A stretch of 64,000 nt of DNA from the NCBI GenBank assembly GCA_051453625.1, contig JBOZIK010000001.1, positions 10,083,351 through 10,147,350 on the forward strand, in the 5' to 3' direction. This DNA comes from Welwitschia mirabilis (taxonomy: Eukaryota). Below, one piece after another: positions 1 to 64,000 of the stretch. The notes beneath the pieces are model-generated. The model ran no database searches. It was not told the origin of the DNA and saw only the letters and a list, made by a program, of their open reading frames with translations. Positions within the stretch are counted from its first letter, which is position 1; the number at the start of each line of letters is the position of its first letter. Made by a program: the position numbers and the translations under genes.

Positions 1-249
1 CATCATCTTCTTACAAGTTAATCATAAGGGTTACTTTTTAGTTAAATGAGAGTTATCATTATAAATTTCATAATTTGAAGTTGAGTTTTCATTATTTACT
101 ACTTTTGCAGCAACTATCATTTGTGTATACTTCTCTAAAGTAGTAGTAAAATCTTTCATCAAGTTGTTTTAGTCCACTCTTTCTTTTTTCTTATCATGTA
201 TAACCTCTTTTAAATCTTTTACGATTTGGCCTATAGTTTTATTTTCTTT

Positions 250-790
250 AGTGGATTTAGTCCAATTTTGACTTATTTTTACAAGGTTTGCTAACACACT
301 CCAAACTTCTTCTAAGACCAAGTTCAATAAGTTGCCTTCATAAGAAAAGTCTATAAGTTATTTAGTTTGAGAATGCAATCCACTATAAAAATAATCAACT
401 AGCTCTTATTTATAAAATTCATCAATAGGATTGGAATGTCTAGCTATAATAAAATGTTCATAAGCTATTGCATAATCCTCATGAGGTTGTTGTTGAAAAT
501 TGATTACCTTCTTTCTTTTTTTCTCATAGAACTTTCATTTAAAAATCATTTAATAAATACTTCTTATACTTGACTCCAATATTTAAGACTTTTATGTAGA
601 ATAGTTTTAAGCCAAATTTTTTCTCTTTCTCTAAGTGTAACTAGAAATATAATCATGTAGGTATAGTCGCTAATATGTTTCTTTTCATTTCCCAAGGTAA
701 GCACAAGTTATTCAATGTTAGCTAAATGTTGGAAAGGGTCTTCCTCAGCTTACCTCAAAAAAGTTAAATGTGCACTTAAATATATTAATT
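250..790 (-). mobile_element. Degenerate Athila/Tat-type Ty3/Gypsy gag (Retrotrans_gag) remnant
   Basis: Minus-strand translation with stops and frameshifts gives EEDPFQHLANIE...IWLKTILHKSLKYWSQV*EVFIK*F...INFQQQPHEDYAIAYEHF...DYFYSGL...LIDFSYEGNLL...SQNW. This follows the Athila gag pattern (EDP..HL..F; W..L...F; F.Q...E.L.EAWERF; FYNGL; D.AAGG). Confidence 0.75.
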
Positions 791-2779
791 CTACATCACC
801 TTTAGGAGGTAAATAAAAGGCATTTTGAATTTCACATTTTCTATTGGCAATTAAATCTCTAAGAGTAATGTTTGCATTTGAGGAAGAAGTTTCTATTACA
901 ATTAGGGTATTAGACGAAGCAACTTGCTTTTGTTTTTATGATTATTTTGATACATTTGACATATTTAAAGAAGAAATAACATGATCTACTTTTATAATAT
1001 AATTTTATTTTGTAAAATCTAATTTTAAAATAGAAAAATAAAAAAAATATTCTTTTTAAATTCTAGGAATTTGCGTACCTAGAATGTACATAACTGGATT
1101 TAGCTCCAAGTCAAATAATTCTTTTCTAATGTTTTCTTCACTCAAGTTCCACTCTCTCTGATATTTTGTCTTCCTACTAGAATTCACCATTTCCCTATAT
1201 GCTCAGATAGTAAACAAAAAACCAAAATAAAATATAATAGACTATCATCCACTTGGTTATGGGGATGACATGGAGGATGATGATCATAGTAGCAGAAAAC
1301 CGAAACTCAGAAAAAATTACCAAAAGCAGAAAACTAGACTATCATCTAGGCTATCATGAGGATGACAAAGAAGACAACAGTAACTTTATTATCGAACTAT
1401 GAATAGACAAAAAATTGCAATAATAATGGTGGAGATAACATCTCTTCAATATTTGTTGAATAGAAATTAAACTAATAGTAACTCTTTATAATAGAAGTAG
1501 AAGTAAGAAATCATTAGCTTCTCTTAATTTAAGATGTAGCTATAAAACTAGATGGTGTAGCTATGAAATTAGATGCAACTATGACAATCTTACATAAGTA
1601 TAGATGTTGTAACCTATACATAGATATTCCTATTCATGTTAGTTTCTTTCTAAAAGAACTTCTATGAAAGATACTTTTATTATCTTATTACCATTGTGAT
1701 ATGATTATCAGTGTTTATCTTTTCCTGTCTTTTCAATACTATAATTTTAGTAATATGCAAAGGAATTTACATTAATTTAGATTAAAAATAAAAAATCCAT
1801 AACCTCTTAGCTATGAACATAACCCTTTAGTTATAAAGAGGGTTTATCTCATCTAAATACATACCTAATATTAAATTATGTGATTAAATTTTTATCCTTC
1901 TCTCTTGATGGTATTGGAGCTCTTACATCATTGATACCACTTTAGTGATCATAAGTATTAAATGACATTTCTCCTTATGTAACCACATGTGCACATTATT
2001 CCAACTAAATGGATATGATCATTTTATTTCTTTTATTTCTTTATATTCTTGTCCTTTATCAAAAAAATAGTTTTGCCCATATCACATTCACAATAAGACA
2101 TAAGAATAATAAAAATAACATAAAAGGAGCATATTTCATAAAAGATCTTAGGAAATATATCCTTTAAAAAAATAAGAAAGAAGAAGAATTCCATTGAAAA
2201 TGCTTCTTGTATTTAAAAAAGGGGAAAAGATTAAGTTATGAAGAATGGTCCATATAATTTTAAAAACAACAACTTGTTAGAGATAAAAAAGATAATGCTT
2301 CAAAAAAAGAAAAACATGAAATTAAAATCAAATAAAAAAGCAGAAGATGAAGTATCATTAAAAAATATAAAATACAACATAAGCATGATAATGTAATTAA
2401 TAATCCTATGGGTTATGAATTAATTCTAGATAAATTCTTCCTAGAGAAGAAACTTAAAGATTATAATTCTACTACCAATAATAATAATAATTTTGTTTTT
2501 TAATCAATTGATTTTTAATGTTTTAAAAATTCAATTAGCAAGAAATGTTTTTTTATAATGCTAAAACTTATTAATTGTGATTTTTATTTAGCTACTTTAA
2601 AATAAGATCATTCAGATACAAGCATTAAAACAAGTACTACTAAGATAAATGATTAAAATGTAATAATAAATGATGTACTTCATATTCTAAATGTTTAAAA
2701 TATATATTTTTAATAATATGGTTACTAGATTTTTTCCACAAAATTACAATGGACTAGACTAATGGTAAACCTTAATGTG

Positions 2780-4666
2780 AGATTTTAAGTAATGATAATA
2801 ATGAATGTTTGGCTCTTTATGTAAATAAACATGGTGTATTTGAATTTTTAGCACTTAAATATAGTCCCTTCATGTAGTTATATATTGATGTCAAACTATG
2901 TTATTAAAGACTTGGTCATATAAATATCATATATTTATCTCAAATCCTCCATAAGTATCACTAAATTTGTAATTATATTTGAAAATTTTATTAAAAAAGA
3001 AAACAAATATTAGGGTGATAGTACCAAAATTTATAAAAATAAGAAGCAATTAGATCATTAAAATTGATACATGATGTTAATTAAGATACTAAGGTAACTT
3101 TAAAGGATGACAATAGTTTGTATGTACTTCTTATAAATGATTTCATTATAATGTATGGATTTATCCCATGATGCATAAGAGCCAAGTGTTAAAATTATTC
3201 ATGAAATTCTAGAAACGTTTTTAGGATAAAGAAGGAATACAAATAGCTAAGATATAGATTGATAATAAATAATATTATGTATTAAAGTTTTTAAATAAAT
3301 AATAGCAAATAAAATATAAAAGAATAACATTAAGCTCCACATTCTCCATTTTAGAATGCTTGATAAAAAGAAATAAAAATAATTTAAATTAACTAATAAA
3401 GAATATTATAACACATAAAGTTAGAAGCAAAATGATGGAGGGATATTATAGTCATCTTTGTTTACATAATTAATGGATTCTCGAAAAAAAAAAGAAAAAA
3501 GAAAAAATGAAGTTTGTTTGTAATTAAAACATGTGATAAAACATGAAGTTAATTACTTGAGAACATTTGAATGTTGGGCATGTTTTCAAATCCATCATAG
3601 ATTTTAAGTACAAGGAAAATTTCAAGGTTGGAATTTTCATTTGCTATGTAGATCATAACAAGGCATATATGTTTTAAGTTTCCATAAAGAATGAGGATAG
3701 TTGTGACTTGAAACATGAATATTCAATGAAATAAGATGTTATAATAACACAACTAGGAAGTTGAGTTACACAAAAAAAAAAAAAAAAAGGATTAGTGAAA
3801 TAAAAATGACATCATAAGTAGCAATCCTATTATCAAAGAATAAGAATTTCATGAAAAACAAATTGACACAGCATCTAATTTTTACATTGTTACCTATGAA
3901 AATAAGATAATAAAAAAAGAAGCTAAAATGTTAGTAAGAGATGTAGGTAAAAATTTCATTAAAAATATTAGTAAAGGGATTGAAAGTATTAATGAAGGAA
4001 TTACTACAAGAAGATAAGTATAAAAAATATTATGATATAATGTATTATATTCATAACATGATTAGAAACTCCAAATCCATAATTAGTTCTTTCTCTATAG
4101 AAGAATTAAAAAAAATATGAATAGAGAATATGAAATGTTGATTAAAAGAGAAATTCTAAGAAGTAGGCTTTATACTTAAAAATAATAAAATTATTGGTTT
4201 TAGATGGATATTCGCTATAAAATTTAACAAATTTCAAAACCAAAGGAATATAAGAATAGCATAGTTACATAAGAATTGTTTCAAGTTCTTAGAATAAACT
4301 ATAAAAAGATATTTTTTTATATTATGATAATTCTTTCTAGAAGATCCATCATCAATATAGTAACTATATAAAACTATGAATTTTTTTCAAGTTGATATAA
4401 AATTATCATTTTTGTATAAAAATATAAAAAGAAAATCTTATATGAAATTTCTTAAGTGTTTTCGTACTAAAAGTAAAGATAAAAAGAATTCAATCTTAAT
4501 TGAAAAAATAAAAAGTTCTGATATGACCTCAAACAAACTACAAGAATCTAGTATTAATGCATAAATACATTTCTTATTAAGATTGGATTTAAGAAATATT
4601 CCTTTGATTCTAAATTATTTATCTTTACAAAATTACATGTACAAAAAGTATTTCTATATTTACATG
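2780..4666 (+). mobile_element. Degenerate Ty1/Copia pol (GAG-pre-integrase, integrase, start of RT), ending at the Athila insertion
   Basis: Decayed motifs occur in Copia order: RLGHIN (~2910), VWIYPMMHKSQV (~3150), APHSPF*N (~3335), LRTFEC (~3560), KIIGFRWIFAIK (~4190), FQVDIK (~4385) and YDLKQ (~4520). Integrase precedes RT. Confidence 0.75.
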
Positions 4667-6576
4667 TATTGACATGCCAAAACTAACATTTTAAGCAAGT
4701 ATAATTAATCAATTTAGCATAGGGAAAGACATTTAATTCATTAATTTATCATAAAAGGATGTTTTTTTCCCTTTTTATCATTTTTTCATGAATATATAAA
4801 CTTTCCCCTAACATTAGCAGCATTGTTGCTAACTTCTAAAGAACTGTGCAAAATCTTAAATAATTTCAACACTAAACATTAGTGTCGCTAGTCAAGACTA
4901 CTAGCATCATCGTCCTGCTAAAAAGAAATTGCATCAATCTTGCATTTTTATCATGATTTGGAAAGTTCATCACATTATGATTATTGGTTAAGTCAGAGGT
5001 TAATCTGAAGTAAACCTCAAACTTAGACGATACATGGTAGAAGTACAAATCAATATGTCATAGTGACATGTGGCATAATAATTATAATCATGAGAAAGAT
5101 ACATGACATAACATCCATTGGCACCATCACCAGTAATCAAAGGACACATCATCGTCATGTTTGCATAAATAGATAAAGAATCTTTTCTTATGACTACATT
5201 TCAAACATATGTGTAATTCCCTTCTTAAGTAAGCCCCCTTATGTAACTGCCACCTAACACAATTATGACTTAGACTTTAACTCTTTTCCCATTTATAAAA
5301 TGGCCTTGAGTACCCATTATAATGGATCTTTTTGGTTGGCTTAATGTGGGAAACACTTGGAGGCTAGTACATCATCATTCTCTAAAAGTTTTTCTTGGGA
5401 GTAGAATAATTTAAGGCTAGTTGAGAAGTCTTTCTTTTTTATCCTTCTACAATGGTGTAATGTATATTTCTTTGAGTGTTAATATAATAATTCATTTGAA
5501 TCCTTTCATTTTTATCAGATATTTCAATTGGAATTAGCAATATTTAAGTAGAATTAGTTTTTTAATAGGTTTCATTCTTTTATTATTAATTCATAGAAAC
5601 AGGTATTAGCAATCTTAAGGTAAAACTTATTTAATTATTAAGTTCTTTCGAATCATGTAAGTTATTTGAGGTTAATTTGATAAGTTTATACTTCTTAATA
5701 TTTGATAGATATTGTGAACTTTGATTCATACTTTCTATGCTTATAAAGGGCTATGAAGTATCAAGAGGATTGGATAACTCACTAACACTCATGTGGTGGA
5801 TGAGATTATGCCTTAATGCCGAGATTNNNNNNNNNNNNNNNNNNNNNNNNNNNNNNNNNNNNNNNNNNNNNNNNNNNNNNNNNNNNNNNNNNNNNNNNNN
5901 NNNNNNNNNNNNNNNNNNNNNNNNNNNNNNNNNNNNNNNNNNNNNNNNNNNNNNNNNNNNNNNNNNNNNNNNNNNNNNNNNNNNNNNNNNNNNNNNNNNN
6001 NNNNNNNNNNNNNNNNNNNNNNNNNNNNNNNNNNNNNNNNNNNNNNNNNNNNNNNNNNNNNNNNNNNNNNNNNNNNNNNNNNNNNNNNNNNNNNNNNNNN
6101 NNNNNNNNNNNNNNNNNNNNNNNNNNNNNNNNNNNNNNNNNNNNNNNNNNNNNNNNNNNNNNNNNNNNNNNNNNNNNNNNNNNNNNNNNNNNNNNNNNNN
6201 NNNNNNNNNNNNNNNNNNNNNNNNNNNNNNNNNNNNNNNNNNNNNNNNNNNNNNNNNNNNNNNNNNNNNNNNNNNNNNNNNCCATGTCAAACCTGAATGA
6301 CTTAATAATTTACTCTATGTTTTAGGATATGTGGATCATTTGAGCAAAGGTGGAGAGTTGGGTGAATCAATTAGACCCTTAAAGAATTTTCATTTCCTTA
6401 CATCATTAACCAAAGATTACTTTTATTGCAAACTCTACTTTTCTATTTTATTAGATTTTTCATTATGAGTTAGAATAATTGTATTTCTCTTATAAAAATT
6501 ACCATATATATCCTTATGGAAGAATAATTTTTAGTGTAAAATTAAGTAAACTCAAATCACTATAAAGCTATGAACA
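4667..6576 (+). repeat. 5' LTR of Athila-type element (contains an N gap)
   Basis: Colinear with 11975-13319 (e.g. aacattttaagcaagtataattaat; gcttataaagggctatgaagtat; aaaattacca.atatatcctt.tggaagaat). Ends ...gctatgaaca. Confidence 0.85.
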
Positions 6577-6581
6577 AATTT

Positions 6582-6599
6582 TGATGTCATTGCCAAGGA
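6582..6599 (+). promoter_or_regulatory. Primer-binding site, Athila type (decayed TGGCGCCGTTGCCGGGGA)
   Basis: tgatgtcattgccaagga lies just after the LTR end; every difference from the consensus is C->T or G->A. Confidence 0.75.
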
Positions 6600-9500
6600 T
6601 ATATTGGCANNNNNNNNNNTTTTTAATAATGAATGATTTTCTTCTTGCAATTTTTTAGTTAATTTTTATTTTTCCATTGGTGGATACTAATCCATTTCTA
6701 GTGATATCTAAAATAGTTCTCTTTTCTTTTTGTTGTGTGTTTTCCTTTTCTTCTAGTGGCATGTATTAGTCTATTTCTAGTAAAACTTAAACTGGTCCAA
6801 AATTGTTGAGTTTGGTTTTCCAATCTAATGTTTGATATTTCATTTTTTATATTCGATATTTCATATTGTAGGTCTAATGACTTTTCTTTATATGCACCCA
6901 CACCTAAAATTATGAATAAAAACTAAATGAAACTCTAATAGTTTATTTTGCATATTTTGTTTTCTATACAATTTTATAATTTTTCATTCTATAAGTTTTT
7001 ATTTTTATTCTATAAATTCTATTGAAAATTAAAAACATTATGTTTATTTTTCTAGACTGTAAATCTTTAAGTTACAGTCATTTCAGGTTTCGACTAAATT
7101 TTTTCCTAACTCTGTAGCCTAAAACCTTTTATGTAAACTCCATGAACACTCTCTCTTTTTTTCAATTTCTTTTTCTTCATGAGACTAATAGTATCACCTT
7201 ATCTGACTGGAACCATTGGATTTCTTGCTTTAAAACCTCCACAACTTTCATAGAGACCATGTCTCAGCTCATTAAAACTGTTTTTCTTGCAAGCCTTCTT
7301 AAAAGTTAAGAAAACTATAGAAAATGTAAACTCTCAATCCAAACCATAAACCATTTTTGTAAACTTAAAATCATGATTTAGGCTTCTAATCTATTTTGAA
7401 CACCTTTTAATTTGAGACATGTCTATCCCTGTAGTTTTTAGAATCGTGAACAACCAAAATTCACTACATGAGATATTATCTGATCTAGATAGACCTTTGA
7501 AGATTATCCTCAACTCTGTCTATACATTAATCAACCTCCTCATAGCTATGAATTTTAAAATTAGTATATTTATCCATAGGATTTTGATCACCTGCCTTCC
7601 ACCACCTCTTAAAATCCATATCTATTAACCTTATATTCATCATCCTTTGATCCTTACCCTTCATTTCCTTTTCAATACCCTTTATCATTTGATCAATACT
7701 CATCATCTTCACTTGTCCAACATACCTCCTCACCTTCTTTTGAGGATACTCTTCAAAGATTTTTATAAGGTAAATTTGAATCTTATTCCAATACACTTTA
7801 AATTCATTCTTGATCTTTAGCAGAAACAACTAAGAAAACTAATGAAAATCTCAAGCAACTTCTTCAGCAAATGGTCAAAACTAATGATCAAATTTTAGGG
7901 CCCTTAATGAATAACAAGAAGAAGAAAATATTCCTATAATATATGAAATCATAATCCTAAAAAACTTCAAATAAATTAATAAGACTAGCATTAATGATAC
8001 CCAAATCATATCTCTTAGGAATGAGGAAGAATCCCATGAAAAAACCAATGAGGATGTGCAAGAAAACCTTCAGCGTAGGCACACATTAGAGAATGAATAA
8101 TAAGGTGCATTTAGACTATATTTTGGTGTAGGATTAGATACTTCTGATTATGATCAATCTATATTTAGTAAGTAATTATTTGAGGAAGATGAGAAATTAG
8201 AAATATTATACAATAGATGATGAATTAATAAGAGACATTAATGAAGTAGATAACCTTAAAGATGAATCCATCTTAGAACCTCAACCTTTATTTCCTATGC
8301 AATCCCATGAGAAAAAATCCTTTATCAACCTTAACAAAGAGGAAAACATTAACCAAGAGCCTTTTTATGACTCATCCTTTAAACAATCTTTTTCTCAACA
8401 ACATCTTAAACCAATTATGACACTTTCATCTTTAACTTTTGAGCAAGATTGGAATCTTAGTGATGAAGGTAAACCCTTTATGCCTTTGTAACCATCTTTT
8501 GATACATTTCTTAAATATTAATTATCTTTTTTCATGGTTTTCAATTCACCTTTTTCTTCACTCAAAAAAGATGTCTTTCATGAATTATTAAGTAAACAAA
8601 AATAGGTTAAGAAATGGAAAACCTTTGATTTTAAATGTATAAATTTTACTACTAATATTGATGTTCTTCCCATTTTTATGAATTTATTTATAAATATTTA
8701 TCAAGATTCTCTCTCATTCTTGAATGTGTTGTAAAATTTTAATTCATTATTCAAGTTTGGTATTCATCATTTTAATCCTTCATGTAAGCAATACCTTGGA
8801 AAGTCCCTTGAAAAATTTTTAATTCCTTTGTATGCTTTTAAGTTAAAGTTTTATTTTAGAAGATATTTTTCTTTTAGGATATATTTAGGCCTAAAAAATC
8901 AAAAATGTTAAAAGAAATTGCGCTTGATACCCTTTCATGTCTTAAATAGCCTAACCACTTCCACCTATATAATTACCATCATAAACATTTTTAATTAGGA
9001 AATCCAAAATGTCATCTACAACACCAAATAAACCATCAGCATATTAGATTTCATCTTCCACCATTTTTCATTTAGCTCTATTTAATAAAATCCACTAATC
9101 ACCCTCTTCTTCCATCTATTTATGAGTTCCTTAGATTAGGTGATTCTAGTTGATGGCCTTTAAAATGAAATAAACCATTAATAAGTAATAACTTTGTCAT
9201 AACAAACTAGCTATAATCTAAGTTTACTTGTAGTTTTTAAGAAAATGTTTTATTCATTTTTTAGTTAATTTACTAAGATTAGTTTTACTTAAGGTCTTCT
9301 AATGGAAAAATATGGTTGAACTAATGTGGAATCTACTTTCATATTAATTAAGTATTTTAGAAGCATTTTATGGGTACAAGACTTGTCTTGATTAGGCTAA
9401 TGAGCCAATGAATCTTTTATATGCATCAAAATATATTAAAAATGAAAAGGATAATTAAAATAAAATAAAATAAAATATCTCCTCTCTAAAAGTACATTAT

Positions 9501-10529
9501 TTATTAATAATTAATAATTAGGTTTAGTTAACTGCATAAGGGCTATGAACTCTTAATGGTAATGTAGCTCTAACAATTTAATTTATGACATGTTCAATTG
9601 CATTAGGGTTATATACGCTCACTGGTAATGTAGCACTAACTCCATTCATCAACATGCTTAATTCTATTGAAAGGAGAAGTCATAACACTATATTCCTAAC
9701 TAGATAAAAAATGCTCAAAACAAGGAATAAGACATGATTGTGAAAAAAGATAAATTGGATTAAAAATAATGGAATTAGGAGATTATTTTGTATTTACATT
9801 CTTTAATTATGTACTTGAAAATTTTCTTGACTAATTTTTATTAGTTGTATGTTCACTTAGAGGGTACCTTATTTTCTTGATTATGTAACACATTTTAAAA
9901 TTGAAATAAAATTTAAGAAATTTTTAATAATTATAACCATTAATTTAAAACATCTATCTTTTGGAATACGTGGATGTGTGAAGGATGTTTTTTCATTTAG
10001 TTTTATGTTTTTATTTTTCTTAAAAATGTAATTTTAACCATGATTTCTTAAAAGAAAAATACATCTTAAAAATACAATTGTGCCCTTTAGTATCAATCCA
10101 TGCCTCAATCTATGGATAATTCATCTTGATCATTGAATTGTTTAAATAATCCAATGGTTATTTCATCTGTCATCTATAAAAACTCCATTTTATCCTCCGT
10201 TTTTCACTGCCATACAACATGATTTTGCTATCTTATCTACACCTTTGTTACATCCTATCACTCAATAGTAGAATTACCAGCACTAGTATTAGTACGAACT
10301 AGCAGCACCATCATGTATTAGTAGTTTATGTTTAGCTCCCATGTACCCATCATGTTCATGTTTTTCCCTCCACTACACTCTTAGGATTTGCTATCTGTTT
10401 TACAGGTTTCTTATTATATTTAATCTTCCATTAAATTTTCTTCTTAAATCATGTTTTCATGCCATTTTAATTTTTATCCTTCATTTTCTTCATCTTAACT
10501 CTATCATCAATTTTTTTATCTATAATTTT

Positions 10530-11200
10530 TAGTCAGAGACAAGGTGCCTTCATTAAAGAAGGTATTTTTAGCTAGTTTCTAGACATGTATGCCCCATTGT
10601 ACCTTGTTCAAACTAAGATATGAGGGTGGAATTACTTGGTAAAGGAAGAAAATGAATTCTAGTATCCAAAGCAAGTTCTGGAATTCTACAAGAATGTGTC
10701 ATATGATGATGAATAGCCTTGGGTCATCAATATTTTTCTAGGTGTAGAGCATCTGACCATCTCCCCTATCTTTTAGTAAAACCTTTACTATATTGTTATT
10801 AAGCTTTGAATATGGAGTATGTCTCTAATAGAAAAGGCTCTTTACCTTATAATTTTTTACATAAGAAACAGCTTGCATTGTTTAGATTTATCATTCAAAA
10901 TGTATCACCTATTTTTCATGTTACAAATATTTATGTTAGTTATTTATATTTCATAAGAATCATCCAGGATAAGAAATCCTTTAACATAGCCAAGTGTCTG
11001 TTTATGAGAGTTAATAATCATGTAGGTAATAAAAGTAACCTTTCTCTATCATGCCTCATTTCTAATATCTTGTGTAATGCCCTATATCAAACATTAGATT
11101 ATGAAAGTTGGGAGTAAGCCTAGATAGAAACCATTACACCCAAAAGATCACCTAAGTTTAAAAGTTCTAAAATGAATATTGGATTCTAGGGGAACAATAG
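10530..11200 (+). pseudogene. Athila-type extra (env-like/'plant transposon protein') ORF remnant
   Basis: Translation gives GWNYLVKEENEF*YPKQVLEFYKNVSYDDE at ~10625-10715, matching the GW..L.....YP.LV.EFY.N motif of this ORF. It lies upstream of the 3' LTR. Confidence 0.6.
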
Positions 11201-11974
11201 GAACAATAATAGCATGAAGATCAAGAAGAACCACATCAAGTAGAAGAAGAAATCCATCATAATCCTTCTTCCATCTATTCTATTTCTCTCTATGTCACTC
11301 TGTATGTACCTTCAATAACTCATTGTAAAGGCAAGGATCTTATTGGAGAATCATCTCATTCACCTCCTTCTTCTTCTTTTCCTCCACCTCATACATTCCC
11401 TTCTTCCTTAAGACTTTCTTAGAGCATGTGTCCCACAAAAATAAAAGTTTAAGATAAAGAAAATAACACGAGCATAGAAGGGAATATACAAAAAGTTAGA
11501 GAACTTAGTTTCTCATAGGAGATCATTTAATTAGAATTTTATTTCAGTGTGACTTAGTGTAATGTTTTTAAATTCTTTCAAATTGTGATGTAATGTTTTG
11601 CATAGTATATTAGGAGTTTTCATTATGGTCTTCCCTAAAAATACTTGCATCAAAAATCATTTTCTAGTCTTGTATGCAAAGCATGTAATATACAAATATT
11701 TTTAATGATTTAAAACTATTCTTAAATATTTTTATTTAATTTTTCAATATTTTGTAACTTCGAGGACAAAGTTTGACTTTGGTTAGAAAGTATGGCATCT
11801 ATTTTTACTGAATTTTTCAATTTTGATGCCTTACGAGTTGAAAATTGATTTATAAAATTTTCAAAAATGAAACTTTTCTATACTTGAACATTTTTACTTA
11901 CTTAATTTTTCTATGTTTCTTATGTCTTTATTGACTTTTTACTAAGATTCTAGTAAAAGTCTGGTTTGGAGGTG

Positions 11975-13319
11975 TGTTGACATGCTAGAATTAACATTTT
12001 AAGCAAGTATAATTAATTAATTTAGAATAGGGAAATACATTTAATTAATCTATTTATCATAAAATGATGTCTTTTACCCTTTTTATCAAATTTGCATAAA
12101 TATATGGACTTTTCCCTAATGTTAGTGGCATTGTTTCTAACTTCTAAAAAAATATGCAAAATCTTAAAGAACTTTAGAAGTTAATCCAAAGTAAACCTCA
12201 AGCTTCAATGACACATGATGAAAGTATAAATCAACATGTTGTAGCAACATGTGGCACAAGAAGGATAATCACAAGAAAGATACATGACATGACATCCATT
12301 GGCAGCATCATTAGTAGTTAAAGGAAATGTTATTACCATGTTTGCTTAAAGAGACAAAGAATATTTCCTTATGGCTATATGCCAAACATATTTGTAACTC
12401 ATTCCTTATGTAACCACCCTTAAGTAACCCCTTATGTAATCACCCTCTAATACAAGCCTGACCTAGACTCTAACCCGTTCCTCATCTATAAAAGGATCTT
12501 GGGTGCCTATTGTAATAAATATTTTTAGTTGGCTTAACATGGAAAATACTTAGAGGCTAGAACATCATGGTCCTATTTGATACTCTTACTTGGGGGCAGA
12601 ATGATTCAAGGCTAGTTGAGAAGTCTTTCTTCTTTACCATTCTCCAATGATGAAATATATATCTCTTACAATTTTAATATGAGAATTGGTTTAAACCTAT
12701 TCATTGTTATTACACATTTCAATTAGCATTAGCAATATTTAGGTAGAACTAATTCTTTAGTAGGTATAACTAATTCTTTAGTAGGCTTTATTCTTTTATT
12801 GATGCATATCAGTAGGTATTACCAATCTTTAAGTGAAACTTACCTAATTATCAAGTTATTTTAAATTGTGTAGTTATTTAAGGTTACTTTTATGAGTTTT
12901 TAGTTCTTGTTATTTAATGGATCTTATATACTTCAGTGCATACTTTTTGTGCTTATAAAGGGCTATGAAGTATTAAGAGGACTAGATAACTCGTCAACAC
13001 TCATGTGGTAGATGAGATTATGCCTTCAAGCTAAACCTTAATGACTTGTTAATTTAGTTTATATTTAAAAATACAAGAATCATTGGAGCAAAAATGGATA
13101 GTTGTGAAAATCAATGAGACCCTTAGTGCATTTTTATTCCCTTGTGTTGTCAATCAAAGATCACTTTTATTTGAAACATTGTTTTTTGTTTTGTTTTATT
13201 TTTTATTGTAAGTTATAATAATCATGTTTCTCTTATAAAAATTACCACATATATCCTTGTGGAAGAATGATTCTGAGTGTAAACTTAAATAAATCTAGAT
13301 TATTACAAAGCTACGATTA
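11975..13319 (+). repeat. 3' LTR of Athila-type element
   Basis: Starts TGTTGAC after ggtttggaggtg and ends ...gctacgatta; homologous to 4667-6576. Confidence 0.85.
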
Positions 13320-16300
13320 ACATCGCAATTATTTTTTCCCTCATATGCCACAAATAATGCTCAAAGCTAAAAATACTAGAGAACCTACGTTACAAATAAA
13401 TTTCTTACTTTTGTAAATGTGTTATAGTTGGTTTCATATTACTTATATTTATATATTATTTAATTATTATTTCCTCTATGCTTTTTTAATGTGTTATTTA
13501 CCTTAAATAAATTTATTTTAATAATAGATGCTTACTATGTAATATTAAATGAAGATATATCAATTTTGTTATACATAGTATAATAATAGTATGATTTTTA
13601 TTATTTATAAATGTGATCTTGTTTTGCATAATGTAATAATATTATGAGCTTTGGTATTTAATATTTTTCAAATAACTAATACATAATTAACAAAGTAATA
13701 AATAAATAAAATTCGAAGAACAGAAAGATAAATCAAGAAAAATAATGTGTAAAGATGTGAGCCTAAAATAATTAGTAAATAATTATTATCTTTTAATTAG
13801 TAAATAAAATTAGTAAAAATTAATTAATGTGTAATTAATAGTTAATTAATATTAATTATGTGATTAGTATATGATATAAAAATTAAAATACACATGAGTG
13901 ACATAATAAATCTTATGGAAAAATCTCTGATTAAAAAAGCACATGAAAATGGTCAAAGTCGTATGACATGAAAAAAGATGATAAAGCTTCAACATGAATG
14001 GGTAACAAGAGGAAAACAAAAGGTTACATAAGAAAGAAAGGCATAAAGAAATATTCATTAAAAATGATAAAGCATACTAAAGATTTTATCTCCTAAGGTT
14101 TTGAATAAAGGGAAAAATCAATTTTAAAAATAAGAATATCATGCTTTAAGCCTTCACAAAAATAAATGTGTACTTAGCATAATAATTGAACTCAGGAAAA
14201 GAAAATCAAGTTTAAATAGTTCAAATTAAAGCATANNNNNNNNNNAGAAATCTTTTAGATTAAATTATATATATAGTTGAAGTACACAAGAATTAAACTA
14301 ATAGGCACTTAACATGAATTCATATGAAAATATTAACACTATCTTATTAAACTCACTTTACATGATAAAACAACTATTTTTCTTAGGTAGCATACAAATA
14401 ATTAAAACATGTGACTTATGATTATCATGAAGAACTACATGTGTAAAAGCATAATTTCATGAGATGTGAAAAGGACAATATAATAAAATAGAAATAAATA
14501 ATCTTTTATTAATATTAACTATAATTCTATGGATCATTTATAACTCCAAATAAGTAATAGAGTTTAAGTAGTCAAATCTACTAAAGTTATTTTTATACAA
14601 AAATAGTTTTCCTTAAAAAGTTCATTGCTTGAAATCATATAATATGGCTACAAATAAGTAATTTATACATCTCATTTTATTTTGTAAAAAATGTACAACT
14701 TAAAATCAAAATATAGCACTTCTAAAAGAAGTTTCTTCAAATCCACATAGCAAACCATTTAACTTAATAAGATTTTTACTAAATTCTAATAAATTTAACT
14801 TGAAATATAACTCAACTTATCATGAAATGATTTATAAAATTAATAGAATATCCAAATTATGTTTCAAATTAACAAGTAATTAAATGTTTATTAAATTAAA
14901 GTAATACTTACTTAATTTTAAACTATTTTAACCAAAAAAAATAAAAGATGATGAGAGGGGGCGGGGGAAGGGTTTTAAGAATGGACCTAGAAATTTTTAG
15001 AACCTTAAGAATACTTAAAATATGTCCTAAAATAATTTTCTAGAATTAAACATTTAAGATCTAGTACAATTAATTAATATCAAAAGGAGTATATCATCTA
15101 GATAAAATCTACAAAAATTACAGTCAATCTTTATTTAATCAAGAATATTAAGCAAATTTGAAAACTTTAGAAAAAATGAATTTCATATGTTGAAACTACT
15201 TAAAACTAATATAAGATGAGATGTTAATTTTCTAAAAACACATTAATAATTATAACAAATTCTTTATGCAAAAACAAAAAAAAAGAGAATAAACATTTCG
15301 CAATTCAAAACAATTTCCACATAAAATTGTAACTTTGACTATATATGGTCAAAAAAGGGGTTTTAGAGGCTAAATTTGAGTTCTAACTCATTAAGAATGC
15401 TAGTTTATGAATTATAAGAGAGAGACACTGATAAACATTTAAAACCAATGGAGTTGTTAAAAAATGGTTATGGTCAAAAGAAGCACTAAATTTACTAGTC
15501 TACTTTAATTTAGAGAAAAGGAGAAATAAGAAAGAAGAATCAATGTAAAAATGGATAATTGATTTTGAAAATAACTAAGTAACATATTTACAAGCCAAAC
15601 TACTACTATTAGAAGGGAGAAAGTATAAATTCATCATCATTTTCTTAGGAGGAAAAGTGAAATGGTGATAAAATGAACTAGAAGAAATGAGAAGAATGAA
15701 GGAAAGAAAAAAGAAAAGGAACAAAAAACATGATTTTTTTGACAAGTGATCAATAATTAATGCCTATAGTATGCTATGAGAGATACTAAATTCACAACAA
15801 TTTAATTATCACTAACTATGTAACATACTATAAGAAGTCTAAGATAATTAAAATAAAGCATGATAAAAATAAATAAATTAAGTAAAAAAAAGCATAGAAA
15901 TATAATAAAAAGTAAACTTGAGAAATTTTAAATAAAACCACATAGTCTTCAATTCAAATTCTTACCAAATTTAACTCTTTATTCTTGTCCTACATCATCC
16001 ATTCATATGAACTTCACCACCCCTACGATGCCCTTTGGATGGATGAAAACTATAGAAAAGGTACTAGAAAATGGAATATGAGATGATGTAGAATGCTAAA
16101 AATGCATTTGTATGATAGAAAATGAGAATACTAAAGAATGTAGAAGGATTTCAAAGCTGATATAGGGTGAAGATAAACTTGAAAATGAAGAAATAATAGA
16201 GAAATATGGTAGAAATATCCTTACAATGATTTAAAATGACCTAAATTTAAATTGAAATCCCAAAATGCCATAAATTTGATATAGTACTGTTAGTATCAAA

Positions 16301-17499
16301 TTTTAAACATTGAGGAGCATCTTTATAGTTATACTTTGGTTGGTTTTAAGCTAAGGAGTTTTTGTAACCATTGAATTTTTGCATGTGCTTTATTCTTGAC
16401 TAGGCATAACTATTACATAATGCTACAACATCATTTTACTCATCAAATTAATGCTACAACATCATAGGTAGTTTGAAAAATAACTACCCAAACTTTTAAA
16501 AATAAATTTACTCAATTTTATATCTTATAATTTATATTACATGAAAACATCAAATTTAACTTAGAAATAACTAGAAATGCACAAATTATAGCTCCTAGAA
16601 TGCAAATTTCCAAGGTACTAATAATCTAAAAGGCTCTAATATCATCCAATGCCATGTTTCCAATGTTAAATAAGTTAAAATCATCACATTAATAAGAAAA
16701 TGAGATATGATAATGGAAAAAGAACTATGAATAATTTGTAGAGATGATAAGTTGGAAAAGTCTTACATGCTCCACATTTTCACCATAAATATTCACCTCC
16801 TAATACAAATCATTATAAATAGCTTAAAATTGAATCATAATTCATCATTTTGAGCTCATTAAATGTCTGATATTCTTATGATCCAAAAATTACAAAGATA
16901 CCTCTAAGTGAAATATTATAATTTGAAAAGTAATATTAAATTATGACTATTAACATATTATTTTATCAAAAATCTAGGATTCATCAAACTTCATTATTTT
17001 TCAAGTTTCATCTAATAATTTTAAATATTTTTAAACTTCCATGAAAAAGTATAAGAGGGATGAAATTCATATCTTTATAAAAGATATAATATTATTAAAC
17101 TTTCATTAATAGTAGAAGTTTTAAGGGTTAAACTATTATTTCTTTCCAAATCATATAAATTCTTTCTCATAGATGACATCCTTAGAATTTATGACGTGGA
17201 ATATCAAAGAAGAAGATGTTAGCTAATCTTCAATTCCCAGACTTCTATGAATGTGAAGACTAACAATAAAAAAGAAATTTCTTAAATGAATGAAGAAAAT
17301 TTATCTTCTAAAGATGAAGATGAAATTTTATGAATGCTTTAACATAAATGAATCAAGTAAAAAATGAATCCTAGAAATTACTAATAAGCTAGAACTAATT
17401 ATCAAAAAAGCGATACTAAATCATTTTGCATTAAAAATTTTGGATCTAAACCAAAAGTTTTAAAATAAGGCTTAAAAGAAGCCTCATCCTCCTTTCATA

Positions 17500-20400
17500 A
17501 AATTAAGATTTTCACTTGTAATGTGAGGGGCTTGAATAATCCATCACTCTAATAGTAACTACCAACTCGATATCATGTGTTTGTAAGAAATCATAATGGA
17601 TGAAGCTAATAACTTTCAAAATATTAGAGGACTATTTTATACCTTTGATTTTGTTATTCAAGGATCCTCTAGTTGTCCAGGTGATACGTGCATACTTTAC
17701 AAATAAAAAATAGATACAACATTAATTAAGTTCATAAAGAAATTTTGGTAATTAACATTATAGAATACCAACACTAGATTATGTTAATTTTTGGATAGAA
17801 TGTTATCCATTTTTAAATCCTTATAACATATTATTTCTTCTTCTTCTTCTTTTCTGCCCTCATAAACCTATTTTCTAATGAAGAATATAGTTAAGACTTG
17901 TAGTGGAATAGATGCACAAAAGCTATGATTGCTACCATTTAAGAAATAGATGTAATTTATTTATTCATTTAAAATTATAAGTATACTTGGAACAATAATA
18001 TGCCTTAAGAAAATACAATTTCTTGTGAATTAGATAATTTTAGGTATGGTATGAAATGGTTTGATCATCATATTTCTCCAATTAAAAAGATACCAAAAAA
18101 CTAGTTATATAATTAGGCCCTTTTCTCAAAATAGGATTTAAACATAGTACTTCAAGAAAATTACATTAGAAATCTAATTAAATCTAAGTATTATAAATTA
18201 ATAGGATTTTCTATTATTCATGACACCAACATTTGGAAGGTTATGTACGATACAATATACGTTATAAGATTTAATTAAATTAACAAAATATTATATTCAT
18301 TTAAAGATAAAAAGAGTTATTAATAAATTGAATAAATTCAAGATGAAATTACTAGTTAGGATAAAACTAATGAATTCAAGATAATAAACTAGAGTTAATT
18401 AGAAATAGCGTTATATTTAATAGTAATAAAACATTTATTTACTAGCTAGAGAAAAATTTAACTAGACCAAATTTAAGATGACAACTTTATGTCCATGATT
18501 TTATCGGGAATTACTTTGACAAAGTTAGAGGTATTTATACTAGTGATGGGAAGAGGATTCCAAATTAGGAAGAAATACAAAACTTGTCTTAAAATTTTTA
18601 CTGATTTATCTTAGATTAAAAAAAGATATTCTAACTTAAACCTTAAAACGTAGATTTATAGAAGTAGTAAGACAGAAACTCTAGCTAGATCATTTAAACA
18701 TTCTAAATATGAGATCTTATTAACAGGATATTTATATAAGTTGTTTTGTCTTTTTAAGCAATAATTTTACTAGTCTTAATGGCCTTACAAAAGAGTTTTC
18801 CAAGCACTACTAAGATTTAGTATGAGAATACACATTTACTATGGTACATGAATTTTTGAGGAATGGTAAAATTGTTTTAGCTTTTATTATGATGCTAATA
18901 TCTATAATTTTTAACTTATTATTTTATATAAAAATTTACAAAATTCTGTCTATATTTTTATCTTTAAATATTAAACCCTTAATCCCACATTTAATCTCTC
19001 TAGAATAAGCTAATTTTATGTAAGGCATATTAATTGTCTATTAAATCCTCCTTGTTTAAGATATAGTCCATTCTATTTATTATTTTAAAAAAATATAAGT
19101 GTGGCTCTAAATCTTAATATAAGTAAGGTCTTTAATAGAACATACTAGACTATCTCATAACTATTTTGAGAGTGTTCAATTTCCCTTCTTATTAGGTTAC
19201 TAAGTTGTAATCATTCTTACAAATTAATAGCTTTAATATAGAGTGTTTTGTCTTATTTAATGGACTATTTTAAGGTGACTTTGTCTCTTATTATTTATTT
19301 ATTTTTTCCATGTAAGGAATATTATTTTTTTAAGAAACTAAATTAAAAAGAATACTTAATAAGAATTCAACTAGTTATAGTTGTGAATTTTTCATCTATC
19401 TCCATTTTATACATGACATTTTTTCCCCTTCCTTTAAGAATTACAAATTCTAAGTATAAATTAAAAAAAAAATTGACAGATTTAGCTCAACATTTATAAT
19501 TTATATAAATTTAAAAAAATTAGACTCTATAATTTTAATGTTTTCAACAAGAAAAAAGAATATTTTTGTTAAATACTTAAATGTTTCAAATAAAATTTAT
19601 CAACTAAATTTTTTGGTTTTTCCTATTTCTACTCAAGAAGGAATAAATATTATTAAAAATATATCATTACAAATATTGATTAATGATTTTTAGGATGAAT
19701 CAAAACTTCTATCTTAAGCAAGGTAATTATAGATAGTTCAAATATGCATAGAAAGTTTATCTTTTTATCTTATGTCATGCCTTAAAGCACTAATATTTAC
19801 TATTAACTAAATTTAACAAGTGGCTAAAAAAACTTTTATGGCTTTCTTTTGGTGATTATTATTGGAAATTTTCTATTTTTGTATTTTTTATCTCACATAT
19901 CCCTTTATTTTATACATATATCAATCCTATCTTTAGTTTGCTTTCTTTATTTACTTGATTTCCTCCATTGAATCTTTACTAAATCTTCTACAGAAATATT
20001 CAAATGTATTAATTAACTAGTTTGTATATCAATGTAATGTAGAGTATCTTATAAGATTTTTGTTTGCAGCCTATCATTAGTATTTCAAGTGGTATCAAAT
20101 CCACCTATGCTCTTGGTTTAATAATCAAACATAAAAATGATCTAAGAAAATTTCAACATCAAAGATCTACATGTCACAAAGAAATATGTAATAGTTTGAT
20201 TTTCTTGGTTATGAATCATTCTTTTTAGATTCTATTTGTTAAGTCTAACTCTTATATTCTCTTCTTTATCCAATCTTATTCTCATCTCTTCTTTAGTAAG
20301 CTTCTTTATAATGGCATAACCACTGCACTAGTCTACTATACTTTTCATTCCAACATTATTCACATGTCTTTTTCTTTATTACTATAGACCTCAACCATAA

Positions 20401-23050
20401 CCCTAACACTATGAAGTAGTAAAAGGCATGCCTCATTAATATCATGAAGAAGTAAAAGTCAGCCATAAAAATTTAATTTAGCATTTATGTCACTAGGTTT
20501 GGCACCATTTATGGTTAAATTTATCATGCTAAGGATATTATATCTAGGAATGATCTTAGAAATAGATAATTCTTATCTAAGAAATTTGCAATACTATCTC
20601 TAGCTTTATTAAAAAAATCATATTTTAATTAATTTATGGTCATCATTTAAAGAATTATTAGATAAGTAGCATATATGTAGTAGTGGCTAATGTTGTTGGT
20701 GAGTTTTTAGTAGACACAAATAATCATCATAAGGAGATTGCTAAATGTGCTCATGTCTCTTCTTCATTTTTTTAACCTTTGCAGCCTCATGGACATATGC
20801 CACTTTGTGGACATGGGTTAATTTTAAGAAAGTTATTTATGTACCTCTTATTATATGCCTAATAATTTTTCTTATTGTAAAATTCATAGAATTTTATATG
20901 AGAAAAGTCATTTTGTGTGATTTTTATTAATAGCAACTAAAAATATTAGGAGTTTTAAGAGCTTGAAATGTTTTAAGTGTTAATTTACCATGAACAAAAT
21001 GGAAAAACTTGGTAAGCTTAAGTTTAAAGGTAATGATTTTCTTACCTAACAAGTAAAAGTAGGGTTAATTTTTATGAGAGAAATTATATGGGGCTATGTT
21101 GATGGCTCTCTTCTAAAATCCACAAATGCAAATGCAAAGGCAAAGTTGAAGTAGTAATAAATAGTGTAGTATTTTCTATTGGGATTGCTTTAATAGATTA
21201 CTACCTACATCTAGTCAAATAAAACTCTAAATCTAGAGAGGTATGAAACTCTTTGAATTCATTATTGGTTTTCAAATACTTACTGCTGCACTTTTTTAAA
21301 ACAAGAATTACTTAGATTAAATTTTGATAAAAGAAGTAATGCTGTAGTCCATGTCAAAAAGTTTAATTCAATAAGAGCATGGTTAGATAGCATAAATGAA
21401 TGAATTATTGAAAGTGATGTAAAGTTTGTACTTTTAAATAGCATGTCATCTTCATCATCAAGTGTGATTTTTACTTTAAAAAATATAAATGCAAGCCTTA
21501 AAAAAATAATTTCAACATTTTTTGGAAATGTTTAAAAGTTATAAAAATATTTAAATTGGGGAGCTTTAATTTATAGCAAAAATTCAAAAGACAAGTTTCA
21601 ACCCAATTCAAGAAAAAATAAAGAAAGGACATGCTATTATTATCAAAAGTTTGAACATATTTGGATAAATTGTAGGGCAAGCATCAAAGATATTTTTGAT
21701 AGTAAGGAAAGGGTAAAAATTCTTAGTATCTTTTTAAGATGAAAACGAAGATACATATAATATAAAATAAGAGAAAGTATATCTGATTTAGATCTCTTGG
21801 GTTGTTAATACTTAAAACAATTACTTAAGAATTAATGCTTAGGCATAAGATGTACCTTCTTTTATCTAGGAAGTTACTTGGGAGATATGCATGGAATTTT
21901 CATCATTAATCTTGAAAGGAATATTTTATTTTCATTTTTATTATAATAATACTAATACAAAAGGTAACACCCCTTATGCATCACATATATCCCTTTATTT
22001 TCTATGCACATCACTATCTTTAGTTTGCTTTCTTTATTCCCTTGCTTTTCTCCCTTAAATCATCATTAAATCTTCTACAAAAATATTCAAATGTGAAATT
22101 TAAGCACTTTATATCTCAACACAATGTATTTCAATTATTAATTTAAAAATTCATATACTCCATAGAATAATTCTATTAAGACAAGGCATGACAAGGTTGG
22201 TTTATTAAGTGATTTCTTTACTTCTGTATTGTCTTAATGGGAAAATCATTATGGCAACTTCGCTCTTAAAAAAAACATGGTTAGTGGTTATGAAGCATAA
22301 ATACTTATATGGTGAAATGATATTTCAAATATTTTTGTATATAATTTAAACCTCTTCTATTTAGCATGGATTTTTAAAAAAATTAAAGATTAGTCTTTCT
22401 AGATATTTAAGAAATTTAATGATTAATTTTATGAAAATATGATAATTATTTTATCTTAACTAGTTATTAAATGATTCATCAAAACACCATTAACTTTCAA
22501 AAATGACAAACTTACATTAAGATTAAACTTATTTATTTTAAGGTTACTTAAATATAATTTATTTACTAAGGATTTTCTTAAGTAGAAAGAGATTCTAATG
22601 CATCAAGAATGTCTATTTTTCTTAGACTTCAAGACAATAAACCATATTTTCATATAATTAAAATTGATTTAATTAATCTTTAAATGTTTCCTCTTTGTCA
22701 CAAAGATTAACATGCATTTGATTAATTTGAAGCATGCACTAGATAGTTGGAATTATAAAATTCATGATGAGTAAAAGAGTCAAGTGTCAAAATTATTTTT
22801 CATCTTTATCTGATTTAAGGTATAAGAGAAAGGAAACATAATATTTGAAATTAAATTTGTTAAGTTTGTATAAATCTATAATTCCATTCTATTCTAGTAA
22901 TAAGTTTTAGCAAAGCATCAAGCTAACTTCTAGTTTTTATGATCAACCTTAATCTAGATATATCCAAAAATAAACCATAGATATGAGTGATGTCATTGAA
23001 GATGGAAAGCTAGTGACATCCTCAAAAATATAAGGGTTTTCAAATTTTGT
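17500..23050 (+). mobile_element. Degenerate L1-type LINE ORF2 (endonuclease-RT), interrupted at 19860-22133
   Basis: Motifs in order: KIFTCNVRGLNNP (~17505, EN start), SLNGLTKEFSKHY* (~18770), VALNLNISKVFNR (~19100, LDISKAFDR), GLF*GDFVSYYLF (~19262, GLRQGDPLSP) and LLS*AR (~19706). After the insertion it resumes with LMGKSLWQL...TWLVVMKHKY...SSI*HGF (22230-22375). Confidence 0.75.
19860..22133 (+). mobile_element. Small gag-only Copia derivative (TR-GAG-like), 2.27 kb, nested in the LINE
   Basis: LTRs are 19860-20087 and ~21922-22133; they share ...atatccctttatttt...tatctttagtttgctttctttatt...aaatcttctaca.aaatattcaaatgt and both end gtatttca. PBS tggtatcaaatc is at 20090 and a purine tract at 21912-21921. 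TSD ATTAT is perfect (19855-19859/22134-22138). Copia gag MEKLGKLKFKGNDFLT*QVKVGLIFMREIIWGYVDGS starts at ~20999. Confidence 0.8.
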
Positions 23051-26020
23051 AAACTAAGTTTAATGGATAAATTTCAGAACTTATCCATGTTACTAATAAG
23101 GCTTAGAATTTCTATGGAAGCTTCATCCTTAATTAAAAAACTTAATAGCTAGGCAAGACATCATCTAAGAGAGAAACCTATACTATATTTACTTCTAAGA
23201 GTAGAGCTAAATTCCTTAGATGATCTAGCTAGTAAGTTGGAATCACTTTATGAGTGATATCTTACTCATTAACAAGATTACTTAGAACTTTTAAACACTA
23301 TATAAAGAAATTAATGATTCCTACACTAGTCCTTTTTTAACTTAAGAAGAATAAAACATCCATTATTGAGAATTCTATCATAGTAAAACCACTTGATAAA
23401 GAATAATCTAATCATTTTTTCTAATTACCTATGTTTGAAGATTAAATAAATAATAATTAGAGTATTCTTATTTGTTTTTTAATATGTTTTGTAAAGCACT
23501 ACTCATTTTACTAGTTATTAAAATCCAACTTCTCTATCTAACTACTTGCTTTTATGATTGCTAGGAATTATTAAGTTCTTAATAAAGGTTAGATCATCTA
23601 GCTAGTTCTTTTATGCATCTTGGATTTCGTGATTCTTTAATGAGAATGTTTTTCTCACATTATTTAAAAAAATAATAATGATACTAATTATTTAATAATT
23701 ATTTTAATTATTTTATAAAAGATAATATTTTTTATATTTATAGTATTTTTATAAATATAACTCTATTGTAATTAGTATTCATAAGCCAATTTATTCTAAG
23801 TTATCATAATATAATATTTTTGTGTTGATGTTCAAATATAATTATTGTTGAGTAATCATAGATGAATGGATTATAATTCTAAATGGAACATAATGTAAAT
23901 ACTTAAAAATTATCATCATGATGGCTTATGTATCATCATCTAGCTCCTTATTGCTAAAACCCTAGGGACATGTTTTTCCTATAAATAAATATCCTTGAAA
24001 AAATCATATGTTATTACAACCTAGTTTACTTATGTTTATAGTTAACATACTTTATTCTGATATGTATACAATTATCACAATGCCTAACTAGCCATTGTAA
24101 AAACTTTCTATATGATATTTTTAATCTCATTACTTATGTTTTAAGTTATTTTAGAATATTGTTTTCATGTGTTTCAGGTTTATAATTATATGTAACACTC
24201 CAACTTAAGTCACTCTTCTTAGACAAGATTTTTTGATTTTGGTTTTTTAAATTTGAAATAATAAAAATAATTAATAAAATTTAGGATCAACTTCTACATA
24301 TCCTTTATTATCATAGTTATATATGTTTAGCAAAAATAGACATTATAGATCATTTCTTCTATAAATATTACTTCGATTTATAAAGAAGAATAATGTTACT
24401 TATATGTATTATATTTCTTTCTAGTTTTTTTACTATATATAGATAATCTTATATATGGTTGATGAGATGTTAGCTTGTTTTAATACAAACATGAATATAG
24501 GTTGAGCATAGTCCCTAACTAATATAATAGAAGGTTTCATCTACTATTAATGGAATTCCAACATGATACTTGGATACCATCTAGGCATGAGTTGGTTTTA
24601 CTTTAAGTTCCAAATGAAAAAAGACATGACTAAATGCAACTCCATAGGCTTAAAATTTACTTAATATACCATCAAAAAGGTGATAGATGATATGTGAGAT
24701 GAATGCATGCTTACATGTAACAGCCACTTTCTTGAAGCATTTCAAGATGGTGCAACATGATCATTTGCCACCAAGACTCATGACGTGAAGTCAGAGTAAG
24801 TTCATACATTAGTAGGATAGGAGAGTAGTGATTAAATCTACTTACAAAAGGGTGTATATAAAAAAATGCAATGCAATATATCTTGATGATGAAATCTAAG
24901 TATGGGAACCAACTTTATTAGAATTATTTTGATTAGTTATTATTTAATAAAAACACCAAATAAATTCATGCATAAAATTAAAACTAATATAGATATTTGG
25001 TTGTTTATTTACCAAAAAAATAAATTTAACTTCATTTTGGTTTATTTTATTATAAATAACCATCCATAACAGAAAAGAAAAAACACACGTAACCTTCATT
25101 TGGCATATTAGAAGATAATTACTTTTGAAAATATAGTAATGTAATCAAGACATGATGATTATATTATTTTTATATTACATAATTATAATTTTCAAATAAA
25201 TCATATCTCCACTCTAGAGTTCTTTTTCGATGAAAATCCAATATTCTACACCCAAAACTATATTTTTTTAAACCCTTTTCCAAGTTCAACTAGTAACTTT
25301 CTAAGATGATAATATGAGTAATAAGTAGAAAATAGAAGCACAATACATAATGCTTACTTAAAACTTATGTATCTATAAAATCAATAAGGGGAACAAAATC
25401 GAAAAAGCTAATTAAGTTGACTAAATTGCAAAAATAAAAACCACTATAGATTTCTAAAAATATTTATTAAAATAAGAGTAAATAAAGAAAAGAAGGATTT
25501 TATATACAAATGAGAGTATTAATAATATTATAAATTTAAACAAACATAAAAATACATCTTCCTTAAATAACTATCTAATTAAAGTTAAATTATGCTAAAA
25601 TAAGAATTACACTTACTATTCAAGAATGACGCCTTAATAAGAAATGCATGATTTGTGCTTCATAAAAGAAAAGTTAATAAATAATTTAAAATAAAATTAA
25701 CTTAATTATTATGTATCTTAAGCTCATAAATTATTAGCATGATTCCATTAAATAATTTTTTTATAATTAATTAGATAAGTTTTAGCCTATTAAGGGACTT
25801 TGTGATTAGAAATTAATAATTATTATTTGTAAAAATAAAAATAAATTATTATAGTTTTTCTTAAACTAGGCTTATTATATAACTTCTAAAAATTAACTTA
25901 TCAAATTTTTGATATCTATAGATACAATTTTAGTACTAAACATTAAATATAAAAACTATCTAAGTTTTTAGAATTATTCTCATACCATACTACACTAAAA
26001 AGGTTATGACTTTTAGTTTA

Positions 26021-26193
26021 ACATGGATTGCCACAATGGTTAAGTTGTGGACATACTGAATCCGAGGTTCTGAGTTTAAACCTCCATGTTGATGGAGGCA
26101 TATAGTTTAAAAAATTGCATGAACCTAAGTGCCATTGGGCATTTATGTGGGACATACCTACCTCCCAGCTATTACCCTTTTTAAAAGAAAAGG
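26021..26193 (+). mobile_element. tRNA-derived SINE-like element
   Basis: Box A-like tgccacaatggtt (26029-26041), box B-like gagtttaaacc (26072-26082), hairpin cctccat-gttg-atggagg and a T/A-rich tail. It is a GC-richer island with similar flanks (aaggttatgactttta / aagtttataactttta). Confidence 0.6.
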
Positions 26194-29100
26194 AAGTTTA
26201 TAACTTTTAAAATACTTTTAATTTTTAAGTTATTTAAAATTATTTAAAAATCTTATTGAATTCTCTATAATTTACATCATTTATTCACTAGAAATACTTA
26301 ACATTAATTCTATAATCTAATATTAAATGATTATTATGTTCTATGTCTATTTTCAGAATTATTTTCATAAAACAATTTTTAAAAAGTTATTAACTCTTAG
26401 AAAAATTACTTTTATTAATTTTTTATAATCTTAATTAAACCCTAAACTTTAAAAAATATAATTAAACTTAAGCAATATTTAATAAGTTATGATCTTTATA
26501 ACTGATATTACTAATTTCAAAAATAAAAAGGAACTTTATCTAAAAAAGAATATAAAAATTCATATGTAAATCTAAGCAACCCTAGTCAATAAAACTCAAT
26601 ACAAATACCTACTATATTTAGTCTATGTAATATAAAAAATAAATTTTAATTAATAAAAAAACTACATTAATTAGAAAACTCAATGAACAAGATCAAGAAA
26701 AGGTATATAAATTCTATGAGCATCAAGAATAACATGAAGGATTATTGAGCATAAGTGGAATTGAGGATCAATATATTCATCTTAATAAGAGGTGTCTACT
26801 ATGTATGTGATGCATAAGGAAATTATTAAAGTCAATCAATAATGCATAACAAAATATGGGTACCAAAATATTATAATAAGTCTTTTGATTACTTGGCCAA
26901 AATGTTCCATTGATAATCCATCAACCAACCATAATATCTTCCTCGTATTGCTTTAAGCCACATGAAAGGGCTAATTTTAATAGAATAAATATTATGACAA
27001 GCTTATGCAATCACCTATGCAATACTCAATTATGCCATAAATTTTCTTAAGAAAAAGAGATAACATTGTAATACAAGAAGTAGAGAAAACCTACTTAGAA
27101 AAGTAATGATTAGAAGTTCCTACTTGATAAAGATTTAATGAAGTCAGAAGCTCCAAGATCATTAACTATAAGATCCAATATTCAAGCTCCAAGCTCCAAG
27201 ATTAAAGCTTCAAGATCCAAGGTCCAAGCTTTACACTTAAAACTAAGAGGATAAGAAGTGAAGAGAAGAAGATGAAAGAGTTAGAAGAGAATTTCGTATT
27301 ATGCACTTTCTTAAAAATAAATAATTATTTTTTAAGAGAGATAACAACTCTATTTATAGGTAAATAATATACTAATAATCCTTGATTCAAATGGTTAAAG
27401 ACTAGATACACCAATTGACCCATGAGGTAATATGATCACATTAAAGTGGATGGGATTGATCAGATTGAATTGTATAAGATTTATCTATGATAAGTTAGTT
27501 TAGCTTGAGTGATAAGTAAAATTGATGTATGAATGACAAAAAGACATCATATGTATAACTCATGAATCTAATTATGAGAGTAATTTTTTTTCCTTTATTT
27601 AGCAAGGTTAATTACATACATCATTTCCTCATGCTATTTTCTTCTTAATTAATTTAAAGTATGCATTGAATAATGTATAATGTCCATTGAAAGAATAATT
27701 TTTTTTTTGCTATGCACTAGTCTGAAGATTTTCATGTGTCACTATGAGATAAATGTTTCTAGTTCTAGTCAATAAAAAATGAATATTTTATAATTAAGTA
27801 CTTGTATAAATATTAAGAAAAATAAAAGTCATGATTAGAGTAAAATCTACTCATTAATCCTTCTTGTTCTATCAATAAAAGTGCAAATACTTATTCACAT
27901 GCTTATTAATTTCATGATCCATCAAATCCTTTAACACATAACACAAAAATAAAATAATATCATAATAAAATATAATACACTCAATTTTTTATCCATGTCT
28001 TTTACCAACCACATTAACCATTTACTTTTACTAAGTACTTTTATTTTTTAAACTTGTATCAGGGGCATGAATACATAAGTAACATAAATATTTTATAAAT
28101 TATTTATGTGAATATTTTATTATTATTTTATGCATTCTTATAAAATTCTCAATTTAATAATTTCACAATCTAAATTTGATGCCTTTACATTATTGAAATT
28201 ATTTAATTTTAACATTTCAATACCTTATTTATTTTAGTCATAAAAGTTTTATAACATAATTATCCAAAAATATGAAAAATATGAGAGTACCCAAAAATCA
28301 AGACTAATTACTTAAAATTTCATATAATTATTTATAATTCAAAATTAAGCATAATGTAATTTTTTTAACCTGAGAANNNNNNNNNNGTCAAAAAAACTAA
28401 AACTATAAAAATTACTTAAAAATTAAGATTAATTACTTAAAATATTGTACAAGCCTATAGAATTTAAAATTAAACATTATGCATATTTTGAAATAAGATT
28501 AAAGAATATAAAACATTATTAATAATAAAAATAGACATTATTTTTTTATAAGTCCTTTAATTAAAGAACAGTTTCATATTAAATTATAATACCAAAAAGT
28601 GTTGTGTTATTCAGAGATTAAAATATCTGATGTTTGATTCATTAAAGGTTATAAAATATAGGATATAACATTATACTACTTATACTATTTAAGAATTTTA
28701 AACTTGTGTATAGTTGTAGTGTTAATAAAGAATGTGTTCACTATTGTAGTATGTGCCTTTGTTTGTGGAGGCAAGATTCCACATGGCACATAAAGCATAA
28801 TGAATGTAGTTGTTGATTTTAATATACTTTTAGTAATAACTATGATAAAGATGTTTATTACAATAATAGCATGTGTTTTTTTGTCCACCATTTTCCTCTA
28901 TGGTTGTGTTAGTGGGAATTTGCTTTTACACACTACATAAAGCATGATCAATGAAGATGACAATCTGTGATGAAATTTCTACCATCAAGTTTTGTATTTT
29001 TATTTATTATTATAACATTATGCATAAAATATTTCTTAGGTAATGATTTCTCTAGTTCTAAGATGGATATCATTAACTCTATATATAACTAATGTGTTTT

Positions 29101-29249
29101 ATTATATCTGCAAATATAATGGATTTATTTGAAAAAGATAACATACATTGTTCGTGAATTAAGATTGATTGAATAAAATGACTTAAAATTATAGGGAACA
29201 TTTAAAACGTTCATGTAGTTCACATATTATAACATTATAATAACTTCTC

Positions 29250-30250
29250 AGATGTCCTAGGTCAACCAAAAAGAAAATTTCCTCAAATTCTAATGCTTCT
29301 ATAGCACATAGTCTACAAATATACTTTTTTCTTGGAATATTAGTCCATATTCTAATTTTACTTCTTAAATGATAAGAGCTTAATCTAATTTTTCTTATTA
29401 GCCTATGAACTTTTAGAGGAAGCCTAGCTATAAGATAAGTTGCTTTTCCCTTTAACCAAATGCCTCTTATGTTTATAAGATGATTTTTTTTATTTCCTTT
29501 TATATTAAACCAAATTTATACAAAATCTTTCTCCTCACTATTTATGAATAATTTCAGATTCATCAAGTATGATGTTTTATTTTTTATGCCATTCTACACC
29601 TTGATGGAAGCATCTTTCACCTTAGCTCTTTCTAGAACTAATCTAAACTATTTATTAATCCTAAATTTTCTAAATTCTAATTATACAACATGAGTTAATA
29701 AGACATATTGGCTTTCATTAATAGCATATATTCTTCTAGCAACAACTTACAATAAGGTGTTTAAGGTTTTACTTTTAACTCTTCTAGTAGAAATGTTTTT
29801 GTACTCATTAACACTATTCCTTTTTTTTTCCCCAAAAAGGTTTAGCCTCCACATTGGACATCCATATAAAATTGTAGGATAAATTATAGTTTTAAATATT
29901 TACTTTATCATCTTTTAATCCGAAGTACTTTAAATATTTAAATTTATTTTCAAAAAACATAAAGAGATTTCATACCTATTGCAACATGCTCTTTGATATA
30001 CCCATCCCACCTATAATTATTTATCCACTAAAGATCTAAATATCTCTCAACCTTGAGGTGAGACGTTATTAGAGTGTAATGTGGCTAACACTAATTCCCA
30101 AGTGCTATAGTCAAGAATATCCATTGGAAGTTTAAGACAATGGTATCATATAAATAGGATAATATAATTACTATTCTAGCATTGTTTCTCCTTTAAGTAT
30201 GATATAAAATATGTTTTCTTATAACAACTATACTTGTCATGCTACAAAGA
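29250..30250 (-). mobile_element. Degenerate LINE ORF2 remnant
   Basis: Minus strand shows YHT*RRNNAR (FTW motif), ALGN*C*...ITSHL (EN C-terminus) and F*KRAKVK (WxQRAKVKW motif). Confidence 0.45.
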
Positions 30251-33200
30251 ATAAAAACTAATAGTTAAAATTTTTAGCTATGATAGTAATGTGAAGATGA
30301 TTATTACAATTTTTATGGAAAGTTTGGTAGCATGAGTTGATGTAGAACAAGTGCTAAGGATACTTGTTTGTATTTCTAATTATTAAAGTAAATTATTAAA
30401 ATAATATTTTAATAGTACTTCTAACACATAATATGGTCAATTAGGTAACACCATTTAATTAATCCCTTATTTACTAAGTATGTAGTAATACTCTTTCTTA
30501 ATCCTAGTACTCTTGTAAATGTTAATTGTGATTATTATAATTAAATTATTTCTTTATTATTTATTTAAGAAAACTTTTAAATTACAATTATTTTTAAGGG
30601 TTTTATTAAGTGAGGTGTTGGATATAACTTTTCATAATGAGATATTATGTTAATAAAGTAATATTATTTAATTTCTTTTATATTAATTAATAATCTAATC
30701 AATCAAATGTATTAAAATAAAACTAAGTTTTGATTTTAATATTACTATCTATATAGATTTTTTATTATTATGAAAATAAGCATTACATTCTACCCCATTT
30801 AATATTAAGTGTTTCCACTTAATCTATTATTACATTCTACTCTCAACATTAATACTAATTTTTTTGATCTCTTTCCTATTAGAATACTTTTCACTGGTTA
30901 TTTTCAATAACATGTAGTCTAAAGTTTTTTTTCTAAATTAATTAAAAACTTTATGGATACTCATTAAATGGTTCAAGTATATGAATAAAATTCATTCATG
31001 TATGACAATACTTACAATTTGATCCCTCAAGGCATTATTATCAAGACATCATCTCTCTCAAATAATTAACATTCAAGGTTAATGTAACTATTATGTATAT
31101 CTTTAGGCATGCATTTTACATAATTTAATAATCTTTTGTATCATAACTAGTGATAAAAAGAGGATAAAGAGAATAGTTAAAATTAGAAGAGAACAAATAA
31201 AATTTATTGTTATAGAAACTAAAATGCTAGATTAAAAAACAACAATGCATTCAACTAACCAATTCAAGTCACATAAGAATTCTAATTGGATATCATCAAA
31301 TTAGTCTTAAGCTATAAATCATATATACATAAGAATGTTAACATTAATCTATTTTATAATATGATGTATAATTCAATAAATAGAAAATAAAATACTACTA
31401 AGTCAATTTATTGCATAAGTACATGACTTAAATTAAGGATTTATATGAACGGGTTTTATCCTAACTAATTAGATGAGGATAAGATCTAGTTTCAAGTTTT
31501 TTCTGATGGTCTTCTTAGCACTTGCTACTTCTACCATGTCATCTAAGTGGCTTGAAATATTAGTTTATAAGGATAAACCCCCTTGCCTACTTCGTTAACC
31601 ATGACTTCTAGTAAACTTCTAAGCTTATAAACACAACCAAGATTTTCAATAATGGTTCCTTCTATAAGATTTATTTTCATTTATCATGTAGTTCCTATTA
31701 GACCCTTATTGTTTCCTGGTAAGATAGATTAAGTAATTATTTGAATAAGGCTCATGATATCAATGTGAAAAAATAAAAAAATTTCATATTCCATTGAGCT
31801 CTAGTTTAATATACATCATAATTAAAAAATTGTAAAGTGTAAAAACTTTAAAATATCATCATAGTTTTTCAAAAGTAGAAGGAATAAAATAAGAAGGGAC
31901 TTCAAGATGTGAAGACTCTTTAAGTGGAGTAAATGAGAAATTTCTTCTTTCTTATTATTAAATATATGGTTCTCATCCCTATTTCTCTTAACATCATCCA
32001 TTTTAAATGTGATACTGTTAAGATTTTTTATTATTGTATCTAGAATTATTTGTATTATTAAATTGAATGTTTTCTTATTTATAGGATTTATGGCCTACCT
32101 ATACCAACCCTTCCTAAACATCATCCATACATGTTGCAACATTCTCATTAACCTTTGTAACTTTGTTATTCAAAGAATCTTTTTAATGTGGAATGTTCTT
32201 TTCTTATTGTTCAAGTCCTATTATAAAGAATTTATCTTACTTAATCAAGATTTAGAACTTCTTAAAAGACATGACTAAAACAAGAATAGAAGTAAAATAT
32301 ACATTAAATAAGAAGAATGGAGTAGAAGTAAAGGTAAGAGAAAACTTAAGTTTAATCATTTTCTTTTTTTTTTTATGCCTATAGTTTTATGATAAAATGG
32401 TAATCAGTTATGGCTTTCTAAAGCTCACATCCTCAAGATAAGAAACAAACAACCAACTAAATTTANNNNNNNNNNAAGAATAAGGAAGTTAAGCTAGCTT
32501 ATCCTTCTTAGTGAAATCTATAATCCTTATCTGTATAAAGCTAGGTACATCATAGTTTTTTCTTCTTTTAATGATAATTATAATCATTAAAGTAGAAACC
32601 ATCAAATGATTATCATTTAAATATGAAATGATATTTTCCTAGATGGTCTTAGCTACTACTTATTATCCCTTTATTAGAATGTCAGATTTAATACCCTTAA
32701 GATATAGAACTATAGAATAATTCAAAAGCATGGTTTTTTATGGCCTTTTCCCTCTCAATGACTATGCCCACTAGTGGAATGAAGTTTTTTTCCCTTTATT
32801 AGACATTCCTTGTTCTCTAGTCATGGGATGCACTCCAATTTCTATTTACTCTAGAAACCGTTAATATTATAAGTTTTCCTTATTTTCTCTTATTTTCCTA
32901 ATATCTGAGAAAAATTCTCTGATTTGGTTATCATTAAATTTATTCTTAGCCAATGTAATACATCTTCATCCACCTATATTGGTTTTATCGATTATAGGAT
33001 TATCACTTTTCTTTAGGACCTAATCAAATGATTTTTCAACTAAGAATTATGCCTTTTTGATGATGAATTATTAGATCTCTTCTTCATTTATCTGTTCATT
33101 GACTTGTTTAGTATGCTAACATGATTCTTATAGGATAAAATTGGGATATTTCTCATGTGTAATTCTCATAAATAGATTTAATGCTTTTACTAATCATTTT

Positions 33201-33949
33201 AAAGATCTAGAAGAGGATGCTACTATAATAAGAGAATATATAATCTTTAAGATTGATATTTTCCATGATGTCAAAAGGAAAGAGATTGTAAAAACATGAA
33301 AGAATTTTATATAATACAAGAAAAATGGTGTGAAGACATTTATTCAGTGTTAAAAAGGGAATAGGTAATAGAAATAAACTATAGGCATTCAAAATTTTAA
33401 CCTTTATTTTGCTATCCTTCCTCATTTACTATACATATGACTTAATTTTGAAATCGCATTCATAGTATCACTTAACATAGGACTTGACTATAAAAAATAG
33501 CCCAATAAAAGATTTATTAAGAAGAACATAGTCCAATATACTCAAAAACATAGTCTTCTGTGCTTCAAAAAATACAATAGAGGCATAGTCTAGTTTATTT
33601 AAGTGGATAGAGAATCACTTTGAAAATACTATGTAAAGGTCATACTATCATTTTAATCATGGTTCATTCCTTCATATGCATTATAATATGAATATGAAAA
33701 TATTTTATAATAATACTAGTAAGTTATTTCAAAGAGTTAAAATCTTAGGATAATAGATATTCTAAAAACAAAATCAAAAAAAGATAAATTCCAACAGAAA
33801 TATTATTTAAGAGAGTGAAAATAAATAAAAGAAAATTCCTTTATTTTAAATTTCCAAAAAAAATAAAAAAGAACTCCAAATAAAGAAGATAAAGTTTAGT
33901 TAAAGTGAAGAAGTTCATGTCATGGCTTTTCCTTTTATTACATTTTTAT

Positions 33950-36140
33950 AAAAAGATTAAACAAAGATAGTGCATTAAGTTATTCATAAGTGCCAACTTA
34001 ATCCTCTTCCTTAGAAATTTCAGATGGGGAAATCTTGAAAGAGTTTTCAGCTATAACAATTTTCCATGTATGATCCATATTAGATCTAATCACATATATA
34101 ACCTAACAAATGATGATTTAGATATGATTTGGCATTTTTAAAGTAAGAAAAACTAAGCTATATTCTTTACTATAGATGTAATCTAACTACTATTAAAAAT
34201 AAAGTATAAAAAATATTAAAAAATACCTATAATATAAATATCTTTATTGATACATAAACAAGTTATATAAATCTAAGCTAATAAAGTTGATCCTAGAATA
34301 CTAAAAGACCTTGAATATGAAAAGGATGGTAATTTTTTATTTATCTAATGCATTTTATCTATGACACAAGGAATATTTTCATAAAGAAATGTAAAAAATC
34401 TTCATTCCATAAATAATAGCAATTATTATAGGCCATAAATCAATCAAAATTTTAAGTTTTTTTCAACAATAGTTGAGAACTAGGAAATTGAAGTATTGCA
34501 AGATTATTAACTAACTTTTACTTTCAAATAAAACATGTTTTCTAGTTACATTATGCTAAGCACTAAGAAATGTGGAAATGGACATAAGGAGTCATGATAT
34601 CACTTTTAGATAAGATAAGTCATAATAAAATTGAAAAGAAAATGAAAAAAATGGAGCAATTTTATAGTATCCATGACATACCACTAGTTGTCACTAAGTG
34701 ACGATGTAGTAATGCCTTAGTAAGTAGGTGATTACTAGGCTAATGTAATGATGGTTTTGCTATAATACCATCATTACTTATATTACCTAGAAATGACAAT
34801 TGGGAAAAATGCATTAGATTATGATGAAAGTACTTTCTTTCATCTAAGGAATGAGAATTATAATATGGAGCATAAGGAATTGATTGCAATATTTATTAAC
34901 TAAGACTATTTTCTTAGAAGATAATCCACTAAATTAGAGGAAAAATCTAACTAGTCATATCATAACTAGGTATGCCTAATTCATATGTACAAGATAGAGG
35001 TAAAGAACATTTGAAGGTTATAAAATATTAATGATGGATTACTAACTTTTTAGAATAATAATTTATATTATTATTGATGATTTTTATTCAATATAATGTT
35101 TCAAGCCTTTTGTGTTATAGAGATATGTTTCTTGCTTAGAAAAGGTTTTAAAGATCAATATGCCCTTTAAAAATAACATACCTTAACCATTTACACTAGC
35201 ACTCCTTCAAAGGAATTTATCGCCAAACCACATAATTTGTAGAAGACATGCATTGGAAGTCCATCCATTAAGTGGAAATGATAATAGATAAATTTAAAAA
35301 GCTGTTTTAAAAAATTAATTTTTCTTGTAAAAATTCTATCTAAAATTTGATGTTGTTATTTAGACTTAAAATAACTCAACATAATTATCTTAATTTTTAT
35401 TTTTATGAATTGCTTTATGAAAAACATTACACTGATATTAAAATGAAAGGTGTCTTAGGAGTAACTAAATAATTGATAATACTTGTGTACCAAGGTTAGA
35501 ATTCTTAGAAGATTACTCTTTTAAGTCTTAAACTAGGAATAAGTGTTCAGCTAGAAATTCATATTTAATAATTAAATATTTATTAAAAATGATGAAAGCA
35601 AAAATCATGAAAAATAACCTAGTACATCATTTTTGTTATCTACTTTATTTATTATTATAAGATCAAATTATAAAATCAATAAAACCCATCTCATTAATAA
35701 AGATTTCATAGTTTCCATAGTCATTATGTATGAGATAACTAATTAATTAGTATAAATATTATTATGATATTATAATAGGTTATGAGGGAATTTTTGAAAA
35801 AAATGCATAATCACTAATAATAATTCATTTTCTATCATAGAACAACCAAGCTATGCATCAGAAGGAGCCTTACTAGTGTAGAATAATTTTACAACTTTAA
35901 TTTGTTAAAATTTATGATCTTTTAAACATGTGTCCTAGCTGTCAAGATATAGATCATAGTTTAAAATAAATAAACTAGGATTTTCTATTATAATATAGTT
36001 CATGTCAAGGGGCTATAAACGTATTGTAAATCTCACATGGTTGATGGAAAAAATCTTAAATAAACGTTTAAATAGAAATGATTTTAAAAAATATTTTTTA
36101 AAAAGAGATTAAGACAATATGAATTTCTCCTTCTAGGAAT
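33950..36140 (+). mobile_element. Degenerate LINE (ORF1 tail to RT)
   Basis: CQLNPLP*KF..GEILKE (~33990, ORF1 WVRLxxLPLEFW-like), IT*K*QLGKMH (~34782, FTW..RLD-like) and KRLRQYEFL (~36103, RGLRQGDPLSP-like). Confidence 0.45.
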
Positions 36141-37652
36141 TGGAAGTGATTGTTCATAAGATAATCTACTATGGAAACCAAAGCCAAGTAAAAAATATTA
36201 TAGAAATTAAAATTTTGATTTACAAATAACTAATAAATTATTTACCATAAACTTTAAATTTTATAAAAGCATAAATATTAGAAATATTATGTCTCATAAT
36301 GAAATGTAAGAAACACTAGAACCTCACACAAGATATCATAACACTAACATGTTAATAGTCTAAACACCAACAATACATTGAAGAAATAAATATAAGTAAA
36401 AAACACAAAAGAACATTTAAGATTTACTATATTATAACTAGTAATCATAACTATATCAGTAAAGAAAGAAAATAGTACATCCAATCAAAGATTAAACTAC
36501 GTAAACACTATATAAGATATCAATTTAGCATAGATAATATATTATGGCTTGATAAGATAGATTCCTCATAAATAAGTAATTCTCTCATACCCATAGAGGA
36601 AGAACAAAAGCTTCAAATCTTGAAAGGATAGAATTTCTTATTGTAATCATAGGAGATTTAGATCTAAAATGATAAAGTTCTAATGAAATAATGGATAGAT
36701 TCAACCAAGCATGAAGATAAAGCGTAGGCATCATTTATGTTACATTCCTTAAGGTTGTAACTCCATAAGTATTTTTCTATTATTAATATATGGGTAGTGA
36801 TAAATCCCCTTATGCAATAGGACATAGATGCATAGCCCTTAATTTTCATATACTATTTTATATTGTAAGACTAATTAATTAATTTACCCTCTATTTTTAT
36901 ATCCTTTAATACATTATATTCTAGGATACTAACAGTGCCTATGAAAGTGATAAGGGTGCTAGTTCCTTTTATCTATTTAGCTCTAATGAAGTTTAAATAG
37001 TTTAGTATGACCTATAAATAAAATACCATTGATAAGTAATTTTTAATAAAAGATTTAAAAATTAAAATGTATAACAAGATTAATAATAATTCAATAATAA
37101 ACATGGTATATATAGCCTTAAAAATTTATAACTTACTAAATTATAGGATATAAATATGTCAAATTTATGTATAAATGTACACCCTTAACTAGCTATTTTC
37201 TAGTTCCTTAATAAATATTAAGTGATGTTATAAAGGCTACTTATCGATTTAAAGTGTTTTTTAGTACAATATTTACAATTGAAATGTAAGCTTTAAAAAT
37301 ATTTATTATCATTTATATACATTTCATATATCATAAAGTTCATTTCAAATACATAATCATAAAATAAAGAAAATTTTCTATCCTTAGAAGTCCCATTTCA
37401 TTTGCAATTTTTCAATTTTTTCACTTGCTAAACATTACTAAGTAAAATAAAGTATGATTTTAACCATAAGTCGATTAATGTTTTAAAAGAAATGATGATT
37501 TATATTCCACTTTCTAAACAATATAGATAGTGTTCTTAATGTTAAAATTACATGAAAATCCATTTTACAAAGGTAAAACTTGCATATTTCTATTGTCTAG
37601 GCATGAAAAAAATCACATGTATGATGCAGAAGAGAGGAAAAAAAAGAAATGG

Positions 37653-37676
37653 ATATATATATATGTGTGTGTGTGG

Positions 37677-37717
<41 letters not shown>

Positions 37718-37831
37718 TGTGTGTGTGTGTGNNNNNNNNNNNNNNNNNNNNNNNNNNNNNNNNNNNNNNNNNNNNNNNNNNNNNNNNNNNNNNNNNNNNN
37801 NNNNNNNNNNNNNNNNNNNNNNNNNNNNNNN

Positions 37832-37896
<65 letters not shown>

Positions 37897-37922
37897 CGTG
37901 TGTGTGTGTGCGCGCGTGCGCG
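37653..37922. repeat. Compound (AT)n(GT)n(GC)n microsatellite spanning an N gap
   Basis: Directly visible alternating purine-pyrimidine tract. Confidence 0.95.
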
Positions 37923-38655
37923 CATAATAATTCATCCTATAAGAAAAATCCTATTCTATTTAAACCTATGCATTACCTTTTTATGATTTTCCTTATAGCC
38001 CTTAAAATCCTTTACACCTATTTTCTTTTTTCTATTAGCACTATTTTAATGAATTCTCCTTTCTCATTAGAGGAAGTAAGAATAAGAATCCTTAGTATTT
38101 ACTAAGGTGGAGGTGATGGTGAATTTTTTCTCTCTTCTTCTTCTTCTTCCTCCTCCTCCTCCTATTGATCTCTTGATGAACCAATTTGTCTTGTTGGTAC
38201 TCATTCTAGATGGCCATCCTCTTAACTCTAGTTATTTGCCTACCTATAGGGGTGGAGGGGGAAGAGAGAGAGAGAAAGGAGGCGGGGGGTAGAAAGAGAA
38301 AGAGAGATAAAGAGAGAGGTATATATGAAACATAATAAGTCATCCTATAAGAAAACTCCTATGCTATTTAAACCTATGCATTACCTTTTTATGATTTCCC
38401 TTATAGCCCTAAAAACCCTTTACACATATTTTCTTTTTTCTATTACTACTATTTTCATGAATTCTCTTTTCTCATTAGAGGAAGTAGGAATAAGAATCCT
38501 TAGTATTTAATAAGGTAAAGGTGATGGTGATTTTTTTCTATCTTCTTCTTCTTCTTCCTCCTTCTCCTCCTATTGATCTCTTAATGAACCAATTTGTCTT
38601 GTTGGTACTCATTCTAGATGGTCATCCTCTTAACTCTAGTTATTTTCCTATCTAT
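37923..38655. repeat. Diverged direct duplication of ~325 bp (37923-38247 and 38331-38655) separated by a G/A-rich spacer
   Basis: Both copies run cataataa.tcatcctataagaaaa... to ...cttaactctagttattt.ccta.ctat with scattered substitutions. Confidence 0.9.
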
Positions 38656-39151
38656 GATGTGATTAATTACTTTTTCATAATATTCCTCTACATGGGAAGG
38701 TTAATGATCATTTATGTAATGAAGTAAGTTACTTATAAGGATGAAAAAAGAGATTTTTTGAGGTTTTTTTTCCTTCTTTAAAAATATGAAAGGGGAATTT
38801 ACATATATTGAATATCTTATCATTTTAAATGAGAGCAATGAGATCATGAAAAGGAGAGTAACCTTTTATAATATGATAGGATGGATAAACAAAGATAATT
38901 CATCCTTAAATAAATACTCATATGGAACTGCTTCCTCCCTATTAAGTGAGTCTCAAACATTGAGCTTCCCATAAAGTAAAGCTATATCTTTTTCTAAAAT
39001 GGATGGGTTATTAGAATTAGGAAGATTTAAAACTTTAGATATTAAAGAGGAAGTAATGTAAATGTTGATATCTCTAACCACAATGGATAGAATTTTAAAA
39101 TACTTCTCTTTATCATTTAATAGTTTTAAAGCTATTTATTCTTATAGAAAG

Positions 39152-40076
39152 TGTTGTACCTTCTAATTTTATATTGATGAAAAATCCCATTATGAGAAAA
39201 GTCTAATAAGGAATATCTTGCATTAAAGAAAATAAGGAATTCAATAAGTAGTTAGCTTGGTATCACTAGGTGATTAACTAGATGCTATAAAAGGATAAAA
39301 AACTATAAAGATAAGTGATAGAGACTTGTAGTTTTAACTTACCAAAGTACAATAGGTAAGTAACTAAAGAACAATTAGTCATAAACTAGCCTATTATGAA
39401 AATGAAATCTTCTTATGCTAGGTCAATTAACCATTAATAATGGCCAACAGCTTAAGGGTGATTAATAGGGCCCTAATAAAGAGTCAACTGGTAATGAATC
39501 GGTTGATAAAAATGAATAAATTCAAGTAACTATTGGAGATAAATTGTGATAACATTTCTAGTTGTTGTAAGTCTCGATGACCAGCATAGATTATTGAAAC
39601 AATCAAAGACTATGTAATAATTATATGCATGAGTCACAAGCATGATTTGTATTTAATTTAATCATTGTTACACATCTAAATGCTTTTGATCATCTTATAT
39701 TTTATGAATAAAAGGAATAACTCATATTTTTATGCTTGCTTATACTTTCCTTTTATCATCATCTCTCCATTTGAGATCATCATTATGATGGATTTGAAGG
39801 TTAAGTATTATTACAAAATTTGTTTTTAATTAGTTGAGGGTTTCTAAGAAGTTTCATTAGACTGTTGTGATCACACACTTATCAATAAGAAAACAACCTT
39901 GTTTTTATTACTCCTTATGCTTTTTACTTTGGTATTACAATCCTATATATATTGTTCTTAATTTACTTTACAAAATTTATTAAATTTAATTTTGTGCTTA
40001 ATGCAATTAATTTTAAAATCAAAATTCCATTATCTATCATAATCATCCTTTCCATCTAGGATAGTTAATTCTAACA
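39152..40076 (+). mobile_element. Probable solo LTR (Copia, SIRE/Maximus-like termini)
   Basis: Starts TGTTGTACC..ttttatattgatga and ends aatcatcctttccatctagg...ctaaCA. AAAG lies on both flanks (4 nt match only) and there is no PBS. Confidence 0.5.
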
Positions 40077-41799
40077 AAAGGAACATATTAATGTAGAACT
40101 CTCTCACTTTTTTAAAAAAGGATGTCGTCTTACTTTATTTCAAGAGATACCCCAATTCTATTTTTTCTATTTTATTCACATAATAATAGCATATTATTGC
40201 ATAAATTTTTTAAATATTCCTTTCATAATAAAATATCTAATTCAACACAACATCTTAATTTTTGCAAATAGAATTTTAAGTAGCCTCATCCTCTTTCTTT
40301 TGTCTTCTTCATATAGACAATAGCATATCATTGCATAAATTCTCTGAATATTCCCTTCACAAAAAAAAATCTTTAAATTAATAAATATCTTGATTCTTGG
40401 AACTAGAATTTTAGAATAAACATATCATAATGCTAGTGGTTCTAATAGTGACATTAGTCAAATTAGGCAAATAAGGCTCTATAAGGTTTTGTGTAATTTA
40501 GCATGAAAAGTATTTAATTCTAAAATAGATGACTTTAATAAAGAGTGTACGGACTAGATTCTAGCTTTATACAAAAAAAGAATTAAATCTTAAACCTTGA
40601 TCAAATTATAAGAATGAGTAGTCAAGATTGTGATAACATGAATCAAGTCTAAATTTTTAATTTATGTTTATTAGAGAGTTAATTTTAATAATAATTAATA
40701 TTATATTGGAAATTAGGATTTTAATAATCGTTCTTTAAATTTAACCCTTAAGTATTCCATTATCACATTAAATTCTATTATCCTATCATCACATATAATG
40801 ATTGCAAACTTCCTAGTTAACCTATTAAATAGGAGATAAATATGTTCTAAGGGCTTATCATGTAGACCCAATGTATTGGGTTTTATAATGTAGGATATTG
40901 CCATCGTCCAGATGACACAATGGATGCCATACTCAATAGTTACTTTTTGCATTCTTATCATTTTCTTAACATCATTGGCATAAAATTAAAACCTTATAAG
41001 TTTGCATAATCTTGCATCAATTACTATGATATATGAGAATGTTAAATAATTATGATTTCTTTTCATTAGCCTTCCAATTATATAGTTGTTGTAATGACAA
41101 TGTAAAAGTAACATACTGAGGAATTGAAATCACTCATATCACAAAAATTTACTTAAAATGAATGTATATATCATAAAAATTAAATTTTAAATACATCATA
41201 TAAATTAAGCATACAATCGTTTATCTCAAGGTAATACATAAAACTTAAGATCCATGTCTGGGGAAAGTGGTGATGAAGATGGTACGCACTCTTCTTCCAT
41301 GGGGAAGAAATAGCTCACATTCTCACAAAAATCTCTCATCATTATTACATTTTATGTATGAATCTCCTCTAGAATATCAACTATAATACTTTACACAATT
41401 TACTACACTCTCTGCTCAATGATGGTCATCCTCTCATCTAGTGCCCTCATCTACTTAGTCATCCTCTCTGTGAGCCTCTACTCCATACTTGCAAGAAGGT
41501 CTTTGGATCTACTAAACTATAATACCTCTTGCTATACCTACTCCCAGAGTAGCTCTATGAAGTGGAGGTGGCTCTTAATCTCCAAGGATATGAATACTTG
41601 TGTCTTAAAGGAACCTAGTTGATGTTGTTAAGAATGTTTATGTAGGTATTCCCTCAAGTGCTAGAATTCCATACCTATAAAAGATAGCTATCAATAAGCA
41701 CAAGTATTCAAGGTTCTATAGTGATCTTGCCTCTAGAGTCACTCTCAGTCTTCTTATCATGTCTAGACTTTCAAGGTCCAAGATTCTAAATAATTCTTC

Positions 41800-43424
41800 A
41801 TGTTATGGAGCCTCAAATTAGTTTAGTTATTGCATCTATTACTTCCTGATTTCCAGTGGTGTAATTTTATCATGAAAATTTTATGCTATAATTCTTCACA
41901 TTTTGTAACAATCATAATATTGTCCTTGTTAAAAATTCTTAGTGATTTAATTGTGATTGTTAGTGGTTAAATTACTATAACTACTATGCTTTATCTATTT
42001 AACTAGAAAATAGCTTTTATGTAGTTATTGCATGATGAGCATTATTGTTTATTATTGAGATATAAATGCACCCAGTGACCTGGCAAGGAATGAAATAAGG
42101 ATGGCTATCAAATCTTTACCAACATTTGCCACCTCAACCACCCTCCATTATGATGTTTTATCTTCATATTCTCATAACCCTTCGTATTCCACCAAACCTT
42201 AGTTATAAATAATACCCTCTTCCCCCTTTCCTCTCACTTTCATTTTTGGAGAAGCCTTCGCTATCCAACATTGAAGCTTAGATAAGCCTTCAAGCCTTTG
42301 AGCCTTGGAATCTATGGAAGTTTTTGAGTCTTTGTTTTTTTTTGGGTATGATTTTATTATTTTCATTTCCTTGCTTGAATGGTTCTCATGTTCTTTCATT
42401 CCATTCTTGTGTGATTCTCATTTTCTCTTTTATTCCTTGCATGATCCTTATCTTTTACATCTCAAAGAAGTCCTTATTTTGAATGATCTAAATATTTGTA
42501 AAATTCTTCAAAGGTTATTCTTACGTATTGATGAAGTTTGCATGATCTGTATAGACTACATATGCTCTCATGTTAGTGTTGTCTTATGTAGTTGTATCGC
42601 AACCCTTCCCATCTTGTCTAAGTCTTGTAATAAGTTGTTAACTTGACTTGTTTTTTTTATCGACCTTAACTAATGATTTTTAAATAAGGAAACTCAAACT
42701 AGCCAGGGTAACTAGTTGGTTGGACCTTAGGAAGAGATGCTCTCTAAAGGAAGTCACACGGTCATGGGACTAAACTTTAGGATCATTAGGGAAAATGTAA
42801 CTAATTACCATTTGTCCCTCCTGGATTGTGTGCAACTAGATTACCAAAATCGGTTATGGAGTAATAGTTAAGAAAGATAAATTTAAATGAATCTTTGATC
42901 TTTTCTAGTCTATTCTTGATATCCCTTTTTACTTAAGAATCCTTATCATTCCAAACATTATCATGAACCATATTGAAACTGTGAAGGTTACAGTTCTCAC
43001 ACCCTAATGTTTGTATTTAACAAGTGGTTGAGTGGAGCACACAAAAAGCTGATTTGTCTTACCAAAAAGGGCATTTGAGATGTTGATTATTCTAGCTTGT
43101 GCATGAGAAATTGTAAAAATGAAGTGATTTATTCATCCTTGTAACTTGTAATCTATTATATCTTGTGATTAACTTTTGAGATATGATGTCAATATGGTAC
43201 TTGTGCTATCCTAAAAATAAAGAAGTATTTATTTTCTCTTGTATTTAAACACTGTGTGAGTTATTTATCTTCTTTACCTTCAAAGGTTACTTAAGGATGG
43301 GTTTTTGCATGCATATAGATTCATTTAAGAATTGTTAGCCTAAATAATTAATAATAGCATTTGTGAAAGTTTAAGTTCATAGTTTTATGTTAAAAATCTA
43401 GGATGTTACATTTGGTATCAGAGC
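41800..43424 (+). mobile_element. Ty3/Gypsy LTR plus perfect tRNA-iMet PBS; internal coding region absent; related to the 47914-59043 family (5' boundary uncertain)
   Basis: ...ggatgttaCA (43410) is followed by tt and TGGTATCAGAGC (43413-43424). It shares blocks with the downstream LTRs (cacccagtg, cctgg.ttgtgtgcaact, ttatcatg..cc..att g..act). Confidence 0.75.
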
Positions 43425-44763
43425 CTAGGTTATGGTTAAATCGGATCTAGTGAGTATTGTGTAGTATTATTTAGAAATTTATAAATAAATGAGTTACAAG
43501 CTCAATAAACCATAGGGACAAAAGAGACTAGAGAACAACAAAAATGTGGTTTTCCTTTAAGGAATGAAGTCTGAAACCCCAAGAGTATAGGATGTTGATC
43601 TATATGAAAGATAAAATGACCACAAAACCCAATTATCTAAGGTTCATAGAACATGTCATATTTTTCAACAAAATTACACTTCACTATTGAGAGAAAGTCC
43701 TAAGCAAAGAAGAGAAAAACAGGAAGAATTCTAGCTAATCCTTTTAATTTTCCTTTCATTTATTAAAGATTATTTTAGACCAATATATTATACTTGGACA
43801 TCTTCTACCTTCTTTCTCATACTTTTTCACATGAGGGACTTTTTTACGCATTTACTACTGTAGAGGCTATGCAATTTTTCACTATATCATTGTTTTATAT
43901 TCATGTAGAAAGGTTCCCTTTTTATATTTAAAAAAAATGAAGGTTATTGTAACTATTATCTGTATTAGATTATTAATAAGTGATGATAAGGATAAACAAG
44001 TCAAAGTTAAAAATAAAAATAGATTATTAAAATAGCCAACAGGAAGTGAATCTAGAGTCGTTGTAGAAGGCGTTTCACATGAGTGGTTGAGACACTACCC
44101 ATAAGTGGGCGAGTTCAACAATATCAAAACATACAAAATAAACAAGTAAATGCGTAAAGTGGGAAATGGTTCCAAAAACGATATGGGCATTTACCTGAAT
44201 AATCGATGTCATTTGGAAATAGATAACTAAAGCATGATTTTTCCAAATTTATCAGAGGAATTTCGAATGCTGTTGAGAAAGGAAAGGTTGTCTCTCGTCC
44301 TTCTCTGTAACTTGCTTTTAAAGAGGACAATCATGACACTTTTCCAAGCGTTTTCCTTCGGTTAATTTCTAGAATTCTGAGACAAGCAGCTTATTCCTGC
44401 TTTCTTTCCTTTGCTTTCGGCTATCAATAGTATTGCATGCATCATTTCTAGGGTTTCGTCTTTGCTTTCCTCAGTCCTTTTTGTTGCATTGCTAGAGTAA
44501 CGGCCAATGCGGCAATCATTTCTTTTGATGTTGTAGCATCCATTCGACAATTTCTGATCTATGATCCTTCGCGTGTCTGAGTTACTTGATCACGCTTCCA
44601 TTTGCAAGCAATTTAGTTCAATTTTCTAGACTCGTAGGTGATTTTCTTTATTTACTCGATGGTTCTCAGTTTTGATAAATTTCTGAGAATCTTTGTACAT
44701 AAAAGTGCTTGAAAGTCTAGGTTACTTAGAGTAGATGCCAAATTCATCTCGTATCTTCTGCCA

Positions 44764-44948
44764 GTGGATAGTGATGTTAAGCAGAGCCAATAGGGAAGAC
44801 TCTTACACCTCGAAAGTGCAAGAGCGAAGCACTGATACAAGTGGTGTTATAATGCCCTATTCTGCGACACAAGATCGATTTTTTTTTCCCTCCCTTGTTC
44901 TGAGAACTCTCTGTTGTCCCAACTACTTGCGCTTGAGTTCTTAGTTGC
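44764..44948 (-). pseudogene. Captured ARM-repeat fragment (plant U-box/ARM family)
   Basis: KNRSCVAE*GIITPLVSVLRSCTFEV*ESSLLALLNITIH matches the PUB ARM consensus NRxxIAExGAIPxLVxLLxS.....QExAVTALLNLSI. Confidence 0.75.
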
Positions 44949-45355
44949 CTGCATTTCAAAAGGAAGATCATGAAGCCAATGATGCACATTGCTCAAAGGA
45001 AGTTCTTCCAAATTGCAGTATTAAGGCATAAAATACTGTAGCATATCTTCAGTCCACAGCCATTTTTCCTAACTGTTCCACCCTTGATTGAATATTATCA
45101 CTAAATATAGCTGAGAGGGCAAGCGTGATTGCCTGAAGCATTTTACTAAATGAAGATGACATTGTTGACTGATCTATATGCTCCAGTTTTGCAGGATCAT
45201 CTTTAACAGAAGATTCTCTAGTAAGCACTGTTATTATGTAGCACAGGAATATTATAGAAAGAATATCATGCTGAGCAAAGGCATGGAATGCATCTTCCAC
45301 AGACCAGTCACAACGTAGCCTTGTGATATTTTTTGGCACAACATCCCTTCACTTA

Positions 45356-45770
45356 AATGTTCTTCGTAATCTCTTCTACTTTCTTCTGGTATAACTCCAC
45401 CTGTTTAGACATTCTATAGAAGAGTTCCTCAATGACTTCAATCCCAGACTTTCCATATGCTTGACATTGCTTTCTATTAGCAATACCTACCGATGCTTGC
45501 ACTATTGTACAAGTTTCATTAGCCTGCATAGTCCTAAACTCAAACAAAGAACGCAATTTTTTAGCTTCCTTTCCAAGATAAAATGTTGACTCCCTTCTTC
45601 CATATGGCCTAATGGCATAAAGTTCAACAGCAGGCAAGAATGCTCTTGGCACTACCTCAAAGAGCAAAAATCCCTCTTTGGCTAACTCCAAAAATAACAT
45701 GATCTTGGAATGATTGCATAGGGTCTCTAATTTTCTGGACATTATAAAACACAGATAGCCCTTGGGGAAA
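45356..45770 (-). pseudogene. KCBP: Captured fragment of a divergent kinesin-like calmodulin-binding protein (KCBP/ZWICHEL): FERM C-lobe plus start of coiled coil
   Basis: FPQGLSVFYNVQKIRDPMQSFQDHVIFGVSQRGI, then a +1 T-run frameshift, then LLFEVVPRAFLPAVELYAIRPYGRRESTFYLGKEAKKLRSLFEFRTMQANETCTIVQ...IEVIEELFYRMSKQVELYQKKVEEI. This aligns with recalled KCBP LPYGNSVFFSVRKIDDPIGLLPGRIILGINKRGVHFFRPVPKEYLHSAELRDIMQFGSSNTAVFFKMRVAGVLHIFQFETKQGEEICVALQ...EVYEKRLQDLSKAYEESQKKIEKL. Confidence 0.8.
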
Positions 45771-46427
45771 ATATAGAAAATAGTTTCAATGCAAGTCAAG
45801 AAGTTGGCATGGCAGTGCAGAAGCAATCAAAAAATAATGCAGGAGATGTCACTGCTTTTGCCAAACACTAAACCTAGTAATGGGATCAAACAGGGCACAT
45901 ACATGCATAGCCCTGGAATAGCAGAGGGAATTGCTATCAGCAGAAGCAAACTGCATAATTTACCAAACCCAAATACCAAGCTTTTCGAAATAATATTCCA
46001 CTTGAGAGAACCCATAAAACTAGTCATGGTTGGACTGATAATTTTATGATTACTGCAAGAGCCATAACAAAGATCCTTTGGCCCTTTCTTATCTTGCAAT
46101 CGAATAATTACTTGAACGATCTTGAAATCTGCGATGCAAGGATTATCTACTTGAATCGAGCCTGCTATTTATCTTGCTTGAAGTATTGTCTTCTAATAGT
46201 AATAATAGCAAAGGTATATTATGAAACTAGGTGGTTACATCAACTCAGTACCAATCACTCAGACGTCAGGTCTCTAATGGTTATGACATTACTCCCTCCA
46301 CTAAAGTAGGCAATGAGATCCTGCATTATGTCAACCCCAACTCATTAATGGAGATGATTTTTATGAAGTTGTTTTAATGCGCTTTACTTTGCCCAATACA
46401 ACATTTAGGGACAGGCACTAACTGAAG

Positions 46428-46850
46428 TTGTGCATGGAGGGTAAGAAGGTGAATAGGTTGTTAACTGTGTGTCAACTAATTCAAACCCAAGGGGTGACTA
46501 AAGAAGATGGAAACAATTTACATTCGGTTAAAAATGCATCTCTTACTCGACGAAAAACATTGGATGATACTTACTATATCACATATAAAAGATGTTTAGA
46601 TGATGTCAAGCATCCTAGAGATAAATTATTGCATCATTCTGCAAGGTCTAATTCAATATTTGCTTGTGAATTTAGCAATTGGATCTTTGAAGAACAATCA
46701 CCCTTTTTGGAAAGTGTTCTCAAAGGAGAGTTTGCCCTGCGATCATAACAAGTCCAATGCAAATGGTAATATTTTGTTGGTGCTCTGAATTCTAGAAATC
46801 TTGAACCAATTGGCCCCTTGGTTGTATGCTCAAAAATGACACATACTATA
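46428..46850 (+). pseudogene. Unidentified coding-derived fragment
   Basis: 106-aa open frame with protein-like composition (TLDDTYYITYKRCLDDVKHPRDKLLHHSARSNSIFACEFSNWIFEEQSPFLESVLKGEFALRS) that continues through TAA stops (*QVQCKW*YFVGALNSRNLEP). Family not recognised. Confidence 0.45.
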
Positions 46851-47149
46851 GCAAATCGGATGGTTGGTATACATATGATTCCTCACACAGTGTTTTTGTC
46901 AAACAAACTCACTGTGAAATCACTATAACAAATGCAAGATCCTTTGACATTATATAGTCATGAAATGCCTTCATGATGTTATTAAGTAGTTGAGCATGCC
47001 CAATTTTATTTTCTTTTAAGTCAAGGAAATAGTTCTTCTATTCAGTTTCATGTGGTTTATTGTAAGCAATTCATGCATTCCTGCAGTAATAACATTCTAA
47101 AAATTTAAATGTTTTAACTAATAGAGGAGCCCACATTGGTAACACCTGA

Positions 47150-47751
47150 GAGGTTGAGATAGGTCTTAGTCCAACTTTGGAGTTCTATACACTTCCGAGT
47201 TATAAATTTCAAAAACAGGTACTCGGCTTGTGGAGATCAAATCCTTTGTTTGATAACACTTCTTCAAAAACGAAGGATAAACAATGTTCAAGTTAGAGGA
47301 TACAACCATTGCTGCAAATGAAATGAGTGAACAAGCAAACAAATCTAGAAGCTACGTGCTAGCTCCTCAAGGACTATTTCTTCGACCATTACCACCTAGC
47401 ACTGGATCTTCATTAGGAAGCGCTTTTTTAAGAGTATTATAACTATTTTGACTCCTTGGACATGTTAGCGCAAAAGCTCTCAAGGAGGCATGGTGTCCTA
47501 GTTTTGGAACTTATACCAGCATCTTATAAACTCATACTTGGACATGAACTTGGTTTGTTTGATATCAAGGCTTTTAACCCTAAATTAGAAGCCATCTTGG
47601 AAAATTTGTATCCCCTATTCAACAAAGGCATATCTAGGAAACATCACATAAGTCATCTAATTTGCACATTTGTAATGCAAAGCTTGCTGAACTTTGCCCT
47701 GACTTTACACTTCCTGATTACCCTGATTATATTCTTAAGCCTATAGGGAAA
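47150..47751 (+). pseudogene. UPL3: Captured HECT-domain fragment of a UPL3/UPL4-type E3 ubiquitin ligase
   Basis: EVEIGLSPTLEFYTLPSYKFQKQVLGLWRS...YVLAPQGLFLRPLPP...LF*LLGHVSAKALK...YKLILGHELGLFDIKAFNPKL...AELCPDFTLPDYPDYILKP. Recalled UPL3 reads EVGTGLGPTLEFYTLLSHDLQK..LGMWRS...APLGLFPRPWP...FRLLGRVMAKALQDG...FYKLILGQELDLHD...EDLCLDFTLPGYPEYILRP. Confidence 0.9.
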
Positions 47752-47756
47752 ATCTT

Positions 47757-47913
47757 ATGGTTAATAGCAAACACAACAATCACCCCATTGTTTTCTTCAA
47801 AGTCATTCATCTCTATGACTAACTGGTTCAACATTTGTTCTCTTTCATTGTTTCCCCTCCCAATTTCAGTCCCTTTGTCTTCTAACTAAATCAAGCTCTC
47901 TAATGGAAATAAT
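47757..47913 (-). pseudogene. ftsH: Captured chloroplast type-B FtsH (FtsH2/VAR2-like) AAA fragment, 3' part (Walker B onward)
   Basis: IISIRELDLVRRQR[fs]GTEIGRGNNEREQMLNQLVIEMNDFEENNGVIVVFAINH versus [53 protein letters not shown]. Confidence 0.9.
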
Positions 47914-50900
47914 TGTCACATCTAGAGTTCTGCTAAGGTTAGAAAACCTCCTTAGTTACTTTGATAAATAATTAGATATTAGAAAAACTCGAGTTTCTAG
48001 CTGATAAAAAATAATAGAATCTATAATAAAAGTAATAGTAGAACTAAAGTATTTGCATGATAATATCTTAGAATTTATTAAAAGAATAACTTGGAGTTAT
48101 TATTTTGTTAACTAGATTAAAGTTTCAGTTCATCATGAAGTTTACTGCTGTTTATGCATGATTTTCTATTTGATCTAGTTTAACACCAGATTTCTTGATG
48201 TATTTTAGATTTCTGAAACTACAGCTTGACACTAATTATCTTAACTTTATCTTATTCATGCAATGGAAATTATGTAATTTTAAGTATTAGCTCTTGTTAT
48301 TTGCCTCATGCAGTAAAAATGATTTATTAGATATTGTTATATTATTATTCACACCCAATGGCCAGACTTGGAAAGGAAGGATTAAAGGAACATGAACTAT
48401 ACCTAAACCTTATAATCAGCATTACTGTTAGTTCTCTATTATAGATACTTGAATTCCCCTAGCTATGAGGGTCATATCTTGTAACTTGATCATGTGGAAC
48501 TTGGTTACAAACTAGGCATACATTGGATTTCATTAAGAACAGGTGTCGTCCTTACCCTTCTTTGTAAATACTTTTATGAATTATTCTTGAATCTCCTTCC
48601 TTTGTAGTTGTATCTTGTAAATTCAAATGAATGCAATATTCTTATGATTGTCATGTGTGCGCTAATGTTTTCATAAAAGCTTATAGTCTTTTAATGATAT
48701 CTTGTGAGAGTCCTCTATGAATTTGTAGAGTCAACATTTCATGTGAACCCTAAGCTGTCTGCTTGTTAAATGTTTGTATTGAGTCCTATTGACTAGCCTT
48801 TGTAACCCATACCCATGATCATCTTGTTTGACCATTAACCTTGATGTTAAACAATGGAAACTAACTCCGACCAATGTAACTATTTGTTTGAACCTCAGAG
48901 ACTGATACTCTCTGTTGTGAGTCCTAAGTAACTAGACCGAACCTCCAGAATGAAACGAAAAGATGAATATACAATTATGATAATATTACTCATTCCTGGT
49001 TGTGTGCAACTGGCTTACTTATATATAATGAGACGACACTAAAGAAGATAATTCTAAGGGATAAGCGGTCATGGTTATGTCCTCTACCCTGTTCTTGGGA
49101 ACCTTCCCATACTATTCCTTATCATGGGCCGCATTGGGAACTATAATAGAATTCAGTTTCCATACCACCTATGCTTGTGTAGGAACCAATGCAAGTAAGG
49201 ATGCATGAAAGAGCTAGTGGTTGCAGAGACAACTGGGTATCATTCATATGTTTGCTTCTGTGATTATGTGGATGTTATGTGATCAATTATTGCTTTAGTT
49301 GTTTTGTCATGTTTTAGAAATTATTTCTAGTGAAAGACTCTATGTAAAGATCTCTGTTAGCAAGTTGCTTGATATAATGTAGACCTTTGTCTTACCTTAG
49401 TTATTTTAATAATTTAGCACAAGTGAACGTTCTATTATTTTCTTGGAAATTGCAAAATATTATCTTCCTCTCTCTCTCTTGCAACAGCCATTTTTTTTGA
49501 AATTATATATATGTACTTATTAAAGTTATCATGTACCTTTATTTGGACATAACTAGTTATTTTAAAATGCTGGCAGATTATAAGCATACCTTAACTATTG
49601 TCATTTATATGTTATTGTCAAAATGATCTATAGGATAAATAGTTAAGTTAACTAGTTGATAAGTAACAGGTCTAAGGGTTGGATCCTCTTAGTCATTAAT
49701 TCTTAAATCATTTTTTTTTCACATATGAATTGATGATATACATGTGTCAGTCAATGAATTTTTTGTTTGGCACCTTCGTCTATTAAGGATTTGGCACACC
49801 CCTTTCCTGTGCCTCAATAGTCAGCGTGTCGCTCCTCTCTCATGCATTGCAAGGTGCCTTCTCCCCTCCACTGATGAGCTTTTCTCTACCACCTGCATTC
49901 CCCACAGTGCCTGTCTCCTTATTACTCATGTGTTGCCTTGTCTGTGTCTTTGCTATGCCTAATGCTTGTGAGCCATACCCTTGTCCATTTTCTGTCTGCT
50001 TATGTTCTTCATCACCATCCCTCTTACGTGTTTTCACACCCTTCCTTCTTCTACTGTGGTGCAACCGTCTCTGTGCCAATCTCCACCTTATGCCTTCGCT
50101 CTGCTACCCTCACTCTTGCCCTGTTCTGACCCAGTGTCTTCCACCATTGTCGTGACCTTGCACTCCTCTCCCTCTGCTTCACAGTGCTTCTCCTCACTGT
50201 AGGCCTCTCCCTCCATTGGTACACCCCTTTTGCACCACTCATGTACTATCTCTCATGCAATCCATCACTACCACCCTACACCTTCCGCACTCCGTCCTTC
50301 ATCCACTCAGGCCTATCCATCTCTACTTCACAGACCATTCAGTAAGTCATTGAATAATGGTTGTCCACTATATATATATATAAACATTTGTAACTAGAAA
50401 TATTTTCATCTTTAAGATCACTTTCTCTATAAGTATAGAAAAGTATATGTTCATAGATGATTTATTAGGGTTAAAGGTTGTAGAAAAATCATAATGGTAG
50501 TGTTAAAAGATAACTTGTTCGAAATAAGAATTATGGGTTGGTATGGATCAATCTATATAGCAATATGTATAAGTGGATAAGTAGATGTCGAATATGCTAA
50601 GAGATAAAGGACGATCTTCAAATTTAGTACTACATATGCATTAATAGTTTCTATGTAACCTTAGAAAGATGTAAGAATGGATTTCATTCTTAGATTACGT
50701 TGCTTAAAAAGAAGTAATATCCCACACTAGTTATGATAAATAGACTGGCAAGATAGCATACTTTATTTCTTTTAGTAAGACTAGAGATTCTTATGTGGTA
50801 AATCATTTGTCTAAATTTATTCTTCCATCATGGTTTATATTACATTGACTACCTAATTCCATTACATTTTATCTAATAACCTCTTGTTGACTTATTAAAC

Positions 50901-50921
50901 ATTTAAATCCCAACCGTTATA
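47914..50921 (+). repeat. 5' LTR
   Basis: Runs from tgtcacatctagagttctgc to caaccgttata; colinear with 55940-59043. Confidence 0.92.
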
Positions 50922-50924
50922 ATT

Positions 50925-50936
50925 TGGTATTGGAGC
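50925..50936 (+). promoter_or_regulatory. PBS (tRNA-iMet type, decayed)
   Basis: tggtattggagc, 3 nt after the LTR end; consensus TGGTATCAGAGC. Confidence 0.8.
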
Positions 50937-51019
50937 ACTTAATTGAGAAGTGGATTTATATATGAATTTTATCCTTATATTTATCTTGTTTAGCCTTCTA
51001 ATTCTGGTAGGATTAATTG

Positions 51020-54000
51020 ATGGACCCTAGGAGAGTTGTACTATCTCCCTCTAATGTGAGATCCTTCGTAACCACTATGAATCATCTAGTGGAAGGGCTC
51101 CAGAATAGGAGAGATGGTAGAAATGATGAGGAAGCAACATGAATTTTGATGGTGCACTTTTAGCAAACAAATCCCCCAGTCTTTAAAGGGTCAGATAATA
51201 TAGCTAAAGCTAAAACCTGGCTAATCTCTATTAATAAGGAGTTAGAGCTATTTAACTTCATGTCAGAATAGAGGGCCACTTTAGCTGTGCATTAGTTAAG
51301 AAAAAATATAGCTTTATGATGGAATAAGGAGAAGGAAAAGCCAAATTTTCCTGACTAGCTATCTTAGGAATCTTTAAAGAACAATTCCAAACTAGGTATA
51401 TATCTGAATATTACAAAGATGTCAAGGAGGAAGAATTTTACAACCTTAGACAAGGGTCGATATCAGTATCTCTTTACAAGAATAATTTTATGCAGCTATT
51501 GAGGTATGTAATAGAGATAGCCAACAGTGAAACAGTTAGGATATGAAGACTAGTGACTAGTTTACATCCTGTTATTTAGAGACATATTAGATTGTTTTAG
51601 TTGAGAACATTTGCAAAGGCCTTGGAAAAGACAAGGCTTTCTAAGGAATCCTGGACTAGTAGTAGAAGCTTTTGAGACATAGGGGAAAACTCCCAAGAAC
51701 AGAGGGGAACTTAACTTAGGAAAAGGTCCTTTTTCAGGAGTACAGGAATAGGTAAAGCTAGAGATCAGTATGAAGCTGCTAGGGTGAATAAAATGGAGGC
51801 CAAGAAACCCCAAGGAAGAGGAAAGGCACTGGTGGTACCATCATCTTCTGCTACATGAACAAAGTCATAGGACACTATGACTACTACATGTTATAATTGC
51901 AAAGAACGTCATTTGATTAGGAACTGCCCCAAGAATAGAAGAGAGCAACAGGGTACAATAGATGTCAAGAAACTATATGCATGCATATCTAGGAAAGATG
52001 TTCAACCATTAGTAATCTTGGAAACTATAGGTATTATATTTAATGTTCTAATAAAATTTTATTAAACCCTAGAGCAACAAATTCCTTTATATCTCTTGAG
52101 ATGTCTCAAAGTTTGTTTATTATAGTGCATATCAAAAACAAAGTGGTAGTGGAACTTCCAGATGGTAGTACAATTAGGGTCTTGATAAAACCTCCATTAT
52201 TGATGTTATAATTAGATCTCATATTTTCTAGGCATAATTTTTAATTTTGGAACTGGGTCATTTTGATGTCATCTTAGACATGAATTAGCTTCAAGAAAAT
52301 AAAGCTAAATAGATTATTTTTCTAGATAGGTCATAGTGATAGGAATAAATGGTGAGAAATTCTAGTTACCCATCACCTCTAGCCCTCCTGTAGGAAGATT
52401 GATAAGCAAGAAGCAGATGATGAGATAAGTACACAGACGAGGAACTTTTGGGATAGTTAAGTTTTTATCTTCTCTTCAATCTTAGTCAAAAGTTTTAAAT
52501 ATACTAATAGTAAAGGAATATGTTGATCTATTTCTTGAAGATTTATCAGGTTGCCCTCCAAATGGAAATGGGGAATTCCAGATAACTCTTAATCCTAATT
52601 CAAAAGCAATCTCAAAGGCAATCTACAGGATGTCTCCTATTAAGCTAGCTAAGTTGAAGACTTAGATGACTAAACTTTTGAATAAAGAATTAATTATGCC
52701 AAGCATATCATCGTGGGGTGCACAGTACTATTTGTTAAAAAAAGGATGGAAGTTTGAGGCTGTGTGTGGACTACAGGATGTTGAATAAGGTCGTAATAAG
52801 AAATAGCTATTCCTTGACTTGGATAGAGGATTTATTTAATCAATCAAAGTAAGCTAGAATCTTCTCCTAGGTTAATCTTCAGTCTGGATATCACCAACTT
52901 AGGATCAAGGAAGAATATGTCTTTAAAAAGCCTTCTAAACTAGGTATGAACATTATGAGTTTCGAGTAGTTCTGTTTAGCCTTACTAATACACCTGTAGC
53001 ATTCATGGTAGTGATGAATGATATTTTTAGATCCTACTTGGATGACTTTATTGTGGTTTCCATTGATGATGTTTTAGTGTATTCTTCAAATAAAGAGGTA
53101 CATGAGAAGCATTTGAGGATAGTGTTGAATCACTTTTATGCAAATCCTAATAAGTGTGAGTTNNNNNNNNNNNNNNNNNNNNNNNNNNNNNNNNNNNNNN
53201 NNNNNNNNNNNNNNNNNNNNNNNNNNNNNNNNNNNNNNNNNNNNNNNNNNNNNNNNNNNNNNNNNNNNNNNNNNNNNNNNNNNNNNNNNNNNNNNNNNNN
53301 NNNNNNNNNNNNNNNNNNNNNNNNNNNNNNNNNNNNNNNNNNNNNNNNNNNNNNNNNNNNNNNNNNNNNNNNNNNNNNNNNNNNNNNNNNNNNNNNNNNN
53401 NNNNNNNNNNNNNNNNNNNNNNNNNNNNNNNNNNNNNNNNNNNNNNNNNNNNNNNNNNNNNNNNNNNNNNNNNNNNNNNNNNNNNNNNNNNNNNNNNNNN
53501 NNNNNNNNNNNNNNNNNNNNNNNNNNNNNNNNNNNNNNNNNNNNNNNNNNNNNNNNNNNNNNNNNNNNNNNNNNNNNNNNNNNNNNNNNNNNNNNNNNNN
53601 NNNNNNNNNNNNNNNNNNNNNNNNNNNNNNNNNNNNNNNNNNNNNNNNNNNNNNNNNNNNNNNNNNNNNNNNNNNNNNNNNNNNNNNNNNNNNNNNNNNN
53701 NNNNNNNNNNNNNNNNNNNNNNNNNNNNNNNNNNNNNNNNNNNNNNNNNNNNNNNNNNNNNNNNNNNNNNNNNNNNNNACTATAGAAGATTTATAAAGAA
53801 TCTCTTTAAGGTAGCTTCCTTCTTAACTTCACTGCTATGGAAGAATAATTAATTTGAATGGACTGAATAATGTGATGAAGACTTTCAAACATTAAAGATA
53901 ATCGTTGTCTCAGCATCAGTTTTGAGGATGCCAAAAAATAGGGAAGCCCTACACAGTGTACATAGATGTCGCATGTGATGGCTTAAGAGCGATTTGAATG

Positions 54001-55900
54001 CAAGATGGTAAAGTGATAGCTTATGCATCTAGGCAGTTAAAGAATCATAAAAAGAATTATCTTGTTCATGACTTAGAGCTAGCAATGATTATTCATGTGT
54101 TGAAAATTTGGAGGCATTATCTCTATGGTGAACAGATAGAAATTTGGATGGATTAAAAGAGTTTAGAGTCTATCCATACGCAACCAAATCTAAATCTTAG
54201 GCAAAGGTGTTAGGTATAATTCCTACAAGATTATGAACTTATGATAAATTATCATGTAGGAAAAGCAAATGTAATGGCTAATTCCTTAAGCAAAAGAAGG
54301 CATACTCTCTATAATTTGATAGCAGATAATAAACTACATAACATGATTCTAGAAGCATAATAGAATTTCCCTCTATGCAAAAGAGTTAGAGAAGTTAGGT
54401 TGAAATTATTTACCATTTCAAAAGGTGAATTGATATGATATCTAGAAAAGAATGTGGTCCCTAATGTGACAAGAATTAAAAATCTAATTTTTGAAGAATT
54501 TCATGCAAATAAATATGCTATTCATCTAGGAACTAGTAATATGTACATGGATATTAAGTATTTTTATTGTTAGCCAATAATGAAATTGGAGATAGTTGAT
54601 TATGTAACTAAGTGTATGACTTGTTAGTTAGTCATGGCTAAGAATAGACACCTAGCAGGACTTCTTTATCCTCATAAGGTTCTAGAGTGGAAATGGAAAA
54701 ACCATAGGCATGGACTTTATTATAGGTTTGCCTAAGACCAAAGAAGGATATGATTCTATTTTTGTCATTGTGAATCTTTTAATGAATAGTGCACATTTCT
54801 ATCTAGTGAAGACAACAAATATGACTGAGTGAATTACAAGGAAGTATGTCAAAAATATTACTAAATTGCATGGAATTCCTAAGGTAATAATTTCAGATAT
54901 AGATAGTAAATTCACATCCAGATTTTAGACCATCTTTGATAAGGAATTAAATATGGAGCTAAATTTGAGTACATCTTTCCATCCTCAAACCGATGGGTAG
55001 ACTGAAAGAATGAATCAAATATTAGAGGAATTGTTAAGAATGATTACTCTAAACTTCGAAGAGTCATGGATAGATCATTTGCCATTAGTGGAGTTTACTT
55101 ATTATAATAGTTAACAAGAATCTATTGGATATGCACCATTTGAAGCCCTATATGGAAGGGTATATAGGACCCCATCTTCTCAGTTTGATGCAGTAGACAA
55201 AAGGCTATTGCAAGTTCCATCCACTCAACATTTAGAAGAAAGAATTGGACAAATCAAAAAAAAAACTTCAAGTAGTGAAAAATAGGTACGTGAGGTATGT
55301 GAATCAATATAGAATGCAACTATAATTTCAAGAAGGCAATCANNNNNNNNNNNNNNNNNNNNNNNNNNNNNNNNNNNNNNNNNNNNNNNNNNNNNNNNNN
55401 NNNNNNNNNNNNNNNNNNNNNNNNNNNNNNNNNNNNNNNNNNTACGTGAAGTATGTGAAGCAATATAGAAGGCAACTATAATTTCAAGAAGGCAATCATG
55501 TATTCCTCAAATGTTCCCCTTCAAAGGAGTGTTTAGGTTTGATAAGAAATAAAAATTAGCTCTAAGATTTATTGGACCTTATCAGGTAATTAGAAGAGTT
55601 GGGCCTATGACTTATGGGTTAGTCTTACCACCTCATTTATCCATGTTACATAATGTCTTCCATGTATTATTGTTGCAGAAATGTATCTCGGATGAGATGA
55701 AGATCATTCTAGATTAAGATATTACCATCCTTCTTGATTGTTCTATAGAATCTTAACCAGTGAAATTACTCGACCAAAAGGAGATGACACTTTAGGGAAA
55801 AATAGATAAGTTACATAAAGTCAAGTGATCAGACCAGATAGAAGATGAAGCGATATGGGAGATGAAGGATGATATCTTATAGTGGAAACCTAAGTTACTA
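51020..55900 (+). pseudogene. gag-pol of the chromovirus element (many stops/frameshifts, two N gaps)
   Basis: NPPVFKGS (gag); CYNCKERHLIRNCPK (Zn knuckle, ~51890); LNPRATNSFIS (protease, ~52062); [24 protein letters not shown] and VSIDDVLVYS (RT); [10 protein letters not shown] and HDLELA (RH); HPQTDG*TERMNQ and RFIGPY (INT); chromodomain-like LLDQKEMTL...EAIWE (~55765-55860). Confidence 0.92.
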
Positions 55901-55925
55901 GCATGTTTTCAAAAAGAAACCTCTT

Positions 55926-55937
55926 AAGGGGAAGAGA
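55926..55937 (+). promoter_or_regulatory. Polypurine tract
   Basis: aaggggaagaga immediately before the 3' LTR. Confidence 0.85.
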
Positions 55938-55939
55938 TT

Positions 55940-58900
55940 TATCATGTTCAGAGTTTTGCTAAGTTTAGAAAACCTTCTTAGTTACTTTGATAAATAATTA
56001 TATATTAGAAATTACTAATAATAAATAACTCTAGTTTCTAGTTGATAAAAAAATAATAGAATCTGTAATAAAAGTAATAGTAGAACTAAAGTATTTACAT
56101 GATAATATCTTAGAATTTATCGAAAGAATAACTTGGAGTTATTATTTTATTAGATAGATTAAAGTTTTAGTTCATTATGGAGTTTGCTACTAATTATACA
56201 TGATTTTCTATTTGATACAGTTGAACACCAGATTTCTTGATGTATTTTAGATTTTTGAAACTGTAGCTTGACATTAATTCTCTTAACTTTATCTTATTCA
56301 TACAATAGAAATTGTATGTGATTTTAAGTATTAGCTCCTATTATTTGTCTCATGTAGTTAAAATGATTTATTAGATATTGTTATATTATTATTCACACCC
56401 AGTGGCCAGACTTGGAAAGAAAGGATTAAAGAAGCCTTAACTACTTGTAGAAATCTAAACCTTACCATTAGCCTTACTATTAATTCTCTATTATAAATGC
56501 CTAAGTACCTCTAGGTATTAGAGTTATATGTTGTGACTTGATCGTGTGGAGCTTGGTTATAAACTAGGAGTATATTGGATTTTGTTAAGAACATGTGTCA
56601 TCCTTACCCCTCTTTATAAATACTTGTATGAATTGTTCTTGAATTTCCTTCTTTTGTAATTGTATCTCATAAATTTAAATGAATGCAATATTCTTATGAT
56701 TGTCATCTGTGTGCTAATTTTTTGTAAAACCTTATAGTATTTTAATGATATCTTGTGAGAGTCTTCTATGAGTTTATAGAGTTAACGTTTCGTGTAAACC
56801 CTAAGCTATCTTATTGTTAAGTGTTTGTACTTAGTCTTGTTGTCTAGCCTTTGTAACCCATGCCTGTGATCATCTTGTTTGACCATTGACGTTGTTGTTA
56901 AACTATGAAAACTAATTCCATCCAAGGCAACCAGTTATCTAAACCTCAGAGAGTGGTACCCTTTGTTGTGAGTCCTAAGGTAACTGGACCGAACCTTTAG
57001 GATGAAAGAGAAAGATGCATACACAATTATGATAATCTTACCCCCTCCTGGTTGTGTGCAATTGGCTTACTTGTATATGGTGAGACGACACTAAAGAAGA
57101 TAATTCTAAGGGATGAGTGGTCATGTTCATGTCATTTACCCTATTCTTGGGAGCCTTCCCTAACCTATTACTTATCATGGGCTACACTAGAAACTATAAT
57201 GGAATTTAGTTTTCATACCATCTATGCTTATGTAGAGACCAATGAAAGTGAGAATGCATGAAAGAGCTAGTGGTTGTAGAGACACTTGGGTGTCATTCAT
57301 ATGTTTGCTTCTGTGATTATGTGGATGTTATGTGGTCAATTATTGCTTTATTTATTTTATCATGCTTTAGTAATTATTTCTAGCAGAAAACTCTCTATGA
57401 AGATCTGGGTTAGCAAGTTGCTTGATATAATGTAGACCTTTGTCATACCTTAGTTATGTTAAGCACAAGTGAATGTTCTATTATTTTCTTGGAAATTGCA
57501 AAATGTGTATTTTATCTTCCTCTCTCTCTCTTGCAAGAGCTATTATTTTCTTGAAATTATATATATGTACTTCTTAAAGTTATCATGTATCTTTGTTTGG
57601 ACATAACTAGTTATTTTCAATTGTTGTCAGATTATAAGCATACCTTAACTACTGTCATTTATATGTTATTGTCAAAATGATCTATAGAATAAACAGTTAA
57701 CTAGTTGATAAGTAATAGGTCTAAAGGTTGAATCCCCTTAGTCATTAATTCTTGAATCATTTTTTTTCTTTTTTTTAAATACGAACAGATGATAAACGTG
57801 TGTTAGTAAATGAATTTTTTTTTATTGGGGACCTTGGTTTATTAAGGGTTTGGCACCCCCCTTTCCTGCGCCCCAATGGTCAACACGCTCCTTCTCCCTC
57901 ATGCGTTGCAGGGTGCCTTTATCCCTTCACTGAAGCTTTTCTTTTATCGCTTTCACTCTCCACAGTGCCTGTCCCTGGTCATTGCATGTTACCTTGCCTG
58001 CGCCTTTGCTGTGCCTGGCACCTATGAGTCGTACCCTTGTCCATTTGCTGCCTGCTTGCGTCCTTCACTACTGTCCCTCTTACGCGTATTCGTGCCCTTC
58101 CTTGCTCTGCCGTGTTGCAACCCTCCCCACGCTGATCTCCATCCCACGCCTTTGCTTCACCGCCCGTGCTCATGCCCTGCTCCGTCCTAGCGTCTTCTGC
58201 CACTCTCATGACCCTGCGCTCTTCTCCCTCTGCCCCATCGCACTTCTCCTCGCCGTAGGCCTCTTCCCCCACTGGCACATACTTTTCCCACCACTTGCAC
58301 ACTACCTCTCATGCAATCCATCGTTGCCACCCTGCACCTTCCGCGCTTCACCCTCTGTCCACTCGGGCCTACCCATCTCTGCCTCACAGGCCACCCAGTA
58401 AGCTATTGAATAACTGTCGTCAAATACTAAGGCATACTTTAAGAAGAATGGTTAAGCGCATGCCTAATTTCTCTCCTCGTTGATATATATATATATTGAA
58501 ATACTGAAAAGAAGTATTTAAAGGTTTGTAACTAAAAATATTTTCATTTTGAGATTGCTTTCTCTATAAGAACTGAAAAAGTATATGTTCCTAAATGATT
58601 TATTAGGGTTAAAGATCGTAGAAAATTCATAATGAAAGTGTTAAAAGATAACTTGTTCTAAATAAGACTTATGAGTTGGACAAACTAGCAATATGTATAA
58701 GTGGATAAATAAATGTGGAATATGATAAAGGAGGATCTTCAAATTTAGTACTATATATGCATTAACAACTCCTATGTAGCCTTAGAAAGATTGAAGAATG
58801 GATTTCATTCTTGGATTATGTTGCTTAAAAAGAAGTAATTACCACATACTAGTTATGATAAATAGACTAGCAAAATATCATACTTTATTTCTTTTAGTGA

Positions 58901-59043
58901 GACTAGTGATTCGTATGCAGTAAATCATTTGTCTAAATTTATTTTTCCATCATGGTTTATATTACATTAACGACCTAATACCATTACATTTTATCTAATA
59001 ATCTCTTGTTGACTTGTTGAACATTTAAAACTCAACCCTTGCA
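55940..59043 (+). repeat. 3' LTR
   Basis: Runs from tatcatgttcagagttttgc to caacccttgCA; homologous to 47914-50921. Confidence 0.92.
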
Positions 59044-59193
59044 AAAATGTAGGATGCATTTTCCTTTGTTCTCTAAATAGATCTTAAACTCTACCTCTTT
59101 AGAAATGGACTTTGTCAGTAACACTCTATTGAAAATTCTAGTCCTCACATTTGTGAAACTCTCTATCCTATTTAGAAACTCCACAATTTATTC
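59044..59193 (-). pseudogene. ftsH: FtsH AAA fragment, 5' part (internally deleted)
   Basis: IVEFLNRIESFTNVRTRIFNRVLLTKSISKEV..RV*DLFR..KENASYI versus [24 protein letters not shown][..]AKAIAGEAGV[..]RVRDLFKKAKENAPCI. Confidence 0.8.
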
Positions 59194-60379
59194 ACTTGAA
59201 AAAGACAATGATGGGCATTGAATTCTCTATCTATGATAAAAATTTAATTTTTGGGCATTACTAGAGTCATTAAAAATCAAGAATTTTAGAGAAGAGGCCA
59301 TAGGCTGATGATTAAAGGCTGCAGAAGCAGGGGTATTCATATGATAGTCATCAAGAAGGCAACATTTAAAGTTTTGATGAGTTTTCAATTTCACCCACTA
59401 AAAATATTAGTTACTTTATAATCCCTGCAACTCTTCTTTAGCATTACATGTAATTGAACAATTGTGTATCAAACTTCCCTTGTAAATTTCATAGAATCTT
59501 TTAGGTCTTTAATATAAGATGCAGTGAGCCCTACTGTCACAAGTTTCTTTCTCTTGTGCTACAACTACTTAATGTCCATTACATCATTCTTATGCAAAAC
59601 TGTCATCCAAGGTAAAATGTTATTTGCATCCTACTAGAAGAAGCATTTCTTTTAATAAAAGTTTTCTCGTTACTTCTTTTAGAATTAGAAAATGAAAGAG
59701 GAAAAATTTAGGAATGAAAGAGGAAAAAGTTAGGGAGTATCAAATTCTAACAAGATCAATTAGATTGGTTGAGCTACCACTATTTTCTCTTCTAGCTATT
59801 CTTTTTCCTAGAACTTTACTTTCACATTAGATCTTTGAATTTAGATAAGCATGATGATGCACAAGCATCATATTGTATAGTGTTTACCATAATCCAAGAA
59901 AATAACTAACTACAAACTTTAGATTATTCTTGCTGAATGATGTTCATTCTATAGAAAATTAACAAAGGGCTATGATGGATGTAGAGAAATTAAAAGAAAA
60001 ATAGAGAGGAGAAAGAAAGAAAAGAGTGAAAAAATATAAAGTATTCAAAGGAGGTTTTGGTCCTTTTTCAGTGGTAAGTAGTGTTGGAGTGGGCCTCTAA
60101 TAGCAAGGGGTTACATCCCTAAGTGTGAAAAAAGCTCCCACCTTCAGTCTTTAGGAGTCCTCAAGAAGAAGTAGTGTCAAGTTTGTCAAATAAGAATATG
60201 ATACTTCATGAATTCTTATGATAAGTGTTACTTATTGATAGCTTTTGGGTTAAGGTCTCAAGATTTAAGGCTAGTCTCTATTTTTAAGTAATAACCATGC
60301 ACCAAGATCATCTTTTATTATATAGGTATTAACCCTAAGCACAGGGATTTAAGCATTGGGATCAAAACCTAAATAAGAA

Positions 60380-63300
60380 AGAAGGAACTATGAAGTGAAA
60401 ATATCAATATATCATTGTAAGCTTGTATTTCGTGACATTACTATTTTTGGTCTTAACATTACTATCTCTGCTTCTAATAGTTCCTTTTAATTTAGCTAGC
60501 AGCAAACAATTCCATGTATCATAGGACATTGTTAGAGAATAAAGAATTGATACTTTGGAAGATTATAGTTATATCTCACCTTCATTCTAAAAGGGTAAGC
60601 AACTAACAAAGGTAATTTTGAAGATAATAGATAAGGGTGTGTGGAGAGTGGTATTGTCTTAGTATGTTGGTGGATAAGAAGTGAATTAATGGTATGATTA
60701 TATTAACATTTAAGAATTACATTAGGAATCCCTTTAAGTTATATGCATCTTATTCCATGAAAAAATTCTTATTTTAATCTAAATAATGAGCTCTATGTAG
60801 CTTTCGTTGTTTTCCAATAACTCTTTCATACTCACGAAATCTTTACAATAAAGATCTGCTATAATAGTAAACTCTTTATCCAATATATGCTATTTGTACA
60901 ATCATCTTAGGTTTGTGAAGATTATACCTACATTCTCCCAATAGTAATATTTTTCAAATCCTCTTTCACTTTATATATATTATCATATGCAAATAAAATC
61001 ATTTGGTATTATTGTCATTGTAAAGGTCATTATTTATATAGATGTCCAATAAAATTAAAAGATAAGTATTAAACTAATAATGCCAAGAGGCATAGTAGAT
61101 TGGTATATCATTTGTGTAGAATAGACCAAGAAAAGTTTGGGTTCCTAAAGCTAAATTAGACCTCAGAGCAGAGAGTAAGCATGCTTATCACTTATGCAAT
61201 CAATTAAGGCATAACTATTATGTCACAACATAATGCAACAAAGATTAAATTTTCAAAAAGCATGTAAATTTTCAAGGCACTGAAAGATACATCAATTTAT
61301 GTAAGAACTTACAGATCACACTTTGCCCAATCAGGTAAGTTAATAGGTAACATCCTTAACATCTCAACTCCATTACACTTATCTTATGAGTTGAGATTAT
61401 GATTAGATGTAGTTTGTAAAGTTGAAAGTTAAACTATGTGTGTGATCTTTAGCTGCTTGAAGTATTATTGTTATGATTATAATAATCATAGATTCTGTTT
61501 GAAAATCTGCAAAATTTTCTTATAAACATCTCTGGTAAAGATGTTTTGAAATTTGTAGAAATCTTGGAATTAAACATCTTAATTTTTGGAAATGTCTTGA
61601 AAGGGCAAATACATCATTTTAAGTTATTAAATTAGATGTCTTAGTCTTTGTAGATGTCTTAACTGTACTATTATGGAAATGAAAAACACACAAAAATTAG
61701 GGTTTTGACAATTTTTATTAGATAAATGGATCATCAAATCTCATTTTTAAATCTCCTCTTAACATGTGTTGCTCTTAGGTGATTTTCTAGACTTCATTTT
61801 TCTCAGATTTCCATGACTAGATGTCTTGGATTTGTGAGACATCTTAATAGAAAGTAAGAACAAGGGATTTTTCTTAAATAGATGCATATTTTTCATAATT
61901 TCTTATATTTTATTTGATCTTTGGTTAGTTTCTAGCTCTATTTCATAAACATGATAAGAATAAAGATAACAAGATCTTCCAGAGGCAAAGAATAAGCCAC
62001 AGAACAAACCAAATCTTAGTACGAACCTTAGTTTTATTATGAGGCAATAGAAAGAAGATTAGTTTTATTATGAGGCAATAGAAAGAAGATTTAAGACACA
62101 ATCAAGAAACTCCACTATTATAGAGAGAACCCTTGGTTTTTAGAAGAGACACAGAGATTAGATCATGAGCTATATTACTCAGCTTGATTGAGAAAGATAT
62201 ACTTATTCAACTAGTTTAGTCTATTCTTGACCCAATAATAAAAGAATTCTATGCAAATATTTATGAAATTAATGAAAACACTGGTGAATTTCAGACATAG
62301 ATCAGAGGTACAAATTTGCATATTGTTCTAAGTTTTATTAATTCTTTACTTAGTATAGATGATACCAATGTCCCTTTGTTTTATAGTGATTCATTTAGAG
62401 AGATTTTTAGTTTTAGAATTGTCAATGTGTCTCAGCGTCAAATGAGGAATGTTTTATTTGGACACAGTAGAATAATATTTGTTAAGAAGATTGGAAAGTA
62501 TATGATGATTGATGTCTCTTTTCTAAGTTTAGTAACATTTTACACCATTTTAGTTAGATAAGGTAGTTACAGCTATTACAAACCCATGCAAGCTTTCATT
62601 GTATACCAATTACTCACAGGGTTTTAGATAGATTTAGGATTTGTATTATGCATGGATATTATCTTATTATTCTATAAATAGTAGACTTTGGGATATCCTT
62701 ATCTTATCAATTTAATTATTAGTAATGTAGACATTTCAGTGTCATAAATTAACTTCATCCATTAGAAGAAACGATTGGTAGAATTTAGTGAGAAATAGAA
62801 AGCACCTATGACACTAGGCGAAGGCATAAGCAGAAGNNNNNNNNNNNNNNNNNNNNNNNNNNNNNNNNNNNNNNNNNNNNNNNNNNNNNNNNNNNNNNNN
62901 NNNNNNNNNNNNNNNNNNNNNNNNNNNNNNNNNNNNAAGGACACTACAAATGCAAAGATCATTTTCAACTACTACACATAGATCTTCCTTAGTGAAAAAT
63001 GAACTGAAGGCTATTACCAAAATGATTGAGAGGATTGAAAGAAACATTCTAAGGCTAAAGAAACATAGATCTACAATAAGTGAAGGAGAGGCACCGATAG
63101 AGAGTTGGGAATCCATGAGGATTACTACATGGTCATATTTAGAGGAGGAATAAGAAGAGGAGGAGCCAGAATCATTATCTCCATTTGGCATGGAATATGA
63201 CTTAGGCAGAATAACACATAGTGAGTCTTTAGAGGATTTTTTTTGGAGATAAGGCATAGGTGCAATGGGAGTACCAGACTCCTATAGAGGAACATGTGTA

Positions 63301-64000
63301 GAGGAAGCGACAAGCTTCAAGTTCTTCTCAGTATAGGCTTGTACAATAGGAGATTGAGTCTAAGAGCTTAAATGCTCCATCGCTTATCTTTTATTGTCTT
63401 TATTAAAAGATTCAATTTAATAGATCTTCATAGCCACCATTATTACCTTAGCCCTCTTCACCATTACATGCACCTTCTCCACCTCTAGTTCATCCACCAT
63501 TACCTCCATCTTTGCATATAGAGCCCATTTAAATTGAACTAATCCCATCTATTTAGCTTCTGTCCATCTTCACAAAGATCACCATCACTAGCTTCTTAGG
63601 ACTTTTATCACTTCTTAAACATATCAATGCATGAGGAGATAGGACTTTTAAGACCCTAGTAAGACATCATACTACCCCTCTAAGAAGAGGCATACACCAC
63701 CACCTACTTCATCGTAATCTTATACATAGCCCAACTTCACCATCCATGATAGTGAGAACGGTGATGAAGAAGCCAAGGTAAGCAAGATAGGAGTGATTTA
63801 GGTCTCACTAATTAGAGCCTTTCTATTGATATCCAAAAATGGATAGAAGTATAGGAAAAATTAGTAGCAGATCACTTGAATATTTTCGCTTCCAGGATTG
63901 AGGACATGGGATTGGAGCTCTTGATTATGATATCTTGAATTGGATTTAAGAGTGTCATTATTTGTATCATTGATCCCTCCTTGACATTTTGGCTTACATT
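60380..64000 (+). mobile_element. Heavily deleted Copia, possibly Sirevirus-like, remnant with env-like ORF debris
   Basis: Zn-knuckle-like IIWYYCHCKGHYLYRCP (~60998-61048), an RNase-H-like SINLCKN (~61290), repeated a(g/a)acatct/agatgtct motifs at 61525-61845, then ORF debris with *KEFYANIY (~62238). Confidence 0.45.

Follow-up and report, generated by a model that had tools for sequence, protein, structure and literature searches.

The locus considered here raises the question of how pieces of several unrelated host genes came to be packed into one short block, and of what carried them. It lies in a 64-kb window (the whole stretch of DNA analysed, 64,000 nucleotides from Welwitschia mirabilis), in which the original prediction saw a GC-richer mosaic of fragments from at least four host genes, attributed to a Pack-type or perhaps undescribed gene-capturing element and later split by a Gypsy insertion. 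The mosaic and its later splitting are supported by the analysis, and the difference in composition is borne out, GC being 0.372 across 44040–47913 against 0.278 (43425–44039), 0.28 (36000–41755) and 0.315 (59049–59737) in adjoining sequence. Of the donors claimed, UPL3, FtsH and, more weakly, an ARM-repeat gene were recovered with tools, whereas KCBP-FERM and CBS were not, and the pieces are fewer and longer (about 0.2–1.5 kb) than the 150–600 bp first envisaged (Table 1). The explanation that fits best, in which about even confidence is placed, is that the block represents the decayed interior of a non-autonomous LTR retrotransposon into which host cDNA had been incorporated, the carrier element being not delimited because its 3′ LTR is absent from the window.

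Table 1. Features of the block and its surroundings, in window coordinates
Feature	Position	Strand	Basis
5′ LTR of a high-copy LTR retrotransposon family, 1655 bp	41756–43410	+	contig depth, loose ends, end sequence
Primer binding site TGGTATCAGAGC, complementary to tRNA-iMet	43413–43424	+	perfect motif match, 2 nt past the LTR end
AT-rich leader / sequence without Pfam match	43425–44210		depth drop, Pfam
Piece of an expressed ARM-repeat gene	44211–45445	-	Pfam Arm, PDB, RNA reads
271 codons with one stop (157 + 113), no identified homologue	45353–46168	-	searches empty or at chance level
Processed internal piece of a UPL3-type HECT ligase gene	46440–47750	+	protein search, tblastn, exon-junction comparison
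FtsH AAA-domain piece, part 1 (matched residues at 47757–47876)	47757–47913	-	PDB, tblastn
Nested Ty3/Gypsy LTR retrotransposon	47914–59043	+	paired LTRs, domain order, PBS, purine tract, 5-mers
FtsH piece, part 2	59049–59095	-	in frame with part 1 after removal of the Gypsy element and one 5-mer copy
Unassigned sequence	59096–59737		ends in a purine-rich 22-bp tandem repeat (59691–59734), then TATCA

The UPL3 piece was found as claimed. In a protein search, 28 of 419 candidates matched at E ≤ 0.001 (best 4.5e-9) and were named UPL3 or HECT, and tblastn similarity to UPL3/UPL4-type proteins is colinear over the whole piece, before and inside the HECT domain, with a sum E of 3e-20 under default and 7e-33 under looser word settings. 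The piece corresponds to residues 4 to ~484 of P0018, or ~1227–1705 of P0028, lacks the C-terminal part, and is damaged by stops, frameshifts and a deletion of 35 residues; judging by contig ends, its start probably lies near 46205. The Pfam HECT model gave no score on its broken frames, and PDB searches returned no match for its 104-residue frame or for 45959–46306 (+).

Tail to tail with it follows a minus-strand piece of FtsH, and the nearly abutting junction reported earlier is real, UPL3 homology ending at ~47748 and FtsH starting at 47757. Part 1 matches residues 120–159 of E. coli FtsH at E 4.4e-8, and the best 15 PDB rows for the piece are all FtsH (E 4e-8 to 1.5e-4), other AAA proteins appearing at E ≥ 0.0047, a similarity specific to the FtsH AAA module that confirms the assignment. 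The sequence that splits this piece is, by its structure, an old Ty3/Gypsy element: two LTRs (47914–50918 and 55940–59043, 83% alike over 3034 aligned columns) enclose a degenerate primer binding site (50925–50936), domains in the plus-strand order gag, RT, RNase H and integrase, and a polypurine tract before 55940, with N gaps at 53163–53778 and 55343–55442. The 5-mers just outside, ATAAT (47909–47913) and AAAAT (59044–59048), agree in four of five places, as a 5-bp target duplication. Excision in silico with this duplication restores the frame of the split FtsH piece; with cyanobacterial FtsH, the tblastn match lengthens from 39 residues (46.6 bits) to 71 residues (261–330; 53.1 bits), and only in-frame joins, three of the six tried, give the long match. 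A weak further FtsH match was seen at 59107–59193. The idea, formed by eye, of an FtsH Walker-A remnant near 59370–59413 and of an intron-like spacer was without support from any search.

The minus-strand ARM assignment stands in part. A single repeat at ~44770–44886 resembles designed ARM proteins (3e-6) and importin-alpha (0.004) in PDB, but its Pfam Arm score (E 0.008) lies below the curated cut-off; one frame runs from 45348 to 44365 with stops and no frameshift. The word-indexed protein search with 44725–45348 (-) returned no match at E ≤ 1 among 1894 candidates, which is weak evidence given the method. Derivation from the N-terminal ARM repeats of UPL3 itself was ruled out, no tblastn match in 44000–45400 being better than E 7. 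RNA reads of X14 and X17 fall on the bins of this piece, where the loose ends are homologous continuations; over 44211–45445 together with 45940–47915 there are 660 (X14) and 515 (X17) reads, mostly less than 90% alike, which speak for expressed parent genes of the ARM and UPL3 regions. Between the two regions, on 45446–45939, RNA reads are nearly absent.

The open frame next to it, read earlier as a KCBP FERM domain, was not recovered as such by word-indexed, HMMER, PDB or Pfam searches. The word-indexed search found nothing among 2196 candidates, again weak evidence by its method; HMMER against 1.84 billion representatives gave one match only, P0029 (E 6e-4), judged spurious as a repetitive protein with a sub-threshold Root_cap match. 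Pfam yielded only a sub-threshold IRS/PTB (E 0.027), and PDB one unrelated row (E 0.71) for the 157-residue frame and no match for the 113-codon frame (45830–46168, minus strand). The 157-codon frame is equalled in 10 of 1000 dinucleotide shuffles, and its AlphaFold model (pLDDT 34.3) does not have the quality that a fold search needs. At 45501–45738 (+), a second, weak similarity to UPL3 (E ~2) was seen. The possible CBS fragment (-) likewise failed to appear, with 0 CBS Pfam matches at E ≤ 0.1 among 57 open frames; these frames, of at least 30 codons (43900–46500 and 59044–59750), gave two chance-level families only. On the right, nothing was recognised by Pfam or PDB in 59096–59650, where coding fragments had been expected, or in the rest of the sequence to 59737; PDB gave no match for 59230–59397 (-) and one unrelated row (E 0.12) for 59051–59413 (-), and 29 frames in 59700–62830 hit chance-level Pfam families only. 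Since the host-gene pieces carry stops and frameshifts, all are presumably dead by now, and the block is best masked as a repeat in annotation, not called as pseudogenes of four genes.

The route of capture can be read from one intron. In four of seven UPL3 loci examined (L008, L005, L012 and L013), a GT..AG intron of 95–125 bp follows the codons for ..FYKL.LGQ; of the other three, L002 has no intron and looks like a transcript, the sequence of L020 begins right at this exon boundary, and L009 is ambiguous. The UPL3 piece reads through this exon–exon junction (~47544/47545) without insertion. With blastn, 47517–47565 aligns as one piece to intron-less L011 and L003 and as two pieces ~114 bp apart to genomic L005, and at L008 the match stops at the exon end. 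Because the intron kept in four genomic loci is missing, the UPL3 piece, to judge from its sequence, was clearly copied from a spliced mRNA, in a comparison that covers one intron position and one donor against loci of other plants.

This origin argues against cargo of a Pack-MULE, Pack-CACTA or Helitron, the carriers first proposed, which in this case would sit within the leader sequence of an LTR retrotransposon. Such elements copy genomic DNA and normally keep introns, although an earlier retrocopy could still have been picked up. The dense packing of many unrelated donors in mixed orientation, the lack of a transposase, the multicopy state of the block and a sharp drop in copy number near 43469, resembling an insertion boundary, are all as such cargo would have them. 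Long terminal inverted repeats with a 9–11 bp duplication, the mark of a Pack-MULE, are lacking: inverted repeats linking 41000–45000 with 47000–47913 or 59049–62500 are at best 11–15 nt (longest exact, 14 nt), which is chance level, and a search of 42000–62000 turned up neither inverted nor direct repeats flanking the block. Helitron and CACTA ends are unrecognisable from one copy. With the conserved intron gone, these carriers fit poorly, and we regard this reading as quite improbable.

The left side points to a different carrier. The original prediction saw no clear termini, but a left terminus had been overlooked: an LTR and a primer binding site directly precede the block, which itself starts ~60 bp past the 1.65-kb high-copy LTR. 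Summed contig depth, which is not copy number, stands in the thousands over 41741–43469 against 13–115 on either side, and 75 (X1) and 67 (X5) contigs end loosely, with variable flanks, at 41757. The LTR starts TATCATG.. and finishes ..TTACA, TG-to-CA-type ends with TG changed to TA at the start, as in the 3′ LTR of the nested Gypsy element; the window holds no other homologue of it. The motif TGGTATCAGAGC, given as a tRNA-Met primer binding site in the part of PMC3852365 that treats it, has its sole perfect match in the window here, complementary to the tRNA 3′ end just 3′ of the LTR; with up to two mismatches there are 8 matches against 2.6 expected, a count reached in 0 of 100 shuffles. Past the LTR, depth falls from 4583/4715 (bin 43223–43469) to 50/95 (bin 43470–43716), and high copy number ends near 43469. 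As LTR and primer binding site directly precede the block, the carrier would be of a known kind, an LTR retrotransposon with transduced host sequence, in place of the undescribed family once suspected.

The right end lacks a counterpart within the window. Neither a matching 3′ LTR nor a polypurine tract before one was found in 59049–64000, where the sequence most like the 5′ LTR is an 80-bp match at 66% with E 5e-4 (a shuffled control reached 0.066 at best), and no LTR-like sequence follows the purine-rich repeat at 59691–59734 and the TATCA after it; the 3′ LTR may sit past base 64000 or be lost. Inside, no gag or pol remnant was found on the plus strand of 43425–47913, and retroelement domains are absent from Pfam searches of the 57 open frames and of the six-frame read-through of 43501–47999, the latter giving 0 families at E ≤ 1 with sensitivity reduced by long broken frames; Rfam gave 0 families on 41000–48200. 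The missing gag-pol fits a non-autonomous element and equally fits sequence outside any element, and the LTR might instead be part of a neighbouring truncated element.

These observations leave room for an immobile chimeric retrocopy or filler-DNA cluster that came by chance to lie beside a truncated LTR element (its 5′ LTR and primer binding site plus 45 bp). Pieces of several genes, made by reverse transcription or repair copying, would have been patched together at one site, and the further copies would stem from segmental duplication in chromatin rich in repeats. Truncated LTR elements are common in plants, the 3′ LTR is absent from the window, nested repeats and assembly gaps surround the block, and the spliced UPL3 piece and the pieces abutting within a few bases in mixed orientation are what repair patchworks look like. 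However, the ends of the pieces show neither a poly(A) tract nor a target duplication, and the copies behave otherwise. Several diverged copies lie in public contigs of two organisms; among the contigs listed, they are 83–88% alike on 44174–44925, 45093–45971 and 46201–47649, and some cross the junction between the ARM and unassigned pieces at ~45350–45450, which is more like a dispersed family than like a few recent segmental copies and supports the earlier view that the cargo rode on something that multiplied. The number of contigs disagreeing with the window's letter at a given site reaches 16 (X1) and 18 (X5). The parent genes add to the summed depth over the ARM and UPL3 pieces; no second copy of the block was found inside the window. 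Moreover, the first base of one organism B contig from a diverged copy (87.5% alike) falls at 43462, precisely at the end of the high-copy leader, which is what a copy likewise abutting the leader would give, although sharing of the LTR–block junction by other copies rests on this single listed contig start. The filler-DNA account is therefore possible but on the unlikely side.

That the joins are chimeras of a gapped draft assembly is very improbable. Nine N runs occur in the window, and none of the contigs listed spans the whole stretch; against this, 43470–47913 is free of N, internal junctions are common to diverged copies, Gypsy excision restores the FtsH frame, and the block's sampled 31-mers recur in sequencing runs, at 0.83–0.86 in four runs of one sample, possibly the source sample and so not independent, and at 0.62–0.74 in two runs of a second organism label. 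Among the matches listed, no RNA run contained these 31-mers, and RNA support for the joints was found in 0 of the 15 listed out of 321.

If the block is the interior of an LTR retrotransposon, its history may be put together as follows. Internal pieces of an ARM-repeat gene, a UPL3-type HECT ligase and an FtsH protease would stand in place of gag-pol, an internal domain of Bs1-like make-up, in a block that begins just past the 5′ LTR and the tRNA-iMet primer binding site. At least the UPL3 piece was copied from spliced mRNA. Host RNAs or cDNAs may have been joined to the element by template switching among co-packaged RNAs during reverse transcription, or by repair of a genomic copy, and the chimera may then have been copied in trans by proteins of the high-copy family with the same LTR and primer binding site; two organisms contain several diverged copies. 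Later, a Ty3/Gypsy element inserted itself into the FtsH piece and duplicated 5 bp. The mixed orientation relative to the LTR, with UPL3 in sense and ARM and FtsH in antisense, is not predicted by simple template switching onto co-packaged mRNAs. A bolder version, which we consider unlikely, is a chromovirus-like LTR family that lost its whole coding interior to spliced pieces from at least three host genes, sense as well as antisense, yet went on multiplying in two related species. If this were true, the antisense pieces would call for capture beyond simple read-through or template switching onto mRNAs, and transcripts of the family would run partly antisense to FtsH and the expressed ARM-repeat gene, so that small RNAs against the donors could readily arise from them.

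Transposon capture of gene fragments is well known in plants, and the block itself is in that sense unsurprising: it is a gene capture of known kind, not a new element class. New here are the spliced UPL3 piece, the left LTR with primer binding site and several 83–88% copies in two organisms. One conserved intron position suffices to separate RNA from DNA capture, in this case pointing to capture by way of a retrotransposon, for which plants offer far fewer documented cases than for Pack-MULEs or Helitrons. The spliced origin is shared by chimeric retrogenes and processed pseudogenes that LINE reverse transcriptase produces, whereas the block consists of internal fragments in opposite orientations, is multicopy, and shows neither a poly(A) tail nor a flanking duplication. 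LARDs and other non-autonomous LTR elements share the order of LTR, primer binding site and long gag-pol-free interior, with copying presumably done in trans by an autonomous family. Inside a LARD lies conserved non-coding sequence, in contrast to the host-gene patchwork seen here, where the 3′ LTR was also not found in the window. Dense mosaics of unlinked genes, often in mixed orientation, without transposase and amplified with the element, are likewise described for Pack-MULE, Pack-CACTA and Helitron cargo (PMC13317346, in part), from which the block differs in the missing intron and in the inverted termini that were not found. Also comparable is the host gene sequence inside LTR retrotransposons reported genome-wide for rice and sorghum (PMC3726574, also cited in PMC13317346). 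The nearest likeness is maize Bs1, an LTR element into which, according to an excerpt of PMC13317346, parts of three host genes were transduced: as far as that excerpt describes it, both have an LTR context, cargo without gag-pol, internal, non-full-length pieces of several unrelated genes and the standing of a low-copy derivative, whereas the present case offers a 5′ LTR and primer binding site only, its pieces are of mixed orientation and decayed, and the chimera is known without a hybrid frame or transcript. If LTRs on both sides are confirmed in other copies, maize Bs1 would have in the block a counterpart with several donors and mixed orientation, which could serve to probe how antisense pieces enter a retroelement and whether silencing is drawn onto the expressed parents (UPL3, FtsH and the ARM gene).

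The block of host-gene pieces is interrupted by a nested LTR retrotransposon, as the original prediction held. Its two LTRs are 83% alike over 3034 aligned columns, with a degenerate tRNA-iMet primer binding site after the 5′ LTR, a purine tract before the 3′ LTR, and the flanking 5-mers ATAAT and AAAAT. Translated with X at stops, the interior yields Retrotrans_gag (4e-6), RVT_1 (2e-8), RT_RNaseH (6e-20), Integrase_H2C2 (1.5e-8), and SH3_Tf2-1 (4e-17) in this order, which is that of Ty3/Gypsy. On its left, the frame 47730–47885 (−) matches residues 120–159 of E. coli FtsH (E 4.4e-8), and FtsH accounts for each of the top 15 PDB rows, so the predicted FtsH (−) donor is recovered. When the window minus the Gypsy element and one 5-mer copy was searched by tblastn with a cyanobacterial ftsH, taken from a plasmid record, the match lengthened from 39 residues at 46.6 bits to 71 residues at 53.1 bits (residues 261–330) in a single frame across the excision join; of six alternative joins, the long match appeared only with the three that keep the frame. 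Because excision lengthens the in-frame match, the element was evidently inserted into a pre-existing FtsH piece. A weak additional FtsH match lies at 59107–59193, and ~37 FtsH residues are apparently lost between the adjacent matches (59095–59107), an uncertain loss given the weak second match.

Coordinates of the FtsH piece and of the element that splits it
Feature	Position	Strand	Basis
LTR retrotransposon	47914-59043	+	LTRs 47914-50918 and 55940-59043
FtsH piece	47757-47913 plus 59049-59095	-	tblastn with cyanobacterial FtsH after excision

UPL3 homology stops at ~47748 and FtsH starts at 47757, and the near-abutting junction noted earlier is real. A one-frame read-through of 47150–47746 (+) was searched against 419 candidate proteins, of which 28 matched with E ≤ 0.001 (best 4.5e-9); these proteins bear the names UPL3 or HECT ligase and contain the Pfam HECT domain, which upholds the UPL3 HECT (+) identity. 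Since tblastn with UPL3/HECT proteins is colinear from 46440 to ~47750, approximately residues 1227–1705 of the 1904-residue HECT/UPL3-type protein P0028, the stretch ~46440–47150, formerly labeled unknown pieces, is also UPL3. The whole piece (46440–47750, +) carries frameshifts, stops, and one deletion of ~35 residues, a clean loss at 47149/47150 within UPL3's large exon. Separately, the pineapple protein P0007, annotated as a HECT ligase, also has a reverse-transcriptase domain (PF00078), which probably reflects a gene model fused with a retroelement.

Metagenome contigs scanned with P0018, another HECT/UPL3-type protein, gave 19 UPL3 loci, seven of which were inspected. In the genomic loci L008, L005, L012, and L013, residues 2–411 lie in one large exon, and a 95–125 bp GT..AG intron directly follows the codons for ..FYKL.LGQ, with six further introns beyond; L020 begins at this exon boundary, L009 is ambiguous, and L002 is without introns and transcript-like. 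In Arabidopsis and Brassica, UPL3-group genes comprise 17 exons, and their intron positions are conserved (PMC6562426). The window piece is uninterrupted across the exon–exon junction at ~47544/47545. At the DNA level, 47517–47565 aligns unbroken to L011 and L003, which have no intron, and as two pieces ~114 bp apart to genomic L005; its match to L008 ends at the exon end. Since the conserved intron is missing, the UPL3 piece derives from a spliced mRNA, unless W. mirabilis itself lost this intron. Its absence also speaks against the cargo of a Pack-type DNA transposon or Helitron, as does the lack of inverted termini, and we consider such an origin improbable.

A single (−) frame extends from 45348 to 44365, interrupted by stops but never shifted, and a repeat within it (~44770–44886, −) matches designed ARM proteins (3e-6) and importin-alpha (0.004), lending moderate support to a putative ARM identity, although Pfam Arm (E 0.008) is below the cut-off. 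The KCBP FERM donor proposed for 45353–46168 (−, 271 codons) was not recovered and stays a candidate that the searches neither support nor refute: the word-indexed protein search gave no match, HMMER against 1.84 billion representatives one borderline match to a repetitive protein, PDB no useful match, and Pfam only IRS/PTB (E 0.027). The predicted structure has a pLDDT of 34, and the 157-codon open frame is matched by 10 of 1000 dinucleotide shuffles. No CBS signal was found for the CBS donor. The mosaic is real, with fewer verified donors (UPL3, FtsH, and the moderately supported ARM) than claimed. In 45353–46168, one contig in each of the DNA runs X1 and X5 skips 98 bases (45826–45925) and other contigs replace 45523–45637, so indels set the diverged copies apart in this segment.

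Contigs from both DNA runs, together with raw reads from the RNA runs X14 and X17, were placed on 41000–48400 at 80% likeness. Depth reaches the thousands over 41741–43469 and again starting at 47916, where the Gypsy LTR acts as an internal control, and is 23–115 over 43470–47915, a summed depth that is not a copy number and to which parent genes add over the ARM and UPL3 pieces; the unassigned stretches 43470–44210 and 45446–46200 are covered by contigs too. Listed contigs are 83–88% alike on 44174–44925, 45093–45971, and 46201–47649, several cross the boundary near 45350–45450, and up to 16 (X1) and 18 (X5) differ from the window at single sites. In organism B, the second organism label, one diverged contig begins at 43462, at the end of the high-copy leader. 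The block is multicopy and old, and an assembly error is very improbable.

RNA reads on 44211–45445 and 45940–47915 are mostly <90% alike and mostly fit in part; their loose-end consensus shows 100% agreement, and at the four loose ends compared with the window (44435, 44487, 44663, and 44753) it continues as homologous sequence with a higher GC content. From these alignments, we read them as coming from expressed parent genes, not the block locus. A>G plus T>C exceed G>A plus C>T (267 vs 175 in X14, 239 vs 127 in X17), which means that the copy in the window has shifted toward AT. RNA support for the joints was absent among the 15 listed of 321. A 52-bp island (46352–46404) has 22–26 RNA reads at each loose end in each run. 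The flanks of these reads on both sides agree 100% mutually and are unlike the window, so what matches here is a short segment of an abundant transcript.

The surrounding window is AT-rich plant DNA, crowded with nested repeats and holding nine runs of N. A direct-repeat pair (~4665–6573/11973–13316, 78–85% alike, N gap 5827–6281) forms a second LTR retrotransposon-like unit. At 1909–1920 (+), TGGTATTGGAGC is the same degenerate primer-binding-site variant as the nested element's 50925–50936, which suggests another member of its family at the window start. A tandem duplication (300 nt, 93%, spacing 408) occupies 37923–38630, and a GT/CA microsatellite (~37700–37900) flanks the N gap 37732–37831 on both sides. 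Across 59096–62830, the only recognisable feature is a Pfam Transposase_32 match (PF20167, 62232–62712, +, E 2e-6, below cut-off), adjoined by the N gap 62837–62936; this domain is related to ORF1 of Athila elements in a sunflower paper (PMC11728184), and the stretch probably belongs to a further Ty3/Gypsy element. At 59691–59741, a purine-rich tandem repeat with a 22-bp unit (2 copies, 95%) immediately followed by TATCA resembles a polypurine tract and LTR start; the sequence beyond has no match to the left LTR.

This left LTR (41756–43410) has its terminus at 41757, marked by loose ends with variable flanks, starts with TATCATG.., as in the nested element's 3′ LTR, and ends in ..TTACA. Two bases after it lies TGGTATCAGAGC, the sole perfect match in the window to a motif that PMC3852365 gives as the primer binding site for tRNA-Met in plant LTR elements. 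The block thus begins ~60 bp beyond these two + strand features, the 5′ LTR and the primer binding site. The left LTR has no further copy in the window, permissive scoring included. The spliced cargo, the 5′ LTR with a primer binding site directly before the block, the several diverged copies sharing internal junctions, and the lack of gag-pol together fit, at roughly an even chance, the interior of a non-autonomous LTR retrotransposon into which host cDNA would have been taken up. This reading is weakened by the lack of a 3′ LTR, by the pieces' mixed orientation, and by how little evidence places the LTR junction in other copies; an immobile patchwork next to a truncated LTR element, multiplied through segmental duplication, is possible but rather unlikely. 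Instead of the undescribed family originally suggested, a known type of carrier, an LTR retrotransposon that transduced host sequence, is more likely. As an LTR-element interior holding host cDNA, the block would resemble maize Bs1, reported in PMC13317346 as an LTR retrotransposon that acquired host cDNA.

Follow-up and report, generated by a model that had tools for sequence, protein, structure and literature searches.

KCBP/ZWICHEL (KIN-14E in Arabidopsis naming, KIN-14I in rice naming) is the plant MyTH4-FERM kinesin-14, and the C-lobe of its FERM domain is among the most conserved plant sequences. Flowering-plant kinesins are described as having many introns (PMC1434745). Plant retrocopies and chimeric retrogenes are products of RNA-based duplication, and chimeric retroposition is reported to be frequent in plants (PMC6881317). 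Host-gene fragments are also captured by transposons (maize Bs1, Pack-MULE, Pack-CACTA, and Helitrons), and Pack-type capture has been reviewed together with other gene-capture mechanisms (PMC13317346). A further system is formed by the additional open reading frames (ORFs) of plant LTR retrotransposons, some of them antisense and given as of unknown origin, in a source that also treats Bs1-type transduction (PMC7264820). Going by these accounts, gene-fragment capture and retroposition of the kind considered here are well known in plants, and the donor lineage is the sole unusual element of the locus that we describe.

That locus is a KCBP-like piece on the minus strand of a 64,000-nt stretch of DNA, the whole of which is referred to here as the window. 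The piece is colinear with the FERM C-lobe and linker of KCBP and has in common with it a weak IRS-type PTB signal at the same place. In contrast to KCBP, it represents only about 11% of the protein, with no MyTH4, FERM N or M lobe, coiled coil, motor, or calmodulin-binding end in the 64 kb, and it is intron-free, frameshifted, and only ∼31% identical, whereas seed-plant KCBPs are mostly 76 to 85% identical. With plant retrocopies it shares the precise loss of both introns as well as a position adjoining retrotransposon sequence; unlike them, it is an internal three-exon stretch rather than a 3′-anchored cDNA, shows by eye neither poly(A) nor a target-site duplication, and has moved much further away from its parent family than retrocopies typically do. 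The tight packing of unrelated pieces and the hints of more than one copy recall transposon-captured host-gene fragments, but no carrier could be delimited here, and the patchwork is the insertion target of the neighboring Ty3/gypsy element, not its cargo. Finally, an open frame kept despite divergence is a trait shared with the additional ORFs of plant LTR retrotransposons. We consider it probable that the piece is a silent, dead relic: a copy of three consecutive spliced exons for the FERM C-lobe and linker, taken from the transcript of a KCBP-type kinesin-14, that lies in a patchwork of host-gene pieces and diverged mostly with its frame kept. As it stands, it is ordinary plant-genome debris and says nothing new about KCBP function; its sole odd feature is enormous divergence with a reading frame that is hardly broken.

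The window is A+T-rich draft sequence with nine N runs and a G+C content of 0.22 to 0.38 per 2 kb, and its retrotransposon content and best protein matches point to a plant. Scans of the window for tRNAs and Rfam families gave no matches. The features to which the text refers are as follows, with positions counted along the window.

44435..44487, no strand assigned: piece of an expressed, G+C-rich gene from elsewhere in the genome (53 nt, nearly identical).
45356..45664, minus strand: KCBP-like part 2, 103 codons, equivalent to canonical exons VHFF...ETKQ and GEE...linker (predicted remainder of the FERM C-lobe plus post-FERM linker); TAA follows.
45664..45672, minus strand: single frameshift, +1 nt in a T-run, 3 to 7 nt past the equivalent of the INKRG/VHFF junction (45672/45671).
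45666..45785, minus strand: KCBP-like part 1, 40 codons read in the second of the two minus frames, corresponding to the canonical exon that ends in ...INKRG (predicted first strands of the FERM C-lobe); profile E 3e-5, 19 bits, profile positions 495-529.
47150..47746, plus strand: fragment of a TRIP12/Ufd4(UPL)-type HECT E3 ligase in three frames; PDB phmmer with 47150-47293 gives TRIP12 at E 3.2e-4 and Ufd4 at E 0.014.
47730..47913, minus strand: FtsH-like AAA fragment, frameshifted, abutting the 5′ LTR; the extension over 47885-47913 was made by eye in translation.
47914..59041, plus strand: nested Ty3/gypsy LTR retrotransposon, which splits the patchwork (LTRs at about 47914-50925 and 55940-59041, enclosing gag, protease, and RT).

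On the minus strand, positions 45353-45826 form a stop-to-stop frame of 157 codons (P0001), the longest N-free ORF across the 64-kb window. An ORF of 157 codons within the surrounding 3.9-kb region occurred in 1.3% of 2,000 first-order Markov resamplings, and ORFs of 95 codons or more number six there, with 0.88 expected (P 0.001). The homologous reading does not stay within the 157-codon frame but switches once, in the T-run, between two minus-strand frames that lie one base apart; both frames span the same profile positions, and the first 35 to 40 residues are better matched by the second frame (45660-45785). When corrected for the frameshift, with an X at the break, the reading comprises 40 + 103 = 143 codons (45785-45666 and 45664-45356) with no stops, and it is bounded by stops at 45786-45788 just upstream (first frame) and by the TAA at 45353-45355. 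The distance from the junction equivalent to the Pro codon is 22 nt in the window and 21 nt in the spliced form of L016, a genomic metagenome KCBP locus. The T-run in which the frameshift lies has a counterpart T-run in the canonical exon, and the frameshift looks like an ordinary homopolymer slip. The initial annotation had claimed about 135 codons with one frameshift and no internal stop, which is confirmed at 143 codons once the break is bridged by X, and had placed them at 45356-45770, which is correct to within about 15 to 45 bases at the upstream end.

A phmmer search with P0001 against 1.84 billion cluster representatives returned one match at an E value of ≤0.001, namely, P0002 (E 7.2e-4, 24% identity, query residues 16-157), a Victoria cruziana gene model from a seed-plant KCBP cluster with MyTH4, IRS/FERM_C, and kinesin motor domains. 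In a pairwise BLASTP comparison, the two sequences aligned at 3e-12 over 144 columns with two one-residue gaps, and the alignment extended into the post-FERM linker; conversely, tblastn of the window with P0002 retrieved the piece at 1.3e-9. In addition, a profile was built from 25 seed-plant KCBPs and run on all 2,652 six-frame window ORFs of at least 15 amino acids. It matched 45356-45826 at E 3.8e-8 (positions 491-634 of 1283) and the 42-residue ORF at 45660-45785 at E 3e-5 (495-529), with all remaining window ORFs at E values of about 6 or worse. The predicted order, colinear with profile positions 491-634, is thus a PH/PTB-like FERM C-lobe and then the KCBP linker. Pfam assigned the piece an IRS-type PTB domain at an E value of 0.027, under the cut-off, at the place where P0002 scores 1.8e-7. 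Homology therefore identifies the predicted reading as a derivative of KCBP (KIN-14E/I, ZWICHEL), as the initial annotation had proposed, with a match that reaches the KCBP-specific linker past the FERM domain; its alternative of another MyTH4-FERM gene found no support, as only the KCBP cluster was matched. Since the match to the post-FERM linker is seen in land-plant rows and not in L009, L011, or L014, the alignment also points to a putative donor of the land-plant KCBP type. A PDB sequence search with P0001 gave no usable match (best E 0.71), and word-seeded searches with it in a 5.8-billion-cluster collection found no match at an E value of ≤0.1 in either the "near" or the "longer" length class. 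No donor or intact relative was found in these large protein collections, in which the phmmer search matched only canonical KCBP.

The piece is the only fragment of KCBP in the window, and no other KCBP domain accompanies it. Neither tblastn with P0002 nor the 25-KCBP profile on six-frame ORFs matched a motor, a MyTH4 domain, or a coiled coil anywhere in the 64 kb; no Pfam Kinesin match to a kinesin-14 motor domain was obtained among 129 ORFs in 38000-53000; and no match to MyTH4 or to the FERM N and M lobes was found upstream of the C-lobe. Directly upstream of the 157-codon frame, and separated from it by one stop, sits an in-frame ORF of 113 codons (45830-46168), which has no profile match and no PDB match and, with an Atlas recognition value of 1164, is not recognized as a protein.

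The initial annotation had also called the piece highly divergent from a normally very conserved segment, and this holds at about 31% identity. The corrected reading is identical to the Arabidopsis-like KCBP cDNA contig L001 at 42 of 129 aligned residues and to the grass-like cDNA contig L003 at 41 of 134, with 26 to 30% identity to alga-like contigs. In the matching region, identity to P0002 is 59 to 100%, and mostly 76 to 85%, among the 120 seed-plant KCBPs listed, which include conifer, Ginkgo, and Amborella sequences. Across a 120-residue segment, identity to P0002 is 62 to 98% for the 80 metagenome loci retained, most of which are marine and alga-like and many of which have uninterrupted genes, and alga-like KCBP contigs retain 63 to 81% identity to this water-lily protein. 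At the nucleotide level, identity between the piece and KCBP cDNAs is about 0.55 for first, 0.58 for second, and 0.38 for third codon positions, compared with 0.82 to 0.87, 0.92, and 0.48 between true KCBPs, and one 12-codon block has 0% amino acid identity at 35% nucleotide identity. A rough estimate of omega for the piece is 0.5 to 1, with wide error. In a maximum-likelihood tree of 29 rows, from which a motif filter had removed eight loci (L013, L018, L028, L033, L037, L041, L043, and L046), the window row sits on a terminal branch of 10 changes per column, at a position without support. The tree with land-plant KCBPs that had been suggested for tracing the donor thus gives no supported placement of the window row and names no donor.

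To set the open frame against expectation, neutral substitution was simulated from the L001 and L003 cDNA stretches with base composition taken from the locality and the transition/transversion rate ratio (kappa) set to 2 or 4. At about 31% amino acid identity, the simulated sequences carried a mean of ∼6 stops in 143 codons, and the probability of no stop was 0.001 to 0.003, a value to be discounted for ascertainment, since an open frame is what singled the segment out. For local neutral calibration, we used the two LTRs of the neighboring retrotransposon, which differ at 446 of 2,972 aligned sites (p-distance 0.150), 337 of them by transitions, and by 23 indel events, or 0.052 per substitution, 83% of which are not multiples of 3. 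By arithmetic from this LTR rate, the roughly 245 substitutions on the fragment's branch would have brought ∼10 frameshifts, against the single one seen (Poisson probability about 3e-4, subject to the same discount). The absence of stops where ∼6 were expected and the one frameshift in place of ∼10 argue that the frame was protected through most of the divergence. Change looked about equal at the three codon positions, which suggests that constraint kept the frame open and hardly conserved residues; equal change at the three positions is also what neutral decay predicts. We infer that most of the divergence arose with the frame kept open and under weak amino acid constraint. The proposal in the initial annotation that the divergence arose under coding constraint thus finds support for frame keeping and not for residue conservation.

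Under our preferred reading, the introns would have been removed through an RNA intermediate, when the piece was inserted here or at an earlier stage, if the donor was itself a retrocopy. The amino acid divergence of roughly 69% would have accumulated mostly while the sequence was part of a translated frame, with selection keeping the frame open and barely conserving residues. The carrier may have been a fast-evolving, KCBP-derived retrocopy or an ORF on a mobile element, and the patchwork of unrelated host-gene pieces would be of a type that gene-fragment capture by transposons or by repair leaves behind. Constraint on this copy would have been lost only recently, by the +1 slip in the T-run, and the window copy would now be functionless. 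Identity of about 31% with no stop and one frameshift thus points to time spent in a translated, barely constrained ORF.

Expression and copy number were approached with reads. Three RNA-seq runs under the same species label (about 11 to 12.5 million reads each, or roughly a quarter of a run) were placed on 43500-47900 at a likeness of at least 95%, and depth over 45356-45826 was 0 to 0.29 in all three. The copy is not a live gene: it is frameshifted, draws essentially no RNA reads, and is accompanied by no other KCBP domains. DNA contigs of a near-identical relative covered 25 of the 30 bins with three differences, none of them in the piece, and without indels; in the frameshift bin, mean depth was about 5, again with no indel. 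In the same contigs, bin 45411-45557 reached a summed depth of 54, against 0 to 21 in the other bins, and two contigs diverge from the window at 45551 into similar sequence (23 of 30 bases alike by hand count). This one depth bin and these two contig ends hint at further copies in the close relative, and such copies are also silent, because the shared stretch 45411-45557 drew no RNA reads.

A bolder version of our reading, which we regard as possible and yet unlikely, is that the piece is one broken member of an undescribed, multicopy lineage of KCBP-derived FERM C-lobe frames. Such a lineage would have begun as a spliced three-exon retrocopy. Its frame would then have stayed translatable under almost free residue change, whether the lineage was carried as an accessory ORF by a mobile element or formed a host gene family that diversified rapidly, and intact, expressed members would exist elsewhere in the genome. 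If intact relatives do exist, a cytoskeletal cargo-binding lobe would have been recruited into a fast-evolving ORF, possibly on a mobile element, and the family would provide a clean case for how captured exons persist.

Plain neutral decay would dispense with a translated phase altogether. Here, an old processed insertion of ordinary KCBP mRNA would have drifted to about 31% identity, with the open frame and the single frameshift owed to luck. The codon-position identities given above are consistent with the same amount of change at each position; the copy carries a frameshift and is not transcribed; the neighboring FtsH-like and HECT-like pieces are visibly broken; and a segment picked because it is open carries an ascertainment bias. 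Against these points stand the low probability of a stop-free frame at the observed identity and the deficit of frameshifts relative to the local indel rate. Decay from ordinary KCBP would also need about 0.6 changes per site, ∼7 times the per-lineage LTR distance (0.167/2), and the neighboring fragments are by eye far less diverged from their families, so that simple codecay is a misfit. We therefore judge this explanation improbable and retain the dead relic with a mostly frame-kept history as our working account.

The case for an RNA step is built on exon structure. L016 (to which L017 is identical) contains many KCBP exons, is nearly identical to angiosperm KCBP in this region, and carries two introns in phase 0, about 105 and 81 nt long and with GT..AG borders, exactly at INKRG/VHFF and ETKQ/GEE, the two places given for introns in the initial annotation; the parental intron structure is thus that of one contig and not of the window's own genome. 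The window is seamless at the equivalents of both junctions (45672/45671 and 45524/45523), and on this alignment both introns are absent from the KCBP-like piece. The absence of both L016 introns implies that the piece passed through spliced RNA or that its donor was intronless, as had been claimed. In addition, either end of the detectable match lies no more than about 10 codons from the outer borders of the three canonical exons. It ends in the linker, far short of the mRNA 3′ end; by eye, no A-tract over 6 bases lies just downstream of the piece as a poly(A) tract, and no target-site duplication of the piece itself was seen, nor were flanking direct repeats found.

The piece lies among others of unrelated origin. 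A 52-residue minus-strand ORF at 47730-47885 matched FtsH (1lv7) in a PDB phmmer search at E 4.4e-8 and 14 more FtsH entries at E values of ≤1.5e-4, with roughly 24 of 40 residues like those of Escherichia coli FtsH by hand count. Of the HECT fragment, the part at 47432-47743 had 26 of 30 ESM Atlas matches in HECT clusters (score 0.95), with no Pfam match for the HECT piece and no PDB match for this part. The 53-nt piece at 44435-44487 drew 46 to 73 RNA reads per run in all three runs, with two fixed differences, and beyond the piece on both sides all of these reads depart from the window sequence. Elsewhere, a PDB search with 45052-45348 gave no usable match (best E 1.5). Pfam searches of 129 ORFs of at least 40 residues in 38000-53000 placed only retrotransposon gag above the cut-off, with weak noise otherwise; 79 of 101 listed ORFs of 20 to 39 residues (the 22 left of 43759 being omitted) gave nothing at an E value of ≤0.05; and 65 of 66 listed ORFs in 59000-64000 (one containing Ns being omitted), together with two ORFs of the HECT piece, gave no meaningful match.

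Such packing leads to a further alternative, capture at the DNA level without an RNA step, in which a KCBP gene lacking both introns in this lineage would have been copied by a Pack-type, Helitron-type, or repair-mediated route. Three unrelated gene fragments tightly packed in both orientations recall DNA-transposon transduplication, Pack-type capture is among the processes described in a review (PMC13317346), and three genomic KCBP contigs with a G+C content of about 50% (L042, L045, and L054) have a single exon across the stretch. However, the only contig with angiosperm-like exons has both introns at exactly the annotated places, and the coincidence of the homologous stretch with canonical exon borders, to within about 10 codons at either end, speaks against this route. 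Moreover, terminal inverted repeats around the patchwork are missing from the window: no inverted pairs were found in 36000-64000 at a length of 60 nt or more, nor across the 64 kb at 80 nt or more, and blastn of 38000-47913 against 59042-64000 showed nothing above chance level, with a 21-nt direct match (E 0.003) as its best. With neither terminal inverted nor terminal direct repeats around the patchwork within the window, no carrier element is delimited, and its ends may be decayed or outlying. We give DNA-level capture little credence and continue to favor a spliced transcript as the source.

The least credible alternative, a live, fast-evolving small gene or exon for a FERM C-lobe-like protein with tissue-limited expression, in which the frameshift is an assembly error or translation starts at a downstream in-frame ATG, could draw on a length of 157 codons that no other N-free ORF in the window reaches (regional P 0.013), on the in-frame 113-codon ORF directly upstream with one stop between, and on a frame that stayed open through heavy divergence, but it is very unlikely given essentially no reads in three of three RNA runs (depth 0 at 45411-45557 as well), independent DNA data from the close relative with no indel in the covered bins, a post-frameshift frame that encodes only part of the PH/PTB-like lobe, a Pfam signal limited to the subthreshold IRS-type PTB match, no such protein in the large collections searched, and an upstream ORF that is not recognized as a protein and lacks a PDB match.

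The Ty3/gypsy element is the only complete element nearby. Its repeat families are spaced by about 8,050 nt, Retrotrans_gag is matched at 51355-51543 (E 2.5e-7), and an RT-like ORF at 52939, the element ends, a 4-of-5 target-site duplication, and a PBS-like site were recognized by eye. From its LTR p-distance (0.150) and commonly used plant substitution rates, we take the element to be several million years old. The KCBP-like piece lies about 2.1 kb outside its LTR, and two named classes of cargo were considered and found no support: cargo or an additional ORF of an LTR retrotransposon, as the piece is not between the LTRs of the only nearby pair (47914-59041), and Pack-MULE or Pack-CACTA cargo, as the pieces are without terminal inverted repeats and a target-site duplication around them within the window. 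A PDB search of the far flank (59035-59187) returned no match for a continuation of the FtsH-like piece. By eye, the element seems to have inserted into that piece, which would continue on the far side at 59042-59330.

Whether the two introns that interrupt this part of KCBP in the plant genomic contig L016 are a fixed feature of the gene can be judged from three further genomic KCBP genes (L042, L045 and L054), which lie on metagenome contigs with a G+C content of ~50% and carry introns elsewhere in the gene. In all three, the stretch split by two introns in L016 is a single exon, so not every KCBP gene carries this pair of introns. Contigs from the close relative's DNA suggest that part of the KCBP-like piece exists in several genomic copies, since the summed depth of bin 45411-45557 is 54, versus 0 to 21 in other bins, and two contigs branch off from the window sequence at 45551.

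The KCBP-like piece lies in a 1.7-kb region (45049-46748) with four ORFs of 99 to 157 codons and a fifth ORF, distributed over both strands; only the KCBP-like ORF has a recognizable relative. The HECT-type fragment, of which the plus-strand ORFs might represent a more upstream portion, apparently lacks introns across ~600 nt and ends ~10 nt from an FtsH-like piece on the opposite strand.

Features in and beside the host-gene patchwork (window coordinates)
45049-45348, minus strand, ORF
45353-45826, minus strand, KCBP-like ORF
45827-46168, minus strand, ORF
45959-46309, plus strand, ORF
46422-46748, plus strand, fifth ORF
47150-47746, plus strand, TRIP12/Ufd4(UPL)-type HECT E3 ligase fragment in three frames
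47730-47913, minus strand, frameshifted FtsH-like AAA fragment (PDB match, E 4.4e-8)
47914-59041, plus strand, Ty3/gypsy LTR retrotransposon
47914-50925 and 55940-59041, its LTRs (~3 kb each)
51355, gag; 52044, protease-like sequence; 52939, RT-like ORF

By eye, the FtsH-like fragment possibly resumes beyond the retrotransposon at 59042-59330 (minus strand), with an internal deletion, which would mean that the element inserted into the FtsH-like fragment; a search of this far flank against PDB gave no match. Visual inspection also identified a target-site duplication (ATAAT / AAAAT) around the element and a PBS-like site downstream of its 5' LTR. Of 2972 sites compared between the two LTRs, 446 differ, with transitions accounting for 76% of the differences, and a 616-N gap follows the RT-like ORF.

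On the other side of the KCBP-like piece, at 44435-44520, the minus strand contains AAACCCTAG. In each of the three RNA-seq runs, 46 to 73 reads match a 53-nt stretch within this interval, with two fixed differences between reads and window. Where the reads extend to one side of this stretch, our own comparison shows that likeness to the window persists, and most mismatches there pair a transcript C with a window T, a pattern that would be consistent with a captured piece decaying by deamination.

Elsewhere in the window, a second set of direct repeats (4665-6573 and 11973-13316; 78 to 85% identical, spacing ~6700 to 7300) probably represents the two LTRs of a different, older retrotransposon. 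A dinucleotide microsatellite within 37590-38630, translating as CV or HT runs, flanks a 100-N gap and precedes two tandem 300-nt units that share 93% identity (spacing 408).
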